NCBI GenBank assembly: GCA_002340095.1
Contig: DDKS01000067.1
Coordinates: forward strand, 831-64,830
DNA: 64,000 nucleotides
Reading direction: 5' to 3'
Source of the DNA: Betaproteobacteria bacterium UBA2592
Lineage (GTDB): Bacteria; Pseudomonadota; Gammaproteobacteria; Burkholderiales; Rhodocyclaceae
Both the position numbers and the translations under genes were made by a program. Under the pieces are notes generated by a model. It was not told the origin of the DNA, did not search any database, and worked only from the letters and a program-made list of their open reading frames with translations. Positions 1-64,000 of the stretch are shown piece after piece. Numbering within the stretch: the stretch's first letter is position 1; each line of letters starts with the position of its first letter.

Positions 1-708
1 GAGGGACACCACATCGGTCTGCTGGGGCGCATCGCCCCGCTCCACGAAGTTCATCTTGATTTCGGCAAACATCTCCGGCGTGGTGAATTCGCGGATGTCT
101 TCCAGGTTGCCGGCGTCGTTGGCGGCCTGGAGGCGGATGAAATTCACCTTGGCATTGCGGACAAAGCCCTCCACATCAAAATGCGCAGGGATGTTGCCGG
201 TAGCGCTGGTCGCCTGGAGCGGCGCGGCCTGGGGAGCCATGACGCCGCCCTGGGGATACTCGGGTACAGGAGCGCGGTTGTACCCTGCGGCGCCAGCTGC
301 TGCGCCAGCATACTGCATGCCTCCGGCCATGGCGGGCTGCTGGTTCGCGGCCCGCTTGCGCATGATGAAGCCCAGCACCATGAGGACGGCAAGCACCACC
401 AGGCCGATCAGGAGCATGGATGCCAGCTCCTCACCGAAGCCGAAGTGGGAGGCCAGGGCTGCCAGCCCCAGACCGGCGGCCAGCCCCGCCAGGGGCCCCA
501 TCCAGGAACGCTTGGGCTGGGCAGCCGGCGCAGCGGCGGCAGCAGCCGGCTTGGCCGCCGCAGGCGCGGCGGCGGGCGGCGGATTCACGGCTTCGCGCTG
601 CATGCCGGCGGATTTGCCGCCGCCGAAGCGCTTGGCGGCTTCCGCATCGCTGACCGTCAGCGTCAGTCCGAAAACCAGCGCTGCGGCAAAAAGGGCAAAG
701 GATTTCAT
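1..708 (-). CDS. Tim44-like domain protein (3' end runs off the window)
   Basis: Absent from the ORF track because no stop lies inside the window. I checked that the minus frame is open from 708 to 1. ATG at 708-706 has GGAG 7 nt upstream. Translation: MKSFALFAAALVFGLTLTVSDAEA (signal/anchor), an Ala/Pro/Gly linker, TM stretch LLIGLVVLAVLMVLGFIM, then FDVEGFVRNAKVNFIRLQAANDAGNLEDIREFTTPEMFAEIK, which I recognise from bacterial Tim44-like proteins. Confidence 0.7.
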   Translation of the reverse strand, partial: MKSFALFAAALVFGLTLTVSDAEAAKRFGGGKSAGMQREAVNPPPAAAPAAAKPAAAAAAPAAQPKRSWMGPLAGLAAGLGLAALASHFGFGEELASMLLIGLVVLAVLMVLGFIMRKRAANQQPAMAGGMQYAGAAAGAAGYNRAPVPEYPQGGVMAPQAAPLQATSATGNIPAHFDVEGFVRNAKVNFIRLQAANDAGNLEDIREFTTPEMFAEIKMNFVERGDAPQQTDVVSL

Positions 709-915
709 GGCAGTCTCCATTGGGAATGATTGAGCGATACGAGGATAAGCTTTCTGAAAGCACAAAAAAACAGAATGAAGCTTCGATTCCGATCGAAAAA
801 AGTTGAAGGACCTTCCGCTGTCCCCGGGCTGCTCGATGACCGGGCCGGACACGCATCGAAGGGCATCCCCCAGGGGGCTGGGCCATACCGGCGGGCGGCC
901 CCGGTCCTGGAGCGT

Positions 916-1559
916 TCAGGAAACTGAGGAATCGTCTGCCACCACCCGGTTGCGCCCTTGGTGCTTGGCCTGATAGAGCCGCTGGTCGGCAACCCGGAAC
1001 AACTGTTCCAGAGTGCTCCCGTCCCCGGGAAACGCCGCCAGACCGATGCTGAGGCTCACCCGGATGCCACCGGCGGCGCTGGGCACCTCCATGGCCTCGA
1101 CCTGCTCCAGGATGCGGCCGGCAACCCTCAGGACCGTGTCCTTCCCGGTTTCCGGCAACAACACCATGAATTCCTCGCCCCCGACCCGCCCGAGGAGATC
1201 CGAAGGGCGCAGGATGGATTGCACCCGCTCCATCACGCAGCGCCGGTTGGCGGCACCGGTCAGGAAATCGGTGCTGGCCAGGCGCTCCAGCCCCCCGTGG
1301 CTTGCCTCCAGCTGCGCCAGGGCGCGTTCGGCATCCACCTTGGCCGGCGCAGTTGCTCCATGATCTCTTCCTGGCTGAACACCCAGGAAAAGGCACGGGT
1401 GGAATGGAAAGCCAGCACGACCCAGTAGCTCAGGAAGAAGAAGCCGCCGGCAAAGATGGTATGGGCCAGCCACCACATGTGGGTACGCAACGCCTCGCCA
1501 GGACTGCCGTGCCCCGGGGAGGTTGCAGCGGGCAAGGCCAGGAGCAGGTCGAACCCCAC
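916..1559 (-). pseudogene. Membrane-anchored diguanylate cyclase (GGDEF) split by a 1-nt frameshift (pseudogene or sequencing error)
   Basis: Frame A (ORF 1260-1559) has TM helix MWWLAHTIFAGGFFFLSYWVVLAF followed by SQEEIMEQLRR. Frame B (3' part of ORF 916-1752) reads AKVDAERALAQLEASHGGLERLASTDFLTGAANRR...RPSDLLGRVGGEEFMVLLPE...ADQRLYQAKHQGRNRV, a complete GGDEF domain with an RxxD I-site. The frames join cleanly if one nt is restored in CGCCGGCCAAGG near 1340-1352. The 5' part of ORF 916-1752 overlaps rhlE and is Ala/Arg/Pro noise. Confidence 0.55.
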
Positions 1560-1606
1560 GAACAGGGCGATCCCAGAGCCACCAGCCCTGCCGCCCCGCC
1601 CTGTCC

Positions 1607-2971
1607 TCAGTGGTGCCGGCTGCCGTTGCGATGCTGGCCGCCCCCCGGACGGCCGGAACCGCCGCCATGGCCACCCCGGCGTCCGCTGCCGGGCTGTCCG
1701 CCCTCGCCACGGCGCGGCGCGGCGGCCGGCTGGCCCCGGCCCTGACCGCCATTACCGCCCCGGCCCTGCCCCTGGCCTGACTTAGGCGGATTGGGCTTGG
1801 CGGGGTTTTCGAGGGTCATCACCGGCTCGAAACCGGGCAGCACCAGCCGCTCCAGGTCCTTCTTGATGAGCCGCTCGATGCCCTTGAGGTAATCCTTCTC
1901 GTCATGGCAGACGAGGGAATAGGCCTCCCCTTCGGCCCCGGCCCGGCCAGTGCGGCCGATGCGGTGCACGTAGTCCTCGGCGATGTTGGGCAGCTCGTAG
2001 TTGATCACATAGGGCAGCTGGTCGATGTCGATACCCCGGGCAGCGATGTCGGTGGCCACCAGGGCCGCCAGCTTGCCTTCCTTGAACTCGGTCAAGGCAC
2101 GCACCCGGGCGCCCTGGGTCTTGTTGCCGTGCAGGGCGGCGGAGCGGATGCCGCTCTTTTCCAGGGTGCGGGACAGGGCATCGGCGCCGTGCTTGGTGCG
2201 GGTGAAGATCAAGACCTGGTGCCAGCCCCGGGTCTCGAACAGGTGCAGCAGCGCCTCCTTCTTGCGCTCCTTGTCGAGGGGGATGACCTTCTGCTGCACG
2301 GTTTCGGCAGGCGTGTTGCGCCGCGCCACTTCCACATAGGCGGGATCGTGCAGGAAGCCGGCGGCCAACTGCTTGATCTCGTCGGAGAAGGTGGCCGAGA
2401 ACATCAGGTTCTGGCGGGTACCCTTGGCGGGCAGCAGGGCGAGGATCTTACGGATGTCGCGGATGAAGCCCATGTCCAGCATCCGGTCGGCCTCGTCCAG
2501 CACCAGGATTTCCACAGCGGACAGGTCCAGGGTGCGCTGGTTCACGTGATCCAGCAGGCGGCCGGGACAGGCCACGAGGATGTCCACGCCCCGGCGCAGG
2601 GCGGCAATCTGGGGATTCATGCCGACGCCGCCGAACATGGCCAGCGAAGTGAGCGGCAGGTGCTTGCCGTAGGTACGCACGCTCTCCTCCACCTGCAGGG
2701 CCAGCTCCCGGGTGGGGGTCAGCACCAGGGCCCGGGGCGCCTTGCTGACGGCCCGGCTCAGGCGGTCCTTGCGGCTGGTCATCAGGCGCTGCAGCAGCGG
2801 CAGGGTGAAGCCGGCGGTCTTGCCGGTGCCGGTCTGGGCGCAGGCCATCAGGTCGCGGCCTTGCAGCACCACGGGAATGGCTTCCCGCTGGATGGGGGTG
2901 GGATCGGTGTAGCCGGTGTCGTCCACGGCGCGCAGCAACTCGGGCAAGAGGCCCAGTTCGGTGAATTTCAT
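1607..2971 (-). CDS. rhlE: DEAD-box ATP-dependent RNA helicase, RhlE-like
   Basis: [16 protein letters not shown]..., Q-motif [40 protein letters not shown] precedes ATG 2971, so the track ORF start at 3028 is an upstream extension. The C-terminal tail is Gly/Arg-rich and basic. Confidence 0.92.
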
Positions 2972-3169
2972 GGGGTGAAGCTCCTGATGCCAGCCACCTG
3001 CGCAAGGCAGATCAGTCTGGGCGGACATTCGTCAGGGAGGAAAAACCGGAAAGACGTCTATCGTCTTCAAGGCATGGCGCGGGAGACTGAAGCCCGGCCA
3101 AAAAGGGAGGTGGAGTATAGCACGGGCCGCAGCTCCGGGGTTCCGGGGAAGCGGGATGAAATCGGCCGC

Positions 3170-4408
3170 TCAGGCGGCCCCTTCGATGTAATAGTCGATA
3201 CGCCCCCGGGGCGCCAGATATTCGACCACCTCGAACGGCAGCTTGGCGGGGCTCAGGGCGGCCTCGATCTTCAGGTCCGTATCGCGCAGGTCGAGCAGGA
3301 TGGCCTCGCTGCGGGGCACGTCGGCATCGTGCAGCATGATCAGGGGATGGAGCAGATCGGCGGGATTGCTCTCCACCACCAGTCCCACGGCACCGTTGTT
3401 GAGGCTGACGAAGCTGCCCGGCGGAAACACCCCCAGGGTCTTGACGAAACGTTGCAACAGCTCCGGGTCGTAGCGGCCGGCCTCGCCCCGGAACATCAGC
3501 CCCAGGGCCTCGGCCGGGGTTCTGGCCTGCTTCAGGTCGAAGGGGTTGCAGAGGTTGTCGTAGCGGTTGGCGATGGCGACGATGCGGGCCAGCCTGGGAA
3601 TCTTCTCGCCCGCCAGACGGTTGGGAAAACCGCTGCCATCCCAGCTCTCGTGGTGGCAGGCGATGATGTTGCGGGCCGGCGTGCTCATGTTCTTCATGCC
3701 TGCCACGGCCTTGATGCCGTAACCCACGTGGGCCCGGTAGAACTCTTCTTCCGGCGGAGTGCGGCTGGCGGCGCGCAGGATGCGGGGCGGAATCTCCCCC
3801 TTGCCCGCGTCATGGAACAGGGCACCTAGCCCCAGGTTCTTCAGGTCCTCGGCCGGCAGCTTCATGGCCTGGCCCAGGAGCAGGGACAGCACCATCACAT
3901 TGAGGGCATGAAAGGCCAGGCCGTGGTCCTTGCCCTTCAGGTTCACCAGATGGATGGCGACGCTCTCGGCCCCGAGCAGGCCCTCCACCATGCGCCCCAC
4001 CATGGCCTGGGCCTTGGCGTGAGCTTCGGTGGGACGGGAGGTCATTTCCTTGAGCACCTCGGTGGCGGAGGCCGCCTCCTGCTCGAATTCCCGCTCGCGC
4101 CGGGCCAAGCGGTCCCGCTGGGCCTGAACCCGGGCCACCCGCTGGCGCTTCTCGTCGAGCATCCCGGCCAGGGCCATGCCGCCGAAATCGGGCTCATCCT
4201 CATGCACCGTGGCCTCGGGCAAGGGCTGGGCAGTGCTCTGCTGGGGGTCCCACTCCACGGTCTTCAGGCCCATCTCGCGCAGGGCCTGGATCTGTTTCTC
4301 GTTGGCGATGCGGAACTGGTTGAGCAGGAAGGGATGGTTGAGCCAGCCCACCCCGGCCAGGGAAATGAAGATGCCGGGCTGCAGCCGGTCGATGTCCAGG
4401 GTGGGCAT
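3170..4408 (-). CDS. HD-GYP domain c-di-GMP phosphodiesterase with DUF3391-like N-terminus
   Basis: MPTLDIDRLQPGIFISLAG..., ALFHDAGKGEIP, IACHHESWDGSGFPNRL (HD-GYP signature with a GFP variant). ATG 4408 lies 4 nt after the metZ stop. The longer track ORF (to 4792) overlaps metZ. Confidence 0.85.
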   Translation of the reverse strand: MPTLDIDRLQPGIFISLAGVGWLNHPFLLNQFRIANEKQIQALREMGLKTVEWDPQQSTAQPLPEATVHEDEPDFGGMALAGMLDEKRQRVARVQAQRDRLARREREFEQEAASATEVLKEMTSRPTEAHAKAQAMVGRMVEGLLGAESVAIHLVNLKGKDHGLAFHALNVMVLSLLLGQAMKLPAEDLKNLGLGALFHDAGKGEIPPRILRAASRTPPEEEFYRAHVGYGIKAVAGMKNMSTPARNIIACHHESWDGSGFPNRLAGEKIPRLARIVAIANRYDNLCNPFDLKQARTPAEALGLMFRGEAGRYDPELLQRFVKTLGVFPPGSFVSLNNGAVGLVVESNPADLLHPLIMLHDADVPRSEAILLDLRDTDLKIEAALSPAKLPFEVVEYLAPRGRIDYYIEGAA

Positions 4409-4412
4409 GGGC

Positions 4413-5603
4413 TCAGGCGCGGGAAAGGCCCCGCTCCAGATCGGCCTGGATGTCCGCCACCGCCTCCAGGCCCACGGCAATGCGCAGCAGGCCTTCGGAA
4501 ATGCCGGCCGCCGCCCGGGCCTCGGGACTGATGCGGCCATGGGTGGTGCTGGCCGGATGGGTGATGGTGGTCTTGGTGTCGCCCAGATTGGCGGTGATGG
4601 AAAGCAAGCGGCAGTTGTCCACCACCCGCCAGGCTTCCGCCCTGCCCCCCTTGAGCTCGAAGCTGACGATGGCGCCGCCACTCTTCTGCTGCTGCATGGC
4701 CAGTTCATGCTGGGGATGGGAGGCCAGCCCCGGGTAATGGACCCGCGCCACCTGGTGATGGGCTTCGAGCCAGGTCGCCAGTTGCAGCGCATTGGCAGAC
4801 TGGGCTTCGATGCGCAGCTTCAGGGTTTCCAGTCCCTTCAGGAGCACCCAGGCATTGAAGGCGGACAGGGTCGGCCCGGCCGTGCGCAGGTACTTGAACA
4901 CCTCCTCGGTGAGCTTCCGGGGACCGCACACGGCCCCGCCCAGGACGCGGCCCTGGCCGTCCAGATACTTGGTGGCCGAATGCACCACCAGATCGGCCCC
5001 CAGTTCCAGAGGCCTTTGCAGGATGGGGGTGCAAAAACAGTTATCCACCGCCACCAGGATGCCGTGCCGGTGGGCAATGTCGGCCAGCACGCGGATGTCG
5101 GCTACCTGGGTGAGCGGATTGGAGGGAGTCTCCAAAAAGAACAGCTTGGTCTCGGGACGGATCGCCGCCTCCCAGGCCGCCGGGTCGATCTGGGACACGG
5201 TGGTGCAGGTGATGCCGCAACGGGAGAGGATGTTGCCGAACAACTGCAGGGTGGCGCCGAACAGGCCGTTGGAGGCGACGATGTGGTCGCCGGCCTTGAG
5301 GTGGGCCAGGCACAGGGCCATGATCGCCGACATGCCGCTCGCCGTGGCAACGCAGTCCTCGGCCCCCTCCAGGGCAGCCAGGCGCTGCTGGAACATGCTC
5401 ACCGTGGGGTTGGAGAAGCGGGCGTAGACGTTGCCCTCCTCCTCTCCGGAAAACCGGGCCGCCGCCTGGGCGGCGCTCTCGAAGACGAAGCTGGAGGTCA
5501 GGTACAGGGCTTCGGCATGTTCGCCGAACTGGCTGCGCTCCTGACCGGCGCGCACCGCCAGGGTTTCCGGCTGATATGAAGCGGAATGCGGGAAAAGATC
5601 CAT
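4413..5603 (-). CDS. metZ: O-succinylhomoserine sulfhydrylase
   Basis: Full-length similarity to Pseudomonas-type MetZ: LAVRAGQERSQFGEH, YARFSNPTV, ASGMSAI, VHSATKYLDGQGR (PLP lysine), NLGDTKTTITHPASTTH. The purF-metZ adjacency matches Pseudomonas. Confidence 0.88.
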   Translation of the reverse strand: MDLFPHSASYQPETLAVRAGQERSQFGEHAEALYLTSSFVFESAAQAAARFSGEEEGNVYARFSNPTVSMFQQRLAALEGAEDCVATASGMSAIMALCLAHLKAGDHIVASNGLFGATLQLFGNILSRCGITCTTVSQIDPAAWEAAIRPETKLFFLETPSNPLTQVADIRVLADIAHRHGILVAVDNCFCTPILQRPLELGADLVVHSATKYLDGQGRVLGGAVCGPRKLTEEVFKYLRTAGPTLSAFNAWVLLKGLETLKLRIEAQSANALQLATWLEAHHQVARVHYPGLASHPQHELAMQQQKSGGAIVSFELKGGRAEAWRVVDNCRLLSITANLGDTKTTITHPASTTHGRISPEARAAAGISEGLLRIAVGLEAVADIQADLERGLSRA

Positions 5604-7138
5604 CAGTCCTGGCCCTCGCTGGGTGCCAGCCCCAGCACCATCTGGCGTGAGCCGCTGCCATCCTCGTCACCGGACCGGGTTTTGCCGCTGCGCTTGCTCT
5701 CCACCCCGTTCAGGTACTCCGGAGTCACATCACCCGTGATGTAACAGCCGTTGAAGCAGGATGTGTCGAAGCGCTCCAGCCTGGGATTGAGAGCGGTAAT
5801 GGAGGCAACGAGGGCTTCCAGGTCCTGATAGACCAGGGCATCGGCACCGATTTCCCTGGCGATTTCCTCGCCGGTGCGACCCGTGGCGATCAGCTCGGCC
5901 CGGGTTGGCATATCGATGCCATACACGTTCGGATAACGCACCGGGGGCGCGGCCGAGGCGAAGTACACCTTCAGGGCACCGGCCGCCCGGGCCATCTCGA
6001 CAATTTCGCGGCTGGTGGTGCCGCGCACGATGGAATCATCGACCAGCAGCACCCTCTTGTCCTTGAACTCCTGGCCCACGGTGTTGAGCTTCTGGCGCAC
6101 GGACTTCTTGCGCATGGCCTGGCCGGGCATGATGAAGGTGCGGCCCACGTAGCGGTTCTTGACGAAGCCTTCCCGATAGGGAATGCCCAGCTTCTGGGCA
6201 AGCTGCATGGCGGAAGGGCGACTGGAATCGGGAATGGGGATCACCACGTCGATCTCCTCCACCGGGATGTACTTCTTCACCTTATCGGCCAGGAACTCGC
6301 CCATGGAAAGACGGGTTTCGTAGACGGACACCCCGTCCATCATGGAGTCGGGCCGGGCCAGATAAACGTACTCGAAAATGCAGGGCGCCAGCCTGGGATT
6401 TTCGGCGCACTGGCGGGCGCTGAACTCGCGGTTCAGGTCGATGAAGATGGCCTCGCCCGGCGCCACATCGCGCATCACCTGGAAGCCCAGGGTATCCAGG
6501 GCCACCGATTCGGAAGCCACCATGTACTCGGTGCCTTCGGGCGTCACATTGGTGCCCACCACCATCGGGCGGATGCCGTAGGGATCGCGGAAGGCCAGCA
6601 GGCCATAACCGGCGATCATGGCTACCACGGCATAGGCCCCCTTGCAGCGGCGGTGCACCCCGGCCACGGCGGCGAAGATAGTGTCCAGATCGAGCCGGGG
6701 GCCCTTGGCGGCGGCCTGAAGCTCGTGGGCCAGGACATTGAGCAGCACTTCCGAATCGGAATTGGTGTTCACATGGCGCAGGTCCTTCTCGAACATCACC
6801 CGCTTCAGTTCCTCGGCATTGGTCAGGTTGCCGTTGTGGGCCAGGGTGATGCCGAAGGGGGAATTCACGTAGAAGGGCTGGGCCTCGGCGAAGTTCCAGG
6901 CCGACCCCGCGGTGGGATAACGGCAATGGCCGATACCCCAATTACCCGGCAGGGCGCGCATGTTGCGGGTACGGAACACGTCGCGCACCAGCCCGGGGCC
7001 CTTGTGCAGGTGGAAGGTATTTCCCTCGGCCGTGGCGATGCCTGCCGCGTCCTGGCCCCGGTGCTGGAGCACCATCAGACCGTCATAGAGAAGCTGGTTG
7101 ACCGGAGTGGTGGCGACTACGCCCAAAATACCGCACAT
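5603..7138 (-). CDS. purF: Amidophosphoribosyltransferase
   Basis: MCGILGV N-terminal Cys nucleophile, [11 protein letters not shown], and the PRTase motif [14 protein letters not shown]. Confidence 0.96.
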
Positions 7139-7151
7139 AGCAATTTCCTAA

Positions 7152-7643
7152 CTATCTGAATTTAATTCGTTTTGCCACATCTTCCGGCAACCAGTTCCGG
7201 GCCGCCAGCACAGCGGTTTCCAGAGGTGGGGCCAGCTGGGCCTGGGCCCACCAGGACTGCCGGGGCAAAGCCGTCATGCCCCCCACGGCCACCAGGACCA
7301 GCACGATGAAAACGCCCCGGGCAAGCCCGAACACCAGGCCCAGGAAGCGATCCGACAATCCCAGCCCGAGGGCGCGGATCATGCTGCTGGCTGCCAGCCG
7401 CCCCAGGGACATGAGCACGAGCACGGCGGCGAAGACGGCAACCCAGCCTGCCAGGGTGCGGATGGCCGGGTCCGCAATGCCGGTGAACACTCCCACGCCG
7501 ACCTCCGCCCCGAACTCCCGGGCCGCGAAAAAGGCCAGAATCCAGGCAGCCAGGGCGATCAACTCCCCCACCACCCCACGCCAGACGCCGATCAGGAGCG
7601 AGGTGCCGACAATGGCGATGACCCCGTAATCGAAAAAAGTCAT
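7152..7643 (-). CDS. cvpA: CvpA family membrane protein (colicin V production)
   Basis: MTFFDYGVIAIVGTSLLIGVWRGVVGELIAL..., four hydrophobic segments. The position directly upstream of purF matches E. coli. Confidence 0.85.
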   Translation of the reverse strand: MTFFDYGVIAIVGTSLLIGVWRGVVGELIALAAWILAFFAAREFGAEVGVGVFTGIADPAIRTLAGWVAVFAAVLVLMSLGRLAASSMIRALGLGLSDRFLGLVFGLARGVFIVLVLVAVGGMTALPRQSWWAQAQLAPPLETAVLAARNWLPEDVAKRIKFR

Positions 7644-8491
7644 TTGGCCGCGACAACGCCGGAGACTCCGATACGCTTCATCTTCTCCAGCGCCTTCTCG
7701 GCCGCCTCACGGCTGGGGAAAGGACCGGCCCGGACCCGGGTCTTCCTGCCCTGGGGCGAATCCAGGGGTTCCGTATAAACCTTGATACCCAGTTCGCCGA
7801 GTTTGGTCCTGATGTTCTTGACGTTGGCCTCGTTGGCGAAGGCGCCGATGAGGATCACATGGGGACCGGCCGCTGCCGCAGCCGGGGCGGGCTCGGCGCT
7901 CTTGCCGGCCAGGATGGCGGCGGCCCGCTCGGCTTCATCCACCTTGGCCGGTTTGGCCTCCACCTTGGGGGCTGGCTTGGGCTCGGGTCTGGGTTCGGTC
8001 CTGGATTCGGGTTTTGCCTGGGGTTTGGCGGCTGCCGCACCAGCAGGAACCGTCTCGACGACCCGGGCCACGGCCTGGGGCGCGGGCTCGGACTTGCCGG
8101 CCGGCGACGGGGACGGCACAACGGCGGCGGGCGCCGAAGGAGCAGGCGGCAGGCCAGCCGGAGAAGGTGCCGGGGGAAGCGCCGCAGGGGCCGGATCGGC
8201 CGCCGGCGCGGACGCTGCTGCGGGTGTCTCCTGGGGCACCGGAACGGCGGCGAGATAAGGCTGGAACGGCTTTTCGTCCTGCCCGGGAATGCGGATCTCC
8301 ACCTCCTGGGCCGGTGGGGCCGGCTCCTGGTCCATCACCATGGGCAGCACCAGCGCGGCAAAGCCGGCAAAGGCCACGGCTCCCACCAGGCGGCGGCGGG
8401 CCTTCTTCTTGATTTGCAGCTGGACGTCGTCGGGGTCGATCATGCTTGGGCTTTTCCTCGGCCTGGTTCCTGGGCCCTGCTCCCGTCCCAT
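7640..8491 (-). CDS. SPOR domain protein (DedD-like)
   Basis: Basic N-terminus, one TM (LVGAVAFAGFAALVLPMV), a long Pro/Ala linker, then a C-terminal SPOR domain: HVILIGAFANEANVKNIRTKLGELGIKVYTEP...RVRAGPFPSREAAEKALEKMK. The start is either ATG 8491 (TGATG overlap with the folC stop) or ATG 8443 (MIDPDD). Confidence 0.75.
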   Translation of the reverse strand: MGREQGPGTRPRKSPSMIDPDDVQLQIKKKARRRLVGAVAFAGFAALVLPMVMDQEPAPPAQEVEIRIPGQDEKPFQPYLAAVPVPQETPAAASAPAADPAPAALPPAPSPAGLPPAPSAPAAVVPSPSPAGKSEPAPQAVARVVETVPAGAAAAKPQAKPESRTEPRPEPKPAPKVEAKPAKVDEAERAAAILAGKSAEPAPAAAAAGPHVILIGAFANEANVKNIRTKLGELGIKVYTEPLDSPQGRKTRVRAGPFPSREAAEKALEKMKRIGVSGVVAAK

Positions 8492-9825
8492 CACGCCCGG
8501 CCCAGGGCCCGCAGGGCTCCGGCCACGGTGAGGAAGGATCCGAAGGCGAGAATTCTATCATTTTCCCCTGCCAGTTCCTGCGCTGCAGCAAGGGCCGCCG
8601 CGGGATCGGGGTGGCAGCTCAGGGGCGCACCGGGATCGGCCTCGGCCACCCGAGCGGCCAGGGTTTCGGCCTTGAGGCCCCGGGGGCCCTCCAGATCGGC
8701 CAGGAACCAGTGGGTAATGCGCCCGCGCAAGGCGGCGATGCTGCCTGCCACATCCTTGTCGGCCAGCATGCCCAGCACGGCGTAGGTCTTGTCGAAAAAC
8801 CCCATGGTGCCCAGGTTTTCCGCCAGCACCTGCACGGCCTGGGGATTGTGGCCCACATCAAGCACGATTGCAGGGCGGCCGGGCAGGACCTGAAAGCGGC
8901 CCGGCAACTCGGCGTGGATCAAGCCTTGGCGGATGGCCTGCATGGTCACCGGCACATCGGGTGCAAGACACTCGAGGGCCGCAATGGCCAGGGCCGCATT
9001 CCGGAGCTGTACAGCACCCCGCAGGCCGGGATAGGCCAGACTGCGGCGCTGCACGCTGCCATCGGCCCGCCGGCTCCAGTAGCGCCACTGCAGGCGGTTC
9101 TCGTCGTCCTTCTGAAAGCCGAAATCCCGACCGATCCGCAGCAAGGGCACCCCCAGGACTTCGGCCTGCTGCAGCAGGCGGGCGGGCGGCTGCGCGTCGG
9201 CACACAGGGCCGGCCGGCCGGCCCGGAAGATGCCGGCCTTCTCGAAACCGATGGATTCCCGGTCAGGGCCCAACCAGTCCTGATGGTCGAGATCCACCGT
9301 AGTCACCAGGGCCACATCCGGATCGTAGAGATTGACCGCATCCAGGCGCCCCCCCAGCCCCACTTCCAGGACCAGCACCTCGCAAGCCGCCTGGGCAAAA
9401 ACCTCCCAGGCAGCCAGGGTTCCGAATTCGAAATAGGTGAGAAAGACATTCCCGGCCGCGCGACGGGCCGCCTCGACCCGGGCGAAGGCGGCACAGAGCG
9501 GCTCGTCCGCCACCGGCCGGCCGCCCACGCGCACTCGCTCGTTGTAGGCCAGCAGATGGGGCGAGCTGTAGCAACCCACCTTGTGGCCGGCCATGGACAG
9601 GATGGATTCGAGATAGACGACGGTGGAACCCTTGCCATTGGTTCCCGTCACGGTAAGCACCGGACAGAAGGGGCGCTGCCCCAGGGCTGCGCTGACCCGC
9701 CGCACCCGCTCCAGCCCCAGTTCGATGCCGGCCTGCCCCTTGGGGTGCAAGCCTTCGAGATGATTCAGCCAGCCTGCCAGATCTTTTGGAAAATCGGCGG
9801 CCAGCCCGGCTTCAGGAGCGGTCAT
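8491..9825 (-). CDS. folC: Bifunctional folylpolyglutamate synthase / dihydrofolate synthase
   Basis: [27 protein letters not shown]..., P-loop [23 protein letters not shown] 9825 overlaps the accD stop (ATGA). The track ORF to 10608 is an out-of-gene extension through accD. Confidence 0.9.
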
Positions 9826-10691
9826 GCAACGGCGGGCAACTTCTGCAGCTGGGCCAGCAGTTGGGCCAGCTTGTCGCGCATCTGGCGGCGATCCACGATC
9901 AGGTCGATGGCTCCCTTTTCCAGCAGGAACTCGGAGCGCTGGAAACCTTCGGGCAGCTTTTCCCGCACGGTCTGCTCGATCACCCGGGGGCCGGCAAAGC
10001 CGATCAGGGCGCCGGGCTCGGCGATGACCACATCCCCCACGAAGGCGAAGGAGGCCGACACGCCGCCCATGGTGGGATCGGTGAGGACGGAAATGAACGG
10101 CAGTCCGGCCTCGGAAAGCCTGGAGAGGGCCGCCGTGGTCTTGGCCATCTGCATCAGGGAGAACAGGCCTTCCTGCATGCGGGCGCCGCCCGAGGCGGTG
10201 ATGCAGATGAAGGGGATGTTCTGCTCCAGGGCCACCTGGACGCCGCGCACGAAACGCTCGCCCAGCACGGACCCCATGGAGCCTCCCATGAAGTCGAACT
10301 CGAAGCAGGCCACCACCACGGACAGGTTCCGGATGCTGCCCTGCATGACCACCAGGGAGTCGCTCTCCCCGGAGCTCTCGCCCGCTTCCTTGAGGCGGGC
10401 CGGGTAGGTCTTGCTGTCCTTGAACTTGAGGCTGTCGGTGGGCAGCACCTCGGCGCCGATCTCCTCCCGGCCTTCCGGATCCAGGAGCAGGTCGAGGCGC
10501 TGCCGGGCCTTGAGGCGGTGATGATGGCCGCACTTGGGACAGACCTGCAGATTGTTTTCCAGGTCCGTGGTATAGAGCACCGCTTCGCAGGCGGGACACT
10601 TGCTCCACAACCCCTCGGGCAGATTGCTGCGGCGTTGGGCGCCGTTCTCACGCTTGATCTTGGGGGGCAGCAGTTTCTTCAACCAGCTCAT
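9822..10691 (-). CDS. accD: Acetyl-CoA carboxylase carboxyltransferase beta subunit
   Basis: [13 protein letters not shown]..., zinc ribbon CPACEAVLY...CPKCGHHHR, and a carboxyltransferase domain containing GGARMQEG. Confidence 0.95.
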
Positions 10692-11500
10692 TCTTGACTC
10701 CCGGCACTATCCACACCCCGGCGCAGTTCGCGCACCAGGGCGGCCACCCGGGCCTGCTCCTGGCCGGCCGGGGCCTGTTCCAGTTCTTCGATGATGCGGC
10801 TTCCGACCACCACCGCATCGGCAATGGCGGCCATGTGGGCAGCCGTGGCCGCGTCGCGGATGCCGAAACCCACTCCGACCGGCAGGCCCACGGCGCTGCG
10901 GATTTCGGGGATGCGGGCTGCCACCTCCTCCATGTTGAGGGCGCCCGATCCGGTCACCCCCTTCAGGGAGACGTAATAGACATAGCCATGGGCCAGCCGG
11001 CCCACCTGCTGGAAACGTGCCTGGGAAGAGGTGGGCGCCAGCAGGAAGATGGGGTCCAGGGACTGGGCCAGCATGGCGGCGGCAAAGGTTTCGGACTCCT
11101 CGGGCGGATAATCCACCACCAGCACCCCATCCACACCCGCATCCAGAGCGGCCTTGGCAAAGTTTTCGAGGCCCATGGCCTCGATGGGATTGGCATAACC
11201 CATCAGCACCACCGGGGTGTCGTTGTCGTCCGCCCGGAAATTGGCCACGGCTTCCAGGACCTTGCGCAGGTTCATGCCGTTGGCCAGGGCCTTTTCCGAA
11301 GAACGCTGGATGGTGGGACCATCGGCCATGGGGTCCGAGAACGGCACCCCGAGTTCGATGATGTCGGCGCCGGCTTCCACCAGGGTGTGCATCAGGGGCA
11401 CGGTCAGTTCGAGCCGGGGAAAACCGGCGGTGATGAAGGGAATCAGGGCCTTGCGGCCCCGGGCCTGGAGGGCCTCGAAAGTGGTATGGATGCGTGACAT
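10688..11500 (-). CDS. trpA: Tryptophan synthase alpha chain
   Basis: [28 protein letters not shown]...[17 protein letters not shown]. The trpA stop overlaps the accD start (ATGA). Confidence 0.95.
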
Positions 11501-11502
11501 GG

Positions 11503-12705
11503 TCAGAATTGGATCCCGGATTTTTCGGCGACAGTATGCATGTCCTTGTCTCCACGGCCGGAGAGATTGACCAGCAGGATCTTGTCCTTGCCCAGGGTGG
11601 GCGCCAGCTTCATGGCATAGGCCAGGGCGTGGGAGGATTCCAGGGCAGGAATGATGCCCTCGTAGCGGCACAGGTCGTGGAAGGCCTGCAGGGCTTCGTC
11701 ATCGGTCACCGCCACGTACTCGGCGCGGCCACAGTCCTTGAGCCAGGCGTGCTCGGGGCCGACGCCGGGATAGTCGAGGCCGGCGGAGATGGAATGGGTC
11801 TCGATGATCTGGCCGTCCTCGTCCTGCATCAGGTAGGTACGGTTGCCATGCAGCACCCCCACTTTTGCGTTGGCAGTCAGCGGCGCTGCGTGCCGCCCGG
11901 TGTGGATGCCCTCCCCGGCCGCCTCGACACCGATCAGCTTGACCGATTCGTGCGGGATGTAGGGGTGGAAGATGCCGATGGCGTTGGAGCCGCCGCCCAC
12001 GGCGGCGATCACCGCATCGGGCTGACGCCCCATCATCTCGGACATTTGGGTGAGGCATTCCTTGCCGATCACGGTCTGAAAGTCGCGTACCATGGCCGGA
12101 TACGGATGCGGCCCTGCCACCGTGCCGATAATGTAAAAAGTGTTCTCGATGTGGGTAACCCAATCGCGCATGGCTTCGTTGAGGGCGTCCTTGAGGGTCC
12201 TGGAACCGGATTCCACGGGCACGACGGTGGCACCCAGGAGCTTCATCCGGTACACATTGGCGGCCTGGCGCTTCACGTCCTCGGCGCCCATGTACACGAC
12301 GCACTCGAAACCGTAGCGAGCCGCCACGGTGGCGGTGGCCACCCCATGCTGCCCGGCACCGGTCTCGGCGATCACCCGGGGCTTGCCCATGCGCTTGGCC
12401 AGCAAGGCCTGGCCGATGCAGTTGTTCACCTTGTGGGCGCCAGTGTGGTTCAGATCCTCCCGCTTCAGCAGGATCTGGGCGCCGCCCAGCTTTTCCGACA
12501 GGCGCCTGGCGTGATAGATGGGGCTCGGACGGCCGACATAATGCTTGAGCTCGTGTTCGAACTCGGCCTGGAAGGCCGGATCCGCCTGGGCGGCCGCATA
12601 GGCATCCCGCAGTTCGGCAAGGGCGGCGATCAGGGTTTCCGCCACGAAAATCCCGCCATAGGGACCGAAATGTCCCCGTTCGTCCGGCAGGTTGTAGTTC
12701 TGCAT
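11503..12705 (-). CDS. trpB: Tryptophan synthase beta chain
   Basis: [25 protein letters not shown]..., [16 protein letters not shown] (PLP lysine), [14 protein letters not shown] sits 8 nt before ATG 12705. Confidence 0.95.
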
Positions 12706-12744
12706 GGAACAGCTCCTTGGTTGGCTATTTGACACCAGGCTGGA

Positions 12745-13374
12745 TCAATCCCGGTCTGCCGCCCGCACGGCCGCCACGAAGTCGGCCATGCGCTGATGAT
12801 CCTTGATGCCCTTGCCCGCCTCGACGCCACTGGAAACATCCACGGCCGCCGGGCGTACCCGCCGTACTGCGTCGGCCACATTCTCCGGCGACAATCCGCC
12901 GGAAAGGATGAGCGGCAACGGCAGATCGGGCGGGATCAAGCGCCAGTCGAACACGTGGCCACCACCGCCGTAGCCCTCGACGAAGGCATCCAGCAGCAAG
13001 GCCCGGGCCCCGGAAAAACGGGCCGCGTATTGTAGCAAATCCAGCCCGGGCCGGACCCGGGCCGCACGAATCCAGGGCCGCCCCCAGCGGGCGCAATCCT
13101 CCGGTCCTTCATCGCCATGGAACTGGAGCAGGTTGAGGGGCACCTGATCGAGGATGGCCTGGATACGCGCCGCCTCCTCATTGACGAACAGGCCCACCGC
13201 CAGCACGAAGGGCGGCAGGCGCCGCACCAGGGCAGCCGCCTGCCCGGGTGTCACATGACGGGGACTTTGGGGATAAAAGACGAAACCGATGGCGTCAGCC
13301 CCGGCAGCCACGGCGGCATCCACATCCTCGGGACGGGTCAGACCGCAGATCTTGATTCGGGTGGGCATTTGCAT
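12745..13374 (-). CDS. trpF: Phosphoribosylanthranilate isomerase
   Basis: TRIKICGLTRPEDVDAAVAAGADAIGFVFYPQSPR...LSGGLSPENV. Confidence 0.9.
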   Translation of the reverse strand: MQMPTRIKICGLTRPEDVDAAVAAGADAIGFVFYPQSPRHVTPGQAAALVRRLPPFVLAVGLFVNEEAARIQAILDQVPLNLLQFHGDEGPEDCARWGRPWIRAARVRPGLDLLQYAARFSGARALLLDAFVEGYGGGGHVFDWRLIPPDLPLPLILSGGLSPENVADAVRRVRPAAVDVSSGVEAGKGIKDHQRMADFVAAVRAADRD

Positions 13375-14153
13375 CAGAACAGGGAAAGTCCTGCCTCCTC
13401 GGGAATCGCGTAGCGAGGTTCGTAAAGTGGCCCCAGGAAGTAGAGGCCGTCGGGGGCAAAGGTCATGGCGGCCTGGCGCCGGTCCCGGCTCTCGAGCACC
13501 TTCTGCAGATGCTCCGGTGGCCAGCCGCCCTTGCCGATGAAGACCAGATTGCCCACCAGGTTGCGCACCATGTGGTGCAAGAAGGCGTTAGCCTCGAAAT
13601 CGAAGATGAACAGGTCGCCCTCCTGGCGCACCTCGGCCCGGGTGAGCAGTTTGATTGGTGTCTTTGCCTGGCACTCGGCGGCCCGAAAGGCGGAAAAATC
13701 ATGCTCCCCCAGCAGGCAGCGCGCCGCCTCCCGCATCGGTGCCAGGGCCAGGGGACGGTGGAACCAGCCGACGCGCCCAGCCCAGAGGCCTGGACGCTGG
13801 GGCCGGTTGAGCAGCAGATAGCGGTACCGGCGCCGGTAGGCGGAATAGCGGGCGTGGAATCCTTCATCCACCTCCCGGACCCAGCGCACCGCCATGGCAT
13901 CGGGCAGATGGCTGTTTACGCCCCGGACCCAGGCGGAAAGCGGCCGCCCTGCCTCGGTATCGAAGTGCACCACCTGGTTGCTGGCATGCACCCCGGTGTC
14001 GGTGCGACCGGAACAGGTACTCGCCACCGGATGGTCGGCGATACGGCCCAGGGCCGCTTCCAGCGCCTCCTGCAGGGTAAGCAAACCGGCCTGGCGCTGC
14101 CAGCCGTGAAAGGCGCGACCGTCGTACTCGATCCCCAGGGCTATCCTTGCCAC
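13374..14153 (-). CDS. truA: tRNA pseudouridine(38-40) synthase
   Basis: V(GTG)ARIALGIEYDGRAFHGWQRQ..., catalytic SGRTDTGVHA. AGGAGG sits 7 nt upstream of GTG 14153. The longer track ORF (to 14396) is Gly/Ala noise overlapping the upstream gene. Confidence 0.9.
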   Translation of the reverse strand: MARIALGIEYDGRAFHGWQRQAGLLTLQEALEAALGRIADHPVASTCSGRTDTGVHASNQVVHFDTEAGRPLSAWVRGVNSHLPDAMAVRWVREVDEGFHARYSAYRRRYRYLLLNRPQRPGLWAGRVGWFHRPLALAPMREAARCLLGEHDFSAFRAAECQAKTPIKLLTRAEVRQEGDLFIFDFEANAFLHHMVRNLVGNLVFIGKGGWPPEHLQKVLESRDRRQAAMTFAPDGLYFLGPLYEPRYAIPEEAGLSLF

Positions 14154-14752
14154 GGCACACCTCCTGCCAGCAGTAACGCGCCCGCCGCCAGCATGGCCAG
14201 GGTATCCCGACCCGACCAGGGCGGCAGGGCGATGATCACCGGAGCCAGCTCCCCCGCCTCCGGCTGGGGCAGCAGCCATTGACGCCAGTCCTGGCGAGCC
14301 GGCATGTTTTCCATGTACTCCAACACCAGAGCCAACCGCACCACGCTCCGGTCCATGGGCAAGCCCAGATGCTGCAAGGGGCGCAGCAGATACCACAGCC
14401 CCCCCATCAGGGCCCGGTGCCCCAAGGGCACCAGCAGCCAGGCCAGACTGCCCAGCAACACCACCAGCCGCAGCAGGTGCACGCCCGCCTCCTGCAGTCC
14501 GTCATAACTCGGCAACCAGGCCAGACCGCCGGGAGCCGGCCCGGGCAGGCCGTAGGCAAACACCAGGAACAGGGTCAGGAGGAGTATCCGGGTGCGACGC
14601 AACAAGCGCCACCAGTGTGTCCGCACCGGCGCGCCGCTGCAAAGCAGTAGGAGCGCCAGGGCAAGGAGCTGGGGCCAGGCCAGCAGCTGAATCAGAATGG
14701 CCAGCAGGAACCAGACCAGCAGACGGGCAGCAGGATGAAGATGGGTCAGCAT
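14141..14752 (-). CDS. Polytopic membrane protein, CbiQ/EcfT-like N-terminus (function unknown)
   Basis: MLTHLHPAARLLVWFLLAILIQLL... with about 5 hydrophobic segments. The 13-nt overlap with the truA start suggests co-translation. The family assignment is only a resemblance to CbiQ-type proteins. Confidence 0.55.
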   Translation of the reverse strand: MLTHLHPAARLLVWFLLAILIQLLAWPQLLALALLLLCSGAPVRTHWWRLLRRTRILLLTLFLVFAYGLPGPAPGGLAWLPSYDGLQEAGVHLLRLVVLLGSLAWLLVPLGHRALMGGLWYLLRPLQHLGLPMDRSVVRLALVLEYMENMPARQDWRQWLLPQPEAGELAPVIIALPPWSGRDTLAMLAAGALLLAGGVPWQG

Positions 14753-14753
14753 G

Positions 14754-14782
14754 AAAAAGACATAGCCCCTTGCGGGGCTATG
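14754..14782 (-). terminator. Rho-independent terminator after fimV
   Basis: Minus strand reads CATAGCCCC-GCAA-GGGGCTATG followed by TCTTTTTC. The T-tract ends 1 nt before ATG 14752 of the next gene. Confidence 0.65.
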
Positions 14783-14808
14783 GCATGTGGGCCGGGCGAT
14801 TATAACCG

Positions 14809-17800
14809 TCAGCCGTTGAGACGGTCCAGGGCCGCCCGGGCCATTTCCACCTGATCCGGCTCGCCTTCGCCCAGCACCTCGCCCAGGAGTTCCCGAGCCC
14901 CCTCCAGGTCGCCCATGTCTTCATAGGCCTTGGCCAGTTCGAGTTTCGTGCTCACCTCGTCACGCCGGGGATTGGCAACGGCCTCCCCAGCCTCCCGGGC
15001 GGGAACCTCGGCATCGACGGCAGCCGGGGCAGAAGCCGGTACAGCGGCTTCCGGCGTTTCGCCGCCCAGGTCCAGATCGATGCTGGAAAGGTCAAAACCA
15101 CTGCCGGCCGGATTGCCAAGAATGGTGGAATCCGTCAGATGCACATCGAATTCCATGTCTTCATCGGGCTCCAAGGGATCCATGGACATGACCTGGGTCT
15201 TGACCGCCTCTTCCTCGGCCAACGACGCCGCTGCGGCCGGCATGACCCCGGCCGGGGCCTCACCGAGGTTCAGCTCGAAATCCAGCAGGTTATCGTGCCC
15301 GGCCGGCTTTCCCTCCCCGGCAGGGGCGGCCAGCGCCGATTTGAAGTCATCCCCGACCAGGGTGTCCGTTGTGGCAGCCGTGACCGGCGAGGCGGTCGCG
15401 GCAGGGCTTGCGGGCATTTCCAGTTCCAGATCGAAATCCAGCGACCCCACCGCCGCATCGGGATTGACCACGGTGGAAGAGAAATCGGGAGCAGCCTCCG
15501 CCGTGCGCCCCGGCGCACCGGCCAGATCGAAGTCCAGGGCATCCCCCCCGATTTCCGGCTGGGTCACGGTATCGATGTAGGCTTCGGGGGCCTGGACCTC
15601 AACGGCCGGCACGGCAGGAGACGCAGGCGCAGCAGCTTTCGGATCCATCTCCCGTTCGAGGGGAGCCACGGGCTGGGGCGGCTCCTCGGGAAGCGCCAGC
15701 AGGGGATCATCCATCCCCGGGGACTGGCGCACGAAGTTCAGACTCATGTCGGCCTCGGGTGCCGGCGCCTTGCCCAGGGCCCGGGTGGAATCCACCACCA
15801 AGGTGGCATCGGCATCGAAGCTCGGCAGGACCGGCGCCACCGTCGCTGCAGCGGCGGCGGGCGCTGCGGCAGAACCGCCGTAAAGCGGATTGGCCGGATC
15901 AAGCCCACGGCCGAGGGCCGCCACTTTGTCCCATTCGGGACCTTTGCCGCCAGTCTGGGCATAGAGCTCAGTGGCCAGGGTCTCGAACTGCTTGACACTC
16001 TTGCGGTTGGCGTAAATCTCCAGCAGCTTGGTATGGATGGCCGTGCGATGGGGGTCCTTCTGCAAGGCGTCGAGCAGGATTTCCTCGGCCTGGGCATCGC
16101 GGCCGTAGGCCATGTACACATCGGCTTCGGCGACGGGATCGACTTCATCCGTATCGATGGCGCCAGGGCCCGCCTGGCTGAAATCCGTGGTGGGCGGCGT
16201 GGTGTTGGTGGTATCCACACTCTGGCCACCGGCCGTCTGGAACACGGAATTGGGCCCCAGGGTGGAGGTGGTGTCCTGGGAATCCCGCAGGGGGGCATCC
16301 TGCCCGGCCGCCGTGCCGGCAGTACCCCCCTTGCGGCGACGGTAGAATAGATAACCGAGCAGGGCGGCCAGTACGCCCCCCCCTGCCGCCAGGGGGAGCG
16401 GATCCAGGCCATCGAAGAAGCTAGGCTCCTCGACGGGTTGCGGGGGAGGTGCCGGCCGGCGCGGAGCAGGTTTGGGCGCCTGCTTGGGTGGCTCGGCAGG
16501 AGCGGCCGCCTCGCCCTCGGGCTTGGTCGCCGCCTGCTGCACCGGCGCTTCGGCGGGCTTTTCTTCCGGCTTGGCTTCTTGACCGGCTACGGGTTTTTCT
16601 TCGGGCCTGAGTTCCGCCTGCGGCGCAGGTTCGTTCTCGACAGCCGGAGATGTGGCGGGCACGGGGGGCGTCACGACCGGCGCAGGCGTGGCAGCACCGG
16701 ATCGTGCCGCCTGCTTCTGCAACTCGGCCAGACTCTGGTTCTTCAACTCGAGCAGTTTCTGCAGTTCGGCCACATTCTTCTCGAGCATGGCCACCCGCTC
16801 CTGGGACTCCTTCAGGGCCCGCTCCCGGGCGATCAGATCCTCCTCTGGCACCGACCCCTTGGCGACCGGCGTTTGGGTACGGGAGACCTTGACCTGATCC
16901 TTGCCCTGCTCGGCCGGCGGCAGCTTTTCTTCCACCCTGGCGCTGACCTTGCCGCCCGCCTCGCGGGTGGGTGCGGCCCCTGCCACCGGCGCAGCCTCGG
17001 CGGCACCTGCCAGCTTGCGGCGGTAGTGGTTCCAGTCGGAAGACTGGGCACGGAAAATCTTGCGGGCCTCAGCATCGGAAAGGGCAGCGGCTTCGGCCTG
17101 GGACGGAATTTTGAGTACCGCGCCGGCGCGCAGGCGGTTCATGTTGTTGCCACTGAAAGCATCGGCATTGTTGCGGTACAGGGCCACCAGCATCTGCTCC
17201 AGCGTCACGCCGGCGGGCAGATTCTCGGAAGCGATGCGGCGCAAGGTATCCCCCTGCCTGACCTGATATTCACCGGCCACCTCCTTGGCAGCAGGCGCAG
17301 GGGTTGGTTCGGCCGGCTTGCGCGGCGCGGCCGTCTGGGGCTTCTCCGCCGGGGGAACCGGAGACTCGGTGGCCGAAGCCGGACGGGGGAGGACTTCCCC
17401 CTGCTCGGTTCCGGCGGGCAGGACAGGCACCATGCGGGCATCCACCACGGCCTGGCGCCGGCCTGCCTGGGCCGCCACCTCGGGGGGATCGAGCAGGAAG
17501 GTGTACTCCCGGACAAGCCGGCCGGAAGGCCAGTTCAGCTCCAGCAGAAAATCCAGGAAGGGCTCGTTGATGGGGCGATCGGAAGTCACCTTGATCACGG
17601 CGCCGCCAGCGCGTTTTTCCACCGTGAAGCGCAACTGGGCCAGGGTGGGCACGAAATCCACCCCTGCCTGGCGGAAGGATTCCTGGGGCGCCAGATTCGC
17701 CGTCATGCCCGCGAGCTCATCCTTGCTGGCGGACACCTGCACCTCAGCCCGCAGGGGCTGGCCCAGGGCGGAATAGACGGTGATGCGCCCCAGGCCGGCC

Positions 17801-17892
17801 GCATCGGCCCACATGGGATTCAAGGACAGACCCGCCGCGACGGCCAGCGCCATGACGTTGCGTTTGCAGGAAAGGGAATATTTTTTATTCAC
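14809..17892 (-). CDS. fimV: FimV/HubP-family peptidoglycan-binding protein (type IV pilus assembly)
   Basis: Conserved FimV N-domain (GLGRITVYSALGQPLRAEVQV...REYTFLLDPP), a LysM-like segment (YQVRQGDTLRRIA...AVLKIPS), a central TM, an acidic repetitive C-half, and the terminal FimV motif STKLELAKAYEDMGDLEGARELL. The asd-fimV-truA order matches Pseudomonas. Confidence 0.9.
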   Translation of the reverse strand: MNKKYSLSCKRNVMALAVAAGLSLNPMWADAAGLGRITVYSALGQPLRAEVQVSASKDELAGMTANLAPQESFRQAGVDFVPTLAQLRFTVEKRAGGAVIKVTSDRPINEPFLDFLLELNWPSGRLVREYTFLLDPPEVAAQAGRRQAVVDARMVPVLPAGTEQGEVLPRPASATESPVPPAEKPQTAAPRKPAEPTPAPAAKEVAGEYQVRQGDTLRRIASENLPAGVTLEQMLVALYRNNADAFSGNNMNRLRAGAVLKIPSQAEAAALSDAEARKIFRAQSSDWNHYRRKLAGAAEAAPVAGAAPTREAGGKVSARVEEKLPPAEQGKDQVKVSRTQTPVAKGSVPEEDLIARERALKESQERVAMLEKNVAELQKLLELKNQSLAELQKQAARSGAATPAPVVTPPVPATSPAVENEPAPQAELRPEEKPVAGQEAKPEEKPAEAPVQQAATKPEGEAAAPAEPPKQAPKPAPRRPAPPPQPVEEPSFFDGLDPLPLAAGGGVLAALLGYLFYRRRKGGTAGTAAGQDAPLRDSQDTTSTLGPNSVFQTAGGQSVDTTNTTPPTTDFSQAGPGAIDTDEVDPVAEADVYMAYGRDAQAEEILLDALQKDPHRTAIHTKLLEIYANRKSVKQFETLATELYAQTGGKGPEWDKVAALGRGLDPANPLYGGSAAAPAAAAATVAPVLPSFDADATLVVDSTRALGKAPAPEADMSLNFVRQSPGMDDPLLALPEEPPQPVAPLEREMDPKAAAPASPAVPAVEVQAPEAYIDTVTQPEIGGDALDFDLAGAPGRTAEAAPDFSSTVVNPDAAVGSLDFDLELEMPASPAATASPVTAATTDTLVGDDFKSALAAPAGEGKPAGHDNLLDFELNLGEAPAGVMPAAAASLAEEEAVKTQVMSMDPLEPDEDMEFDVHLTDSTILGNPAGSGFDLSSIDLDLGGETPEAAVPASAPAAVDAEVPAREAGEAVANPRRDEVSTKLELAKAYEDMGDLEGARELLGEVLGEGEPDQVEMARAALDRLNG

Positions 17893-18023
17893 GCTGCCAC
17901 CCCGAGCGTCGGAATCGACGTTTTAAAATAACATCATGAACTTAGCCGTGCAAGCTCACCTTGGTTCTAAAATCTTAGCACGTCTGCATTCTGATTGGAT
18001 ACACGACACCGTCCTCCTGGGAC

Positions 18024-18052
18024 AAAAAAGCCGGGGTTTTCCCCGGCTTTTT
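18024..18052 (-). terminator. Bidirectional-shaped rho-independent terminator after asd
   Basis: AAAAAAGCCGGGG-TTTT-CCCCGGCTTTTT, 16 nt downstream of the asd stop. Confidence 0.8.
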
Positions 18053-18067
18053 GCCATTCCCACCCGA

Positions 18068-19201
18068 TCAGGCGTCCAGCAGGATGCGCAACATGCGGCG
18101 CAGCGGCTCGGCGGCACCCCACAGCAGCTGGTCACCACAGGTGAAGGCGGCGAGGTACTCGGGCCCCATGGCCATCTTGTGCAGACGACCCACCGGCACG
18201 GTCAGAGTGCCGGTAACGGCGGCAGGGGTCAGCTCGCGCTCGGAAAGTTCGCGATCGTTGGGCACGACCTTGGCCCATGGGTTGGCCTTGGCGAGCATGT
18301 CGCTGATCTCGTCGAGCGGCACGTCCTTCTTCAGCTTGATGGTCAATGCCTGGCTGTGGCAACGCATGGCGCCGATACGCACGCAAAGACCGTCGATGGG
18401 AATCGAACCCGCCGTACGGAAGGCCGGCTTGCCCAGGATCTTGTTGCACTCGGCGCCGCCCTTCCATTCTTCCTTGGACTGGCCGTTCTCGACCGGCACG
18501 TCGATCCAGGGAATCAGGCTGCCGGCAAGCGGGGTGTTGCGGAAGTGCTTTTTCGGGAAATTGTCGGAACGGATGGTTTCAGCCACCTTGCGATCGATGT
18601 CCAGGATGGCGGAAGCCGGATCTGCCAACAGATCCTTCACGGAGTCGTGAATCATGCCCATCTGCGCGATCAGTTCGCGCATGTTCTGGGCACCGGCACC
18701 GGAAGCGGCCTGATAGGTCATGGAAGTGGCCCACTCCACCAGATCGTTCTGGAACAGGCCGCCCAGGCCCATCAGCATGAGGGAAACGGTGCAGTTGCCG
18801 CCGATCCAGTTCTTGCCGCCCTTGGCCAGGGAATCCTTGATCACGTTCATGTTGACCGGATCCAGGATGATCACGGCGTCATCGGCCATGCGCAGCGCCG
18901 AGGCGGCGTCGATCCAGTGACCGTTCCAGCCGGCGGCACGCAGCTTGGGGAAGACTTCCTTGGTGTAGTCGCCGCCCTGGCAGGTGATGATGATGTCACA
19001 CGCCTTCAGGGCATCGACACTCATGGCGTCCTGCAGGGGAGCCGCCGCTTCCTTGCCGCCGAACACCGGGGCCTTGCCGCCGGCGTTGGAGGTGGAGAAA
19101 TACACAGGTTCGATGTGGGCGAAATCGCCCTCTTCCACCATGCGCTGCATCAGCACGGAACCCACCATGCCCCGCCAACCAACCAGACCAACTCGCTTCA
19201 T
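18068..19201 (-). CDS. asd: Aspartate-semialdehyde dehydrogenase
   Basis: [21 protein letters not shown]..., [11 protein letters not shown] (active-site Cys). GGAG sits 6 nt before ATG 19201. Confidence 0.95.
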
Positions 19202-19242
19202 GTTCATCTCCGTAACAAATCCGTTCAACCGTTCTTGCGCTT

Positions 19243-20313
19243 TTACAGGGCCGCCAGCACGGCATCGCCCATCTGCCGGGTGCCCACCCGGGTGGTACCC
19301 GGTTCAAAGATGTCACCCGTACGGTACCCCTGGGCCAGCACCTTCTTGACCGCGCCCTCCACCTTCTGCGCCGCTTCCTCCATGTTGAAGGTGTAGCGCA
19401 GCATCATGGCGGCGGAGAGGATGGTGGCCAGGGGATTGGCCACGCCCTTGCCGGCGATGTCAGGAGCGGAACCGTGCGAAGGCTCGTAGAGGCCCTTGTT
19501 GTTCGCATCCAGGGATGCGGAAGGCAGCATGCCGATGGAACCGGTGAGCATGGAGGCCTCATCCGACAGGATGTCGCCAAACATGTTGCCGGTGACCATC
19601 ACGTCGAACTGCTTGGGGGCACGGACCAGCTGCATGGCGGCGTTATCCACCAGCATGTGGGTGAGTTCCACGTCCGGGTACTCGGGGGCCAGTTCATTCA
19701 TCACGTCGCGCCAAAGCTGGGTGCACTCCAGCACATTCATCTTGTCCACCGAGCACACCTTCTTGTTGCGCTTCCGGGCGGCATCGAAGGCCACTCGGCC
19801 GATGCGACGGATTTCGGACTCGGTGTAGTGCATGGTGTTGAAGCCGAAGCGCTGCTTCTGACCATCCACCTCGCGCACTTCAATGCCTCGAGGCTGGCCA
19901 AAGTAGATGTCGCCGGTCAGTTCGCGCACGATCAGAATGTCCAGGCCGGCCACCACCTCAGGCTTGAGGCTGGAGGCATTTGCCAGTTCCGGGTAGAGGA
20001 TGGCGGGGCGCAGGTTGGCGAACAGATTGAGCTGCTTGCGGATGCCCAGCAGACCGCGCTCGGGGCGCTGTTCCCGGGGCAGGTTGTCCCACTTGGGGCC
20101 ACCCACGGCACCCAGCAGCACGGCATCGGCTTCCCTGGCCAGCTTCTGGGTGGCTTCCGGGTAGGGGTCGCCCGTGGCATCCACGGCACAGCCGCCCAAC
20201 AGGGCCGTTTCCATCTCGAAGCCCAGGTTCAGGGCTTCCAGCACCCGCACAGCCTCGGCCATGATTTCGGGGCCGATGCCGTCACCGGGCAATACACAGA
20301 TCTTCTTGCTCAT
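19243..20313 (-). CDS. leuB: 3-isopropylmalate dehydrogenase
   Basis: [18 protein letters not shown]..., [19 protein letters not shown]. Confidence 0.95.
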
Positions 20314-20326
20314 GGTTTCTTTCCAG

Positions 20327-20965
20327 TCAGGCAAACAGCCAGGGCTGCTGCTGCTTGCGGCGTTCCTCGAATTCACGGATGGCTTCTGCGTGGCGCAGGG
20401 TCAGGCCGATATCGTCCCAGCCGTTGAGCAGACATTCCTTGCGGAAGGGGTCCACCTGAAAACCGATCACATGACCATCCGGACGCACCAGCTGCTGCTG
20501 GGCAAGATCGACCGTGAGCCGGAAGCCGGGCGTATGCTCGGTGAGGCCAAACAGAGCATCTACCTCCTCCTTGGGCAGGACGATGGGCAGGATGCCGTTC
20601 TTGAAACAGTTGTTGAAAAAGATGTCGGCGAAGGACTCGGCCAGGATCACCCGGAAACCGTAATCCAGCAGTGCCCAGGGCGCATGTTCACGGCTGGAAC
20701 CGCAGCCGAAGTTGCTGCGGGTCAGCAGGATGGAGGCTCCCTGGTAACGCGCCTGATTGAGCACGAAGTTGGGATTCAGGGGCCGCTTGGAGTTATCCAT
20801 GCCGGGCTCGCCGTGATCCATGTAGCGCCACTCGTCGAAGGCGTTGGGTCCAAAGCCGGAACGCTTGATGGATTTCAGGAACTGCTTGGGGATGATGGCG
20901 TCGGTATCCACATTGCTGCGGTCCAGGGGAGCCACCAGCCCATCGAATTTAACGAATTTTTCCAT
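20327..20965 (-). CDS. leuD: 3-isopropylmalate dehydratase small subunit
   Basis: [31 protein letters not shown]..., [13 protein letters not shown]. Confidence 0.95.
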
Positions 20966-20967
20966 GT

Positions 20968-21093
20968 TCAGCGGACCGATTTCTGGATGGCCTCGCCACC
21001 CTTTTCAATGTCCTTGCCAATACCGTGGACGGTATTGCAGGCCGTCAGCCCCAAGGCCATCAGGGTGGCGAAAACGAAGGTGAGTTTTTTCAT
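20968..21093 (-). CDS. Entericidin A/B-family small lipoprotein (41 aa)
   Basis: Below the ORF-track size cutoff. Reverse translation gives [41 protein letters not shown], with lipobox L-T-A-C and the GxGKD-type mature peptide typical of entericidins. GGAG sits 9 nt before ATG 21093. It fills the leuC-leuD gap. Confidence 0.75.
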
Positions 21094-21114
21094 GGTTGGT
21101 AACTCCAGAAAAAA

Positions 21115-22521
21115 TCAGAGAATGTCACGCACATCGGCAAAATGACCTGCAATGGCCGCCGCCGCTGCCATGGCCGGACTCACCAGATGGGTGCGCCCAC
21201 CGGGGCCCTGCCGGCCTTCAAAATTGCGGTTGGAGGTGGACGCGCAGCGCTCGCCGGGCTCCAGACGGTCGGCATTCATGGCCAGGCACATGGAACAGCC
21301 GGGCTCGCGCCATTCAAAACCCGCCGCCACGAAAATCTTGTCCAGCCCCTCGGCCTCGGCCTGGCGCTTGACCAGACCGGAACCCGGCACAGCCAGGGCC
21401 AGCTTGACGCTGTCGGCTTTGCGGCGCCCCTTGAGCACGGCGGCGGCCTGGCGCAGGTCCTCGATGCGGGAATTGGTGCAAGAACCGATGAACACCTTGT
21501 CGATACCGATGGACTTGATCGGAGTGTTGGGGCTAAGGCCCATGTACTGGAGCGCCCGCTCCATGCCTTCTCGCTTGACCGGATCGGATTCCTGGGCCGG
21601 ATCGGGCACGACAGCCGTCACGGGCACCACCATTTCCGGAGAGGTTCCCCAAGTCACCTGAGGCAGGATCGCTTCGGCGCGCAGATCTACCGTGCAGTCG
21701 AAACAAGCCCCCTCGTCAGACCTCAAGGTGCGCCAATAGGCCACGGCCTTGTCCCACAGTTCGCCCTTGGGCGAGAAGGGGCGATCCTTCAAGTAATTGA
21801 TCGTGACATCATCCACGGCCACCAGGCCCAGGCGGGCACCGGCTTCGATGGCCATGTTGCAGAGGGTCATGCGCCCCTCCATGGAGAGGCTGCGGATGGT
21901 GGACCCGCCAAATTCGATGGCATAGCCGGTACCACCGGCCGTACCGATCCTGCCGATGATGGCCAGGGCCAGATCCTTTGCGGTCACGCCCTTGCCCAAC
22001 TGGCCCTCGACGCGGATCAGCATGGATTTGGATTTCTTCTGGATCAGGCACTGGGTAGCCAGCACATGCTCCACCTCGGAAGTACCGATGCCGTGGGCCA
22101 TGCAGGCGAAGGCGCCATGGGTGGAGGTATGGGAATCGCCGCAGACCACGGTCATGCCGGGCAGGGTGGCGCCGTTCTCGGGCCCCACCACGTGGACGAT
22201 GCCCTGGCGCAGGTCCTTGAAGGGGAAATAGGCCAACGCCCCCACCTCGCGAATATTGCTATCCAGGGTTTCCACCTGCTGGCGGGACACCGGATCCTTG
22301 ATGCCCTCGTCCCAATGGTCGGTGGGTGTATTGTGGTCGGCCGTGGCAACGATGGAAGAAACGCGCCAGGGCTTGCGACCCGCCAGCTTCAGCCCCTCGA
22401 AGGCTTGCGGGCTGGTCACTTCGTGGATCAGGTGGCGGTCGATGTAGATCAGGGCCGTGCCATCCGCCTCCTGGCGGACCACGTGATCGTTCCAGAGTTT
22501 GTCGTAAAGCGTTTGCGGCAT
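21115..22521 (-). CDS. leuC: 3-isopropylmalate dehydratase large subunit
   Basis: [15 protein letters not shown]...[15 protein letters not shown], and Fe-S cluster cysteines in the GSCTNSR and GCSMCLAMN contexts. Confidence 0.95.
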
Positions 22522-22601
22522 GGGCTGAATCCGGAAACCGGGGAAAGTTGCTGATTATGGCACAGCCAGCGTCATTCTGGACAAGCCGGACAGCAGGAAG
22601 A

Positions 22602-23765
22602 TCAGGCCTGCCCTGCCCCGCACTCCAGTTCGCCCCCCCTGACCCAGCGCCACACCAGCCAGCCCCCCACCAGGGCGGCAAGGGCACTCAGACTGTAAGT
22701 CCAGCCCGCCCCGGCATCCTCCCAGATCAAGCCGCTCACCAGCCCCCCCAGTAACCCCCCCGCACCAAAAGACAGACTCGAATACAGGGCTTGCCCCCTC
22801 GCCTGACTCGAACCCGGAAACCAGAGGCTGACCACCGCAATGGCCGCAGCGTGGTAGGCCCCGAAGGTCAGGGCATGCAACACCTGTCCCAGCAGCACCA
22901 GAGCCAGGCTTTCCACTCCCCAGCCCATCAGCAGAAAACGTAGTACCGCCGCAGCAAAACTGATGAGCAGAATCCGGCGCAAGCCCAGCCAGCGCCCCAG
23001 ACGCGGCATCAGCAGAAAAACCAGGATTTCCGCCAGCACCCCCAGGGACCAGAGCAAGCCCACCTCGGACTTGCTGTAGCCGTGGGCTGCCAGATGGATC
23101 GAATAAAAAATGTAGTACGCCCCGTGGGCCAGGGACATGGCAAAACACGCCCCCAGCAAGGCACGCACCCTGGGCTGGGCCAGAATGCTGCCCACCGGCG
23201 CCTGGACACCCGCAACAGCCCGTTGCTCCGCCTCCGGCAGCAGCAGGGAGCAGACCAGGATACCGGCCAGCACCAGGGTACACACCCAGAGCACCCCCGC
23301 CTCCGGCACCCAGTCCAGCAAGGCCCCGGTACCCAGCACGCTGACGATGAAACCCACCGATCCCCACAGGCGGATGCTGCCGTAGCGGGCAGGCTGACCG
23401 CGCAGATGATCGAAAGTAAGCGTCTCGACCAGCGGCAGCGCCGCGCTCCAAAAAAAGGCCAGGACAGTCATGGCCACCAGCATGGGCTCAAGCCGGTCCA
23501 GCCAGAAAAAGGCCAGGAACCCCAGCAGGCTCATACCTCCAGCCAGACGCACGATTCCGACCCGACCGTGACCCCGGTCCGCCAGCCAGCCCCAGGCATA
23601 TGGCCCCAGGAGCCGCATCAACTGCATCTGGGACATCAGCAAACCGATATCCCAGGCGGAAAAGGCAATGGATTGAAGGTAAAGCCCGAAATACGGGGAG
23701 AAGACCCCGATAAAGGCAAAATAAAAGAAGTAGTAGCCGGACAGGCGCCAGTAAGGCAATTGCAT
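22602..23765 (-). CDS. MFS transporter, HcaT/PPP-like
   Basis: MQLPYWRLSGYYFFYFAFIGVFSPYFGLYL... with 12 predicted TM segments. The start was chosen by N-terminal alignment to HcaT-like proteins. An alternative GTG start lies at 23813. Confidence 0.8.
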   Translation of the reverse strand: MQLPYWRLSGYYFFYFAFIGVFSPYFGLYLQSIAFSAWDIGLLMSQMQLMRLLGPYAWGWLADRGHGRVGIVRLAGGMSLLGFLAFFWLDRLEPMLVAMTVLAFFWSAALPLVETLTFDHLRGQPARYGSIRLWGSVGFIVSVLGTGALLDWVPEAGVLWVCTLVLAGILVCSLLLPEAEQRAVAGVQAPVGSILAQPRVRALLGACFAMSLAHGAYYIFYSIHLAAHGYSKSEVGLLWSLGVLAEILVFLLMPRLGRWLGLRRILLISFAAAVLRFLLMGWGVESLALVLLGQVLHALTFGAYHAAAIAVVSLWFPGSSQARGQALYSSLSFGAGGLLGGLVSGLIWEDAGAGWTYSLSALAALVGGWLVWRWVRGGELECGAGQA

Positions 23766-23864
23766 GGCGGACACAGGAGCAACTCCGGAAAAGGGCGGCG
23801 CCAGGCGCCGCACCCCTTCAGACTACCCGGCCCCCCAGGCAGTGTCCATGAACCCCGAACGGCA

Positions 23865-25451
23865 TCAGCCCAGCATGCCCTTGATCATGAAGAACAGCAT
23901 GGCGGCCAGGATGGCGGAAGCGGGCACCGTGATGACCCAGGCGGCGGCAATCTTGAGCAGTTGGGAGCGTTTCACCAGTTCCTGGCGATAGACCCGCTTG
24001 AGCCCCTTGCGCTCCAGCTTGGAAAAGTTGGCCGGATCCATGCGCATTTTCGAACGCAGCTTCAGCTCCACCAACATTTCCCCCTTCTCCTGCACGGAAG
24101 CCGCCTTGAATCGCGCCAGAAAGGCATTGATGGCCACCAGATCTCCCTCCGGATGATGTGCCCGGATCTCTTCCTCCATCCGGGCATAGTTGGCTTTCAA
24201 ATACTCGCGCAGGAAACCCACGCCGAAAACCCCGCCCACCGCAATGTGAGTGGAACTCACCGGCAGGCCCATCTGGCTCGCCACGATCACGGTAATGGTC
24301 GCCGACATGGCAATGCAGTAGGCCCGCATCTTGTCCAGCTCGGTAATCTCGGAGCCGACGGTACGGATCACCTTGGGTCCGAACAAGGCCAGACCAATGG
24401 AAATACCCAGCCCCCCCACCATCATCACCCACAAGGGAATCGCCGCCTTGTCCGCGACCGTGCCGGCACCGGAGGACACCGCGTTGTAAATCGCCGCCAG
24501 CGGCCCGATGGCATTGGCCACATCATTCGCACCGTGGGCAAAACTGAGCAGCGCGGCCGAGAAGATCAGCGGCACGGTAAAGAGCTGATTGACGCTCTCC
24601 TTGCTGTTCTCGATCCGGCCCATGCGCGCCCGCAGGAAAGGACGCAAGCTGGCATACACCAGCGCCCCCACTCCGAAACCGGCGATGGTGGCCGTAAGCA
24701 CCCCCACCTTCCAGATCTTGTTCAACCCCTTGAGCATCAGATAAGTGGTGAAGGACCAGGCCATCAGCGCCACCAACAGGGGCACCATGCGCACGGCCGC
24801 CTCCACCATATCCTGCTTGTAGGTGATGCTGCGCTTGATGAGATACAAGAACCCCGCCGCAAAAACCCCGCCCAGCACCGGAGAAACCACCCAGCTCGCC
24901 ACGATCTCGGTCATGGTGTCCCAGTTCACCACGTCCAGGCCGGCCGCAGCGGCACCCGCACCAAGAATCGCCCCCACGATGGAATGGGTGGTGGAAACCG
25001 GAGCCCCTACGGCCGTTGCGATGTTCAGCCAGAGCGCCCCGGCCAGCAGCGCCGCCATCATCAACCATATATAGACATCGCCGGCCGGCAGCCGAGTGGG
25101 ATCAATGATGCCGCTACGGATAGTAGTCACCACATCCCCACCGGCAATCAACGCGCCCGATGCCTCGAAAATCGCCGCAATGGTCAGCGCCCCACCCAGG
25201 GTCAGGGCGTGGGAACCCACCGCCGGACCCACATTGTTCGCCACATCGTTGGCACCGATATTCATGGCCATGTAACCGCCGATCATCGCGGCCATGACCA
25301 GCAGCATGCTGCCCCGTTCCAGTTCCAGCGTCGAGGTGTACAACATCACCCCGACGATGAAGATCAGGCCAATGCCCAGCCTGAAAAGTTCGTTCTGACC
25401 TTTTTTGGTAGCTTTTTCAATGTCGTTTATATGTTTGAGTTCCACACTCAC
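23865..25451 (-). CDS. pit: Inorganic phosphate transporter, PiT family
   Basis: Duplicated PiT signature GANDVAN (NIGANDVANNVGP and HGANDVANAIGP) and many TM segments. The start may be the second GTG at 25445, which has better spacing to GGGAGA. Confidence 0.9.
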   Translation of the reverse strand: MSVELKHINDIEKATKKGQNELFRLGIGLIFIVGVMLYTSTLELERGSMLLVMAAMIGGYMAMNIGANDVANNVGPAVGSHALTLGGALTIAAIFEASGALIAGGDVVTTIRSGIIDPTRLPAGDVYIWLMMAALLAGALWLNIATAVGAPVSTTHSIVGAILGAGAAAAGLDVVNWDTMTEIVASWVVSPVLGGVFAAGFLYLIKRSITYKQDMVEAAVRMVPLLVALMAWSFTTYLMLKGLNKIWKVGVLTATIAGFGVGALVYASLRPFLRARMGRIENSKESVNQLFTVPLIFSAALLSFAHGANDVANAIGPLAAIYNAVSSGAGTVADKAAIPLWVMMVGGLGISIGLALFGPKVIRTVGSEITELDKMRAYCIAMSATITVIVASQMGLPVSSTHIAVGGVFGVGFLREYLKANYARMEEEIRAHHPEGDLVAINAFLARFKAASVQEKGEMLVELKLRSKMRMDPANFSKLERKGLKRVYRQELVKRSQLLKIAAAWVITVPASAILAAMLFFMIKGMLG

Positions 25452-25481
25452 TCTCCCGCTGTTCTCGAAGCGGGGCGTATT

Positions 25482-25510
25482 GTTTCACAATCGTTACAAA
25501 ATAGTGACAT
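25482..25510 (-). promoter_or_regulatory. Pho-box-like phased direct repeats upstream of pit
   Basis: Minus strand reads aTGTCACtatttTGTAACgattgTGAAAC. Three TGnnAC hexamers start exactly 11 nt apart, 31-59 nt upstream of the pit start. The first matches the PhoB half-site TGTCA(C/T). Confidence 0.3.
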
Positions 25511-25670
25511 TCCGAAACCCTCCCGCCTCAAAACGAGCCTCCCGCATGGAATGCCCGAGTAAGGATATTTGCCGTTTTACGCAACAAAAACCATCGACAA
25601 ATCCTGTGGTTTCAGGCGACATGACTCCCCCCCTGCTAAAATCCACCCTTTGCCCGATACCGACAAGCCC

Positions 25671-28262
25671 ATGAGCAAGTCCGCCGACAGCGCCAAGCAC
25701 ACCCCGATGATGCAGCAGTACCTGGCTCTCAAGGCCCAGCATCCGGACACCTTGCTGCTGTATCGCATGGGGGACTTCTACGAGCTGTTCTACGGGGATG
25801 CGGAAAAGGCGGCGCGGCTGCTGGACATTACCCTCACCACCCGGGGCCAGTCGGCCGGGGCGCCCATCAAGATGGCGGGGATTCCCTACCACGCGCTGGA
25901 GAGCTACTTGGCCAAGCTGGTGAAGCTGGGGGAATCGGTGGTGATCTGCGAGCAGATCGGCGATCCTGCCACCAGCAAGGGGCCGGTGGAGCGGGCCGTG
26001 GCCCGCATCGTTACCCCAGGCACCCTCACTGATGCCTCCTTGCTGGACGAACGCCGGGATGTGCTGCTCCTGGCCCTGACCCAGGCGCGCCAGACGGTGG
26101 GCCTGGCCCGCTTGAATCTGGCCAGCGGCGAATTCATCCTCACCGAGATTCCCGCCGCCCAGCTGGGCGCCACCCTGGAGCGCATCCGCCCGGCGGAAAT
26201 CCTGCTGCCGGACGGGCTGGACATCAGCCTGCCCGAAGGGGTGGCCCGTACCCGGCGGCCGGACTGGCATTTCGAGCCGGACAGCGCCAAAGCGCTGCTC
26301 TGTGACCATTTCAAAGTACGCTCCCTGGGCGGCTTCGGGGCCGATGACTTGGGCCCCGCCCTGGCGGCGGCCGGCGCCCTGCTCCAGTACGCTCAGGCCA
26401 CCCAGGCCCGGGCCCTGCCCCACGTGCAGGGCCTGCAGGTGGAACTGGAAAGCGCCTACCTGGGTCTGGACACGGCCACCCGGCGCAATCTGGAACTCAC
26501 CGAGACCCTACGGGGCCAACCGGCCCCCACCCTGTTCTCCTTGCTCGACACCTGCGTCACCAGCATGGGGGCCCGCTACCTACGCCACGCCCTGCATCAT
26601 CCCCTGCGCAACCCGGCCCTGCCCACTGCCCGCCAGGAGGCGGTGGCCGTGCTGCTGGAAGACTACGGCCATCTGGCCGGGCAGGTGCGCCAGGCCCTGA
26701 AGGGCCAAGCCGACCTGGAACGCATCGCCGGGCGCATTGCCCTGATGAACGCCCGCCCCCGGGACCTGTCCGCCCTGCGGGATTCCCTGGCCCGGCTGCC
26801 GGAACTGGCAGCCCCCCTTCTCTCTGCCCGAGATGCCAGCCCTCTGCTGGCCGAATTGGCAGCCGAACTGGTGGCTCCTGGGGAGGCCCTGGAACTTCTC
26901 AACCGGGCCATTGCCGCCGAACCCGCCGCCCAGATCCGGGACGGGGGCGTGATCGCCCCCGGTTATGACGCAGAGCTGGACGAACTCCGGGCCCTGAACG
27001 ACAACTGCGGCGCCTTCCTGATGGACCTGGAAGCGCGAGAGCGGGAACGCACCGGCATTCCCAGCCTCAAGGTGGAATACAACAAGGTGCATGGCTTCTA
27101 CATCGAGGTGACTCACACCCACGGGGACAAAATTCCCACGGATTACCGCCGCCGCCAGACCCTGAAGAATGCTGAACGTTACATCACCCCGGAGCTGAAG
27201 GCCTTCGAGGACAAAGCTCTGTCCGCCCAGGAGCGGGGCCTGGCCCGGGAAAAGGCCCTGTTCGAGGACATCCTCAACCGTCTGCAGCCGGAGGTCAGCC
27301 GCCTGCTGGCCATCGCCCGGGCCGTGGCCCAGCTCGACATGCTCGCCAGTTTCGCGGACACGGCCCTGCGCCGCAACTGGTGCCGGCCCGAGTTCAGCAG
27401 CGAGCCGGGCATCCACATCCAGGGCGGGCGCCACCCGGTGGTGGAGGGAGAAATGGAAGGCAGCGGCGACACCTTCATTGCCAACGACGTGGATCTTTCC
27501 GACAACCGCCGCCTGCTACTCATCACCGGTCCCAACATGGGTGGTAAATCCACCTACATGCGCCAGACAGCCCTGATCGCCCTGCTCGCCCATGTGGGCA
27601 GCTTCGTGCCCGCGCAAGCGGCCACCCTGGGCCCCCTGGACCGCATCTTCACCCGCATCGGCGCTTCTGACGACCTGGCTTCAGGCCGCTCCACCTTCAT
27701 GGTGGAAATGACCGAGGCCGCCGCCATTTTGCACCACGCCAGCCCCAACAGCCTGGTGCTGATGGACGAGATCGGCCGGGGCACCTCCACCTTCGACGGC
27801 CTGGCCCTGGCCTTTGCCATCTGCCGTCACCTGCTGGAGAAGAACCGCAGCCTGACCCTGTTCGCCACCCACTATTTCGAACTTACCCGCCTGGCCCAGA
27901 ACTATCCCACCCTGGCCAACGTGCATCTGGATGCGGTAGAGCACGGGGAGCGCATCGTCTTCCTGCACACGGTGGAAGAAGGCCCGGCCAACCAAAGTTA
28001 CGGCATCCAGGTGGCAGCTCTGGCGGGTATGCCCGGAGCCGTGGTGCGGGCGGCCAAAAGGCAGTTGCGGGAGCTGGAACAAAAGGCTTCGGAACCCCCC
28101 TTGCAGCCGGACCTGTTCGCCAGCGCCCCGGCTCTGGAGCCAGAAGTGCATATCGAGCCCCATCCGGTGCTAAAGCAACTCGAAGTCCTGGACCCGGACA
28201 GCCTCACCCCCCGGGAAGCCCTGGATGCCCTGTACCGCCTGAAGGAAGCTCTGTGCCAATGA
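25671..28262 (+). CDS. mutS: DNA mismatch repair protein MutS
   Basis: [31 protein letters not shown], Walker [19 protein letters not shown]. Confidence 0.96.
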
Positions 28263-29230
28263 CCCGCAAGCTCGCCTCCTGGCTGCTGGCTCTGGCCCTG
28301 GGGCTGGCCTTTGGTTTCAACCTGGAAACCGCCCAGGCCGAGACCTGGCATTTCGGCCTGCTGGGCGATGTACCCTACTCGGAACAAGAGCGGGCCGAGC
28401 TGCCAAAGATGCTGGCGGCCATGGCTGCGGAAAGCGGGACGGACAAACCCGCCTTCATCGCCCATATCGGCGACATCAAGCACGGCAAGGACCGCTGCGA
28501 CGACGCCCTGTTCCAGGACCGCTACCATCTGTTCCAGGCCAGCCCGGTGCCCCTGGTCTTCGTGCCTGGCGACAATGAATGGACGGATTGCGACCGGGCC
28601 AGCAACGGCAGTTATGAGCCCCGGGAACGGCTGGCGAAGCTGCGGGAAATCTTCTGGTCAAACGACAGGAGCCTGGGCCGACAGCAACTCAGGCTGGAAC
28701 GGCAAGCCGGGCCATGGCGGGAACACAGCCGCTTCCGCCTGGGGCCTGTGCTGTTCGTCACCCTCAACCTGCCCGGGGGCAACAACAACTGGGGCATGAC
28801 CGACAAGCCCAGTGCCGAATACCTTGAGCGCAACCCGGCGGTAATCGCCTGGTTGGTGGATGCCTTCGCCCTGGCGCGGCAGGAAAAGCTGCAAGGCGTA
28901 GTGCTGCTGTTCCAGGCCAACCCGGGCTTCAAGTATTTCGCCAAGGGCCTGGGCATTTCCGGCTACCGGCAGTTCCTGGAAACCCTGCGCCAGGAAACCG
29001 AGCGCTTCGGCCAGCAGGGCGGCCAGGTGGTGGCGGTGCACGGGGACACCCACCAGTTCCGGGTGGACCAGCCCCTGCGGGACCGCGAGGGCAAGGTGCT
29101 CGCCAACTTCACCCGGGTGGAGACCTTCGGTTATCCGCTCATGGGCTGGGTGCGGGGCAGCATCGACACGACCGAGCCGGGCCTGTTCCGCTTCGAGGCC
29201 CATCCCTGGCCCCCGCGGCAAAGCCCCTGA
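28259..29230 (+). CDS. Secreted calcineurin-like metallophosphoesterase
   Basis: [27 protein letters not shown] (Sec signal), then [20 protein letters not shown] metallophosphoesterase motifs. ATG 28259 overlaps the mutS TGA (ATGA). Confidence 0.8.
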
Positions 29231-29243
29231 GCCGGAATCACAC

Positions 29244-29263
29244 AGGGCCCCGTCCGGGGCCCT
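29244..29263. terminator. GC hairpin between convergent genes (metallophosphoesterase / rbfA)
   Basis: AGGGCCCC-GTCC-GGGGCCCT. There is no clear U-tract on either strand. Confidence 0.45.
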
Positions 29264-29266
29264 GGC

Positions 29267-29674
29267 TCATTCGGGATCCTTGCTCCCGGTATCCGGCAGA
29301 CCTTCGCCATCCCCACCGCTACTGCTGCGGGACAGGGCTGCCGCCTCGTCGATGAGCCGGGAAAGACTGGCCCCCCGCTCCAGGGAATCGTCGTGGATGA
29401 AGTGCAGTTCCGGCAGGGTGTGGATGCGCACCCGCCGGCCCAGTTCCCGGCGCAGGAAGCCGGAAGCCCGGCGCAGCCCGGCCTGGATTTCCGGCAGATG
29501 GGAAATGTCCAGGGTGGTGAAAAAAATCTTCGCGTGGGCGTAATCCGGGGTCAGCTCGACGGCAGTGAGGCTGATCATGCCCACACGGGGGTCCTTGAGT
29601 TCGCTACGGATGATCTCGGCCAGATCCCGGCGGATCTGCTCGGACACCCGGTCCGAGCGGGAAAAGCTTTTCAT
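29267..29674 (-). CDS. rbfA: Ribosome-binding factor A
   Basis: MKSFSRSDRVSEQIRRDLAEIIRSELKDPRVGMISLTAVELTPDYAHAKIFF. Confidence 0.92.
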   Translation of the reverse strand: MKSFSRSDRVSEQIRRDLAEIIRSELKDPRVGMISLTAVELTPDYAHAKIFFTTLDISHLPEIQAGLRRASGFLRRELGRRVRIHTLPELHFIHDDSLERGASLSRLIDEAAALSRSSSGGDGEGLPDTGSKDPE

Positions 29675-29749
29675 GTCATGACTCCCGGAAAAGGGAAGCG
29701 AGGCCGGGACCGGCAGGCCCCGCCTCGCTGCACGGATTCCATCTGCTGC

Positions 29750-32551
29750 CTAGAGGGTGCGGGCCACTTCCTGGATTTCGTAGGCTTCAAGCATGTCGCC
29801 TTCCTTGATCTCGTTGAAGTTCTTGAGGGAAAGACCGCACTCGAAACCAGCCTTGACTTCCTTCACGTCATCCTTGAAACGCTTGAGGGAGTCGAGCTCG
29901 CCATCCCAAGTGACCACGTTGTTGCGCAGCAGACGGATGCGGGAATTGCGCCTGACCACGCCTTCTTGCACCAGACAACCGGCAATGGCGCCCACCTTGG
30001 AGATGAAGAAGACCTGGCGTATCTCCACCATGCCGGTGATGACCTCCTTTTTCTCGGGCGCCAGCATCCCGGACAGGGCGGCCTTCACCTCATTCACGGC
30101 ATCGTAAATGATGTTGTAGTAGCGGATGTCCACCCCGAAGCTTTCGGCCAGCTTGCGGGCATTGGCATCGGCACGGGTATTGAAGCCGATGATCACGGCA
30201 CCGGAGGCCTGAGCCAGGTTCACGTCGGATTCGCTGATCCCCCCCACGGCGCTGTGGATCACATTCACCCGCACTTCCTCGTTGGACAGCTTGGTCAGGG
30301 TCTGCACCAGGGCCTCCTGGGAACCCTGCACGTCCGCCTTGATGATGAGCGGCAGGCTCTTGACCTCGCCCTCGCCCATCTGTTCAAACATGTTCTCGAG
30401 CTTGGCGGCCTGCTGCTTGGCCAGCTTCACATCACGGAACTTGCCCTGGCGGAACAGGGCGATTTCGCGGGCCTTCTTTTCGTCGGCCATGACAATGGCC
30501 TCCTCGCCTGCGGCCGGCACATCGGAAAGACCGAGGATTTCCACAGGGATGGAAGGGCCAGCCTCCTTGATGGTCTTGCCATTCTCGTCCAGCATGGCAC
30601 GGATGCGACCGAACACCTGGCCGGCCAGCACCACGTCACCCTGCTTCAGGGTGCCGGACTGCACCAGCATGGTGGCCACGGGGCCACGGCCCTTGTCGAG
30701 GCGAGCTTCGATGATCAGGCCCTTGGCCGGTGCTTCCTTCGGGGCCTTCAGTTCCAGGATTTCAGCCTGAAGCAGCACGTTCTCCAACAGCTCATCGATG
30801 CCCATGCCCTTCTTGGCAGAAACCGGGATGAAGGGAGAGTCGCCACCGTATTCTTCCGGCACAACCCCCTCGGCCACCAGTTCCTGCTTGACCCGGTCGG
30901 GATTGGCTTCGGGCTTGTCGATCTTGTTCACCGCCACGACGATGGGCACACCTGCGGCCTTGGCATGGTGGATGGCTTCCTTGGTCTGGGGCATCACGCC
31001 GTCGTCGGCGGCCACCACCAGGATGACGATGTCGGTGGCCTTGGCACCACGAGCCCGCATGGCCGTGAAGGCCTCGTGCCCCGGGGTATCCAGGAAGGTG
31101 ATCATGCCGCGCTCGGTTTCCACATGGTAGGCACCGATGTGCTGGGTGATGCCACCGGCTTCGCCGGAGGCCACCTTGGCGCGTCGGATGCAGTCCAGCA
31201 GCGAGGTTTTGCCGTGGTCCACGTGGCCCATCACAGTGACCACGGGAGCACGAGGCTCCAGGGGGGCATCCTTGTGTTCAGCGTGGTGGTCGTCCAGGAA
31301 GGCATCCGGGTCGTCCAGCTTGGCGGCAACCGCCACGTGGCCCATCTCCTCCACCACGATCATGGCGGTTTCCTGGTCCAGCACCTGGTTGATGGTGACC
31401 ATGGATCCCATCTTCATCAGGGTCTTGATGACCTCGGTGGCCTTGACGGACATCTTGTGAGCCAGATCGGCCACGGAGATGGTCTCGGGCACATGCACCT
31501 CACGCACGATGGGCTCGGTGGGCGCCTGGAAACTGCCTTCGCCATCGTTCTTGTGGGCAGTCTTCCTGCCATGCTTGCCGCCTTCCTTCCAGCCGGTGCC
31601 GCCCACGGCACCCCGAGTCTTGAGGCCGCTCTTCTTTTTGCCGTCCTCCCAGGCATCCTTGCCGCTCTTGCCTTTCTTGTCGGCATCGGGTTTCTTGTGC
31701 AGGGTCTTGTCGGAAGGCTTGGCTTCGGTGGTGGCCTGGGCTGCCGCCTGCTGCTTGGCGGCTTCGGCGGCCTTGGCAGCGGCGGCCTTTTCTTCGGCCT
31801 CCCTGCGCAGCCGGGCCAGCTCGGCCTGACGTTCCTGCTTTTCCTTCAGTTCCCGGGCCTGGCGCTCCAACAGTTCCCGCTGGCGGCGTTCTTCTTCGGC
31901 CCGGGCGCGTAGCTCGGCCTCGTCGAGGAAGGATTGCTTGACCACGGTCTTGACCTTGCGCACCGGCGCGGCCCCCTCCGCCGGCGCGGCGGCCTTGGGA
32001 GCCTGGACCGGAGCGGGCTCCGCTGCCGGCACGGCAGCCGGAACGGGCTGGACGACCGGAGCAGGTTCAGGGGCAGGCTCCGGCGCCGGCTCGGGTTCGG
32101 ATGTCACGGGGGCCGCCACCACGGATTCCGGCTCGACCGGAGCGGCGGCCCCGGGGTCGGAAGCCGGCACCACGGGCTCGGGCTTGAGTTCAGCCGCCTG
32201 ACGGGCTTCGGCAGCCTTGGCCTCCGCTGCCGCTGCCGCGGCCAGCTCGGCGGGGTCGCGCTTGACCAGCACCCGCTTCTTGCGCACTTCCACCTGCACG
32301 GTCCGGGCCCGGCCCTGGGCATCGGTGGCACGGATTTCCGTGGTCTCCTTGCGGGTCAGGGTGATCTTGGTCTTGGTATCGGCTTCGCCATGGGAACGGC
32401 GCAGAAAATCCAGCAACCTGGCCTTGTCCTGATCCGTCAGGCTATCCTGGGGTCCCTGTTTGCTCACGCCTGCCTTGGCGAGCTGTTCCAGCAGGGCGTC
32501 CACCGGCATTCTCAGCTCGCCGGCAAACTGGGCAACGGTCGTTGTCGTCAT
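29750..32551 (-). CDS. infB: Translation initiation factor IF-2
   Basis: [24 protein letters not shown]..., an Ala/Glu/Pro/Lys-rich linker, G-domain [39 protein letters not shown] precedes ATG 32551. Confidence 0.96.
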
Positions 32552-32562
32552 GCTTCTCCCCC

Positions 32563-34035
32563 TTACTCGAACCAATGGGCGCGGGCCTTGAGAATCAGCG
32601 CCTTGGCCTTTTCCTCGTCCATCCCGGTCATGTCGGTCAACTCATCCACAGCCAGTTCGGCCAGTTCGTCCCGCGTCCTGACGCCGTGCGTGGCGAGCCG
32701 GGTGGCCATGTCATGATCCATGCCCTCAAGCGTCAGCAGATCCTCGGCCACCTGCTCCAACTGCTCCTCAGCCACGATGGCTTCGGTCAGCAGGACATTG
32801 CGGGCACGGTTGCGCAATTCATTGACGATTTCCTCGTCCAGCCCCTCGATTTCGAGCATCTCGGCCAGGGGCACATAAGCCACTTCCTCGAGGGTGGAGA
32901 AGCCTTCCTCGATCAGCAGGTCGGCAAGCTCCTCGTCGATGTCCAGTTTTTCCATGAACAGCACACGGGTGGCAGCGGTTTCGGCTTCGAGCCGCTTGGC
33001 GGATTCATCCTGGGTCATCAGATTGATGGTCCAGCCGGTCAGCTCGGAAGCCAGGCGCACGTTCTGCCCGCTGCGACCGATGGCCACTGCCAGGTTGGCC
33101 TCGTCCACCACCACGTCCATGGCGTGCTTGTCCTCGTCCACCACGATGGAGACGACTTCGGCTGGCGCCAGGGCGCCAATCACATATTGAGCCGGATCCG
33201 CCGCCCAGAGGACGATGTCCACGTGCTCGCCACCCACCTCGTTGCGCACCGCCGTGACGCGGCTGCCCCGCATACCGACGCAGGTGCCGATGGGGTCTAC
33301 CCGGGGATCATTGGACTTGACGGCAATCTTGGCGCGCAGACCGGGGTCCCGGGCGCAGCCCTTGATTTCCATCAGCCCCTCCTCAATCTCGGGAACTTCC
33401 AGCTCGAACAGGCGGATGATGAATTCCGGTGCGGTGCGGGACAGGATGATCTGGGGGCCACGCCCCCCCCGGTCGATGCGCAGCAGGTAGGCCTTGACCC
33501 GGTCACCGACACGCAGGTTTTCCTTGGGAATCATCTGGTCCCGGGGCAGGATAGCTTCGATCTTGCCGGCCTCGACGATGGCATTGCCCCGCTCCATGCG
33601 CTTGATGGTGCCGGAGACGATGTGTTCCTTACGCTCCAGGAAATCACTGAGGATCTGCTCCCGCTCGGCATCGCGGATCTTCTGCATGATCACCTGCTTG
33701 GCGGCCTGGGCGCCGATGCGGCCGAAGTCGATGGGCTCCAGGGCTTCTTCCAGGTAATCGCCCACCTCCACGTCCGGATCATCCTTCCGGGCTTCGGACA
33801 GGGGCACCTGATTGGCTTCGTTCAGGTAATCGGCATCGGCCACCACCTGCCAGCGGCGAAAGGATTCATAACTCCCCGTGTTCCGGTCGATGCTCACCCA
33901 TACGTCAGCCTCGTCGTGGATACGCTTTTTGGTGGCCGAAGCCAGTGCGCTTTCCAGGGCGCCGAACACCACTTCCTTGGCCACGTTTTTTTCCCGGGCC
34001 AGGGCATCCACCAGCAACAACATTTCACGGCTCAT
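32563..34035 (-). CDS. nusA: Transcription termination/antitermination factor NusA
   Basis: [32 protein letters not shown]..., S1 and KH regions, and an acidic C-terminal repeat. Confidence 0.96.
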
Positions 34036-34062
34036 CTTCTCAGACCTCCTAATCCGCCAGGC

Positions 34063-34503
34063 TCAACCGAAGTCGGGCACCAGACGCGCTTTCTCAATGT
34101 TTTCCAAATCCAGTTCCACCTCGCCCGAATCCAGGCGCAGAGCCACCTTGCCGTCACGCACCCCCAGGAGTTCGCCCTGAAAATTGCGCTGCCCGTTCAA
34201 GGGCAGGCGGATGCGCACCTGGATATCCTGTCCGGCAAAGCGTTCGAAATCCGCCGGCTTCTTCACCGGCCTGTCCAGCCCGGGCGACGACACTTCCAGA
34301 CGATCGTAATCCACGTCCTCCACTTCGAGGAGACGGGAAACCTGATGGGAAACGAGGGCGCAATCCTCCACATCGACCCCCCCTTCCTTGTCGGGCTTGT
34401 CGATGAAGATGCGGATGGTCCGCCCCTTGGGCGAGCGCTCCAGATCCACCAGCTCGTAACCGAGACCGCTGATCGTCTTTTCGAGTAGTGCGTGCAAATC
34501 CAT
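34063..34503 (-). CDS. rimP: Ribosome maturation factor RimP
   Basis: MDLHALLEKTISGLGYELVDLE...EVSSPGLDRPVKKPADFERFAG...IEKARLVPDF. Only the 3' 441 nt of the 889-aa track ORF is real. Confidence 0.9.
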   Translation of the reverse strand: MDLHALLEKTISGLGYELVDLERSPKGRTIRIFIDKPDKEGGVDVEDCALVSHQVSRLLEVEDVDYDRLEVSSPGLDRPVKKPADFERFAGQDIQVRIRLPLNGQRNFQGELLGVRDGKVALRLDSGEVELDLENIEKARLVPDFG

Positions 34504-34510
34504 GGCCAGA

Positions 34511-34536
34511 AAACAAAAAATGGGCGCGAAGCCCAT
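34511..34536 (-). terminator. Short hairpin + T-tract in the rimP-nusA-infB leader (possible attenuator)
   Basis: Minus strand reads ATGGGC-TTCGC-GCCCAT followed by TTTTTTGTTTT, ending 7 nt before the rimP ATG. The stem is only 6 bp. Confidence 0.35.
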
Positions 34537-34794
34537 CACGATATAACCGCCGCCAGAACGGCGGCCTGCTGAACAAACCCTGGAATTGTAACGGATTTTC
34601 CTGCCAAGGCCAAGTTCTTTTACGGCTGCCTCCACGTTCCAGCCCGCTCCGGGCCCGGAGCCAGGCAGACACGCCCGGCAGACACCCGGCTTCCGGACGC
34701 TGCCCGCACCGGGTCGGAAAGCCCCGAAAAACGGGACTACAATCGCACATCGAACGCCCCGGGAACAACCGGGCAGACGGGAACGGAACAAGCT

Positions 34795-36579
34795 ATGTGC
34801 GGCATTTGCGGAGAACTGCGTTTTGACAACCTGGCGGCGGACCTGACGGCCCTGGGCCGGATGATGGATGCCATGCAGCAGCGCGGCCCCGACCACGGCG
34901 GCAGTTTTTCCGACGGCCCCCTGGCCTTCGGCCACCGGCGCCTGGCCATCATCGACCTGTCGGAAAGCTCCGACCAGCCGATGCACGATGCGGAGCTGAA
35001 ACTGGCCCTGGTCTTCAACGGCACCCTCTACAACTACCGGGAGCTGCGCCAGGAACTCATCGGATTGGGCTACCGTTTCTTTTCCGACGGCGACACCGAG
35101 GTCATCCTCAAGGCCTACCACGCCTGGGGCGAGTCCTGCCTGGAACGGCTGAACGGCATGTTCGCCTTCGCCATCTGGGACCTGCACCAGCGTCGCCTGT
35201 TCCTGGCCCGGGACCGGTTCGGCATCAAGCCCCTCTACCTGACCCGCAACGGCCGCCGCCTGCGCTTCGCCTCCAGCCTGCCGGCACTGCTGGCCAGCGG
35301 CGGGGTGGATCGGGAACTGGACCCGGTGGGCCTGCAGTTCCAGTTCAGCCTGCACGGCTCGGTGCCCGCCCCCCACACGGTGCTCAAGGAAGTCCGGAAG
35401 CTGCCGCCCGCCACCTGTCTCACCCTCGACCTGCGCGGCAACGCCCGGGAGCGGCCCTACTGGCACCTGGAGGCCCGGCGGCCAAACCCTGCGCCGGGCG
35501 AGACGGAACAGCTCGATGGAATCCGGCAGAAGCTTCTGGCTGCCGTGGCGCGCCAGCACCTGGCCGCCGACGTCCCCGTGGGCGTGCTGCTTTCCGGCGG
35601 CGTGGACTCCAGCCTGCTGGTGGCCCTGCTGGCGGAACTGGGGCAGCGGGACATCCCGACTTTCTCGGTGGGCTTTCAGGAGCAACCCGAAGAAAAAGGG
35701 GACGAGTTCCTTTATTCCGACCTGGTGGCACGCCGTTTCGGTACCCGCCACCACCGCCACCTGATCCCCGACTCCGAAGTGCTGGAAAACCTGCCCGGCG
35801 CCATCGCCGCCATGGCCGAACCCATGTTCAGCCAGGACAACGTGGCCTTTTATCTGCTCGCCAGGGAGGTAAAGAAAGAAGTCAAAGCGGTGCTCTCCGG
35901 CCAAGGCGCGGACGAAGTGTTCGGCGGCTATTTCTGGTACCCGCTGATGCACGCCGAGCCCGAAAGCCAGCCGCCGCTGGAACGCTTCGCCCGCCACTAT
36001 CTCGACCGGCGCCATCCCGAATATCTGGAAATGATCGGCCCGGCCTACGCCACCGCCGACCACGCCAGCGCCCTGCTCACCGGCCGGCTCAGTGAACCCG
36101 GGGCCGACACCTTCCTGGACCAGGTGCTGCGCCTGGATGTCACCACCCTGATCGTGGACGACCCGGTCAAGCGGGTGGACAACATGACCATGGCCTGGGG
36201 CCTGGAGGCCCGGGTGCCCTTCCTCGACCAGGATCTGGTCCAGGCCGCGATGGCCCTGGCGCCGGAACTGCGCCTCAGGGAGGACGGCAAATACCCGCTC
36301 AAGTACATCGCCCGGGGACTGCTGCCGGACGAGATCATCGACCGGCCCAAGGGCTACTTCCCCACCCCGGCCCTCAAATACCTGCGCGGCGGCTTTCTCG
36401 AATTCATCCACGCCACCCTGAACTCCCGGACCTGCCGGGAGCGGGGCCTGTACCAGCGCGCCTATGTGGAGCGGCTGCTGGCCGAACCCCTGGGCCATTT
36501 CACCCCCATCCATGGCAACAAGCTCTGGCATCTGGCCGTGCTGGAAGCCTGGCTGCAGCAGCATGTGGACCGCCCCTGA
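34795..36579 (+). CDS. Glutamine-hydrolysing asparagine synthase family amidotransferase (NAGGN AsnO-type by resemblance)
   Basis: MCGICGELRF (N-terminal Cys nucleophile), GHRRLAIIDLS, FNGTLYNYRELR, DGDTEVIL, RFASSLPALL, PP-loop LLSGGVDSS. Confidence 0.85.
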   Translation: MCGICGELRFDNLAADLTALGRMMDAMQQRGPDHGGSFSDGPLAFGHRRLAIIDLSESSDQPMHDAELKLALVFNGTLYNYRELRQELIGLGYRFFSDGDTEVILKAYHAWGESCLERLNGMFAFAIWDLHQRRLFLARDRFGIKPLYLTRNGRRLRFASSLPALLASGGVDRELDPVGLQFQFSLHGSVPAPHTVLKEVRKLPPATCLTLDLRGNARERPYWHLEARRPNPAPGETEQLDGIRQKLLAAVARQHLAADVPVGVLLSGGVDSSLLVALLAELGQRDIPTFSVGFQEQPEEKGDEFLYSDLVARRFGTRHHRHLIPDSEVLENLPGAIAAMAEPMFSQDNVAFYLLAREVKKEVKAVLSGQGADEVFGGYFWYPLMHAEPESQPPLERFARHYLDRRHPEYLEMIGPAYATADHASALLTGRLSEPGADTFLDQVLRLDVTTLIVDDPVKRVDNMTMAWGLEARVPFLDQDLVQAAMALAPELRLREDGKYPLKYIARGLLPDEIIDRPKGYFPTPALKYLRGGFLEFIHATLNSRTCRERGLYQRAYVERLLAEPLGHFTPIHGNKLWHLAVLEAWLQQHVDRP

Positions 36580-36756
36580 GTCCCCCTGAGGCAGCTTCCC
36601 ACCGCGAGGGCAAGGGTCATGCGCCCCGGGCCGCAGTTGGCCCTCGGCCACGCCTCGGCCATCACCGGTGGGGCAGCCCGGGGCCGGAATGATGGCGAAA
36701 AACCGGGGGACGGCCTGTTTCGACGCCGCCAAGACATCCCCGGACAGGCCGCCGGT

Positions 36757-36960
36757 TCAGTAGTGGGGTGGCAGTTCGTCCCGCAGGCTCGAGGGGCGTA
36801 GGTCCTGGCCCGCACGCCTGACCTGCTCCCGCAGCAGGCGCACCTCCTCCTGCAGCAACTCGATCTGTTGCTGCTGGCGGTAGATGGTGCGGTTGAGCTC
36901 ATCGAGCAGATCCTGGGCGAAGCTGAACTTGATTTCCAGATCGGTGAGGCGATCTTCCAT
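36757..36960 (-). CDS. slyX: SlyX family protein
   Basis: MEDRLTDLEIKFSFAQDLLDELNRTIYRQQQQIELLQEEVRLLREQV, a 67-aa coiled coil typical of SlyX. Confidence 0.8.
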   Translation of the reverse strand: MEDRLTDLEIKFSFAQDLLDELNRTIYRQQQQIELLQEEVRLLREQVRRAGQDLRPSSLRDELPPHY

Positions 36961-37112
36961 GGCCTGACTCCTGAAGGGGAGCCGCCATGATACCCAAAGC
37001 CGTCCCGCCGCCTCCCTGTGCGATAATCGCCGCCCCCAGCCTGGCGGGGTGGCATCTGAACCTTTTGCCGCACTGCCGGTCTGCCTGATTCCATCCATAT
37101 CCCCGCTCCACC

Positions 37113-39020
37113 ATGCCGCTGCCCCGCCCTCTGGAACTGCTCGCTCCCGCCAAGAACGCCGATTACGGTATTGAAGCCATCCACCACGGGGCGGATGCCG
37201 TCTACATCGGCGGGCCGGCCTTCGGGGCCCGCGCCAACGCCGGCAACAGGGTGGCCGACATCGAGCGCCTGGCCCAGGAGGCCCACCGCTACCACGCCCG
37301 GGTGTTCGTGACGGTCAACACCATCCTGAAGGACGAGGAGCTGGAACCGGCCCGCAAGATCATCTGGCAACTGTACGAAGCCGGAGCGGACGCGGTGATC
37401 ATCCAGGACATGGGCCTGCTGGAACTGGACCTGCCGCCGATCCAGCTCCACGCCAGCACCCAGACCGACATCCGCACGGTGGAAAAAGCCCGCTTCCTGG
37501 ACCAGGTGGGCTTCTCCCAGATCGTGCTGGCCCGGGAACTGAACCTGATGCAGATCCAGCGCATCGCCGCCGCCACCGACTGCAACCTGGAATTCTTCGT
37601 CCACGGCGCCCTTTGCGTCGCCTACTCGGGCCAGTGCTACATCAGCCATGCCCACACGGGCCGCAGCGCCAACCGGGGTGAATGCTCCCAGGCCTGCCGC
37701 CTGCCCTACGACCTGGCCGACCAGCATGGCAACCTGGTGGCCCAGGGCAAGCACCTGCTCTCCATGAAGGACAACGACCAGAGCGCCAACCTGCTGGCCC
37801 TGGCGGATGCGGGCATCACCTCCTTCAAGATCGAGGGGCGGTTGAAGGACCTCTCCTATGTGAAGAACATCACCGCCCACTACCGCACCCTGGTAGACGG
37901 CATCCTGGAGGCACACCCGGAGCGCTACTGCCGGGCCTCTGCCGGGCGCTGCCGCTACACCTTCGTCCCTCAGCCGGAAAAGACCTTCAACCGGGGCGCC
38001 ACCGATTACTTCGTCAATGCCCGCAAGGCCGACATCGGTGCCTTCGACACCCCCGCCTTCTCTGGTGAAGCCTTGGGCCAGGTGAGCCAACTGGGAACGG
38101 ACTGGTTCGAAGTGGAAACCAAAGCCGAACTCCACAATGGCGACGGCCTCTCCTACTTCGACCCGGAACAGGAACTGGTGGGAGTGCGCATCAACACCGC
38201 CGAAAAGCGGGGTGGCAAGGGCAAGACCAGCCTCTGGCGCTGCAGCCCAAACGAAATGCCCACCGACCTGCAGGTGGGCACGACCCTGTACCGCAACCGG
38301 GACCAGAGCTTCGAACGCCTGCTGGAAAAGAAATCCGCCGACCGGCGCATCGGCGTGCACCTGCGCCTGGAAGAAACCCCCGAGGGCTTCGCCCTGCTGC
38401 TCACCGATGAAACGGGCATCACCGCCGCCGCCAGCATCGCCCAGGCCAAGGAGCCTGCCAAGGATGCCGAACGGGCGCTCTCCGGCCTGCGCGACAACCT
38501 GGCCAAGCTGGGCAACACCCTGTACCGGGCCGAGACCATCGACCTGGCGCTGAACCTGCCGCCGGACCAAGCCTGGTTCCTGCCCGCCAGCGTGGTCAAC
38601 GGCCTGCGCCGGGAAGCCGTGGAAGCCCTGGACGCCGCCCGGGCCGCCGCCTACCAGCGCCCCGAACGCAAGGCCCCAGCCGACAATCCGCCCCCCTACC
38701 CGGAATCCGCCCTTTCCTACCTGGGCAACGTCTACAACCAGAAGGCCCACGCCTTCTATCGCCGCCACGGGGTCTCCGTGATCGAGGCCGCCTACGAGGC
38801 CAACCAGGAAACCGGAGCGGTTTCCCTGATGATCACCAAGCACTGCCTGCGCTACAGCTTCAACCTCTGCCCCAAGGAAGTGAAGGGCATCCGCCCCGAC
38901 CCCATGACCCTGATCAACGGCAAGGAAAGACTCACTCTCACCTTCGACTGCAAGAAGTGCGAAATGCACGTGGTGGGCAAGCTGAAGAAGCCGCGCATCA
39001 TCCCCATCCAGGCCCGCTGA
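37113..39020 (+). CDS. Peptidase U32 family protein, long YdcP/RlhA-like form
   Basis: LELLAPAKNADYGIEAIHHGADAVYIGGPAFGARANA..., LHASTQTDIRTVEKARFL, FFVHGALCVAYSGQCYISHAHTGRSANRGECSQACRLPY (U32 signature). Confidence 0.85.
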   Translation: MPLPRPLELLAPAKNADYGIEAIHHGADAVYIGGPAFGARANAGNRVADIERLAQEAHRYHARVFVTVNTILKDEELEPARKIIWQLYEAGADAVIIQDMGLLELDLPPIQLHASTQTDIRTVEKARFLDQVGFSQIVLARELNLMQIQRIAAATDCNLEFFVHGALCVAYSGQCYISHAHTGRSANRGECSQACRLPYDLADQHGNLVAQGKHLLSMKDNDQSANLLALADAGITSFKIEGRLKDLSYVKNITAHYRTLVDGILEAHPERYCRASAGRCRYTFVPQPEKTFNRGATDYFVNARKADIGAFDTPAFSGEALGQVSQLGTDWFEVETKAELHNGDGLSYFDPEQELVGVRINTAEKRGGKGKTSLWRCSPNEMPTDLQVGTTLYRNRDQSFERLLEKKSADRRIGVHLRLEETPEGFALLLTDETGITAAASIAQAKEPAKDAERALSGLRDNLAKLGNTLYRAETIDLALNLPPDQAWFLPASVVNGLRREAVEALDAARAAAYQRPERKAPADNPPPYPESALSYLGNVYNQKAHAFYRRHGVSVIEAAYEANQETGAVSLMITKHCLRYSFNLCPKEVKGIRPDPMTLINGKERLTLTFDCKKCEMHVVGKLKKPRIIPIQAR

Positions 39021-39058
39021 CCCAGGCGGAGGAGCGGAAAGAACGCCTCAAAAAGACG

Positions 39059-39086
39059 TGGACAACGCCCGAAACTTTGCTAAAAT
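39059..39086 (+). promoter_or_regulatory. Sigma-70-type promoter for tRNA-Ser
   Basis: TGGACA, a 16-nt spacer, TAAAAT, then the GC-rich discriminator GCGCGCC. The tRNA starts 13 nt after the -10 element. Confidence 0.5.
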
Positions 39087-39098
39087 GCGCGCCTTCCC

Positions 39099-39189
<91 letters not shown>

Positions 39190-39193
39190 GGAT

Positions 39194-39232
39194 AAAACAT
39201 AAAGCCCTGATTTTTCAGGGCTTTATGTTTTT
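39194..39232 (+). terminator. Rho-independent terminator after tRNA-Ser
   Basis: A 16-17 bp stem AAACATAAAGCCCTGA-TTTT-TCAGGGCTTTATGTTT followed by TT. Confidence 0.85.
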
Positions 39233-39369
39233 GGACTGCGCTAACCTCCCGGCAGTTCACCACGATGGCGACGGCTGACACAGCGCTCGCCCCCCTGAAA
39301 GCCGTATGGGATGAAAGGGTGCGGCCAGGCCCCTTTTCCCCTCCCTTTGCAGGCGAAGCCGGAATCCGC

Positions 39370-40776
39370 CTATAACAGCCTTGCCAGCGCAAGCAGGGCT
39401 TTCTCCAGACGTGCATCCCAGACGCGGGCACAGGAAAGACGGACGAAGTTCCCGAATTTCCCGCTGACGGAAAAAAGGGTGCCAGGTGCAATGCTCACCC
39501 CCTGGCGCAGGGCGCGTCTGGCCAGATCGAATCCGTCCACGTGGTGCGGCAACTCCACCCAGAGCACAAACCCGCCCGCGGGTTGCGAGATGCGCGTTCC
39601 TTCCGGAAAGTATTTCATGACCGCATCACTCATGCGCGCCACGGCGCTTGCGTAGCGGCCACGCACTTCGCGCAGATAGCGATCGTAACGGCCATTTTCG
39701 AGAAGTTGCGCCGTGGCGAGTTGCGGCACGCTCGGGCTCGCGATGCTGGTGACGTATTTGAGGTACTCGATCCGCTCGCGACGTTGTTCTCCTGCAGCGA
39801 CCCAGCCAATGCGCAGGCCGGGCGACAGGGTTTTGGAGAACGAACTGCAGTAGAGGATGTCGGCCTGCGGCATGAGCCCCTTGCAAGTGGAGGGCCGGCG
39901 GTTTGCGAACCCCAGATCACCGTAGACATCATCCTCGATCAGGGTAACGCCGCGTTGCGTCAGAAGTTCGACCAAGGCGCGCTTGCTCGCATCCGACATG
40001 CAATAGCCAAGCGGGTTGCTGAAGTTCGGCACCACCACGCAGGCCTTGACCGGCCAACGGTCCAGTGCAAAGGCCAGCGCGTCAAGGGCGATACCCGTAC
40101 GCGGATGAGCGGGAATCTCCAGCACCTTGAGCTCCAGGGATTCCAGCACGTGCAGGAGGCCGTAAAAGGCCGGTGATTCAACGGCAACCACGTCATGGGG
40201 GCGAGTGCAGGCACGCAAGGCCAGACTCAGGGCCTCCTGGCAGCCGGTGGTGATGACGATGTCGTCGGCCGAAACGCAGCCTCCCGTCTGGCTCATACGT
40301 CGGGCAATCTGTTGCCGCAGTTCCGGCGCGCCAGGCGGCATCATGTAGGCAGCAGCACGACTACGCTCGGTACGTGCGACGCGGGCCAATGCACGGGCTA
40401 CCGCGTTGGTGGGCAGGTAAGCTGGGTCGGGCACTGCCGCACCGAGTTGCACGATCCCCGGGTTGCTGGCCGCCTTGATGAGCGCCATCGTCATCGACTG
40501 GCCTGTCACCGGACACGGTGGAGCGGTCACGCTCGAAGCCCCGGCTTCAATGGTTTGAATGGCTTTGCGTGTGCGCACATAGAAGCCCGAGCGTGAGCGC
40601 GCTTCGATGTAACCCTCGTCCTCCAGTTTCCGATAAGCCGCGACGACGGTCGCCACGCTCACGCCACGTTGCAAGGCATGACCCCGCAATCCCGGAAGGC
40701 GATCGCCGGGGCCATGTATCCCGGCTGCGATCTGCCCGGCAAGTTCGGCGGCAATCTGCTGGTAAAGCGTTTCCAT
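39370..40776 (-). CDS. MocR/PdxR-type GntR-family regulator with aminotransferase-like domain
   Basis: METLYQQIAAELAGQIAAGIHGPGDRLPGLRGHALQRGVSVATVVAAYRKLEDEGYI (wHTH), then a fold-type I aminotransferase domain: VVPNFSNPLG, SSFSKTLSPGLRIGW (PLP lysine). Confidence 0.87.
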   Translation of the reverse strand: METLYQQIAAELAGQIAAGIHGPGDRLPGLRGHALQRGVSVATVVAAYRKLEDEGYIEARSRSGFYVRTRKAIQTIEAGASSVTAPPCPVTGQSMTMALIKAASNPGIVQLGAAVPDPAYLPTNAVARALARVARTERSRAAAYMMPPGAPELRQQIARRMSQTGGCVSADDIVITTGCQEALSLALRACTRPHDVVAVESPAFYGLLHVLESLELKVLEIPAHPRTGIALDALAFALDRWPVKACVVVPNFSNPLGYCMSDASKRALVELLTQRGVTLIEDDVYGDLGFANRRPSTCKGLMPQADILYCSSFSKTLSPGLRIGWVAAGEQRRERIEYLKYVTSIASPSVPQLATAQLLENGRYDRYLREVRGRYASAVARMSDAVMKYFPEGTRISQPAGGFVLWVELPHHVDGFDLARRALRQGVSIAPGTLFSVSGKFGNFVRLSCARVWDARLEKALLALARLL

Positions 40777-40791
40777 GGGTGAATCCAGAAC

Positions 40792-40846
40792 AGTACAGAT
40801 CGGAGTTGAACGGATGAGTACAGATGCACGATCACGCCATCTGTAC
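40792..40846. promoter_or_regulatory. Candidate MocR operator: two direct and one inverted copy of GTACAGAT
   Basis: AGTACAGAT at 40792-40800 and 40817-40825 (25 nt apart). The inverted copy CATCTGTAC lies at 40838-40846 and forms a perfect 9-bp inverted repeat with 40818-40826. All sit in the mocR / SnoaL-operon divergent region. Confidence 0.4.
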
Positions 40847-40983
40847 CGCAACTATAAACAAATTCTGATTCTGTAGCGCTCCATCTCTGATCGATAGACT
40901 GCAAGTCATCCAAGGAAACCCTTCCTTCTGCCGCCAGAACCCGCATCGGGTTCTCGCCCCTTCCGCAACCACCAGGAGCCGAC

Positions 40984-41349
40984 ATGATGACCTCGTCCCC
41001 CCCGACCTCTCCCCGGGAATTTGCCCGGAGCTGGATCAACGCCTGGAATGCGCGTGACCTCGATGCGGTGCTCACGCATTTTTCCGAAGACTTCGAATTT
41101 TCCTCGCCCCATGTCGCCCGGGTCACCGGGGAGGCTTCCGGCAGGCTCAAGGGCAAAGCCGCGGTGCGCGCTTACTGGAATGCCGCACTGGCGGGGATTC
41201 CGGAGCTGCATTTCGAACTCGTCGATGTACTGAGCGGCATCCGTTGCATGGTCATCCTGTACCGGGGACATCAGGGCCTGTCGGCGGAAATGCTTGATCT
41301 GGACGAAAAAGGTCGTGCAGTGCGTGGCCAGGCGCTGTACATGATGTGA
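40984..41349 (+). CDS. SnoaL/NTF2-like fold protein
   Basis: REFARSWINAWNARDLDAVLTHFSEDFEFSSP...KAAVRAYW, the typical SnoaL-like opening. The start could be the second ATG at 40987. Confidence 0.7.
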   Translation: MMTSSPPTSPREFARSWINAWNARDLDAVLTHFSEDFEFSSPHVARVTGEASGRLKGKAAVRAYWNAALAGIPELHFELVDVLSGIRCMVILYRGHQGLSAEMLDLDEKGRAVRGQALYMM

Positions 41350-41362
41350 CCGGACCCATCGC

Positions 41363-41971
41363 ATGGCAGCAAGCGAATACAGACTCTGGCTGAGCGCGGT
41401 TGCAACGATCCTGACCAGCATCGCGTTCGTGCCCTACATCCTCTCGATCCTGCGTGGTCGGACACGACCCCATGTCTTCTCCTGGCTGATCTGGGGCATG
41501 AACACCGGCATGGCCTTTCTTGCCACCCTGCACGAGGGCGGCGGCGCACCTGGTTCCGCGGTCATCCTTCTCTCGGCCGCGGTGACGCTGTGCATTGCCT
41601 TGCTCGCTTACGTGAAATACCCGGACATGAGTGTCACGCGGACGGACCGGCTGTTTTTCACAACGGCCCTGGTCGCCATGCCCCTCTGGGCTGTGGCGGA
41701 TGACCCGCTCTGGGCGGTCTGGCTGATCACCTTGATCGAACTGCTCGGCTTCGGGCCAACCCTGCGCAAGACCTGGCAACAACCGTTCTCGGAATCGATG
41801 ACGTTTCTGGTGTTGCTGGCTGTGCGCAATGTTCTGGTGATTGCCGCGCTGGAGCGTCACACGATGACCACCGTGCTGTTTCCGGCCGCGATGACGATGG
41901 CGTGCCTCGGTCTCATTGCCGTCATGGTGTGGCGCAGGCCCCAGGCAACCCCCATCGTTCTGGATCGCTGA
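41363..41971 (+). CDS. Uncharacterised 6-7 TM membrane protein (possible PQ-loop-like internal duplication)
   Basis: Hydrophobic throughout. The two halves share a pattern: AFVPYILSILRGRTRPHVFSWLIWG versus LGFGPTLRKTWQQPFSESMTFLVLL. Lies 14 nt after the SnoaL gene and 11 nt before the LysE gene. Confidence 0.6.
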   Translation: MAASEYRLWLSAVATILTSIAFVPYILSILRGRTRPHVFSWLIWGMNTGMAFLATLHEGGGAPGSAVILLSAAVTLCIALLAYVKYPDMSVTRTDRLFFTTALVAMPLWAVADDPLWAVWLITLIELLGFGPTLRKTWQQPFSESMTFLVLLAVRNVLVIAALERHTMTTVLFPAAMTMACLGLIAVMVWRRPQATPIVLDR

Positions 41972-41981
41972 GGAGGCGTGC

Positions 41982-42578
41982 ATGTCATCTCCGGAAATTC
42001 TGTGGGCGCTCGCGACCTACGCCTTCGTCATGACCATCACCCCCGGACCCAACAACCTGTTGCTGCTGTCGTCCGGGCTGACCTTCGGACTGAGCCGCAC
42101 GGGCCGGCACATGGCCGGCATCCTGTCCGGCGTGCTGTTGCAGATTTGCGTCACGGGCGCGGGGCTCGGCATTCTGTTCGCCCGATTCCCGGATCTTCAG
42201 ACCGTTCTGAAGCTGGCGGGCACGCTTTACATGCTCTGGCTGGCAGAACGCCTCTGGCGCGCAAGCGAACCCCGGGACCCGACCCTTGCACGGCCCATCG
42301 GTTTTGGAGCTGCCATGCTGTTCCAGTTCGTCAACCCCAAATCCTGGATCATGGCCACCACGGTCATCACGGCCTTCGTGCCTGCGGGCGAGGCTTACGC
42401 CGGGCGCGTGCTGACGGCCGGCCTGATCTTCACCGGCGTCGCACTGCCCTGCGTGAGCATCTGGGCAGCCAGCGGCGCCTGGCTGCGCTCCCTGGTACGA
42501 GACACGGTCGCGCGGCAAAGGATCAACCGGAGCATGGCGGCCCTGTCCGCGCTGACAGCCATCCTGTTCTGGCAATGA
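41982..42578 (+). CDS. LysE/RhtB family amino-acid exporter
   Basis: MSSPEILWALATYAFVMTITPGPNNLLLLSSGLTFG (the LysE signature PGPN). GAGGAGG sits 6 nt upstream. Confidence 0.87.
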   Translation: MSSPEILWALATYAFVMTITPGPNNLLLLSSGLTFGLSRTGRHMAGILSGVLLQICVTGAGLGILFARFPDLQTVLKLAGTLYMLWLAERLWRASEPRDPTLARPIGFGAAMLFQFVNPKSWIMATTVITAFVPAGEAYAGRVLTAGLIFTGVALPCVSIWAASGAWLRSLVRDTVARQRINRSMAALSALTAILFWQ

Positions 42579-42595
42579 ACGAAGGAGAACCGTGA

Positions 42596-43132
42596 ATGCA
42601 TGAAATGCGCTTCTTGACGTTGATGGCCGATTACAACCGCTGGATGAACGAGAAACTCTATGCGGTCTGCGCGCAAATGCCAGACGAGACACGAAAACGT
42701 GATCTCGGTGCCTTCTTCCGCTCCATACACGGCACCCTCAATCATCTCCTGCTTGTGGATCTGCTATGGCTCGGCCGTATCACCGGCAACCCCTTTCCGA
42801 TCCAATCGCTCGATCAGGAGTTGCATGCGGACTTCTTGACATTGAAATGCGAACGGCAAAAAACCGATGGCATCCTTGCGGCGCGTGTGGCCGAACTGCA
42901 CCCGGCACGCTTCACCGAACCGTTGACCTACACCTCCCTCGTGAAGAAGGAATCGGTGATGCTTCCCCTTGGTCTGATCCTGACCCACCTGTTTCATCAT
43001 CAGACCCACCACCGTGGCCAGATCACCACGCTGATCTCGCAGCTTGGTTACGACATGGGCGATACCGACATGATCTTCATGCCCGATGCGGGGACTGCCT
43101 ACTTTCCTTCCCGGCTTGCGGCGGAGGCATGA
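42596..43132 (+). CDS. DinB family protein
   Basis: FLTLMADYNRWMNEKLY...FRSIHGTLNHLLLVDLLW...LTHLFHHQTHHRGQITTLI, the His triad of the DinB/YfiT fold. GAAGGAGAA sits 6 nt upstream. Confidence 0.82.
   Translation: MHEMRFLTLMADYNRWMNEKLYAVCAQMPDETRKRDLGAFFRSIHGTLNHLLLVDLLWLGRITGNPFPIQSLDQELHADFLTLKCERQKTDGILAARVAELHPARFTEPLTYTSLVKKESVMLPLGLILTHLFHHQTHHRGQITTLISQLGYDMGDTDMIFMPDAGTAYFPSRLAAEA
42600..42726 (+). repeat. Repeat copy A1 (5' end of dinB), partner of 45280-45406
   Basis: Aligned by eye at offset 2680. I count 3 mismatches (42680, 42714, 42724) before similarity breaks down. Confidence 0.85.
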
Positions 43133-43164
43133 CAAGCACGGAACCGGCCGTGCGTCGGAAGTTC

Positions 43165-43235
43165 GGCCGCCCTGCTAGTTCGCCCGGCGCACCCCATAGG
43201 TCTGCAGGGCGGCACGCGTCTGCGATGCTTCGGTG
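43165..43235 (+). repeat. Repeat copy A2 (3' end of the PNPOx-like gene), partner of 45409-45479
   Basis: ggccgCcctgctagttcgcccggcgcaccccaTaggtctgcagggcggcacgcg versus ggccgTcctgctagttcgcccggcgcaccccaGaggtctgcagggcggcacgcg. Similarity weakens after about 58 nt. Confidence 0.8.
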
Positions 43236-43648
43236 GTTTCGGAAGGAAACAGGATGTAGCTGGGCGCGATGATCGGGTGAATCTCGACAGCACGGATGAC
43301 GAACACCGAGTGGATCGGAAAGCGGTCACCCACCCTTGCATTCAAAGGCGCCGCCCATCCGGCATACCCGGGCGAGCAGGGTTTCCACTCGGTCGCCGTG
43401 CCGATCACCTTGAAGCCCTTCTGGACGAAAATGTCGATGAAACTCAGGCATACCAAGGGGTTTACGGCAATGTTCCGTGCCGAACAGGGCGAGGCAATGT
43501 TGGCCACCACGATATGTTCGTCATCCGCAATGGCCCAGACTTCTTTCGGCGAAACGTTCGCCTGGCCCTTTTCGTCAGTGGTTGCCAGCCAGCACAGGAC
43601 ACTTCGGCTTGCGATTTCTCGGATGTCGGCAGTGAACATGGATGCCAT
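43175..43648 (-). CDS. Pyridoxamine 5'-phosphate oxidase-like FMN-binding split-barrel protein
   Basis: MASMFTADIREIASRSVLCWLATTDEKGQANVSPKEVWAI...IVVANIAS...NPLVCLSFID. AGGAGC sits 10 nt before ATG 43648. Confidence 0.7.
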   Translation of the reverse strand: MASMFTADIREIASRSVLCWLATTDEKGQANVSPKEVWAIADDEHIVVANIASPCSARNIAVNPLVCLSFIDIFVQKGFKVIGTATEWKPCSPGYAGWAAPLNARVGDRFPIHSVFVIRAVEIHPIIAPSYILFPSETTEASQTRAALQTYGVRRAN

Positions 43649-43875
43649 GGTGAAGGTTGCTCCTGCAGTGCCAGGATATGGCGCCATCGTAGGGGAGGGA
43701 AGCCTCGCCGGCAACTCTCCCGGGCGATGCGGCAGCATCGGGGCGCCCCCTTGCGCAAACAGCCACCGGAAAATTCATTGCCGGGCAGCAGCACAAGGCC
43801 TGGCATGATGCCCCCGCCCCCTGGAATCAGGCCCGAGGGCACCCCGGCCTGACCTGACCTGACTTGCAGTCGGAC

Positions 43876-44367
43876 ATGAAAATGAACCTGGAAATACGCG
43901 AATTCGTCGAATCAGACCGTGCGCACCTGCGGAAGCTCTATGTCGCCTCCCGGGCCGCTGCGTTTCCGTGGCTGCCCCCCTCACGGCTTCGACTGGAGGA
44001 TTTTGACCGGGATACCCGGGAAGAGCGGGTCATCGTGGCACTCCTGGGGGCAACCCCGGCAGGCTTCGCATCCATCTGGGAGCCGGACCACTTCCTGCAC
44101 AATCTTTTCGTTCACCCGGATCATTTCCGCAAGGGGATTGGCAGAGCCCTGATCGGGCACTGCATGCCTTGCTTCGGGGGGCATGCAGCCCTGAAGTGCC
44201 TCAAGTCGAACGCCGGTGCCCATGCCTTTTATCTTCACCTGGGGTGGCGCGTGGCCGAATCTGGCGAATCGCCGGAGGGCCCGTATTTCCTGATGACGAT
44301 CGGGCGCCCTCCGCATCAGGAACCCCGCCACCGGCAGCAACCCGTTGAACCTAAAAACCTTATTTGA
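43876..44367 (+). CDS. GNAT family N-acetyltransferase
   Basis: LEIREFVESDRAHLRKLY..., acetyl-CoA motif LFVHPDHFRKGIGRALI, FYLHLGWRV. The start is uncertain (TTG 43864, ATG 43876 or 43882). The last roughly 19 aa (PPHQEPRHRQQPVEPKNLI) look like read-through. Confidence 0.72.
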   Translation: MKMNLEIREFVESDRAHLRKLYVASRAAAFPWLPPSRLRLEDFDRDTREERVIVALLGATPAGFASIWEPDHFLHNLFVHPDHFRKGIGRALIGHCMPCFGGHAALKCLKSNAGAHAFYLHLGWRVAESGESPEGPYFLMTIGRPPHQEPRHRQQPVEPKNLI

Positions 44368-44432
44368 CATGGTGCAATCTGCCGGGAAATGAGGCAGGGT
44401 GCGGGTTTTGTGACGTTTGAGGGAGTCACCCA

Positions 44433-45263
44433 ATGGGTGAGTCGATGATGACGGCGCTGGAAGCGCGTGACCAACCCTATCTCTTCAAGCTCAAGCTCTC
44501 GAAGAACGTCAAGCGCCACATCGGACGCATCTTCCGGGAAGCCGGCTGGAGCGATGCCGGCCAAGGCTGGGAGGGCAAGGATGGCGAGCTCTTGCTGACC
44601 GGCTGGGAAGCGAAGCGCCGGGTCGTCGTGCTGCGCCGTGCGCTCAAGGGCGAGGTCATGATGGCGGGGGAGGATGACGGCCAGCCATGGCTGGGGTTCA
44701 TCGAGGCAGATCGCAAGGCCGGCAAGCAAATTACCGGCTACGAATATGCGGTGTTGGTCACCAACACCGACTACGAGATCCTCTCCCTCGGACAGCTTTA
44801 CCGGGATCGCGCCGACGCGGAGAACGCCTTCGACGAGTTGAAAAACCAGTGGGGCTGGGGCGGCTTCACCACCCATGACCTGCATCGCTGCCAGTTGGCC
44901 GCCCGAACCGTGGCGCTCGTCTACAACTGGTGGAGCCTCTTCGTTCGTCTGGCCAACCCCGAATCGCGCCTCGAAGCCATCACCAGCCGTCCCTGGCTGA
45001 TGGCCTCGGTGGGCCGCCGGACGGAGCATGCCGGACAGACGACGATTATCCTGACCGGCCTGCACGCCCATTTCGAGAAGGCCCGGGCAGCCCTGATGCG
45101 AGTCTCCACCTTGCTTCAGGGCTGGAGCGCCCAGGCTGCGGAGCAGTTGGCCACCACCACCGTCTGGCTTCGCGTCTGCGATCATCTCAAGCGCCTCCTG
45201 GCAACCATCGGCCCCCCGCCAACCCATCGTTTGCTCGAAAATCATGCAAACGGAAGCGGTTAA
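44433..45263 (+). mobile_element. 5'-truncated IS4-superfamily DDE transposase remnant
   Basis: Carries the Y-(2)-R-(3)-E-(6)-K signature YRDRADAENAFDELK at 44799-44843, followed by NQWGWGGFTT. The frame is closed at 44418, and the roughly 65 nt between the GNAT stop and this ORF cannot hold the N-terminal Asp-containing half. Confidence 0.7.
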
Positions 45264-45279
45264 CTACGGTTTTTTTAGG

Positions 45280-45479
45280 ATGAAATGCGCTTCTTGACGT
45301 TGATGGCCGATTACAACCGCTGGATGAACGAGAAACTCTATGCGGTCTGCGCGCAAATGTCAGACGAGACACGAAAACGTGATCTCGGTGCCTGCTTCCG
45401 CTCTATCAGGCCGTCCTGCTAGTTCGCCCGGCGCACCCCAGAGGTCTGCAGGGCGGCACGCGGCTTCGATGCCCTCGGC
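45280..45479 (+). repeat. Diverged, internally deleted second copy of the dinB 5' end fused to the PNPOx 3' end (dinB' remnant)
   Basis: 45280-45406 matches 42600-42726 and 45409-45479 matches 43165-43235, so the equivalent of 42727-43164 is missing. The residual frame MRFLTLMADYNRWMNEKLYAVCAQMSDETRKRDLGACFRSIRPSC ends in a stop. Confidence 0.85.
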
Positions 45480-45587
45480 ATTTATGCCAGAAAACGTGGA
45501 AAAACACCGGGAAATACGGCTTTTTCGTAAAAAAGGCAAAAAACCGAGGAAGGCCACGCCCCCGGGCGCGCTGCGGCGCAGTGCCGC

Positions 45588-45620
45588 AAAAAAAGGCCAG
45601 ATCCGGAGATCTGGCCTTTT
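45588..45620 (-). terminator. Rho-independent terminator after tRNA-Pro
   Basis: Minus strand reads AAAAGGCCAGATC-TCCG-GATCTGGCC followed by TTTTTTT. Confidence 0.8.
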
Positions 45621-45632
45621 GTCTGAATCAAA

Positions 45633-45709
45633 TGGTCGGGGCGGCGGGATTCGAACTCGCGACCCCTTGCACCCCATGCAAGTGCGCTACCAGGCTGCGC
45701 CACGCCCCG
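45633..45709 (-). tRNA. tRNA-Pro (anticodon GGG)
   Basis: Acceptor CGGGGCG/CGCCCCG, D-arm GCGC..GCGC, anticodon arm CTTGC-ATGGGGT-GCAAG, encoded CCA. The T-stem GCGAG/CCCGC has one A-C mismatch. Confidence 0.88.
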
Positions 45710-45720
45710 ACGAGCTGCGC

Positions 45721-45749
45721 ATTATATAGACTTCAATGGCGGTGCGCAA
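45721..45749 (-). promoter_or_regulatory. Sigma-70-type promoter for tRNA-Pro
   Basis: Minus strand reads TTGCGC, a 17-nt spacer, TATAAT, then the GC-rich discriminator GCGCAGCTCG, then the tRNA. Confidence 0.45.
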
Positions 45750-45786
45750 GCCTTTTCTGCATTGTTCCCTGTTCCTTTTGCGCCCT

Positions 45787-46059
45787 TCAGCCGCCCTGGT
45801 CCTCGATCCCGTACTTTTTCTCCAGCCGGCGCATGGCGAGCGCATAGCAGCCGACCACCAGCACGTAGATGATCAGGCTGCCCTGGGCCGCCATGTAGAA
45901 CCCCAGGGGAAAGCCGAAGAAGGAAAAGCCGTTGAGGCTGTCGGCAAAGTAGCTGGCCACGTAGGTCACCAGCACCCAGATCAGCAGCAGGGCCAGGGTC
46001 AGCTGCCGGTTGCGCAGCCAGTAACGCTGCTTCCGCTGTTCGAGCTCAGGGGTTTTCAT
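45787..46059 (-). CDS. DUF4212 protein (putative solute:sodium symporter small subunit)
   Basis: [58 protein letters not shown], 2 TM segments. Its ATG overlaps the symporter stop (ATGA at 46056-46059). Confidence 0.85.
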
Positions 46060-48086
46060 AGGGCCGGATACCGCACGCTTTCGACGAATTCCTGGATTTC
46101 CCGGGACGGGGGCGGGGTCAGCAGGCTGACCACCAGGATGACCAGCATGCCCGTGCCCACGCCCCAGACACCGGCGGCGATGGACTGGATGCCGAACCAG
46201 GGCTCCATGCGCAGGTCATGCAGGCCCAGCCAGGCGATGTGGTCCACCTCGAGCCGGACGATGTAGTAGAGACAGACCAGCCCCCCGACGAGCATCCCGG
46301 CGATGGCCCCCTGCTTGTTGGCGCGTTTCCAGAAGATGCCCAGCACCAGGGCCGGGAAGAAGGCCGAAGCCGCCAGGGAGAAGGCCCAGGCCACCATGTA
46401 GAGGATGGTGCCGGGCTTCTGGGCCGCCACCGTGGCCGCCAGCACCGCCACCACCAGGAGCAGGGACTTGGAAATCACCAGGCGCCACTGGGTCGAGGCA
46501 TCGGGACGGATGATGCGGTAATAAACGTCGTGGGATAGGGCGCTGGTGATGGTGAGCAAGAGGCCGTCGGCGGTGGACAAGGCCGCGGCCAGACCACCGG
46601 CCGCCACCAGGCCGGAAATGACGTAGGGCATGCCGGCGATTTCGGGCATGGCCAGCACGATCACGTCCGGGTTGAGGCTGAGTTCGGCCAGTTGCAGGCG
46701 GCCATCCCCGTTGATGTCCTCGATGCTCACCAGCCCCACTCGGCTCCAGGCCGAGAACCAGGCGGGCAGCTTGTCGAGCTCCAGGTTGACCAGGTGGGTG
46801 TAGATCTCGAACTTGGCGAACACGGCGTAGGCCGGGGCCGTGAGGTAGAGGAGCATGATGAACAGCAGGGACCAGAACACCGATTCCCGGGCCTGCCCCA
46901 CCGTGGGCGTGGTGTAGTAGCGGATCAGCACGTGCGGCAGCGCCGCGGTCCCGATGGTGAGGCAGAACACCAGGGCGAGGAAATTGATCCTGGCCTGATC
47001 CCGCTCCTGCTCCGTGTCCCCCGGGTAGGCCTGGGCATGGGGCCTGGGTGCCCGGGCCTTTTCCTCGGCCAGGCGCATTTCCTCGAGCCAGCGTTCCCGC
47101 GCCAGTTCCGGCGTGGCCGGCAGATCCCGCCGCTGGCGCTCCAGGGCGATGATGTCCCGGGCATGGGCGTCGCTGTCCTTCAGGGCGTTGATGCGCCGGG
47201 TGATGGCATCCCGCTCTTCCTGCAGGGATACGGGCAGTCGCTCAATCTTTTCCCGGAAGGTGGCGGCCCGGGCGGCATACTGCTCCCGGGCCGCCACCTC
47301 GCCGGGCCGGACAAACAGCTCCTGCTCCACCTCGCCCACCTGGGCCAGCACCTGGCCGTACATCACCTGGGGCACGGGCACGCCGGTGTTCTGGTAGGAG
47401 AGGATGGCCACGGGCACCACGTAGGCCACGATCAGGATCACGTACTGGGCCACCTGGGTCCAGGTCACGGCGCGCATACCCCCCAGGAAGGAGCAGACCA
47501 GGATGCCGGCCAGGCCGACAAACACCCCCACCTCGAACTGCAGGCCGACAAAACGGCTGGTGATCAGGCCCACCCCATAGATCTGGGCCACCACATAGAC
47601 GAAGGAGCAGAGGATGGCGGCGCCCACCCCCACCAGCCGGGCGCCATTGCCGCCATAACGGGCGCCGAGGAAGTCGGGAATGGTGTACTGGCCGAAACGG
47701 CGCAGGTAGGGCGCGAGCAGCAGGGCCACCAGCACGAAGCCACCGGTCCAGCCAAGCACGTAGGCCAGCCCCTGATAACCGGCCAGATACAAGGTGCCCG
47801 CCAGACCGATGAAGGAGGCTGCGCTCATCCAGTCGGCCCCGGTGGCCATGCCGTTGAAGATGGCCGGCACCCGGCGCCCGGCCACGTAATACTCGGACAC
47901 GTCGGCGGTGCGGCTCAGGACGCCGATGGCGGCATAAAGGAAGATGGTGAAGAACAAGAATACATAGCCGATCCAGCGCGCCGGCATGCCCTGGTACTCC
48001 AAAAAGGCCAGGGTGCCGATCAGGGCCAGGAAACCGCAGGTATACCAGCTGTAGTAGCGGCGCAACTGCTGGGAGAAGGTGCTCAC
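46056..48086 (-). CDS. Sodium:solute symporter family permease, VC2705/ActP-like
   Basis: EYYVAGRRVPAIFNGMATGADWMSAASFIGLAG..., many TM segments plus a long charged cytoplasmic insert (residues around 250-345). The GTG start directly follows the upstream stop. Confidence 0.9.
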   Translation of the reverse strand: MSTFSQQLRRYYSWYTCGFLALIGTLAFLEYQGMPARWIGYVFLFFTIFLYAAIGVLSRTADVSEYYVAGRRVPAIFNGMATGADWMSAASFIGLAGTLYLAGYQGLAYVLGWTGGFVLVALLLAPYLRRFGQYTIPDFLGARYGGNGARLVGVGAAILCSFVYVVAQIYGVGLITSRFVGLQFEVGVFVGLAGILVCSFLGGMRAVTWTQVAQYVILIVAYVVPVAILSYQNTGVPVPQVMYGQVLAQVGEVEQELFVRPGEVAAREQYAARAATFREKIERLPVSLQEERDAITRRINALKDSDAHARDIIALERQRRDLPATPELARERWLEEMRLAEEKARAPRPHAQAYPGDTEQERDQARINFLALVFCLTIGTAALPHVLIRYYTTPTVGQARESVFWSLLFIMLLYLTAPAYAVFAKFEIYTHLVNLELDKLPAWFSAWSRVGLVSIEDINGDGRLQLAELSLNPDVIVLAMPEIAGMPYVISGLVAAGGLAAALSTADGLLLTITSALSHDVYYRIIRPDASTQWRLVISKSLLLVVAVLAATVAAQKPGTILYMVAWAFSLAASAFFPALVLGIFWKRANKQGAIAGMLVGGLVCLYYIVRLEVDHIAWLGLHDLRMEPWFGIQSIAAGVWGVGTGMLVILVVSLLTPPPSREIQEFVESVRYPAL

Positions 48087-48719
48087 TCAGGACTCCCCGT
48101 GCAACCAGCGGCGCGCCCTGACCTGCTCCTGCAGCGCTGCCGGCGTCTCGATGCCCCGGGTGCGGGCAGCATTGAGCAGCCGCTGCAGCAGGCGGGCCAG
48201 CAGCAGGGCATCCTGCATCGGATCCCGCACAGCTTCGGGTCCCAGGCCTGCCTGCTCGAGCCAATGGTCCAGAGTGGCATCCGGCAGCGCTGCCTCCCGG
48301 TGGATTTCCGGCAGCAGCACCGCCAGGTCCAGCCACATGGAGCGGAACTCCAAGTCCAGGCTGGCTTCCAGGGCCTGCTCCAGAAACGGGCGCAGGAAAG
48401 GCAGCTGGAAGCCGACCAAGGGGGCCTTGCCGACGAACTCCAGCCAGGCAAGCCAGGCTTCCGGGTCAGGCTGGCCGGGTTCAATCCAGAAGGCATCGTC
48501 CGGGCGGATGCGGCCGTGGGTGAGCCCTACTGCCGCCAGGGAGCGGATGGCATGGCTCTGGGGGTCCAACCCGTCGGTCTTCAGGGACAGCACCACATAG
48601 CGGGTCTGGTAGTGGGCCTGCCCCAGGGAGGGCGGTGCCAGGGCCTGCCAGGCCTGCAGACGCTGCTGCTGCGGGATGGACAGGAGTGGCGCGTTTTTTC
48701 CGAAGAAGCGCATGGGCAT
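48087..48719 (-). CDS. DnaQ/RNase T-fold protein with substituted catalytic residues (pseudo-exonuclease)
   Basis: Aligns to the exonuclease domain of the 723-aa protein in this cluster, with substitutions: VVLSLKTDGLDP vs VFDTETTGLEP, LVGFQLPFLRPFL vs LVAHNAAFDMRFL, VRDPMQDALL vs RHNALGDAYA. Confidence 0.7.
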   Translation of the reverse strand: MPMRFFGKNAPLLSIPQQQRLQAWQALAPPSLGQAHYQTRYVVLSLKTDGLDPQSHAIRSLAAVGLTHGRIRPDDAFWIEPGQPDPEAWLAWLEFVGKAPLVGFQLPFLRPFLEQALEASLDLEFRSMWLDLAVLLPEIHREAALPDATLDHWLEQAGLGPEAVRDPMQDALLLARLLQRLLNAARTRGIETPAALQEQVRARRWLHGES

Positions 48720-48722
48720 GGC

Positions 48723-50669
48723 TCATCCTGCCTGGAAATCCAGCCGCAGCTTCTGCTGCAGCTTCCTCGCCTGGCGGAAGGCTTCCTTGAGGATGCGCCG
48801 GTCCAGTTCATTGAGGCGATCCGGGTAGATCAGGTTGTGCCCCTGCCCCCCCTCCACGCCGTCGAGCTGCTGCTGGCGCAGGCGCAGGAGCTGGATGTAG
48901 TTGAAGGCCTCGATGATGCCGCCCATCTCCTCCTCGTTGAAGGAAAGCCGGGCCGCCGCCTGACGCAGGCGCAGTACCGTGTTGGTCTGATAGACACCGG
49001 CAGCGAGGGCGTAGATGCGGGCCCCATCCACGAACAGGCGGGCACCGTATTTTTTCAGGTCGATGGCGCCCGGATGGTCGGCTTCCAGATCGGTGACAAA
49101 ATCGCGGATCATCCCCAGGGGCGGATGCACGGACAGGGCATTGACCGTCATGGCGCGCAGGAAGATCGGGCTTTCCGCCGCATGGGCGAGCAGCATGTGG
49201 CGCAACCGGCTGGCCAGATGGGTCTGGCCATAGAGGGGGCGGAAATCGAAGAAGATGGAAGCGTTGAGCAGGGCCTCCGGCTGGGGCCGGCGCATCCATT
49301 CGGCAAACAGCTCCTGCCATTCCTCCAGGGTCAGGCACCACTGGGGATTGCTGGCCATGATGTTGCCCTTGCACAAGGGAAAGCCGCAGCGATCCAGATC
49401 CGCATTCACGGCCCGGGCAAATTCGAGCAGGCGCATCTTCAGCATTTCCCGGTCGCTGAAGTCGTCGCAGACGAAGATGATGCCGTTGTCCTGGTCAGTA
49501 CTGAAAGTCTGCTCGTCTCGGCCCTCGGAACCAAAGGCCAGCCAGCACCAGTCGATGCCGTAGAGGTCGTGGTGATCCAGATTCAGTTCGAGGATGCGGC
49601 GGGTGAGTGCGTCATTGAGGGTGGAAATGAACTGGGTGAGCTGCTCGGCCCCCACCCCCTGGGCCAACATGTTGAAGGCCAGCTTGCGGATGTCCCGGGC
49701 CGCCTGCTGCAGCGCTTCCACATCGGGAGCCCGCTCGATGGCCTGACGGATCTGGGTGAGGCCGATGCGCTGCAGGGCAAACAGATCCCGCTCCGAAACC
49801 ACGCCGCACAGGCGCCCTTCGCCGTCGACGACCAGCACATGGCGGATGCCCCGGCTGGCCATGGCCAGCATCGCATCGTAGGCACTGGCATGCTCCCCGA
49901 GGCAGCAGGGGTCGGGAGTCATCACCTGGGCGGTGGGCACATCCAGGGAAGTACCCGCCAGCACCACCCGGTCGAGCAGGTCCGCCCGGGTCAGGATGCC
50001 CACGGGCCGGTGCGCCTCGTCCACCACGGCGACGGACCCCACATGGCTGCGGGACATGGTCTCCAGCGCCTGGCGCAGGGGAGTGTCGCGGCCCACCTGG
50101 ACCGGATCGCGCGAACCGACCTGGGCCAGCGGCGAATTGAGGGTCTGCTGGTCACTGGCCTGCTGGGCGAACAGGAGCTGCAACTGCTGGCGCGACTGGT
50201 TGAGCAAGGTGGCGATGTAGCGGGTGCAGAAGGCATTGAACTCTGGGCTCATCTCCATCAAGTCGAGCACATCGTCGGCCTGCAGCACAAAGCAGTAAAC
50301 ATCGGTGGCTGCCACATAGCGGTTGGTGGAAGGCCGCTGGGCCGTCACCGCGCCGAGGGGAAAACATTCCCCCACCCCCAGGGCCAGCACCGCGTGGCCG
50401 GCCAGCCCCGTCTCCCCCGCATCCAGGGACTGTACCTTACCCTGCTCGATGATGTAGAGATTCCGGGCCACGCCCTCCCCCGGACCGGTGATTTCGGCCC
50501 CCCTGGGGTAGAAGACGGAGGCGGCCCGCTCGGCCAGATAGTCCAGCGCCCGGGTTTCCATGCGCTGGAATGGCAGATGACGTTTCAGGAAACCCTGGGT
50601 GATCCTGGCCACCCTTTGTTGTCCCTGAACACCGGGCCCTGCCACCGGGCCCTGCTGTTCCCCGATCAA
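48723..50669 (-). CDS. cNMP-binding / tandem CBS / DUF294 nucleotidyltransferase signalling protein
   Basis: N-terminal CAP-effector-like domain (LYIIEQGKV...GECFPLGA), two CBS modules (GSVAVVDEAHRPVGILTRADLL; RHVLVVDGEGRLCGVVSERDLF), and the pol-beta NTase motif LAFGSEGRDEQTFSTDQDNGIIF. TTG 50669 is preceded by AGGAGA. Confidence 0.85.
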   Translation of the reverse strand: MIGEQQGPVAGPGVQGQQRVARITQGFLKRHLPFQRMETRALDYLAERAASVFYPRGAEITGPGEGVARNLYIIEQGKVQSLDAGETGLAGHAVLALGVGECFPLGAVTAQRPSTNRYVAATDVYCFVLQADDVLDLMEMSPEFNAFCTRYIATLLNQSRQQLQLLFAQQASDQQTLNSPLAQVGSRDPVQVGRDTPLRQALETMSRSHVGSVAVVDEAHRPVGILTRADLLDRVVLAGTSLDVPTAQVMTPDPCCLGEHASAYDAMLAMASRGIRHVLVVDGEGRLCGVVSERDLFALQRIGLTQIRQAIERAPDVEALQQAARDIRKLAFNMLAQGVGAEQLTQFISTLNDALTRRILELNLDHHDLYGIDWCWLAFGSEGRDEQTFSTDQDNGIIFVCDDFSDREMLKMRLLEFARAVNADLDRCGFPLCKGNIMASNPQWCLTLEEWQELFAEWMRRPQPEALLNASIFFDFRPLYGQTHLASRLRHMLLAHAAESPIFLRAMTVNALSVHPPLGMIRDFVTDLEADHPGAIDLKKYGARLFVDGARIYALAAGVYQTNTVLRLRQAAARLSFNEEEMGGIIEAFNYIQLLRLRQQQLDGVEGGQGHNLIYPDRLNELDRRILKEAFRQARKLQQKLRLDFQAG

Positions 50670-50762
50670 GACGATTCTCCTGGTGAATTAAAGCGTTGGG
50701 GCTTGCATTTTATGTGCTGGCGGCCCAGGCGGGCAGATGCTCACCCGCACCGGGGCCGCGCG

Positions 50763-52934
50763 TCAGTACTTGACCCGGGCAAAATAGGTCTTCTGGGAAG
50801 CCTCCAGGGCCTGGCGCAGGGTGTGGATGCCCTTTTCCGCCAGCAGCGGGATCATCTTCAGGAAGACCTCGCCGGTGGCATAGGCATCTCCGAGCGCGTT
50901 GTGACGGCCGATGATCGGGACGCCCAGGCGCTCGGCGATCACGTCGAGCTTGTGGGATTCCTGATTCGGGTGGATGACGGCGGAGAGCAGCAGGGTGTCG
51001 AGCACCGGCTGGGAAAACTTAAGGCCGGTGCGCTCTTCCTTGAGCTGCAAGAAGCGCATGTCGAAGGCGGCGTTATGGGCCACCAGCACGGTTTCGCTGC
51101 AAAAGGCATGGAACGCGGGGAGGACCACATCGATGCTGGGCTTGCCGCGCAACATCTCCTCGGTGATGCCGTGGATGGGAATGCCCTCGGGTCGCAACGG
51201 ACGCTGGGGATCCACGAGCTGGTCAAAAGACTCCTGACGCAGTAGGCGACCGTTTACGATACGCACGGCCCCGATCTGGATGATTTCATCGCCATTGGCA
51301 GGCTCCAGCCCGGTGGTCTCGGTATCGAAGACCGTGTAGGCCATTTCCATCAGGTTGCGGTCCAGGTCCACCCCGGTGTCCTGGAAGTTGAACAGGTCAA
51401 AGTCGTAATATTCGGGACGGCCCTGCTGGGCGCCGGCAGGCAGCTCCGGCACCTCCTGGACGGCCTGGGCCAGAGGCAACACAAAGCGGAAATAGGCCCG
51501 GTGCGCCGCCTTCTCCCGCTGGTACCAGATCTCCCCGCCGTGCCGGTCGAGCACTTCACGCAGGGACACGGGTGCGCTTTCGCGGCCCACCTGCATGTTC
51601 TCCTGCTCCCAGCTGTAGAAGGTTTCGGAGGACATGGCATGGCCGGACCAGATCAGGTCCAGATAGGCCAGCTTCCCCTCGGACAGCCCCCGGAAGCGCA
51701 ACTCGCGGATTTCGTAGTGGTCGGCCAGCCGGCCGGCCAGGAAGGTGATGGCGAAGATCAGGGAAAAGCTGTCGGCCCGGACCCAGAGGTTGTCCTCGAT
51801 GCCCTCGATCTTGCTCGACAGCTTGAAGAGCTCGTCGATGCGCCGCTGGGCCGCCTTGATCAGATCCTCCGCCGACACATCCTCCAGCGGCCAGCGGGTC
51901 TTGGTGGCATCGGCAAAGCGCTGGGCCGTCCCCTCCAGCTGCCGGCTCATGCGCCCCACTTCCTCGGCCACCACCTGGATGAAGCGTTCGCGCTCCTGCA
52001 TGTCCATGTCGGGATAATCCTGCAGGGTTTCGACGGCGGCCCGGATATTGCCGATGGCGGCCCGGTTACCCTGGGTCAGTTCCAGAAGTGCCTGGTTGCG
52101 GGCATTTTCCTGTTCCAGGCTGCGGGTGATGTTTTCCACGGTGAGCACATAACCGGTCATGGGGCGAGGTCCGGCTTCGGCCTCCCCGGGAGCCAGCACC
52201 GGCACCATCTGCACGCGCAGGAACTGGCCGCTCGCAGTGGTGGTGATGAAGTGGGCCACATTGGCAGGCAGTCCGCGTTCGAGCCGCTGGCGGATGGTTT
52301 CCTCGGCATGGGCCAGGCGGCTCCGGTCGATGATAGAGAAGATGGAGCGTCCCAGCCCGATCAGGGCACCGGAGGCCACCGAGGTCGGCCCCTGGGCCAG
52401 GGTGTGAAATTCCAGGCGGGCCCGGTTGTTGTAGAGCAGGATACGACCATCCAGATTGCACACCACCACGGCCTGGGCCAATTCCGACATGAGGGCGGCG
52501 AGGCGGTTCTTTTCCTCCTCCACCGAGGCCTTGGCCCGGGCGATCTGAGCCTCCACGTCGGCCATCAGCTCGTCCCGCTGCTGGGCCAGGTCGTTGATGG
52601 CCCGGGCCACCAGCTGCACCTCGGGCGGACCATCCTCGGCAGTGACACGGAAATTGCGGTTGGCCCCAAGCATCAGGCGCAGGTGCTCGGCCATGCGCAG
52701 CAGGCCCTGGACATACTGGCGAAAGAGGGTGCGCACCACCGCCAGACCCAGGCCAAACCCCAGGGCGGTGAGCAGAGTGCCCATGGGCAGGTGGGGCACG
52801 ATCAGCTCCTTGAGCTGGGTCCGCTGGTCGGGAGTCATTTCCATCCACACCAGGGTGGAAGTGGCCAGGAAGGGCCCCGTAACCAGGGCGCCCAGCACCA
52901 GAATCGCCAGGATGAATCGATAGCGGGCCTGCAT
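50763..52934 (-). CDS. Membrane HAMP-PAS-pseudo-histidine-kinase fused to a DEDDh 3'-5' exonuclease domain
   Basis: 2 TM segments, a HAMP-like linker, and PAS (AVVVCNLDGRILLYNNRA). The DHp-like helix LTQGNRAAIGNIRAAVETL has Gln where the neighbouring kinase has His (VTHELRTPLTSIRAFSELL). The CA-like domain lacks N/G1/G2 boxes. The C-terminal exonuclease has intact FDTETTGL, HNAAFD and HNALGD motifs. Confidence 0.85.
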   Translation of the reverse strand: MQARYRFILAILVLGALVTGPFLATSTLVWMEMTPDQRTQLKELIVPHLPMGTLLTALGFGLGLAVVRTLFRQYVQGLLRMAEHLRLMLGANRNFRVTAEDGPPEVQLVARAINDLAQQRDELMADVEAQIARAKASVEEEKNRLAALMSELAQAVVVCNLDGRILLYNNRARLEFHTLAQGPTSVASGALIGLGRSIFSIIDRSRLAHAEETIRQRLERGLPANVAHFITTTASGQFLRVQMVPVLAPGEAEAGPRPMTGYVLTVENITRSLEQENARNQALLELTQGNRAAIGNIRAAVETLQDYPDMDMQERERFIQVVAEEVGRMSRQLEGTAQRFADATKTRWPLEDVSAEDLIKAAQRRIDELFKLSSKIEGIEDNLWVRADSFSLIFAITFLAGRLADHYEIRELRFRGLSEGKLAYLDLIWSGHAMSSETFYSWEQENMQVGRESAPVSLREVLDRHGGEIWYQREKAAHRAYFRFVLPLAQAVQEVPELPAGAQQGRPEYYDFDLFNFQDTGVDLDRNLMEMAYTVFDTETTGLEPANGDEIIQIGAVRIVNGRLLRQESFDQLVDPQRPLRPEGIPIHGITEEMLRGKPSIDVVLPAFHAFCSETVLVAHNAAFDMRFLQLKEERTGLKFSQPVLDTLLLSAVIHPNQESHKLDVIAERLGVPIIGRHNALGDAYATGEVFLKMIPLLAEKGIHTLRQALEASQKTYFARVKY

Positions 52935-52937
52935 GAC

Positions 52938-53309
52938 TCAGCCCCCCGCCAGGAGCTGTTTGATCTGTGCCACCAACTCCTTGTTGGAGAAGGGTTTTGT
53001 CACGTAGGCATCGGCCCCGAGGCCCAGTCCCTTCGCGACTTCCGTGTCCCTGCCCTTGGCGGTGAGCATGACGATTTTCATGGCGCTGCGGGCCGGATCG
53101 GCCCGCAGGATCTCGCACACCTCGTAACCGGACTTCTTCGGCATCATCACGTCCAGCAGCACCAAATCCGGGGCAAAAGCCTGAACCTGCTCCAGGGCTG
53201 CGTCCCCGTCGGCCGCCACAGCCACCTGGAAGCCCTCCCGCTTCATGAGGAATTCCAGGGACAAGACGATGTTCGGTTCATCATCGACGATCAGGATCTT
53301 GTGGGTCAT
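52938..53309 (-). CDS. Single-domain response regulator (CheY-like, no output domain)
   Basis: MTHKILIVDDEPN...DLVLLDVMMPKKSG...VMLTAKG...AYVTKPF. All phospho-acceptor pocket residues are present. GGGAGGAGAG precedes ATG 53309. Overlaps the kinase 3' end by 29 nt. Confidence 0.9.
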   Translation of the reverse strand: MTHKILIVDDEPNIVLSLEFLMKREGFQVAVAADGDAALEQVQAFAPDLVLLDVMMPKKSGYEVCEILRADPARSAMKIVMLTAKGRDTEVAKGLGLGADAYVTKPFSNKELVAQIKQLLAGG

Positions 53310-56034
53310 GGGGTCTCTCCTCCCGTTGTTCTGTTTTCGTTCCATCCTTTTTCCGGGGCAGCTCGAAGATGAAGACCGCTCCCTGGCCAAGCTCGCTTTC
53401 CACCCACAAGCGCCCCCCGAAATATTCGACGATCTGCCGGCTGATGGGCAGTCCCAGGCCAGTGCCCTTGGGCTTGTCCGTCAGGGTGTTGCCGCCCTGG
53501 CGGAAACGCTCGAAGATGAATTCCTTTTCCTCGGGTCCGATGCCCGGCCCGTTGTCACGGACGGAAACCCGCACCCGGTCAGCGGTGCATTCCAGGGTCA
53601 CTGTCACCTGCCCGGCACCGGCCGGCACAAACTTCACAGCGTTGGAAAGCAGGTTGATCATCACCTGGGTGAGCCGGTCCTGATCCGCCATCACCAGCAC
53701 CGGCTGGTCTGGGCAATCCAGCCGCAGCGCCACGGCTTTGTCCCGGAACAACTGCTCCATGGCGGTGGCCGCATGCCGGATCAGGGCGGGCAGATCGACC
53801 TGGCTGGCCGTCCAGTCGGCCCGTCCGGATTCGAGCTTGGCCAGATCGAGGATCTGATTGATCAGCCGGGTCAGGCGCTCGGTCTCCGTCACGATGATAC
53901 CGAGAAAACGCTGACGGTCCACCACCTCCATCCCCGGATCATCGGCCAACAATTCGGAAAAGGCCCGGATGGACGTCAGGGGAGTACGCAGCTCGTGGGT
54001 GACGGTGGAAACGAAATCATCCTTGAGCCGGTCCAGCTCCCGCAGCTGGGCGTTGGCGGCACGCAATTCCCGGGTGGCGGCCTCCAGCTCCCGGGACTTC
54101 TTCTCCAGTTCGCGGCTGTAGGCGCGGATCTGGGAGGCCTCGTCGAGGATGTTGAGCACTTCGTCCAGATCCAACGCTTCTTCCTCCACCACCGAAGCCA
54201 GCACCACCCGGGCGCTGGCAGAACCAATGGCACCGGCCAGCTGGGCTTCGGCAAAGCGCACCAGTTCGGCATCCACCTCGCGGTTTTCCAGCTGAGTCAG
54301 CCCCCGCTTGCGGGCATAGGACTGCAGCTGCTGCCGGGCCCGCTCTGGCCCCAGGAAGCGTTCGAGCAGCCCGGCCAGGGCCTGGTAGGAAGCACGGCCG
54401 CGCCAGAGCAGCCGGCTGGCCTGGGTGACGCGGCGCTGAAACACATCCACGAACAGGTTGGCCTGGCCAGCCTCCACGGCATCGGGACGAACGGTCAGGG
54501 AAACCAGCACGTACAGGCCCAGGTTGAAGAACAGGCTCCAGAAGAGGCAGTGGGAAATTTCGTCAAACCCCTCGAGACCAAACAGGGCATGGGCCCGGAG
54601 CCACTCGATGCCCCACAGGCCCTGGCTGACGAAATCGCCGGAAATCCAGCCCGACTTGGCGAAGGAAGGCAGCAGCAGGGTATAGCCCCAGATCAGGAAA
54701 CCGGCGAGCAGGCCGGCCAGGGCCCCGGCCCGGTTGCCCTGCTTCCAGTACATGCCGCCGAACAGGGCGGGGGCGAACTGGGCCACGGCGGAGAAGGAGA
54801 TCAGGCCAATGCCCACCAGGGCGTGGGCTTCGCCGGCCGCGCGGAAATAAATGTAGCCCAGGAGCAGAATGAGGGCGATGGCAACCCGGCGGATGTTGAG
54901 CAGCAGACGCGACAGGTCTGAACGCTGCTCCAGGCCCAGGGCCCGCACCCGCAGCAGGGCGGGCATGACCAGATCGTTACAGACCATGGTGGACAGGGCG
55001 ATGGTCTCGACGATCACCATGCCCGTGGCCGCCGAAAGGCCGCCAATGAAGGCCAGCAGGGCCAGGGATTCCCGGCCCTGGGAGAGGGGCAGACTGAGGA
55101 CAAAGGTGTCGCCGTTGCCGGGCATCCCCTGCAGCAGACCGGCCAGGGCGATGGGCAGGACAAAGATGTTGATGAGCAGCAGATAGAGGGGAAAGAGCCA
55201 GACCGACCGACGCAAGTGCCCTTCGTCCACATTCTCCACCACCATGATCTGGAACTGGCGCGGCAGAAGGATGATGGCCAGCGCCGACAGCAACACGAGT
55301 GACGTCCAGCTCGCCAGGCTGGGCTCCAGCCCCAGCAGCCGGGACAGTTCCGGCACGGCCGCCGCTCGGGCAAAGATGTCACCAAACCCATCGTACAAGA
55401 CGAAGGTAACAAACATCCCCACGGCCAGGAAGGCTAGCAGCTTGACGAGGGACTCGAAAGCAATGGCCGCCACCATACCCTCGTGCCGCTCGGTGGCATC
55501 CAGGTGCCGGGTGCCGAACAGGATGGTGAACGCAGCCAGGGCAATGGCGATCACCGCCGTGGTATCCAGTCCCAACAGCGAGACTCCTTGCCCATGCGGG
55601 AAAAGAACTTGCAGACTCGAGGCAATCGCTTTGAGCTGCAAGGCGATGTAAGGCACGATGCCGATCACGGCAATCACGGTTACAAGGCCGGCCAAAGATT
55701 GGCATTTGCCATAACGGGCTGCGATGAAGTCAGCAATGGAGGTGAGGCGTTCCCGCTTGCTGATGCGGATGATCTTCAAGATCACCGGCACGAGCATGAG
55801 CATGAGGGTAGGCCCGAGATAGATGGTAAGAAAGCCCAGCCCACCGGATGCAGCCCGGCCTACGCTGCCGTAAAAGGTCCACGAAGTGCAGTAAACCGCC
55901 AGGGACAAAGCATAGACATTTGCGGTAATGATCGACCGTCCCTGATCGGCACGTCGGTCGCCAAAGCGGGCAATGGCGAACAGCAGGAGCAGGTAGCCCA
56001 CCGCCAGAAGGAAGACGGCCCAGGGACTCATCAC
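53281..56034 (-). CDS. Sodium/solute-symporter-fused sensor histidine kinase (CrbS/CbrA/MxtR-like architecture, non-hybrid)
   Basis: An N-terminal SSS-like domain of about 500 aa (many TM), a STAC-like linker, a coiled coil, the H-box STVTHELRTPLTSI, and HATPase motifs NLLSNAVKF, RDNGPGI, GTGLGLPI. No receiver domain. Start is GTG 56034 or ATG 56031. Confidence 0.9.
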   Translation of the reverse strand: MMSPWAVFLLAVGYLLLLFAIARFGDRRADQGRSIITANVYALSLAVYCTSWTFYGSVGRAASGGLGFLTIYLGPTLMLMLVPVILKIIRISKRERLTSIADFIAARYGKCQSLAGLVTVIAVIGIVPYIALQLKAIASSLQVLFPHGQGVSLLGLDTTAVIAIALAAFTILFGTRHLDATERHEGMVAAIAFESLVKLLAFLAVGMFVTFVLYDGFGDIFARAAAVPELSRLLGLEPSLASWTSLVLLSALAIILLPRQFQIMVVENVDEGHLRRSVWLFPLYLLLINIFVLPIALAGLLQGMPGNGDTFVLSLPLSQGRESLALLAFIGGLSAATGMVIVETIALSTMVCNDLVMPALLRVRALGLEQRSDLSRLLLNIRRVAIALILLLGYIYFRAAGEAHALVGIGLISFSAVAQFAPALFGGMYWKQGNRAGALAGLLAGFLIWGYTLLLPSFAKSGWISGDFVSQGLWGIEWLRAHALFGLEGFDEISHCLFWSLFFNLGLYVLVSLTVRPDAVEAGQANLFVDVFQRRVTQASRLLWRGRASYQALAGLLERFLGPERARQQLQSYARKRGLTQLENREVDAELVRFAEAQLAGAIGSASARVVLASVVEEEALDLDEVLNILDEASQIRAYSRELEKKSRELEAATRELRAANAQLRELDRLKDDFVSTVTHELRTPLTSIRAFSELLADDPGMEVVDRQRFLGIIVTETERLTRLINQILDLAKLESGRADWTASQVDLPALIRHAATAMEQLFRDKAVALRLDCPDQPVLVMADQDRLTQVMINLLSNAVKFVPAGAGQVTVTLECTADRVRVSVRDNGPGIGPEEKEFIFERFRQGGNTLTDKPKGTGLGLPISRQIVEYFGGRLWVESELGQGAVFIFELPRKKDGTKTEQREERPHDPQDPDRR

Positions 56035-56040
56035 GGCGGC

Positions 56041-56229
56041 TCAACCCCGGGGGCCTTCGGACACCCAGGCCGCCAGGGCGATGAGAATCGCCCAGGCTCC
56101 GAACAGATAAAGGCCGGGCCCCGCCCCGCCATCCCCCGCCTGGACATGCAACATTGGAGGATTGAAAAGCACCAGGCCGAGAAGGGCCAGGGCCACCAGG
56201 CGCTGCCGTTCGATGTTGAATCGCCCCAT
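56041..56229 (-). CDS. 62-aa two-TM protein upstream of the symporter-kinase
   Basis: MGRFNIERQRLVALALLGLVLFNPPMLHVQAGDGGAGPGLYLFGAWAILIALAAWVSEGPRG. GAAGGA sits 6 nt before ATG 56229. Its stop lies 6 nt before the kinase start. The longer track ORF start (56325) is less plausible. Confidence 0.55.
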   Translation of the reverse strand: MGRFNIERQRLVALALLGLVLFNPPMLHVQAGDGGAGPGLYLFGAWAILIALAAWVSEGPRG

Positions 56230-56438
56230 CAGTTTCCTTCCCGGAAAATACAGACGAAAACGGCCGACGCACGCATGCGCCGGCCGCTTCGGGCGCCACG
56301 CAGGGCGTGGCCGCCATTGGGACACCCGGACTGCTGATAGGTGCCCATGTCTCTCTCCTGCCTCCTTATCAGTGTGTTTCAGACGGGCATGGGCAGAATG
56401 CCCGCCTGGAATCCGCTTCCCGGCGCGGAGCCGGGGAA

Positions 56439-56466
56439 GCTTCCGGGATCCATGGACCCCGGAAGC
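56439..56466 (-). terminator. Hairpin immediately after acs (possible terminator/processing site)
   Basis: GCTTCCGGG...CCCGGAAGC, a 9-bp stem around a 10-nt palindromic loop, 3 nt after the acs stop. No clean U-tract. A second bulged hairpin follows at about 56416-56439. Confidence 0.4.
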
Positions 56467-56469
56467 GGG

Positions 56470-58437
56470 TCAGCCCTTGAGCTGCTCCAGGATGGCCGGG
56501 TTTTCCAGGGTGGAAGTATCCTGGGTGACTTCCTCGCCCTTGGCCAGGGAACGCAGCAGACGACGCATGATCTTGCCGGAACGGGTCTTGGGCAGGTTGT
56601 CGCCGAAGCGGATGTCCTTCGGCTTGGCGATGGGACCGATTTCCTTGCCCACCCAGTCCTGCAGTTCCTTGATGATCTTCTTGGCTTCGTCGCCGGTCGG
56701 ACGGGCCCGCTTGAGCACCACGAAGGCCACGATGGCTTCGCCGGTCAAGTCGTCGGGACGCCCCACCACGGCGGCTTCGGCCACGAGTTCGTGCGCCACC
56801 AGGGCGGATTCGATTTCCATGGTGCCCATGCGGTGGCCAGACACGTTGAGCACATCGTCGATACGGCCGGTGATAGTGAAGTAACCGGTCTTGGCATCAC
56901 GGATGGCGCCATCGCCTGCCAGATACAGGCGACCACCCAGATCCTCGGGGTAGTAGGACTTCTTGAACCGCTCGGGATCGCCCCAGATGGTACGGATCAT
57001 GGAAGGCCAGGGCTTCTTGACCACCAGGATACCGCCCTGACCCCAGGGCACATCGGAACCCGTCTCGTCCACCACTGCGGCCTGGATGCCGGGGAAGGGC
57101 AGCGTGCAGGAACCAGGCACCAGAGGGGTTGCACCGGGCATCGGAGTAATCATGTGCCCCCCCGTCTCGGTCTGCCAGAAGGTATCGACGATGGGGCAAC
57201 GACCACCGCCCACATTCTGGTAGTACCACTCCCAGGCAGCGGGATTGATGGGCTCACCCACGGAACCCAGCAGGCGCAGACTGGACAGGTCGTAGTTCTT
57301 GGGATGCACGGCGGGGTTGGCATCGGCCGCCTTGATCAGGGAACGGATGGCGGTCGGCGCAGTATAGAAGATGGTGGCCTTGTGGTCCTGGATCATCCTC
57401 CAGAAACGGCCGGCGTCCGGATAGGTGGGCACGCCTTCGAACACGACCTCGGTGGCACCGCAGGCCAGGGGGCCGTAAGTGATGTAGGTGTGACCAGTGA
57501 CCCAGCCGATATCGGCGGTACACCAGAAGACATCGGAAGGCTTGATGTCGAAGGTGTATTTCATGGTCAGAATGGCATGCAGCAAGTAACCACCGCTGGA
57601 GTGCTGCACTCCCTTGGGTTTGCCGGTGGAACCGGATGTGTAGAGCAGGAACAGGGGATGTTCGGCCTCGACCCACTCGGGCTCGCAGGTATCGGGCTGA
57701 TTGGCCAGACCTTCGTGCAGCCACTCGTCACGGCCAGGCACCATATTCACTTCGGCACCGGTGCGCTTGAAGACGATGACATGCTTGACGGACTCGCAGC
57801 CGCCCATGGAGAAAGCCTCGTCGGCGATGGGCTTCAGGGGAATGGACTTGCCGCCGCGGAACTGGCCATCGGAGGTGATCAGCACAACAGCGCCAGCATC
57901 GTTGATACGGTCGCGCAGGGACTGGGCGGAGAAACCGCCGAAGACGACGGAATGGGTGGCGCCAATGCGGGCGCAGGCCTGCATGGCGACGACGCCCTCG
58001 ATCGTCATGGGCAGATAGATGACGACGCGATCACCCTTCTTGACCCCCTTGCTTTTGAGCAGGTTGGCCATCTTGCAGACGCGGACCAGCAGTTCCTTGT
58101 AGGTCACCTTGGTGACCTGGCCGTCATCAGCCTCGAAAATGATGGCGGTTTTGTCGCCGTTACCAGCCTCGATGTTGCGATCCAGACAGTTATAGGAGAC
58201 GTTCAGCTTGCCATCGGAGAACCACTTGTAAAAAGGCGCATCGGACTCATCCAGCACCTGGGTGAAGGGGGTCTGCCAGCTCACCAGTTCCCGTGCATGG
58301 CGGGCCCAGTAGCCTTCGTAATCCTGTTCCGCCTCCGCGCACAGCGCCTTGTAGGCATCCATCCCGGAAACAGCTGCATTCTTCACGAACTCGGGGGACG
58401 GATAGTAAAGCTGCACGGATTCATTCGACATAGACAT
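56470..58437 (-). CDS. acs: Acetyl-CoA synthetase
   Basis: [19 protein letters not shown]-binding motif [32 protein letters not shown]. The start may be the second ATG at 58431, which has better spacing to GAGGAGA. Confidence 0.95.
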
Positions 58438-58741
58438 TCTCCTCTGCGGTATAGGTATCGGGTGATACTTCGGATGAACTGCATAAACAGACGTTTTCGC
58501 AGCATTAGACTCAGATAATCTTACAAAGCGCTTACACTTTCACGCTGCAGCGCAGCATCTGCGCGGCTTGCAGGGCCGCAGCAGCCCATGGCGCTCATGA
58601 TAAAATCCGGCCCGCCCTGCCCCGCATCCTTCGCGACACCCATGACGCCGGCGCCCCCGGCCATGGATCCCGCCGTGGGCGGGATCGCCGGACGACGGCC
58701 CGGAAAGCCCCCCCCGCAACGACCATCACGGAGATAAGCAC

Positions 58742-60262
58742 ATGACAAGTATCCGCCAGGAAGACCTGATCCAGTCCATCGCCGACGCCTTCCAGTACAT
58801 CAGCTACTACCATCCCCTGGACTACATCAAGGCCCTGGGCGAAGCCTACGAGCGTGAGGAATCCCCCGCCGCCAAGGATGCGATTGCCCAGATCCTGACC
58901 AATTCCCGCATGGCTGCTGAAGGCCACCGCCCCATCTGCCAGGATACCGGCATCGGCATGGTCTTCCTCAAGGTCGGCATGAACGTGCGCTGGGACGATG
59001 CCACCATGAGCCTGCAGGAGATGGTCAACGAAGGCGTGCGCCGTGCCTACGCCAATCCGGACAACCCGCTGCGCGCCTCGGTGCTGGCCGACCCGGCCGG
59101 TGCCCGCAAGAACACCAAGGACAACACCCCGGCCGTCGTGCATTACGAGATCGTCCCCGGCGACCACGTGGAAGTCATCTGCGCCGCCAAGGGGGGCGGC
59201 TCGGAAGCCAAATCCAAGTTCGCCATGCTCAACCCGTCCGACGACCTGGTTGACTGGGTGCTGAAGAAGATTCCGGAAATGGGCGCCGGCTGGTGCCCGC
59301 CGGGCATCATCGGCATCGGCATCGGTGGCACGCCGGAAAAGGCCATGCTGCTGGCCAAGGAATCGATCATGGCGCCGGTGGACATCCACGAATTGAAGGC
59401 TCGCGGCCCGAAGAACCGCGCCGAGGAACTCCGTCTCGAGCTGTACGAAAAGATCAACGCGCTGGGCGTTGGCGCCCAGGGTCTGGGCGGCCTGACCACC
59501 GTGCTCGACGTCAAGGTGCTCGACTACCCTTGCCACGCGGCCAACCTGCCGGTCGCGCTGGTGCCGAACTGCGCCGCCACACGCCACTGCCACTTCCATC
59601 TGGATGGCTCCGGCCCGGCCAGGCTCGAACCGCCCAAGCTCTCCGACTGGCCGGCCGTGACCTGGACACCGGATATCAAGTCGGCGACCCGCGTCAATCT
59701 CGACACCCTGACCAAGGACGAAGTCGCCTCCTGGAAGGTCGGCCAGAAGCTGCTCTTGAACGGCAAGATGCTCACCGGCCGCGATGCCGCGCACAAGCGC
59801 ATCCAGGACATGCTGGCCAAGGGTGAGAAGCTGCCGGTCGATTTCACCAACCGCGTCATCTACTATGTTGGCCCGGTCGATCCGGTGCGCGACGAAGTCG
59901 TCGGCCCGGCCGGTCCGACCACCGCCACCCGCATGGACAAGTTCACCCGCATGATGCTGGAAAAAACCGGCCTCATCTCGATGATCGGCAAATCCGAGCG
60001 CGGTCCGGTCGCCATCGAGGCGATCAAGGACAACAAGTCGGCCTACCTGATGGCCGTGGGCGGCGCCGCCTACCTCGTGGCCAAGGCGATCAAGTCGGCC
60101 AAGGTGGTGGGATTCGAGGATCTGGGCATGGAAGCGATTTACGAGTTCGAAGTGCAGGACATGCCGGTGACGGTGGCGGTGGACTCCACCGGTGCGAACG
60201 TCCATGAAAGCGGCCCGAAGGAATGGCAGATCAAGATCGGCAAGATTCCGGTCAAGGCCTGA
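58742..60262 (+). CDS. fumA: Class I (Fe-S) fumarate hydratase
   Basis: ICQDTGIGMVFLKVG, AAKGGGSEAKSKF, GIGIGGTPEKAM, and a C-terminal beta-type domain (LLLNGKMLTGRDAAHKR). GGAG sits 8 nt before the ATG. Confidence 0.9.
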   Translation: MTSIRQEDLIQSIADAFQYISYYHPLDYIKALGEAYEREESPAAKDAIAQILTNSRMAAEGHRPICQDTGIGMVFLKVGMNVRWDDATMSLQEMVNEGVRRAYANPDNPLRASVLADPAGARKNTKDNTPAVVHYEIVPGDHVEVICAAKGGGSEAKSKFAMLNPSDDLVDWVLKKIPEMGAGWCPPGIIGIGIGGTPEKAMLLAKESIMAPVDIHELKARGPKNRAEELRLELYEKINALGVGAQGLGGLTTVLDVKVLDYPCHAANLPVALVPNCAATRHCHFHLDGSGPARLEPPKLSDWPAVTWTPDIKSATRVNLDTLTKDEVASWKVGQKLLLNGKMLTGRDAAHKRIQDMLAKGEKLPVDFTNRVIYYVGPVDPVRDEVVGPAGPTTATRMDKFTRMMLEKTGLISMIGKSERGPVAIEAIKDNKSAYLMAVGGAAYLVAKAIKSAKVVGFEDLGMEAIYEFEVQDMPVTVAVDSTGANVHESGPKEWQIKIGKIPVKA

Positions 60263-60279
60263 GCGCTCCGCTCCCACCA

Positions 60280-60307
60280 GGCCCGCCCCGCCCGGCGGGC
60301 CTTTTTC
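60280..60307 (+). terminator. Rho-independent terminator after fumA
   Basis: GGCCCGCC-CCGCCC-GGCGGGCC followed by TTTTTC. Confidence 0.75.
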
Positions 60308-60366
60308 ATGGGACCTCGCCCCTTCACGATCCAGAAGGAACTCCCTCCTTTCACACCCCCATCGCC

Positions 60367-60726
60367 ATGGACATCCAACGTCACGGAACCACCCGCCGTT
60401 ATTCCGATTTCGTCTGCCACGCAGGCACCGTCTATCTGGTGGAAGTGCCACCGGACCCCACGGCCGACATCCGCACCCAGACCCGGGAAACCCTGGCCAG
60501 CCTCGAACGGCTGCTGGCCCAGGCCGGCAGCGACAAGTCGCGCCTGCTGCTGGCCACCCTCTATCTGCGCGACATGGCCGATTACGAGGCCATGAACGAA
60601 GTCTGGGACGCCTGGCTTCCTGCCGGCACAGCCCCGGCCCGGGCCTGCGTGCAGGCAAAACTGGCCCATCCGGATTACCGGGTCGAAATCGTGCTCATCG
60701 CCGCCCAGAACCGCCAGCCCGCCTGA
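60367..60726 (+). CDS. RidA/YjgF/UK114 family protein
   Basis: MDIQRHGTTRRYSDFVCHAGTVYLV...TRETLASLERLLAQAGSDKSRLLLATLYLRDMADYEAMNEVW...ARACVQAKL...VEIVLIAA. Confidence 0.8.
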   Translation: MDIQRHGTTRRYSDFVCHAGTVYLVEVPPDPTADIRTQTRETLASLERLLAQAGSDKSRLLLATLYLRDMADYEAMNEVWDAWLPAGTAPARACVQAKLAHPDYRVEIVLIAAQNRQPA

Positions 60727-60736
60727 GACACAAGGC

Positions 60737-61681
60737 TCAGCCCCCGCTCCTGAGGGGCTTCCCGGGACCATGCACGCGCACTTGCCCCGGTCCGGCCGCC
60801 CTGGCCTCTTCCAGCCGGCACAGGGCCAGATGCAGCAGCGACTCGCCGGAAAGCCCACCGTCCTCGGGACGGCTGGCTGCCCCGGCGCTGAAAGACAAGG
60901 GCACCAACCGCCCCTGCACCACGATGCGGGCGGATGCGGCGCTGCGGGCCACCCGACTGGCAAAGGCAGCGCACTGATCAAGGCGATGGCAGCGGGTGGC
61001 AATGGCAAAACAGCCGGGCCGGTAGTGGCCGATGATGTCGCCCCCCGTGAGCTTGCTCTGCACCAGCCGGGCAAAACGCTCCGTGATGCGGGCGGCGACA
61101 GCCTTGCCGAAGCTGGTTTCCAGACCCGCGTAGCCATCCGCCTCGAAAACCAGGATGGCCCCGGTGTCCCCGGGGCTGGCCAGCATGCGCTGGATCCCCG
61201 TTTCCAGCAGGGTGCGGGACAGCAGCCCGGCATCCCTGAAGCCCATCCCGCCCTTGCCGGAGCGGGCGGGAATGGATGGCGGCATCTCGCCCCTGGCAGC
61301 TTCCCCGGCCGTTGCCCGGTGGGGAGCCAGCCGTTCCAGGATTGCGGCCTTTTCGGTGCCATTGAGGATGTAGCCGTCAAGCCCCAGTTTTTCCGCCTCC
61401 GGAAGGATCTCGGCAATCCGGGTCTCCGAACCCACGAAATAAAAAGGAAGTTGTTTGAGGCGCTTGAGCTTGCTGCGGCGCAGGCGCTCCAGCAGATCAA
61501 GCCCCTTGAGCCGGGACACATCCGGCCCGGCGATGACGCAAGTCACATCGTGGTCGAGAACCAGGGTCTGCCATGCCGATTCGCCATCCAGCGCCTCGAC
61601 GATCTGAAAATCCCCGGCCAGATGCCGGGCCAGGGTACCGCGCACAACCCTGGATTGATGCACGAGCAATATCTTTCTCAT
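60737..61681 (-). CDS. Pseudo-receiver + degenerate GGDEF domain protein
   Basis: The REC-like N-terminus reads ILLVHQS (acidic pair replaced) and YILNG where K-P is expected. The C-terminal GGDEF fold has YRPGCFAI in place of GGDEF/GGEEF and no RxxD. Confidence 0.75.
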   Translation of the reverse strand: MRKILLVHQSRVVRGTLARHLAGDFQIVEALDGESAWQTLVLDHDVTCVIAGPDVSRLKGLDLLERLRRSKLKRLKQLPFYFVGSETRIAEILPEAEKLGLDGYILNGTEKAAILERLAPHRATAGEAARGEMPPSIPARSGKGGMGFRDAGLLSRTLLETGIQRMLASPGDTGAILVFEADGYAGLETSFGKAVAARITERFARLVQSKLTGGDIIGHYRPGCFAIATRCHRLDQCAAFASRVARSAASARIVVQGRLVPLSFSAGAASRPEDGGLSGESLLHLALCRLEEARAAGPGQVRVHGPGKPLRSGG

Positions 61682-61822
61682 ACAAAGTCATAAAGCAAAA
61701 TCTGACTGAATTCCAGCCCTGAAAGGCGCTGTCCATTTTGCATGCGCCACAATCCGCCCGACAGTTTAATGCATATGGAATCAAAGGAGGAAGATCGGGA
61801 GACGCGCGGAGGCTCCCGAGCC

Positions 61823-61864
61823 GGAAAAGGAAAACCCCGCCGGCTCAGGAAGCCGACGGGGTTT
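61823..61864 (-). terminator. Rho-independent terminator after tRNA-Val
   Basis: Minus strand reads AAACCCCGTCGGCT-TCCTG-AGCCGGCGGGGTTT (one mismatch) followed by TCCTTTTCC. Confidence 0.65.
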
Positions 61865-61867
61865 ATC

Positions 61868-61943
61868 TGGTGGGTGCTGACGGGGTCGAACCGCCGACAT
61901 TCGCCTTGTAAGGGCGACGCTCTACCAACTGAGCTAAGCACCC
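61868..61943 (-). tRNA. tRNA-Val (anticodon TAC)
   Basis: Acceptor GGGTGCT/AGCACCC, D-arm GCTC-AGTTGGTA-GAGC, anticodon arm TCGCC-CTTACAA-GGCGA, T-arm GGCGG-TTCGACC-CCGTC (one G-U), encoded CCA. Confidence 0.9.
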
Positions 61944-61950
61944 GAATGCA

Positions 61951-62223
61951 TTAGTTTACCGCGTCTTTGAGCGCCTTGCCAGCACGGAACTTGGGAACCT
62001 TGGCGGATTTGATCTTGATGGCAGCGCCAGTCCTGGGATTGCGGCCACTACGGGCAGCCCGTTCACCCACGTAGAATGTGCCAAAGCCCACCAGCGTCAG
62101 CATCTCGCCGCCCTTGAGTGCCTTGGTCACGGCAGAGATGGTGGCATCGAGCGCACGACCCGCGGCAGCCTTGGAAATGTCGGCTTCAGCAGCGATTGCA
62201 TCAATCAATTCGGATTTATTCAC
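61951..62223 (-). CDS. hupB: HU family DNA-binding protein (beta-like)
   Basis: [40 protein letters not shown]...[24 protein letters not shown] start with AGAGGGGG upstream. Confidence 0.95.
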
Positions 62224-62274
62224 TTAAGACCCCCTCTTTGGTTGGAATCAAACGGATGACAACCTGCACGGCGC

Positions 62275-62304
62275 TTTATATCCCCCGCAAAAGTACCGTG
62301 TCAA
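62275..62304 (-). promoter_or_regulatory. Sigma-70-type promoter for hupB(-tRNA-Val)
   Basis: Minus strand reads TTGACA, an 18-nt spacer, TATAAA, about 50 nt upstream of the hupB start. Confidence 0.55.
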
Positions 62305-62349
62305 GCAAATTGCAGAGCCGACGGACACATCCGGCAAAGCCGCCCAGGA

Positions 62350-62375
62350 CTGGCCGGATGCGCTGATCCGGCCAG
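62350..62375 (-). terminator. GC hairpin after lon
   Basis: A 10-bp stem CTGGCCGGAT-GCGCTG-ATCCGGCCAG, 18 nt after the lon stop. No U-tract. Confidence 0.45.
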
Positions 62376-62392
62376 CAGCTCCGGCGGACGTT

Positions 62393-64000
62393 TCAGTGGG
62401 TGATCACCCCTTTGGCTTCTGCCGTGGTTTCTGCCAGGGGGGCAATGGCTTCCTGGCCGTCCTCCCGCAGGGGTTCAGGCAGCCGCTCCAGGGCCTTTTC
62501 CAGCACCTGGTCAATCCACTTCACGGGCAGGATTTCGATGCGGTTCTTGATGTTGTCCGGAATATCCACCAGATCCTTGACGTTCTCTTCGGGAATCAGG
62601 GCCATTCTGAGACCGCCGCGCACGGCGGCCAGCAGCTTTTCCTTGAGGCCGCCGATGGCCAGGACCTCGCCACGCAGGGTGATTTCCCCGGTCATGCAGA
62701 CGTCGCAGCGAACCGGAATGCCGGTGAAGGCCGAAACCAGGGCAGTCGTCATGGCAATGCCGGCGGATGGGCCATCCTTGGGGGTGGCGCCTTCGGGGAC
62801 GTGGATATGGATGTCCAGCTTCTCGAAGGCATCCGGGCCGATGCCCAGGCGCTGGGCGCGGGCGCGCACCACGGACCGTGCTGCCTCGACGGATTCCTTC
62901 ATCACGTCGCCCAGGGAGCCGGTGCGCAGGATGTTACCCTTGCCGGGCATGACGGCGCATTCGATGGTCAGCAGTTCCCCACCCACTTCGGTCCAGGCCA
63001 GACCGGTGACCTGCCCCACCTGATTTTCCTTTTCCGCCATGCCGAAGCTGTAGCGCCGCACTCCCAGGAACTTTTCCAGATTCTTGGCGTTGACCACCAC
63101 CTTGGCCTTGCGCCGGGTAAGCAGCAGCATCTTCACGACCTTGCGGCAGATTTTGGAAATCTCCCGGTCGAGGCTGCGCACCCCGGCTTCGCGGGTGTAG
63201 TAGCGGACAATGTCGACAATGGCGCTCTCGCTGACCGACAGTTCCGTGGCCTTGACGCCGTTGTTCTTCATCTGCTTGGGCAGCAGGTAGCGCATGGCGA
63301 TGCTGACCTTCTCATCCTCCGTGTAGCCGGACAGACGGATCACCTCCATCCGGTCCAGCAAGGGCGCCGGGATATTGAGCGTGTTGGCCGTGGCCACGAA
63401 CATCACGTCAGAAAGATCGAAGTCCACCTCCACGTAATGATCCTGGAAGGTATGGTTCTGTTCCGGATCCAGCACCTCCAGCAGGGCGGAGGAAGGGTCG
63501 CCACGGAAGTCCTGGCCCAGTTTATCCACCTCATCGAGCAGGAACAGGGGATTGCGCACCCCGGTCTTGGACAGGCTCTGGAGGATCTTCCCGGGCATGG
63601 AGCCGATATAGGTCCGGCGGTGGCCGCGGATCTCGGCCTCGTCACGCACGCCGCCCAGGGCCATGCGCACGAACTTGCGGTTGGTGGCCTTGGCGATGGA
63701 CTGGCCGAGGGAGGTCTTGCCCACCCCCGGCGGACCGACGAGGCAGAGGATGGGGGCTTTGACCTTGTCTACCCGCTGCTGCACGGCCAGATATTCGATG
63801 ATGCGTTCCTTGACCTTTTCGAGGCCGAAATGGTCGGCATCCAGCACCTTCTCGGCTGCCTTGAGGTCTTTGCTGATGCGGGTCTTCTTTTTCCAGGGCA
63901 GTGCAATCAAAGTCTCGATGTAGTTGCGCACCACCGTAGCTTCGGCAGACATGGGAGACATGAGCCGCAGCTTCTTCAACTCGCCCTGAGCTTTGGCCAG
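62393..64000 (-). CDS. lon: Lon protease (5' end outside the window)
   Basis: [24 protein letters not shown], Walker [11 protein letters not shown], and the protease domain [17 protein letters not shown] (catalytic Ser). The frame stays open to position 64000. Confidence 0.96.

Follow-up and report, generated by a model that had tools for sequence, protein, structure and literature searches.

An Azovibrio-like bacterium of the Rhodocyclales carries a gene cluster for acetate/monocarboxylate utilisation, in which a sensor kinase, a receiver without an output domain, a pseudokinase–exonuclease (SX) and a DUF294 enzyme constitute, judging from their recurrence across genomes, a conserved functional neighbourhood. 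The pairing of SX with the receiver suggests that bacterial two-component systems can have an enzymatic output not described so far; very probably acs is under transcriptional control too, alongside this proposed output. Within the 64-kb window (the whole stretch of DNA analysed, 64,000 nt), nine ORFs run in the same direction on the minus strand, and the junctions computed from their coordinates, from acs to the DUF4212 gene, are 240, 6, −29, 3, 93, 3, 0 and −4 nt; genes and junction lengths both agree with the original prediction. The same gene arrangement recurs at 160 independent genome and metagenome loci. The features are as follows.

58520..58535, minus strand: direct repeat GTAAG-N6-GTAAG with an 11-bp period, candidate operator in the acs/fumarase intergenic region
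56470..58437, minus strand: acs, acetate-CoA ligase, 655 aa (TIGR02188, 977 bits; Pfam ACAS_N, AMP-binding and AMP-binding_C)
56381..56407, minus strand: leader hairpin P1, with the same sequence in L171 and L172 (both Azovibrio)
56257..56290, minus strand: intrinsic-terminator-like hairpin and T-run from a terminator scan, 3′ of acs and within the upstream ORF
56229..56348, minus strand: upstream ORF, 39 codons, with Shine–Dalgarno (SD) sequence AAGGAGG and a stop overlapping the start of the 62-aa ORF (TGATG)
56041..56229, minus strand: 62-aa two-helix membrane peptide, CbrX-like, 6 nt 5′ of the kinase
53281..56034, minus strand: SLC5/STAC sensor histidine kinase, 917 aa (HisKA 671–737, HATPase_c 784–895)
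52938..53309, minus strand: stand-alone receiver (REC), 123 aa (Response_reg, E 2e-30)
50763..52934, minus strand: SX, 723 aa, HAMP-PAS pseudo-histidine-kinase with a DEDDh exonuclease (RNase_T, residues 535–691)
48723..50669, minus strand: cNMP-binding, 2xCBS, DUF294, DUF294_C nucleotidyltransferase (NTase), 648 aa (Pfam; TTG start)
48087..48719, minus strand: dead DnaQ-fold protein (dQ), 210 aa, aligned to the SX exonuclease domain (E 1e-4)
46056..48086, minus strand: VC_2705-family SSS permease, large subunit, 676 aa (TIGR03648, 788 bits; Pfam SSF)
45787..46059, minus strand: DUF4212/TIGR03647 symporter small subunit (Pfam, NCBIfam)

The kinase, its receiver and SX

The gene order of small transmembrane peptide, SLC5/STAC kinase, REC and SX is conserved across loci. 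REC lies directly 5′ of SX in 66 of 77 genome loci and 41 of 49 distant metagenome loci, an adjacency of 84–86 % in about 125 informative loci, with a median of about 3 nt between the REC stop and the SX start (125 loci). Adjacency of the SLC5 kinase is seen in 61/70 genome loci and 22/27 distant metagenome loci. The DUF294 gene adjoins SX in 46 of 70 loci and is present within the locus in 13 of 16. The REC–SX pairing is kept in members only 29–36 % identical, including one locus annotated as a Caldilineae (Chloroflexi-class) MAG; REC and SX occur without the kinase at four loci, and the kinase and SX without REC at one. The co-occurrence on which the original prediction depended is thus conserved, with REC, the SLC5 kinase and DUF294 all recurring beside SX.

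The domain readings of that prediction all hold. The N-terminal 600 aa of the kinase give no Pfam SSF match even at E<=10. Residues 7–609 nevertheless match PDB 10ED, the SLC5-STAC domains of CbrA (E 2e-75). The kinase has neither a PAS domain nor a C-terminal receiver, 60/60 orthologues retain an intact H-box, G1 and G2, and its core is most similar to PhoR/WalK/PnpS types. REC and the kinase gene share 29 nt at the REC start, and 3 nt separate the REC stop from SX. The best NCBIfam matches of REC are PhoB/OmpR-family receivers; D9, D10 and D53 are conserved in 125–127 of 127 sequences (the window sequence and 126 orthologues), with D10 and D53 invariant.

The 62-aa ORF has no family match. 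By tblastn it is found at 39–56 % identity across many loci; it is called as a gene in L171 and L172, and at L085 and L086, both distant, small ORFs stand in its place. The peptide is likened to CbrX, a hairpin that binds the SLC5 domain of CbrA and is translationally coupled to CbrA (PMC6591292; PMC13488458).

As far as its residues can tell, SX is a catalytically dead kinase fused to an intact PolC/DnaQ-type 3′–5′ exonuclease. In the AlphaFold model (pLDDT 78.5), a pair of TM helices is followed by long HAMP-like helices, then by PAS, DHp and CA-like domains, a disordered linker and the exonuclease; in Foldseek the N-terminal part matches WalK, VicK and YF1 best, and the C-terminal part PolC and DnaQ. 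The nuclease domain is nearest to PolC (36 % identity, rmsd 1.8 Å), DnaQ, DinG and ExoX, and its DEDDh residues (D537, E539, D625, H678, D683) are conserved in 95–97 of 99 sequences. The kinase portion aligns with the DHp-CA of the neighbouring kinase (hhalign probability 97.7 %, E 1.4e-12), and DHp helix alpha-1 keeps the pattern L-T-x-x-x-R-x-x-L-x-x-I-R-A-x-x-E-x-L common to both proteins. The ‘pseudokinase’ call of the original prediction is upheld: Gln288 replaces the phospho-acceptor His, the G2 box is lost, the ATP-lid glycines are absent from the family, and the His position across 99 sequences is E in 56, Q in 11, D in 8, A in 7 and H in only 3. The family comprises 432 clusters at 50 % identity (E<=1e-30). 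A linker motif, RPE[FY]YDFDLF (506–515), is invariant within the disordered segment. C159, H209 and a GLGRS loop are invariant in the PAS domain, which suggests that this domain binds a ligand of its own. Accumulibacter-type genomes carry orphan SX genes, around which a 10-kb range lacks the kinase, REC and acs; thus, SX can work without an adjacent REC.

Transcription of acs and the leader of the kinase operon

The GTAAG-N6-GTAAG repeat upstream of acs ends 10 nt before a −10-like TCTAAT (58509–58504) and is the single match within the window. It occurs in 46 of 86 loci, exactly once in each and always 5′ of acs, with the distant locus L084 included. It also lies 5′ of DUF485-SSF in L047 and 5′ of DUF4212 in L065, and in other genomes 5′ of yjcH-actP and of DUF4212-SSS. 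In its direct-repeat geometry, it can be likened to a pho box. Given its conservation at acs, an unlinked DNA-binding activator very probably acts through it. No gene for a DNA-binding regulator is present in the cluster or the window, and none is recurrent in about 170 loci, as the original prediction had it for the cluster; the further claim that the pathway acts ‘instead of a transcription factor’ lacks support in view of this conserved candidate operator, which speaks for an activator encoded elsewhere.

The 240-nt gap between acs and the kinase operon carries a conserved terminator and the conserved 39-codon upstream ORF; thus, the nine-gene array is not one plain operon, and the terminator sets acs apart from the kinase operon. 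A hairpin (−15 to −29 kcal/mol) followed by a T-run is found in nearly all of 47 such gaps. Here the reading frame of the upstream ORF runs through the terminator hairpin. The same design (35–42 codons, ATGA/TGATG overlap) is found in Dechloromonas/Azonexus and Thauera/Aromatoleum-type loci, though the peptide sequences are not conserved; in L172 the ORF is annotated as a 41-aa gene.

The loop of P1, CUGCC, is complementary to GGCAG (56362–56358) beside the SD sequence of the upstream ORF. In eight Dechloromonas/Azonexus loci the pairing of the equivalent stem is kept by compensatory changes (9/10 pairs), and an invariant CUUGCC loop stands opposite GGCAAG at the SD. The leader fold has a z-score of −4.6, and an Rfam search of the P1 leader returned no family.

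The DUF294 protein, its inactive partner and the symporter

Fifteen diverse DUF294 members share the NTase signature GSEGRxEQTxxTDQDN without change, and the G-S...D-x-D motif of the core is intact; homologues of equal length and start exist. By hhalign, the similarity of the core to E. coli GlnD and GlnE is not significant (E 0.015 and 0.13). A profile search with the core matched no solved relative and no CD-NTase structure, and the structure model was too poor for locating the NTase fold. DUF294_C has been classed together with the C-terminal domains of GlnD and GlnE, enzymes that nucleotidylate proteins (PMC3710099).

dQ aligns across the entire DnaQ fold, with the D and E of Exo I, the D of Exo II and the H of Exo III lost. 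The family is small. In all 18 orthologues Exo I is without its E, Exo II without its D and Exo III without both H and D, in line with the original reading of a dead DnaQ protein. The fold and C-terminal tail of the DUF294-partner exonuclease are retained, and the active-looking relatives P0407 and P0408 fill the same slot (DUF294-exo-DUF4212-SSF). By these comparisons, dQ is orthologous to the usual exonuclease partner of DUF294 and has become inactive. The permease carries a hydrophilic insert of ~125 aa (window 46964–47354). The last 4 nt of the permease gene are also the first of the DUF4212 gene, and in L172 DUF4212 is fused to the permease C-terminus (768-aa SSF+DUF4212).

In Pseudomonas, a cNMP-CBS-DUF294 protein and an exonuclease (PP_0354/PP_0353, PFLU5625, PA3233/PA3232) are direct targets of MxtR/ErdR (CrbS/R), and deletion of the NTase or exonuclease gives no acetate phenotype and no more than moderate pyruvate and propionate defects (PMC9927547; PMC5715377; bioRxiv 10.64898/2026.09.07.749794). 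The original statement that the module has no experimental description therefore needs amending for the DUF294/exonuclease pair. It holds for an exonuclease fused to a sensor and paired with a REC-only regulator, no description of which was found in the searchable literature.

Proposed mechanism and alternatives

The model favoured here, held tentatively and at somewhat short of even probability, is a three-unit cluster in which phosphorylated REC gates the SX exonuclease, opposing nucleotidylation by DUF294 in parallel to acs transcription. In unit 1, acs would have a promoter of its own, controlled through the GTAAG repeat by an activator encoded outside the cluster. Unit 2, the signalling operon, would be reachable solely by read-through of the acs terminator, at a level probably set by translation of the leader ORF across the terminator hairpin. 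It would form a translationally coupled chain of CbrX-like hairpin, SLC5/STAC ‘transceptor’ kinase, receiver-only regulator and SX. Unit 3 would comprise the cNMP/CBS-regulated DUF294 NTase, the degenerate exonuclease that partners it and a Na+/solute symporter of two subunits. Because its catalytic motifs are intact and the genes are linked, the kinase is presumed to sense substrate binding or transport at the SLC5 domain and to phosphorylate D53 of REC. Phospho-REC, having no output domain, would dock on the His-less DHp/CA of SX and switch the DnaQ-type 3′–5′ exonuclease. Information would thus flow from regulator to kinase-like protein as from DivK~P to DivL, a kinase that likewise lacks the His and reads DivK~P (PMC4211667), on which the docking is modelled. 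The weakest step is the target: SX may hydrolyse what the DUF294 NTase(s) attach, both enzymes acting on one nucleotidylated substrate. The likeliest candidate would be a protein-NMP adduct on the uptake/activation machinery, carried by the permease, the small subunit, Acs or the invariant Tyr510 in the SX linker. In this scheme cAMP and adenylates would govern the writing of the mark by DUF294, acetate flux would govern its erasure by SX, and the dead exonuclease would be retained as a DUF294-binding protein without catalytic activity. Overall, uptake or activation would be tuned post-translationally, in parallel to acs transcription and not in its place.

Several points count against this model. 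REC could simply feed or buffer the transcriptional branch implied by the acs operator, and we know of no DEDDh exonuclease that removes a protein-NMP adduct. The orphan SX genes, the lack of an acetate phenotype in P. putida, the non-significant similarity to GlnD/GlnE, the profile search that matched no solved relative and the poor DUF294 structure model weigh in the same direction. A point in its favour is that on pyruvate, loss of PP_0353 (exonuclease) in P. putida phenocopies loss of actP-I and loss of PP_0354 (NTase) does not (PMC9927547), as would be expected if the writer inhibits and the eraser activates. On propionate, however, both deletions lower growth (bioRxiv 10.64898/2026.09.07.749794), a poor fit with simple antagonism.

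A rather unlikely alternative is that the genes share a regulon and nothing more. The kinase would signal to an unlinked OmpR/PhoB-type regulator of acs, actP and DUF4212-SSS acting through GTAAG boxes, REC would be a phosphate sink or buffer, and SX would be controlled independently by its own PAS, so that adjacency reflects co-expression and not direct signalling. Single-domain receivers serve as phosphate sinks in chemotaxis, where this role is established. The pho-box-like repeat conserved 5′ of acs, actP and DUF4212, the PhoB-like REC and PhoR/WalK/PnpS-like kinase core, the invariant PAS residues of SX and the Accumulibacter orphans are all consistent with this arrangement. However, such a regulator gene is neither in the window nor recurrent in the ~170 loci, and REC is tied more closely to SX than to the kinase (four loci against one; median ~3 nt). 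Additionally, the His-less DHp/CA is kept family-wide over deep divergence, which argues for a needed function, with receiver binding the obvious one.

The remaining alternatives concern what the enzymes act on. That DUF294 adds untemplated nucleotides to the 3′ end of a specific mRNA, tRNA or sRNA and the exonucleases trim them, with acetate sensing controlling RNA stability or maturation, is unlikely; it corresponds to the ‘targeted RNA trimming’ proposed originally. Poly(A) and CCA-adding enzymes belong among the Pol-beta-fold NTases, and the nearest relatives of the SX nuclease (PolC, DnaQ, DinG, ExoX) are true nucleic-acid exonucleases. The P. putida authors speculated on mRNA degradation (PMC9927547), but DUF294_C sits with GlnD/GlnE/KNTase-type domains, whose known substrates are proteins or small molecules and not RNA 3′ ends (PMC3710099). 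Moreover, SX is anchored in the membrane, and the cluster holds no conserved RNA gene or Rfam family. Production of a linear or cyclic (oligo)nucleotide second messenger by DUF294, its synthesis gated by the cNMP and CBS domains and its degradation by the DEDDh domain (as oligoribonuclease degrades pGpG) gated by the two-component system, is very unlikely. The pairing of synthase-like and hydrolase-like enzymes is conserved, and oligoribonuclease-type dinucleotidases are DEDDh enzymes as CD-NTases are Pol-beta-fold enzymes. However, the DUF294 core matched no CD-NTase structure, no signal receptor or effector is conserved across loci, and PADLOC returned nothing beyond generic DEDDh, REC and HATPase matches, with no CBASS-like or other defence architecture among them. 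A dead exonuclease partner would also be hard to account for if a messenger were made and degraded.

The acetate cluster, its flanks and its kinase–receiver pair

The nine co-directional minus-strand ORFs of the original prediction are all present between 45787 and 58437, and the junction lengths that it gave are reproduced at 240, 6, −29, 3, 93, 3, 0 and −4 nt. Domain HMM searches were run, and the Pfam and NCBIfam family scans match every gene reading. GC content in the cluster region of the window is 61–67 %. The features of the cluster and its flanks are as follows.

44433–45263, plus strand: DDE transposase fragment, beyond the tRNA-Pro and terminator
45544–45565, minus strand: terminator, downstream of the DUF4212 gene together with the tRNA-Pro
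45633–45709, minus strand: tRNA-Pro(GGG), directly downstream of the DUF4212 gene
48087–48719, minus strand: dQ, a 210-aa catalytically dead DnaQ-fold protein
48723–50669, minus strand: DUF294 protein (cNMP, two CBS, DUF294 and DUF294_C domains)
50763–52934, minus strand: SX, a 723-aa sensor-pseudokinase-exonuclease
52938–53309, minus strand: REC, a 123-aa receiver-only protein
53281–56034, minus strand: 917-aa SLC5/STAC kinase
56229–56407, minus strand: three conserved gap elements (loop–SD hairpin, upstream ORF over a terminator, stop/start overlap)
56470–58437, minus strand: acs (TIGR02188, 977 bits)
58742–60262, plus strand: class I fumarate hydratase, divergent from acs; the intergenic region with the candidate operator is common to both
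60737–61681, minus strand: REC-GGDEF protein with weak domain scores, upstream of fumarase
62393–63979, minus strand: Lon protease, upstream of fumarase

The flank on the acs side is the divergent fumarase gene, a synteny kept in 33 loci and in the distant locus L085. A gene for a UPF0114 membrane protein is located between acs and fumarase in relatives and is absent from the window. Further out, Azovibrio and some Dechloromonas loci keep the REC-GGDEF gene in synteny. At the opposite end, the tRNA-Pro, terminator and transposase fragment that follow the DUF4212 gene indicate that the cluster stops at a tRNA/IS junction; this junction is not common to the Azovibrio relatives. The closest protein relatives are from Azovibrio, with SX 86–91 % identical, and the gene order of the window is the same in two Azovibrio contigs (L171 and L172). 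Assignment to an anti-phage defence system was rejected, as PADLOC returned only generic DEDDh, REC and HATPase matches for the five signalling and enzyme proteins, and none for the DUF294 protein.

Residues 7–609 of the kinase match PDB 10ED, the cryo-EM construct of CbrA SLC5-STAC from Pseudomonas (E 2e-75), which identifies it as an SLC5 ‘transceptor’ kinase, probably of the SLC5/STAC type. The SSS-fused kinase of the original prediction is thereby placed within the SLC5 domain family; Pfam SSF has no match in the N-terminal 600 residues. The alignment ends at chain residue 585 of 606 and so is expected to take in STAC. The kinase core (HisKA E 2.6e-19, HATPase_c E 1.9e-31) has its H-box, G1 and G2 intact in 60/60 orthologues. 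A coiled coil of ~50 residues lies between residue 609 and HisKA, where CbrA and CrbS have PAS, and the C-terminus is reached ~20 residues past HATPase_c; the family scans gave no Response_reg or PAS match in the kinase, and it lacks a fused receiver. The 62-aa two-helix ORF, which has no family match, is located 6 nt upstream of the kinase, in the position of CbrX. It is kept in relatives, and small ORFs are found at the same place in very distant loci.

The adjoining regulator is REC-only by family scan, in line with the earlier claim that the only regulator has no output domain. In an alignment of 127 receiver sequences (the window and 126 orthologues) D10 and D53 do not vary, and 125 have D9. 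Together with the intact kinase boxes, this conservation indicates selection on the phosphotransfer residues. In the NCBIfam scan the receiver and kinase core are most similar to PhoB and PhoR/WalK/PnpS types.

SX, its neighbourhood and the downstream proteins

The AlphaFold model of SX, built from a 30-sequence alignment, has a pLDDT of 78.5 and gives the following domain limits, to which the linker motif has been added.

Residues 3–32: TM1
Residues 35–90 and 104–150: TM2 into long HAMP-like helices
Residues 155–268: PAS
Residues 270–345: two DHp helices
Residues 351–488: CA-like alpha/beta domain
Residues 492–520: disordered linker
Residues 506–515 (51389–51418, minus strand): linker motif RPE[FY]YDFDLF, predicted disordered, just before the nuclease domain
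Residues 532–720: exonuclease

The best Foldseek matches of the N-terminal part are full-length WalK, VicK, YF1 and ThkA, and those of the C-terminal part are PolC (rmsd 1.8 Å, 36 % identity), DinG-exo and DnaQ epsilon (target-normalised TM-score 0.84). The C-terminus also matches RNase_T (E 1.4e-36) and the Thermotoga PolC exonuclease (E 6e-34). Residues 278–500 of the SX family profile align by hhalign with the DHp-CA of the adjoining kinase (probability 97.7 %, E 1.4e-12); in this alignment the kinase H-box THELRTPLTSIRAFSELL corresponds to TQGNRAAIGNIRAAVETL in SX, and the G2 box GTGLGL to ESAPVSL.

A search with the N-terminal 525 residues against a 50 %-identity representative library yields 1466 clusters at E ≤ 1e-3 and 432 at E ≤ 1e-30. 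Nearly all members are ~710–740 aa long, and such near-uniform length across a large family indicates that the fusion is old. Among 99 diverse full-length sequences a non-His residue occupies the His position in 96 (among them E in 56, Q in 11, D in 8 and A in 7) and His in 3, while D537, E539, D625, H678 and D683 (Exo I DxE, Exo II D and Exo III H-x4-D) are kept in 95–97. With the His replaced family-wide and the DEDDh residues kept, SX is a family-wide pseudokinase with a predicted live nuclease, and the ‘pseudokinase-DEDDh exonuclease’ originally read here is upheld by a DHp/CA fold that lacks the His and by intact Exo I–III residues. The linker motif is the most invariant motif of the sensor half, which suggests a docking or modification site; the invariant residues of the PAS domain (C159, H209 and the GLGRS loop, residues 193–197) suggest a bound ligand or cofactor. 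SX constitutes a large protein family that is undescribed in the searchable literature.

A genome scan by the SX linker motif, with one genome per species, finds relatives in at least 581 genomes; the best 80 loci of these at least 581 genomes are all from Rhodocyclales or other Betaproteobacteria. A scan of metagenomes, with hits ranked by a Caldilineae-like member, adds 80 more loci of greater diversity. The proteins of the window were mapped onto both sets, distant metagenome loci being those with SX <60 % identical.

Gene neighbours of SX in the two sets of loci
REC directly upstream of SX: 66/77 genome loci, 41/49 distant metagenome loci
SLC5 kinase adjacent: 61/70 genome loci, 22/27 distant metagenome loci
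acs upstream: 41/58 genome loci
DUF294 gene directly downstream of SX: 46/70 genome loci, 19/40 distant metagenome loci
DUF294 gene anywhere in the locus: 13/16 distant metagenome loci

Co-occurrence, the lack of which the original prediction had named as one refutation, is thus conserved, as the counts for the REC–SX pair make evident. The REC stop is separated from the SX start by a median of ~3 nt (125 loci). REC–SX occurs without the kinase at four loci, the reverse case once. SX members of only 29–36 % identity are found in the arrangements REC-SX, acs-SX-DUF294-SSF and DUF294-smallORF-kinase-REC-SX; the third arrangement comes from a locus whose annotation is Caldilineae MAG. Orphan SX genes, 66–69 % identical to that of the window, are present in Accumulibacter (L010, L017, L020, L022, L024, L025, L027) and at further loci (L105, L110, L116, L117, L126, L143, L165), with no kinase, receiver, acs or DUF294 gene within 8–10 kb. 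The SX gene of Ca. Accumulibacter phosphatis adjoins a phosphofructokinase gene.

The gene that follows SX differs by lineage, being a 340-aa DUF294 core, a 470-aa CBS-DUF294 or directly the permease (Thauera, Aromatoleum). The full block of cNMP-CBS-DUF294, dQ and permease is typical of Dechloromonas, Azonexus and Azovibrio. A short 351-aa DUF294-core paralogue (L171:12177–13232) is kept in A. restrictus and most Dechloromonas/Azonexus loci. This paralogue is missing between SX and the full-length DUF294 gene in the window, L172, L015 and L031; in the window a 93-nt spacer (50670–50762, minus strand) is found in its place.

The DUF294 protein (Pfam DUF294 E 2e-48, DUF294_C E 5e-41) has the Pol-beta NTase motif G-[GS]...D-x-[DE] and a helical domain (clan KNTase_C per PMC3710099), and its NTase signature, GSEGRxEQTxxTDQDN, does not vary among 15 diverse DUF294 forms, whether long, medium or short. 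Profile search of the PDB returned no solved relative. Comparisons by hhalign with E. coli GlnD (E 0.015, motif region only) and GlnE (E 0.13, catalytic motif and following helical domain) are not significant, and the AlphaFold model (pLDDT 65) returned CBS and cNMP matches only in Foldseek. A relationship with protein nucleotidyltransferases is accordingly drawn from the Pfam clan and from Anantharaman et al., who grouped DUF294_C with protein-nucleotidyltransferase C-terminal domains (PMC3710099).

Over its entire fold the dQ protein can be aligned with the nuclease domain of SX (23 % identity, BLASTP E 1e-4), and it has weak DnaQ-like matches only in NCBIfam (PRK07740, E 1e-10). It has S/K at the Exo I D/E, L at the Exo II D and D/P-type residues at Exo III, where the H is absent; 18/18 orthologues from the loci likewise lack E, D, H and D. 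The ‘dead DnaQ-fold protein’ of the original prediction is therefore an apt description, the fold being kept and the catalytic residues not. Of the 13 clusters in the dQ family 11 have no Pfam match, and the remaining two relatives (231 aa) keep DxE, HAAFD and H-x4-D. The order at those two is DUF294 (54 % identical to that of the window), exonuclease, DUF4212 and SSF, which is the dQ slot. Given active-looking relatives in the same slot, dQ is, as judged from sequence, an inactivated orthologue of the exonuclease that usually partners DUF294. An N-terminal extension and a C-terminal tail motif are kept, and the tail motif is common to SX.

The permease is a VC_2705-family symporter large subunit (TIGR03648; 788 bits, cut-off 321), and its gene is overlapped by 4 nt by that of the DUF4212/TIGR03647 small subunit (97.8 bits, cut-off 26). 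The permease has a charged helical insert of ~125 residues (~245–375; 46964–47354, minus strand) that the TIGR03648 model lacks. In one Azovibrio genome (L172:14852–17158) permease and DUF4212 are fused into one 768-aa protein, confirming DUF4212 as a permease subunit.

Control of acs and of the signalling operon

A GTAAG-N6-GTAAG direct repeat (58535–58520, minus strand) is located 10 nt before a −10-like TCTAAT (to 58504), with no −35 box. This repeat is the sole match in the 64-kb window; 46 of 86 loci, one distant locus among them, have a single copy, in every case upstream of acs. In a Sterolibacterium locus a triple GTAAG repeat precedes DUF485-SSF (yjcH-actP-like), and in another locus a GTAAG repeat precedes DUF4212. 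An 11-bp direct repeat in place of the −35 box is the pho-box geometry of OmpR/PhoB-type activators. A conserved repeat of this geometry implies that a DNA-binding activator dedicated to an acetate regulon very probably exists, and the GTAAG repeat is a candidate operator of such an activator encoded elsewhere.

CrbR-type control was rejected, since a search of the window for the ACTU consensus with ≤3 mismatches gave 0 matches, and tblastn with REC found no clear second receiver in the window besides the weak REC-GGDEF ORF at 60737–61681. A DNA-binding regulator encoded nearby is not recurrent either: all-vs-all clustering of unassigned ORFs from 80 loci returned only fumarase, UPF0114, REC-GGDEF and unrelated genes. 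The original prediction had the pathway act through enzymes instead of a transcription factor. Its observation is confirmed, in that architectures, residue states and gene linkage stand, and its interpretation is supported in part; the replacement of transcription is not supported, since the conserved candidate operator upstream of acs points to separate transcriptional control.

The 240-nt gap between acs and the kinase operon is itself structured. A strong hairpin with a T-run follows acs in nearly all loci (56290–56257, minus strand, in the window). From 56348 an ORF of 39 codons, preceded by a strong SD, runs through this hairpin, and its stop falls on the start codon of the 62-aa ORF. That this is a chance ORF was rejected, as the SD, length and stop/start overlap are kept in several genera. 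The upstream ORF of Dechloromonas/Azonexus has 35–36 codons and an ATGA overlap, and its SD context does not vary; that of the Thauera/Aromatoleum type has 40–42 codons and unrelated peptide sequences; that of L172 is called as a gene. Upstream of the ORF lies a hairpin whose stem co-varies in 9/10 pairs and whose loop is complementary to SD bases (CUUGCC vs GGCAAG in Dechloromonas, CUGCC vs GGCAG in Azovibrio and the window). The gap looks like a translation-dependent attenuator that would meter how far transcription of acs continues into the signalling operon. Rfam, scanned by E-value over 45000–59000, gave only the tRNA-Pro, and no family for the gap elements.

Known systems and a proposed branched pathway

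The cluster reads as a variant of the SLC5/STAC two-component systems and of pseudokinase reverse signalling. In CrbS/CrbR (MxtR/ErdR) an SLC5/STAC kinase is likewise tied to acs and a monocarboxylate symporter, and the regulon, which in Vibrio/Pseudomonas also takes in acs and yjcH-actP, includes a cNMP-CBS-DUF294 gene (PP_0354/PFLU5625/PA3233) and then a DnaQ-like exonuclease gene (PP_0353/PA3232) beside transporter genes (PMC5715377, PMC9927547, PMC9765439). However, CrbS is a hybrid with PAS and a C-terminal receiver, and the present kinase has neither; CrbR is LuxR-type, whereas the regulator here has no DNA-binding domain; and the CrbR ACTU inverted repeat is absent, with the GTAAG direct repeat in its place. 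In the CrbS/R regulon the partner of DUF294 is an exonuclease, whereas here that partner is dead and there is one more exonuclease, the sensor-fused SX after the receiver, with its catalytic residues intact.

Both the cNMP-CBS-DUF294 protein and the adjoining RNase_T-type exonuclease are direct CrbS/R (MxtR/ErdR) targets in P. fluorescens, P. putida and P. aeruginosa, and are among those most strongly dependent on CrbS/R; the P. aeruginosa pair adjoins yjcH-actP (PMC5715377, PMC9927547, PMC9765439, bioRxiv 10.64898/2026.09.07.749794). The original prediction had likewise placed a DUF294 protein and a DnaQ-like nuclease beside actP in Pseudomonas. Deletion of either gene has no acetate phenotype; exonuclease loss slows the onset of growth on pyruvate, like actP-I loss, and NTase loss causes no delay; growth on propionate is lowered by both deletions; and the authors weigh, speculatively, protein modification or RNA degradation as the role (PMC5715377, PMC9927547, bioRxiv 10.64898/2026.09.07.749794). 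The earlier statement that no experimental description exists thus fails for the DUF294/exonuclease pair, published as a CrbS/R target, and holds for the SX–receiver pairing, as no description of SX, or of SX paired with a receiver-only regulator, was found in the searchable literature.

CbrXA (PDB 10ED) has a homologous SLC5 and probably a homologous STAC (E 2e-75 over residues 7–609) and a two-helix membrane peptide directly upstream, here with a 6-nt spacer and probably translationally coupled (PMC6591292, PMC13488458). CbrA differs in having PAS, in sensing histidine and in output to the sigma-54 activator CbrB, whereas here there is no PAS, the partner is receiver-only and the context is acetate. 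In DivL-DivK of Caulobacter a His-less DHp/CA module is also encoded with a single-domain receiver (PMC4211667), and by analogy reversed information flow would be the natural reading of this combination. DivL has Tyr at the His position, has no enzymatic output and modulates CckA, whereas SX has Glu/Gln and a fused DEDDh exonuclease; as to phospho-receiver binding of the DivL type, it is gene linkage that speaks for REC binding by SX.

The DUF294 protein is comparable to GlnD/GlnE, in which the Pol-beta core G-[GS]-x-G-R-x-E...[ST]-D-x-D precedes a helical domain for substrate binding that belongs to the same Pfam clan, and which follow a nutrient-controlled logic of writer and remover (PMC3710099). 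GlnD/GlnE, however, remove by an HD or second NTase domain, where a DEDDh nuclease is proposed here, and their regulatory domains are ACT, whereas those of the DUF294 protein are cNMP and CBS. SX has the fold and all DEDDh catalytic residues of PolC/DnaQ (epsilon), but these belong to a polymerase and SX is a membrane-anchored sensor/pseudokinase fusion in a carbon-uptake cluster. A precedent for cAMP-gated post-translational acetate control is mycobacterial Rv0998/MSMEG_5458, a cAMP-dependent protein acetyltransferase that modifies acetyl-CoA synthetase and in which a cyclic-nucleotide-binding domain is likewise fused to a protein-modifying enzyme controlling Acs. Unlike DUF294 it performs GNAT lysine acetylation, with sirtuin removal, and is of unrelated fold.

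The best-supported model is a branched pathway. The SLC5/STAC kinase would phosphorylate the receiver-only protein, and the His-less DHp/CA module of SX would then read the phospho-receiver, as DivL does with DivK (PMC4211667). This reading would gate the SX exonuclease, which may act antagonistically to the DUF294 transferase on a nucleotidylated substrate tied to monocarboxylate uptake or activation; acs transcription would be controlled separately. In its most specific form the model may be doubted, and is put forward tentatively as an unlikely but possible reading: SX would be a new two-component output, in which a His-less kinase module reads the phospho-receiver and gates a DEDDh hydrolase that erases the nucleotidyl marks of the cAMP/adenylate-sensing DUF294 protein. 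The marks would be placed on the acetate uptake/activation machinery or on the Tyr linker of SX, and the nucleotidylation cycle would switch monocarboxylate uptake.

If true, such a cycle would give the DUF294/exonuclease pair in the CrbS/R regulon the function that has long been sought for it. The Pseudomonas pair has been without a biochemical function since 2017 and has weak deletion phenotypes; the present cluster makes the question testable, and the Rhodocyclales exonuclease, fused to a signalling module directly behind a kinase–receiver pair, is a stronger genetic handle. Should the model hold, it would provide an enzymatic, non-transcriptional two-component output, a second case of DivL-like reversed signalling, and a case of short-chain fatty-acid uptake switched by nucleotidylation, in organisms that matter for wastewater treatment and denitrification, namely Dechloromonas, Azonexus, Thauera, Zoogloea and Accumulibacter. 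The GTAAG operator and the ORF-spanned terminator are tools with which the acetate regulon of these bacteria could be mapped.

Follow-up and report, generated by a model that had tools for sequence, protein, structure and literature searches.

A gene in the window (the whole 64,000-nt stretch of DNA analysed here) encodes a 723-aa protein in which a histidine kinase core stripped of its kinase residues is fused to a DEDDh exonuclease that, judged by its residues, is catalytically intact and predicted to have 3'-5' activity. From the N-terminus, the domain order is TM hairpin, HAMP-like helices, PAS domain, DHp-like hairpin, CA-like domain, linker, and exonuclease (Table 1). Together with its neighbours, this gene layout suggests two-component signalling whose end point is a nuclease and not a transcription factor. 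We propose, with a probability of roughly 0.45, that the pseudokinase is an effector that reads the preceding stand-alone receiver (REC), gates the exonuclease, and acts with a neighbouring DUF294 protein on monocarboxylate uptake.

Table 1. Positions within the window of the exonuclease-pseudokinase gene, its parts and its neighbours, in the order of transcription.
Feature	Residues	Position (nt)	Strand	Support
CbrX-like two-TM peptide gene	62 aa	56041..56229	-	conserved; analogy to CbrX
CbrA-like SLC5-STAC-HisKA-HATPase transceptor kinase	917 aa	53281..56034	-	HisKA, HATPase_c; motifs intact
Stand-alone receiver (REC)	123 aa	52938..53309	-	Response_reg E 4e-30
Exonuclease-pseudokinase, whole gene	723 aa + stop	50763..52934	-	ORF list; homologs; AF2
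TM hairpin	3-71	52722..52928	-	hydropathy; AF2 helices 3-32 and 35-90
HAMP-like helix-loop-helix and signalling helix	72-150	52485..52721	-	family profile; Pfam; AF2
Cytoplasmic PAS domain	151-269	52128..52484	-	Pfam; AF2; conservation
DHp-like two-helix hairpin without phospho-acceptor	270-345	51900..52127	-	hhalign; AF2 helices 270-306, 312-345
Codon at site of phospho-accepting His	Q288	52071..52073	-	hhalign; codon checked
CA-like (GHKL-fold) domain	346-490	51465..51899	-	alignments; AF2 alpha/beta fold; Foldseek kinase CA matches
Disordered, otherwise variable linker	491-530	51345..51464	-	pLDDT about 50
Short linear motif RPEYYDFDLF	506-515	51390..51419	-	82-96% conservation per position
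DEDDh (DnaQ/PolC-type) 3'-5' exonuclease domain	531-723	50766..51344	-	Pfam; PDB; Foldseek
cNMP-binding/CBS/CBS/DUF294 nucleotidyltransferase		48723..50669	-	Pfam; 93 nt downstream of the exonuclease-pseudokinase gene
Pseudo-exonuclease, DEDDh residues lost	210 aa	48087..48719	-	weak NCBIfam and PADLOC DEDDh matches
VC_2705-family sodium/solute symporter		46056..48086	-	TIGR03648, 788 bits
DUF4212 small subunit of symporter		45787..46059	-	TIGR03647

Architecture of the exonuclease-pseudokinase

Homologs align over residues 1-723, and the AF2 model of the protein has a pLDDT of 89. Clustered at 50% identity, the family falls into at least 432 clusters, and species-representative genomes contain at least 538 of its loci; residue counts given below are from 99 divergent family sequences, the set of about 100 sequences being 29-56% identical to the window protein, and Pfam domains were scanned in 18 members. 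Wastewater bacteria that scavenge acetate and store polymers (Accumulibacter, Competibacter, Dechloromonas, Zoogloea, Thauera, and Thiothrix) account for many of the hosts of the 80 loci retrieved.

Hydropathy places the two TM helices at approximately aa 7-29 and 49-71, and no periplasmic sensor domain was detected in the hairpin by hydropathy or AF2, the outside loop being only about 19 aa long. The HAMP assignment of aa 72-150 is weakly supported: Pfam HAMP is called in 3 of the 18 members scanned, the family profile aligns with VicK over its TM-HAMP-PAS segment and with HtrII, and AF2 predicts a helix-loop-helix at aa 35-150. The PAS assignment of aa 151-269 is supported by Pfam PAS families in 11 of the 18 and by a PAS fold at aa 155-268 of the AF2 model; C159, N169, G193, R196, S197, H209, and R240 are invariant or nearly so. 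The first-pass annotation had read two TM segments, a HAMP, a PAS, a DHp/CA-shaped module, and a C-terminal RNase T/DnaQ domain with all DEDDh residues, in a gene that begins just after an output-less receiver gene. This reading is borne out by hydropathy, Pfam, profiles, and AF2 (the HAMP weakly), by a Pfam RNase_T match at E 1.4e-36 with all five residues present, and by a gap of 3 nt to the receiver gene.

The DHp/CA module is not called by Pfam in the window protein (HATPase_c, E 0.011 only), and Pfam is likewise blind to it in nearly all family members scanned. Profile searches, proposed in the first-pass annotation for confirming HisKA/HATPase-like folds, recover the module: hhalign aligns this core with that of the adjacent true kinase at 99.3% probability (E 9.4e-21, 219 columns), and a PDB search with the family profile finds VicK (8.6e-18), ThkA (1e-8), and DivL (3.6e-7). 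Foldseek matches the AF2 model to WalK, VicK, YF1, ThkA, and DivL, and both the DHp four-helix-bundle hairpin and the GHKL alpha/beta CA fold of histidine kinases are present.

In the hhalign alignment Q288 falls on the His of VTHELRTPL; R402 takes the place of the N-box Asn, W429 that of the G1 Asp, and GRESAP that of the G2 GxGLGL, so that the phospho-accepting His is indeed Gln and the N, G1, and G2 boxes are indeed unrecognisable, as first read. Across the 99 divergent sequences the His position is occupied by Glu in 56, Gln in 10, Asp in 9, and His in 3, which answers the question, raised in the first-pass annotation, of whether the His-to-Gln substitution is conserved. The N-box Asn position carries Arg in 64/99 and Asn in 1/99, and Trp replaces the G1 Asp in 92/99. 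In the three His-bearing members, too, the N-box Asn is absent and the G1 position is Trp; homologs that retain both the His and the ATP-binding boxes, which would have marked the window protein as an ordinary kinase mutated here, were not found among the 99. The HisKA phosphatase motif H-[E/D]-x-x-[T/N] is also missing from the family consensus, which reads E-x-x-R-A with A, S, or G at +4. In the adjacent true kinases, by comparison, these motif residues are intact (His in 64/64; Asn, Asp, and Gly in 64-65 of 65). The pattern of replacements is not due to chance, because it recurs in about 100 sequences whose identity to the window protein is only 29-56%; on these residue counts, the loss of kinase residues is ancient and family-wide.

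The C-terminal domain has the RNase H-like exonuclease fold and the Exo I D-x-E, Exo II D, and Exo III H-x4-D motifs (D537, E539, D625, H678, and D683). These five residues are kept in 95-97 of the 99 sequences, and to judge by this conservation the active site is under strong purifying selection. The match to the PolC exonuclease (2p1j) has an E-value of 6e-34 at 36-42% identity, with an rmsd of 1.7 A over 190 aa versus about 2.3-2.5 A to epsilon. All of its closest relatives of known structure are DNA exonucleases (PolC, epsilon, ExoX, DinG, and Cas2-DEDDh), and RNase T is matched at E 0.04 only; because the nearest relatives are DNA-proofreading enzymes and the RNase T match is weak, homology lends no support to an RNA substrate.

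Identity with DNA polymerase III epsilon was considered and rejected: TIGR01406 scores 116.9 against a dnaQ equivalog cut-off of 222.7 and NF004316 115.1 against 196, and the C-terminal alpha-binding segment is absent, since the protein stops with the exonuclease domain at aa 723. Current names for the family are misleading, and to annotate it as 'DNA polymerase III subunit epsilon' is an error. NCBIfam small-exonuclease models also fall below their cut-offs (PRK09145, 87 vs 189; PRK07740, 138 vs 261), and a search for PADLOC anti-phage systems returned generic domain-level matches to DEDDh and REC only, with none to DUF294.

Receiver, transceptor kinase and the downstream genes

The REC stop codon ends at 52938 and the ATG of the exonuclease-pseudokinase lies at 52934, which leaves a 3-nt spacer with the frame shared; REC adjoins this start in 69/76 loci, with a median gap of about 15 nt, and is translationally coupled to the exonuclease-pseudokinase. 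REC looks live, because D9, D10, D53, and K105 are conserved, and no output domain was detected in it by Pfam. The 3' end of the kinase gene overlaps the REC start, and the kinase is directly upstream in 61/70 loci. Kinase residues 7-609 match (E 2.5e-75) the SLC5-STAC structure of CbrXA, PDB 10ED (PMC13488458). The CbrX-like gene ends 6 nt upstream of the kinase start and is conserved in that position in at least 30 loci; its Met33 start is favoured because of a hairpin upstream at 56257..56290. The identity of the kinase as a CbrA-type transceptor with a CbrX-like peptide had escaped the first-pass annotation.

Downstream, a DUF294 gene is present in 55/69 loci and directly follows the exonuclease-pseudokinase gene in 36 of these 69; synteny of kinase, REC, and DUF294 spans Beta- and Gammaproteobacteria. 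The pseudo-exonuclease lacks the catalytic positions both in the window protein and in 9 homologs. From the CbrX-like ORF through DUF4212 all genes run in one direction with gaps of -29 to 93 nt, and no strong terminator-like hairpin (long G+C-rich stem) was found inside the array, where only weak short-stem matches occur. In the window the exonuclease-pseudokinase thus sits beside a cNMP/CBS/DUF294 gene and a solute symporter, and a Competibacter copy that has no kinase/REC neighbour adjoins yjcH-actP and acs. The linkage to DUF294, the pseudo-exonuclease, and the monocarboxylate symporter was likewise missed in the first pass.

The DUF294/symporter context points to the purpose of the nuclease. 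In Pseudomonas, Vibrio, and Shewanella, DUF294/exonuclease pairs occur alongside permeases for acetate and monocarboxylates, and they give phenotypes. In P. putida, the SLC5-STAC system MxtR/ErdR directly targets the CBS-DUF294/RNase_T operon pp_0354/pp_0353; deletion of pp_0353 causes a growth defect on pyruvate equal to that of an actP-I deletion, but deletion of pp_0354 gives no phenotype on acetate or succinate, which counts against the mechanism proposed below (PMC9927547). Propionate co-induces PA3232-PA3235 about 16-fold (PMC9765439). Further, DUF4212/SSS transporters cofit with the adjoining COG2905/RNase T gene, and the VC_2705-type symporter family carries lactate or D-alanine (bioRxiv 10.1101/072470).

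Proposed signalling to the nuclease and competing explanations

In the mechanism that we propose, the CbrA-like SLC5-STAC kinase and the CbrX-like peptide would report solute availability or flux, as their homology to CbrA/CrbS suggests, and the kinase would transfer phosphate to the stand-alone receiver, consistent with the intact motifs and the coupling of the genes. The dead DHp/CA core may then read the phosphorylation state of the receiver as DivL reads DivK, possibly assisted by the acidic/aromatic linker peptide, and a shift in the dimeric helical core, combined with the PAS signal, would switch the exonuclease on or off at the membrane. Synteny and Pseudomonas/Shewanella genetics suggest a partnership of the exonuclease with the DUF294 nucleotidyltransferase, in which the exonuclease could strip 3'-terminal nucleotides from nucleic acid or from the product of the transferase; the outcome would be control of monocarboxylate symporter expression or activity, and of acetate assimilation. 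A bolder version would make this the first two-component pathway with a nuclease effector, with exonuclease and DUF294 as a signal-controlled add/remove pair that sets the expression or activity of the monocarboxylate transporter; we regard this as rather doubtful. Such a pair would act on nucleic-acid 3' ends or on a nucleotidyl mark.

The first-pass annotation proposed that the dead DHp may be a docking surface for the phosphorylated receiver, turning a two-component signal and the PAS input into regulated 3'-5' exonuclease activity at the membrane. Such docking would fit the conserved three-gene module and gains in plausibility from it. Exposed residues of DHp alpha-1 are conserved (R291, A/G295, R298, A299, A300, and E302), and the small ones among them sit where real kinases contact receivers; at the positions that set receiver specificity, however, agreement between the pseudo-DHp and the true kinase is incomplete (A/G vs T, A vs F). 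The family profile scores neighbouring kinase cores at 38-69 bits versus about 33-37 for the best solved kinases, consistent with descent from the cognate kinase and with a partner surface shared with it. The Glu that is commonest at the His position could equally be compatible with a preference for unphosphorylated REC.

An unlikely alternative, although the best placed, is that the protein is a PAS-regulated exonuclease in which the dead core is a scaffold for dimerisation and transmission only, the receiver acting as a phosphate sink or on DUF294 or the linker. DHp conservation is alike in copies with and without a kinase/REC neighbour, and for that reason may reflect dimerisation and not a REC interface; alternatively, REC may be encoded elsewhere in the unlinked copies. 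The invariant polar PAS residues suggest that the PAS domain has a ligand of its own. The linker motif, which has the form RPE[FY]YDFDLF across the family between variable flanks and is retained in copies that lack a kinase/REC neighbour, offers the scaffold explanation another binding site; we treat it as a second candidate site for receiver docking. Such an explanation has to contend, however, with a receiver that abuts the start codon in 69/76 loci (3 nt away here) and has no other obvious output, and with conservation of small exposed DHp alpha-1 residues beyond what a coiled-coil core needs.

We give low odds to a kinase modulator resembling RetS/GacS, in which the dead DHp would heteromerise with the CbrA-like kinase or compete with it for the receiver while the nuclease works independently of phosphorylation. 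Both proteins are membrane-anchored and co-translated, and the pseudo-core resembles the neighbouring kinase clade more closely than it does any kinase of solved structure; yet this arrangement would leave the receiver without a pathway output, some copies have no neighbouring kinase, and the near-invariant active site speaks for the nuclease as the main purpose of the protein.

Motifs that bind the beta sliding clamp include QL[SD]LF, the optimised QLDLF, and the TFPLF of UmuD. The DFDLF of the linker agrees with QLDLF at 3 to 4 of its 5 positions and lacks the Gln. In a radical version of the proposal, DFDLF would dock the enzyme on the clamp and recruit a proofreading-like exonuclease, tying carbon-source sensing to DNA transactions in replication or repair. 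A motif conserved at 82-96% in a disordered linker immediately beside the exonuclease domain would suit such a role, as would nearest solved relatives that are all DNA exonucleases, but the usual leading Gln is missing, the protein is membrane-anchored, and its conserved neighbours all concern solute transport or acetate and none DNA metabolism; we consider clamp docking quite improbable. Finally, an ordinary sensor kinase with a recently lost His, as in a decaying gene, or a replicative epsilon subunit, as the name given in several databases would have it, deserves almost no credence, the former because the loss of His, Asn, and G1/G2 is common to about 100 sequences down to 29% identity, all the while with conservation of the reading frame and of the nuclease residues.

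Comparison with known systems

To our knowledge, two-component outputs are almost always transcription factors, second-messenger enzymes, or motors; the receiver-read exonuclease that we propose would, if true, add an output at the post-transcriptional or nucleic-acid level. The closest parallel is DivL of Caulobacter crescentus (PDB 4Q20; Foldseek E 4e-9), likewise a PAS-DHp-CA protein with the His replaced (Tyr in DivL; Gln, Glu, or Asp here) and likewise paired with a stand-alone receiver, DivK. The window thus holds the gene combination of a DivL-type receptor, namely a kinase fold without the His together with a stand-alone REC. Sensing of DivK~P by DivL has been demonstrated, and by analogy the same backwards-kinase logic may operate here. 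DivL has no enzymatic output and modulates CckA, whereas the window protein carries a fused exonuclease and, if the proposal is true, would be a second and enzymatically readable instance of a kinase used backwards. The CA domain of DivL also retains more nucleotide-binding features, whereas the window protein has replacements at the Asn, at the G1 Asp, and in G2. NifL (PAS-PAS-H-GHKL; Foldseek match to 9QQ6), the anti-activator of NifA, is another kinase-shaped, non-phosphorylating sensor that works by protein contacts; it keeps a nucleotide-binding GHKL domain and, unlike the window protein, has neither a fused enzyme nor a receiver partner.

The exonucleases of PolC and epsilon (PDB 2P1J, 9QPC, and 2IDO) share the DEDDh fold and all five catalytic residues, but the window protein has no polymerase and no epsilon alpha-binding tail, and is fused to a membrane sensor. 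Upstream, a conserved two-TM peptide gene precedes the kinase just as cbrX precedes cbrA. CbrA signals to the NtrC-type CbrB, and CrbS, a hybrid kinase, to the LuxR-type CrbR; the window kinase has no PAS or REC of its own, and is partnered with a bare receiver, after which comes the pseudokinase-exonuclease.

The Pseudomonas pairs pp_0354/pp_0353 (P. putida) and PA3233/PA3232 (P. aeruginosa), likened here by domain class, also combine DUF294 with a DEDDh exonuclease, under the same class of SLC5-STAC sensor (MxtR/ErdR = CrbS/CrbR) and in association with ActP/SSS and acs. The family described here offers a handle on the function of such pairs, and for wastewater bacteria of the kind named above, the way in which acetate uptake is controlled is central to both ecology and engineering use. 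The Pseudomonas link operates through transcription, with a LuxR-type regulator that binds the promoter, and the exonuclease there is small and soluble; the window exonuclease, in contrast, has its own TM-HAMP-PAS-pseudokinase and follows a receiver without a DNA-binding domain, and because of this receiver and this sensor module, post-translational control is implied.

A kinase-shaped core joined to an exonuclease

The gene of interest encodes a protein of 723 aa, in which two predicted transmembrane helices (approximately residues 7-29 and 49-71, based on hydropathy) are separated by an outside loop of ~19 aa; the protein therefore has no periplasmic sensor domain. The sole confident Pfam call is an RNase_T exonuclease (residues 535-691, E 1.4e-36), accompanied by sub-threshold matches to HATPase_c (E 0.011) and PAS_7 (E 0.09), and NCBIfam matches are confined to the exonuclease domain, the best being PolC-type and "DEDD exonuclease" models. 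The kinase core was not seen in single-sequence Pfam and NCBIfam scans, which recognized the exonuclease alone; its detection needed profile-profile comparison and structure prediction.

Three independent lines (profile-profile alignment, a PDB profile search, and structure prediction) show that residues ~270-490 constitute a DHp and CA core, bearing out the first-pass annotation, which had described a kinase-shaped module. With hhalign, the family module (99 sequences) aligned to the cores of the neighboring genuine kinases (64 sequences) with 99.3% probability (E 9.4e-21, 219 columns). A PDB profile search with 18 diverse N-terminal regions returned VicK (8.6e-18), ThkA (1e-8), another kinase (1e-8), the pseudokinase DivL (3.6e-7), and HK853. 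The confident AlphaFold2 model, for which 81 diverse homologs were the input (mean pLDDT 89, pTM 0.76), has the domain order listed in the table below, and Foldseek searches with it placed full-length sensor kinases on top: WalK (5e-20), then VicK, YF1, ThkA, DivL, and NifL. The same annotation had read Gln at the phospho-His site and the ATP-binding boxes as lost, and the profile alignment agrees: the phospho-His of VTHELRTPL corresponds to Q288, the N-box Asn to R402, the G1 Asp to W429, and the G2 motif GxGLGL to GRESAP. A HisKA phosphatase motif, looked for in the pseudokinase family alignment, is absent.

The exonuclease domain superimposes on PolC with an rmsd of 1.7 A over 190 residues (36% identity), with epsilon also matched (Foldseek). 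Its closest homologs are the DNA exonucleases PolC, epsilon, ExoX, DinG, and Cas2-DEDDh, and RNase T is matched at only E 0.04. Databases name many of the homologs "DNA polymerase III subunit epsilon"; this name is unsupported because NCBIfam exonuclease-model scores all fall far under the equivalog cut-offs, and identity as a true replicative epsilon subunit is rejected (dnaQ model TIGR01406, 116.9 vs. a cut-off of 222.7).

Within the PAS domain, C159, N169, and G193 are invariant, and Y168, R196, S197, H209, and R240 nearly so. This conservation pattern points to a dedicated pocket for a ligand or cofactor (heme bound by a His of helix F, a carboxylate, or a redox-active thiol), with C159, R196, H209, and R240 as candidate ligand-contacting residues.

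Conservation across the family

An exhaustive search of 1.84 billion cluster representatives, using residues 1-525 as the query, gave 1466 matches at E <= 1e-3 and 432 at E <= 1e-30, most of them 705-750 aa long. Residues were counted in 99 aligned full-length sequences that are 29-56% identical to the query protein. The His position is occupied by Glu (56), Gln (10), Asp (9), Ala (6), or His (3); the Asn position holds Arg in 64 sequences and Asn in one, and the G1 Asp position holds Trp in 92. In the adjacent real kinases, His (64/64), Asn (65/65), Asp (65/65), and the G2 glycines (64-65/65) are all kept. The DEDDh residues of the exonuclease, called intact in the first-pass annotation, are indeed retained: D537, E539, and H678 in 96/99 sequences each, D625 in 95/99, and D683 in 97/99. 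Nuclease residues have thus been kept and kinase residues replaced, and selection has therefore retained the nuclease and dropped kinase chemistry family-wide. The possibility of a recently broken kinase is rejected, as the residue losses are a family trait. All three His-bearing members (P0174, P0222, and P0228) are without the N-box Asn and have the G1 Trp; their His could have reverted by chance or could accept phosphate from another kinase. Because Pfam finds HisKA and HATPase_c in only one each of 18 family members and HAMP in three (PAS in 11), the family has been annotated as exonuclease only. At L072 and L077, two pseudokinase-exonuclease copies share one contig, one after a kinase and the other ~6 kb downstream.

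The linker between the CA and exonuclease domains is variable and of low model confidence, apart from a peptide, R-P-E-[FY]-Y-D-F-D-L-F, each position of which is 82-96% conserved, also in copies without an adjacent kinase. This looks like a partner-binding short linear motif. Known beta-clamp-binding motifs include QL[SD]LF, the optimized QLDLF, and UmuD TFPLF; we take the peptide to be similar to these, and presumably also to the acidic/hydrophobic peptides of FliM and CheZ that are bound by CheY-type receivers.

The operon and its counterparts in other genomes

Features of the pseudokinase-exonuclease protein and of the surrounding genes
Feature	Position	Strand	Remarks
TM hairpin	N-terminal		AlphaFold2 model
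HAMP-like helix-loop-helix and signaling helix	after TM hairpin		AlphaFold2 model
PAS	aa 155-268; 52128..52484 (aa 151-269)	-	AlphaFold2 model
Two long DHp helices	aa 270-306 and 312-345		AlphaFold2 model
Alpha/beta CA domain	aa 351-488		AlphaFold2 model
Disordered linker	aa 489-530		AlphaFold2 model
Linker peptide	aa 506-515; 51390..51419	-
Exonuclease	aa 532-720		AlphaFold2 model
REC-GGDEF protein	60737..61681	-	domain scores weak
RidA/L-PSP	60223..60726	+	follows fumarate hydratase
Class I fumarate hydratase	58742..60262	+	divergent from acs
acs	58437..56470	-	followed by hairpin
Hairpin	56290..56257	-	15-bp stem, 9 G-C
CbrX-like two-TM peptide	56229..56041	-	62 aa, from Met33 of a 94-aa ORF; ends 6 nt upstream of kinase
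SLC5-STAC kinase	56034..53281	-	917 aa
Stand-alone receiver	53309..52938	-	start overlaps kinase end by 29 nt
Pseudokinase-exonuclease	52934..50763	-	3 nt after receiver stop
cNMP/CBS/CBS/DUF294 nucleotidyltransferase	50669..48723	-	93-nt gap from pseudokinase-exonuclease
Exonuclease-like protein	48719..48087	-	210 aa
VC_2705-family sodium/solute symporter	48086..46056	-
DUF4212 small subunit	46059..45787	-	tRNA-Pro next
tRNA-Pro	45633..45709	-	downstream end of operon
Truncated DDE transposase remnant	44433..45263	+	near tRNA-Pro
GNAT acetyltransferase	43864..44367	+	near tRNA-Pro

The strong hairpin that separates acs from the CbrX-like ORF probably terminates acs, marking the start of a separate signaling and transport operon. 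A scan of the array beyond it found no strong terminator-like hairpin (long G+C-rich stem), only weak short-stem matches; an Rfam scan of the window returned three tRNAs only and placed neither a riboswitch nor an sRNA in the operon, and PADLOC matched no known defense system. Long opposite-strand ORFs, such as 46692..51245 (+, 1517 aa) and 58595..60658 (-, 687 aa), are without family matches and overlap real genes; they were rejected as genes and treated as high-G+C shadows.

The membrane domain of the kinase has no Pfam match, and kinase residues 7-609 match the recently solved CbrXA SLC5-STAC structure 10ED (E 2.5e-75), in which CbrX packs against the CbrA transporter domain (PMC13488458). 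At least 30 related loci keep the two-TM ORF in this position before the kinase, and it looks like a CbrX counterpart. The 210-aa exonuclease-like protein lacks the DEDDh residues (Exo I SLKTDGL, Exo II GFQLPFL, Exo III RDPMQDA) and is, judged by these motifs, a second "dead" enzyme in the operon; it is present in 10/81 loci (the window and 9/80 related loci), and all nine homologs, from Dechloromonas and Azonexus loci, are degenerate in like manner. The symporter is ~90 aa longer than its family model, and a highly charged stretch (~aa 260-370) may be a cytoplasmic insertion. The DUF4212 gene lies downstream of the large subunit in the window and upstream of it in several related loci.

A locus scan with one genome per species confirmed at least 538 loci, of which the best 80 were compared. 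These include Rhodocyclales (Dechloromonas, Azonexus, Zoogloea, Thauera, Accumulibacter, and Sulfuritalea), Burkholderiales (Hydrogenophaga, Rhodoferax, Rubrivivax, and Aquincola), and Gammaproteobacteria (Thiothrix, Competibacter, Thioalkalivibrio, and Wenzhouxiangella). Full Burkholderiales-like synteny also occurs in two bins labeled Chloroflexi (L061 and L071), by either mis-binning or horizontal transfer. Based on tblastn with the window's neighbor genes, an SLC5-STAC kinase is directly upstream on the same strand in 61/70 loci with enough flank, and a receiver abuts the start of the pseudokinase-exonuclease gene in 69/76 (gap 0-157 nt, median ~15), with receiver residues D9, D10, D53, and K105 conserved across loci. 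DUF294 is encoded anywhere in the locus in 55/69 and directly downstream in 36/69. Kinase, receiver, pseudokinase-exonuclease, and DUF294 protein thus form a conserved module. In Dechloromonas- and Azonexus-type loci (L001, L002, L005, L008, L019, and others; ~12200..13300), an extra gene lies between the pseudokinase-exonuclease and the full-length DUF294 gene; it is matched by the nucleotidyltransferase half of DUF294 only and appears to be without the cNMP/CBS part.

Seven loci are without kinase and receiver. In that of Competibacter, the pseudokinase-exonuclease gene and a canonical yjcH-actP operon are divergently oriented and acs is close by, and in that of Accumulibacter the gene comes straight after an MFS transporter; thus, the link to monocarboxylate uptake persists where that to the kinase is lost. 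The family profile scores 38-69 bits against the neighboring kinase cores (58 for the window's kinase), vs. ~33-37 for the best solved kinases over the same region, which suggests that the dead core derives from the cognate kinase or belongs to the same clade.

Proposed mechanism and comparison with known systems

We propose, with a probability of roughly 45%, that the module delivers a two-component signal to a nuclease through a dead kinase. The transceptor kinase would transfer phosphate to the bare receiver, the state of which would be read by the dead DHp/CA core in the fashion of DivL and DivK, possibly with a contribution from the linker peptide; a Glu in place of the His might act as a phospho-His mimic, with a preference for the receiver in its unphosphorylated form. 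Receiver reading, together with PAS input, would gate the exonuclease. The exonuclease and DUF294 would work against each other, on either a 3' end or a nucleotidyl product, and would in this way control the co-encoded symporter and acetate assimilation. For DUF294, protein nucleotidylation is an old prediction, according to the passage of PMC5715377 that cites it.

That the dead core is a mere scaffold for a PAS-regulated nuclease is unlikely; bearing on this are the seven copies without a kinase or receiver neighbor, in which the DHp surface is not relaxed and the receiver may be encoded elsewhere. Less plausible still is a RetS-like modulator of the neighboring kinase, against which the kinase-less loci speak. 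A clamp-tethered DNA enzyme, to which the DNA-exonuclease relatives and the linker peptide are pertinent, is slightly less probable again.

Pseudo-histidine-kinases, DEDDh exonucleases, and SLC5-STAC signaling are already known; what is new is their combination, in a large, conserved, unrecognized family in which a dead kinase appears to pass a two-component signal to a nuclease, and the operon also holds the pseudo-exonuclease as a second dead enzyme. This family would surprise two-component specialists, with key mechanistic steps inferred, and opens the DUF294/exonuclease pair, long without an explanation, to experiment. Literature searches (DUF294/exonuclease, pseudokinase/exonuclease, and symporter/kinase/exonuclease) found no paper on a pseudokinase-exonuclease fusion; the RpuS/R paper does not mention an exonuclease, and a Cupriavidus two-component preprint was rejected as a related system, its subject being an unrelated VsrBC-like system.

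In Pseudomonas putida, ErdR, which is the regulator in the SLC5-STAC system MxtR/ErdR (= CrbS/CrbR), binds the promoter of an operon made up of pp_0354 (CBS/DUF294) and pp_0353 (RNase_T exonuclease), for which the authors speculated on mRNA degradation (PMC9927547). P. aeruginosa PA3232-PA3235 (exonuclease, DUF294, ActP, and YjcH) are co-induced ~16-fold on propionate (PMC9765439). DUF4212/SSS transporters of Shewanella and P. stutzeri, whose substrates are lactate or D-alanine, are cofit with an adjacent COG2905/RNase T gene, suggested by the authors to be needed for symporter expression (bioRxiv 10.1101/072470). The Pseudomonas systems share the sensor class and the DUF294/exonuclease pair with the locus described here but are wired through transcription; in the pseudokinase-exonuclease family, the same circuit appears to have been rewired at the post-translational level, and DivL, a dead kinase that senses a receiver, is one precedent for the principle proposed.
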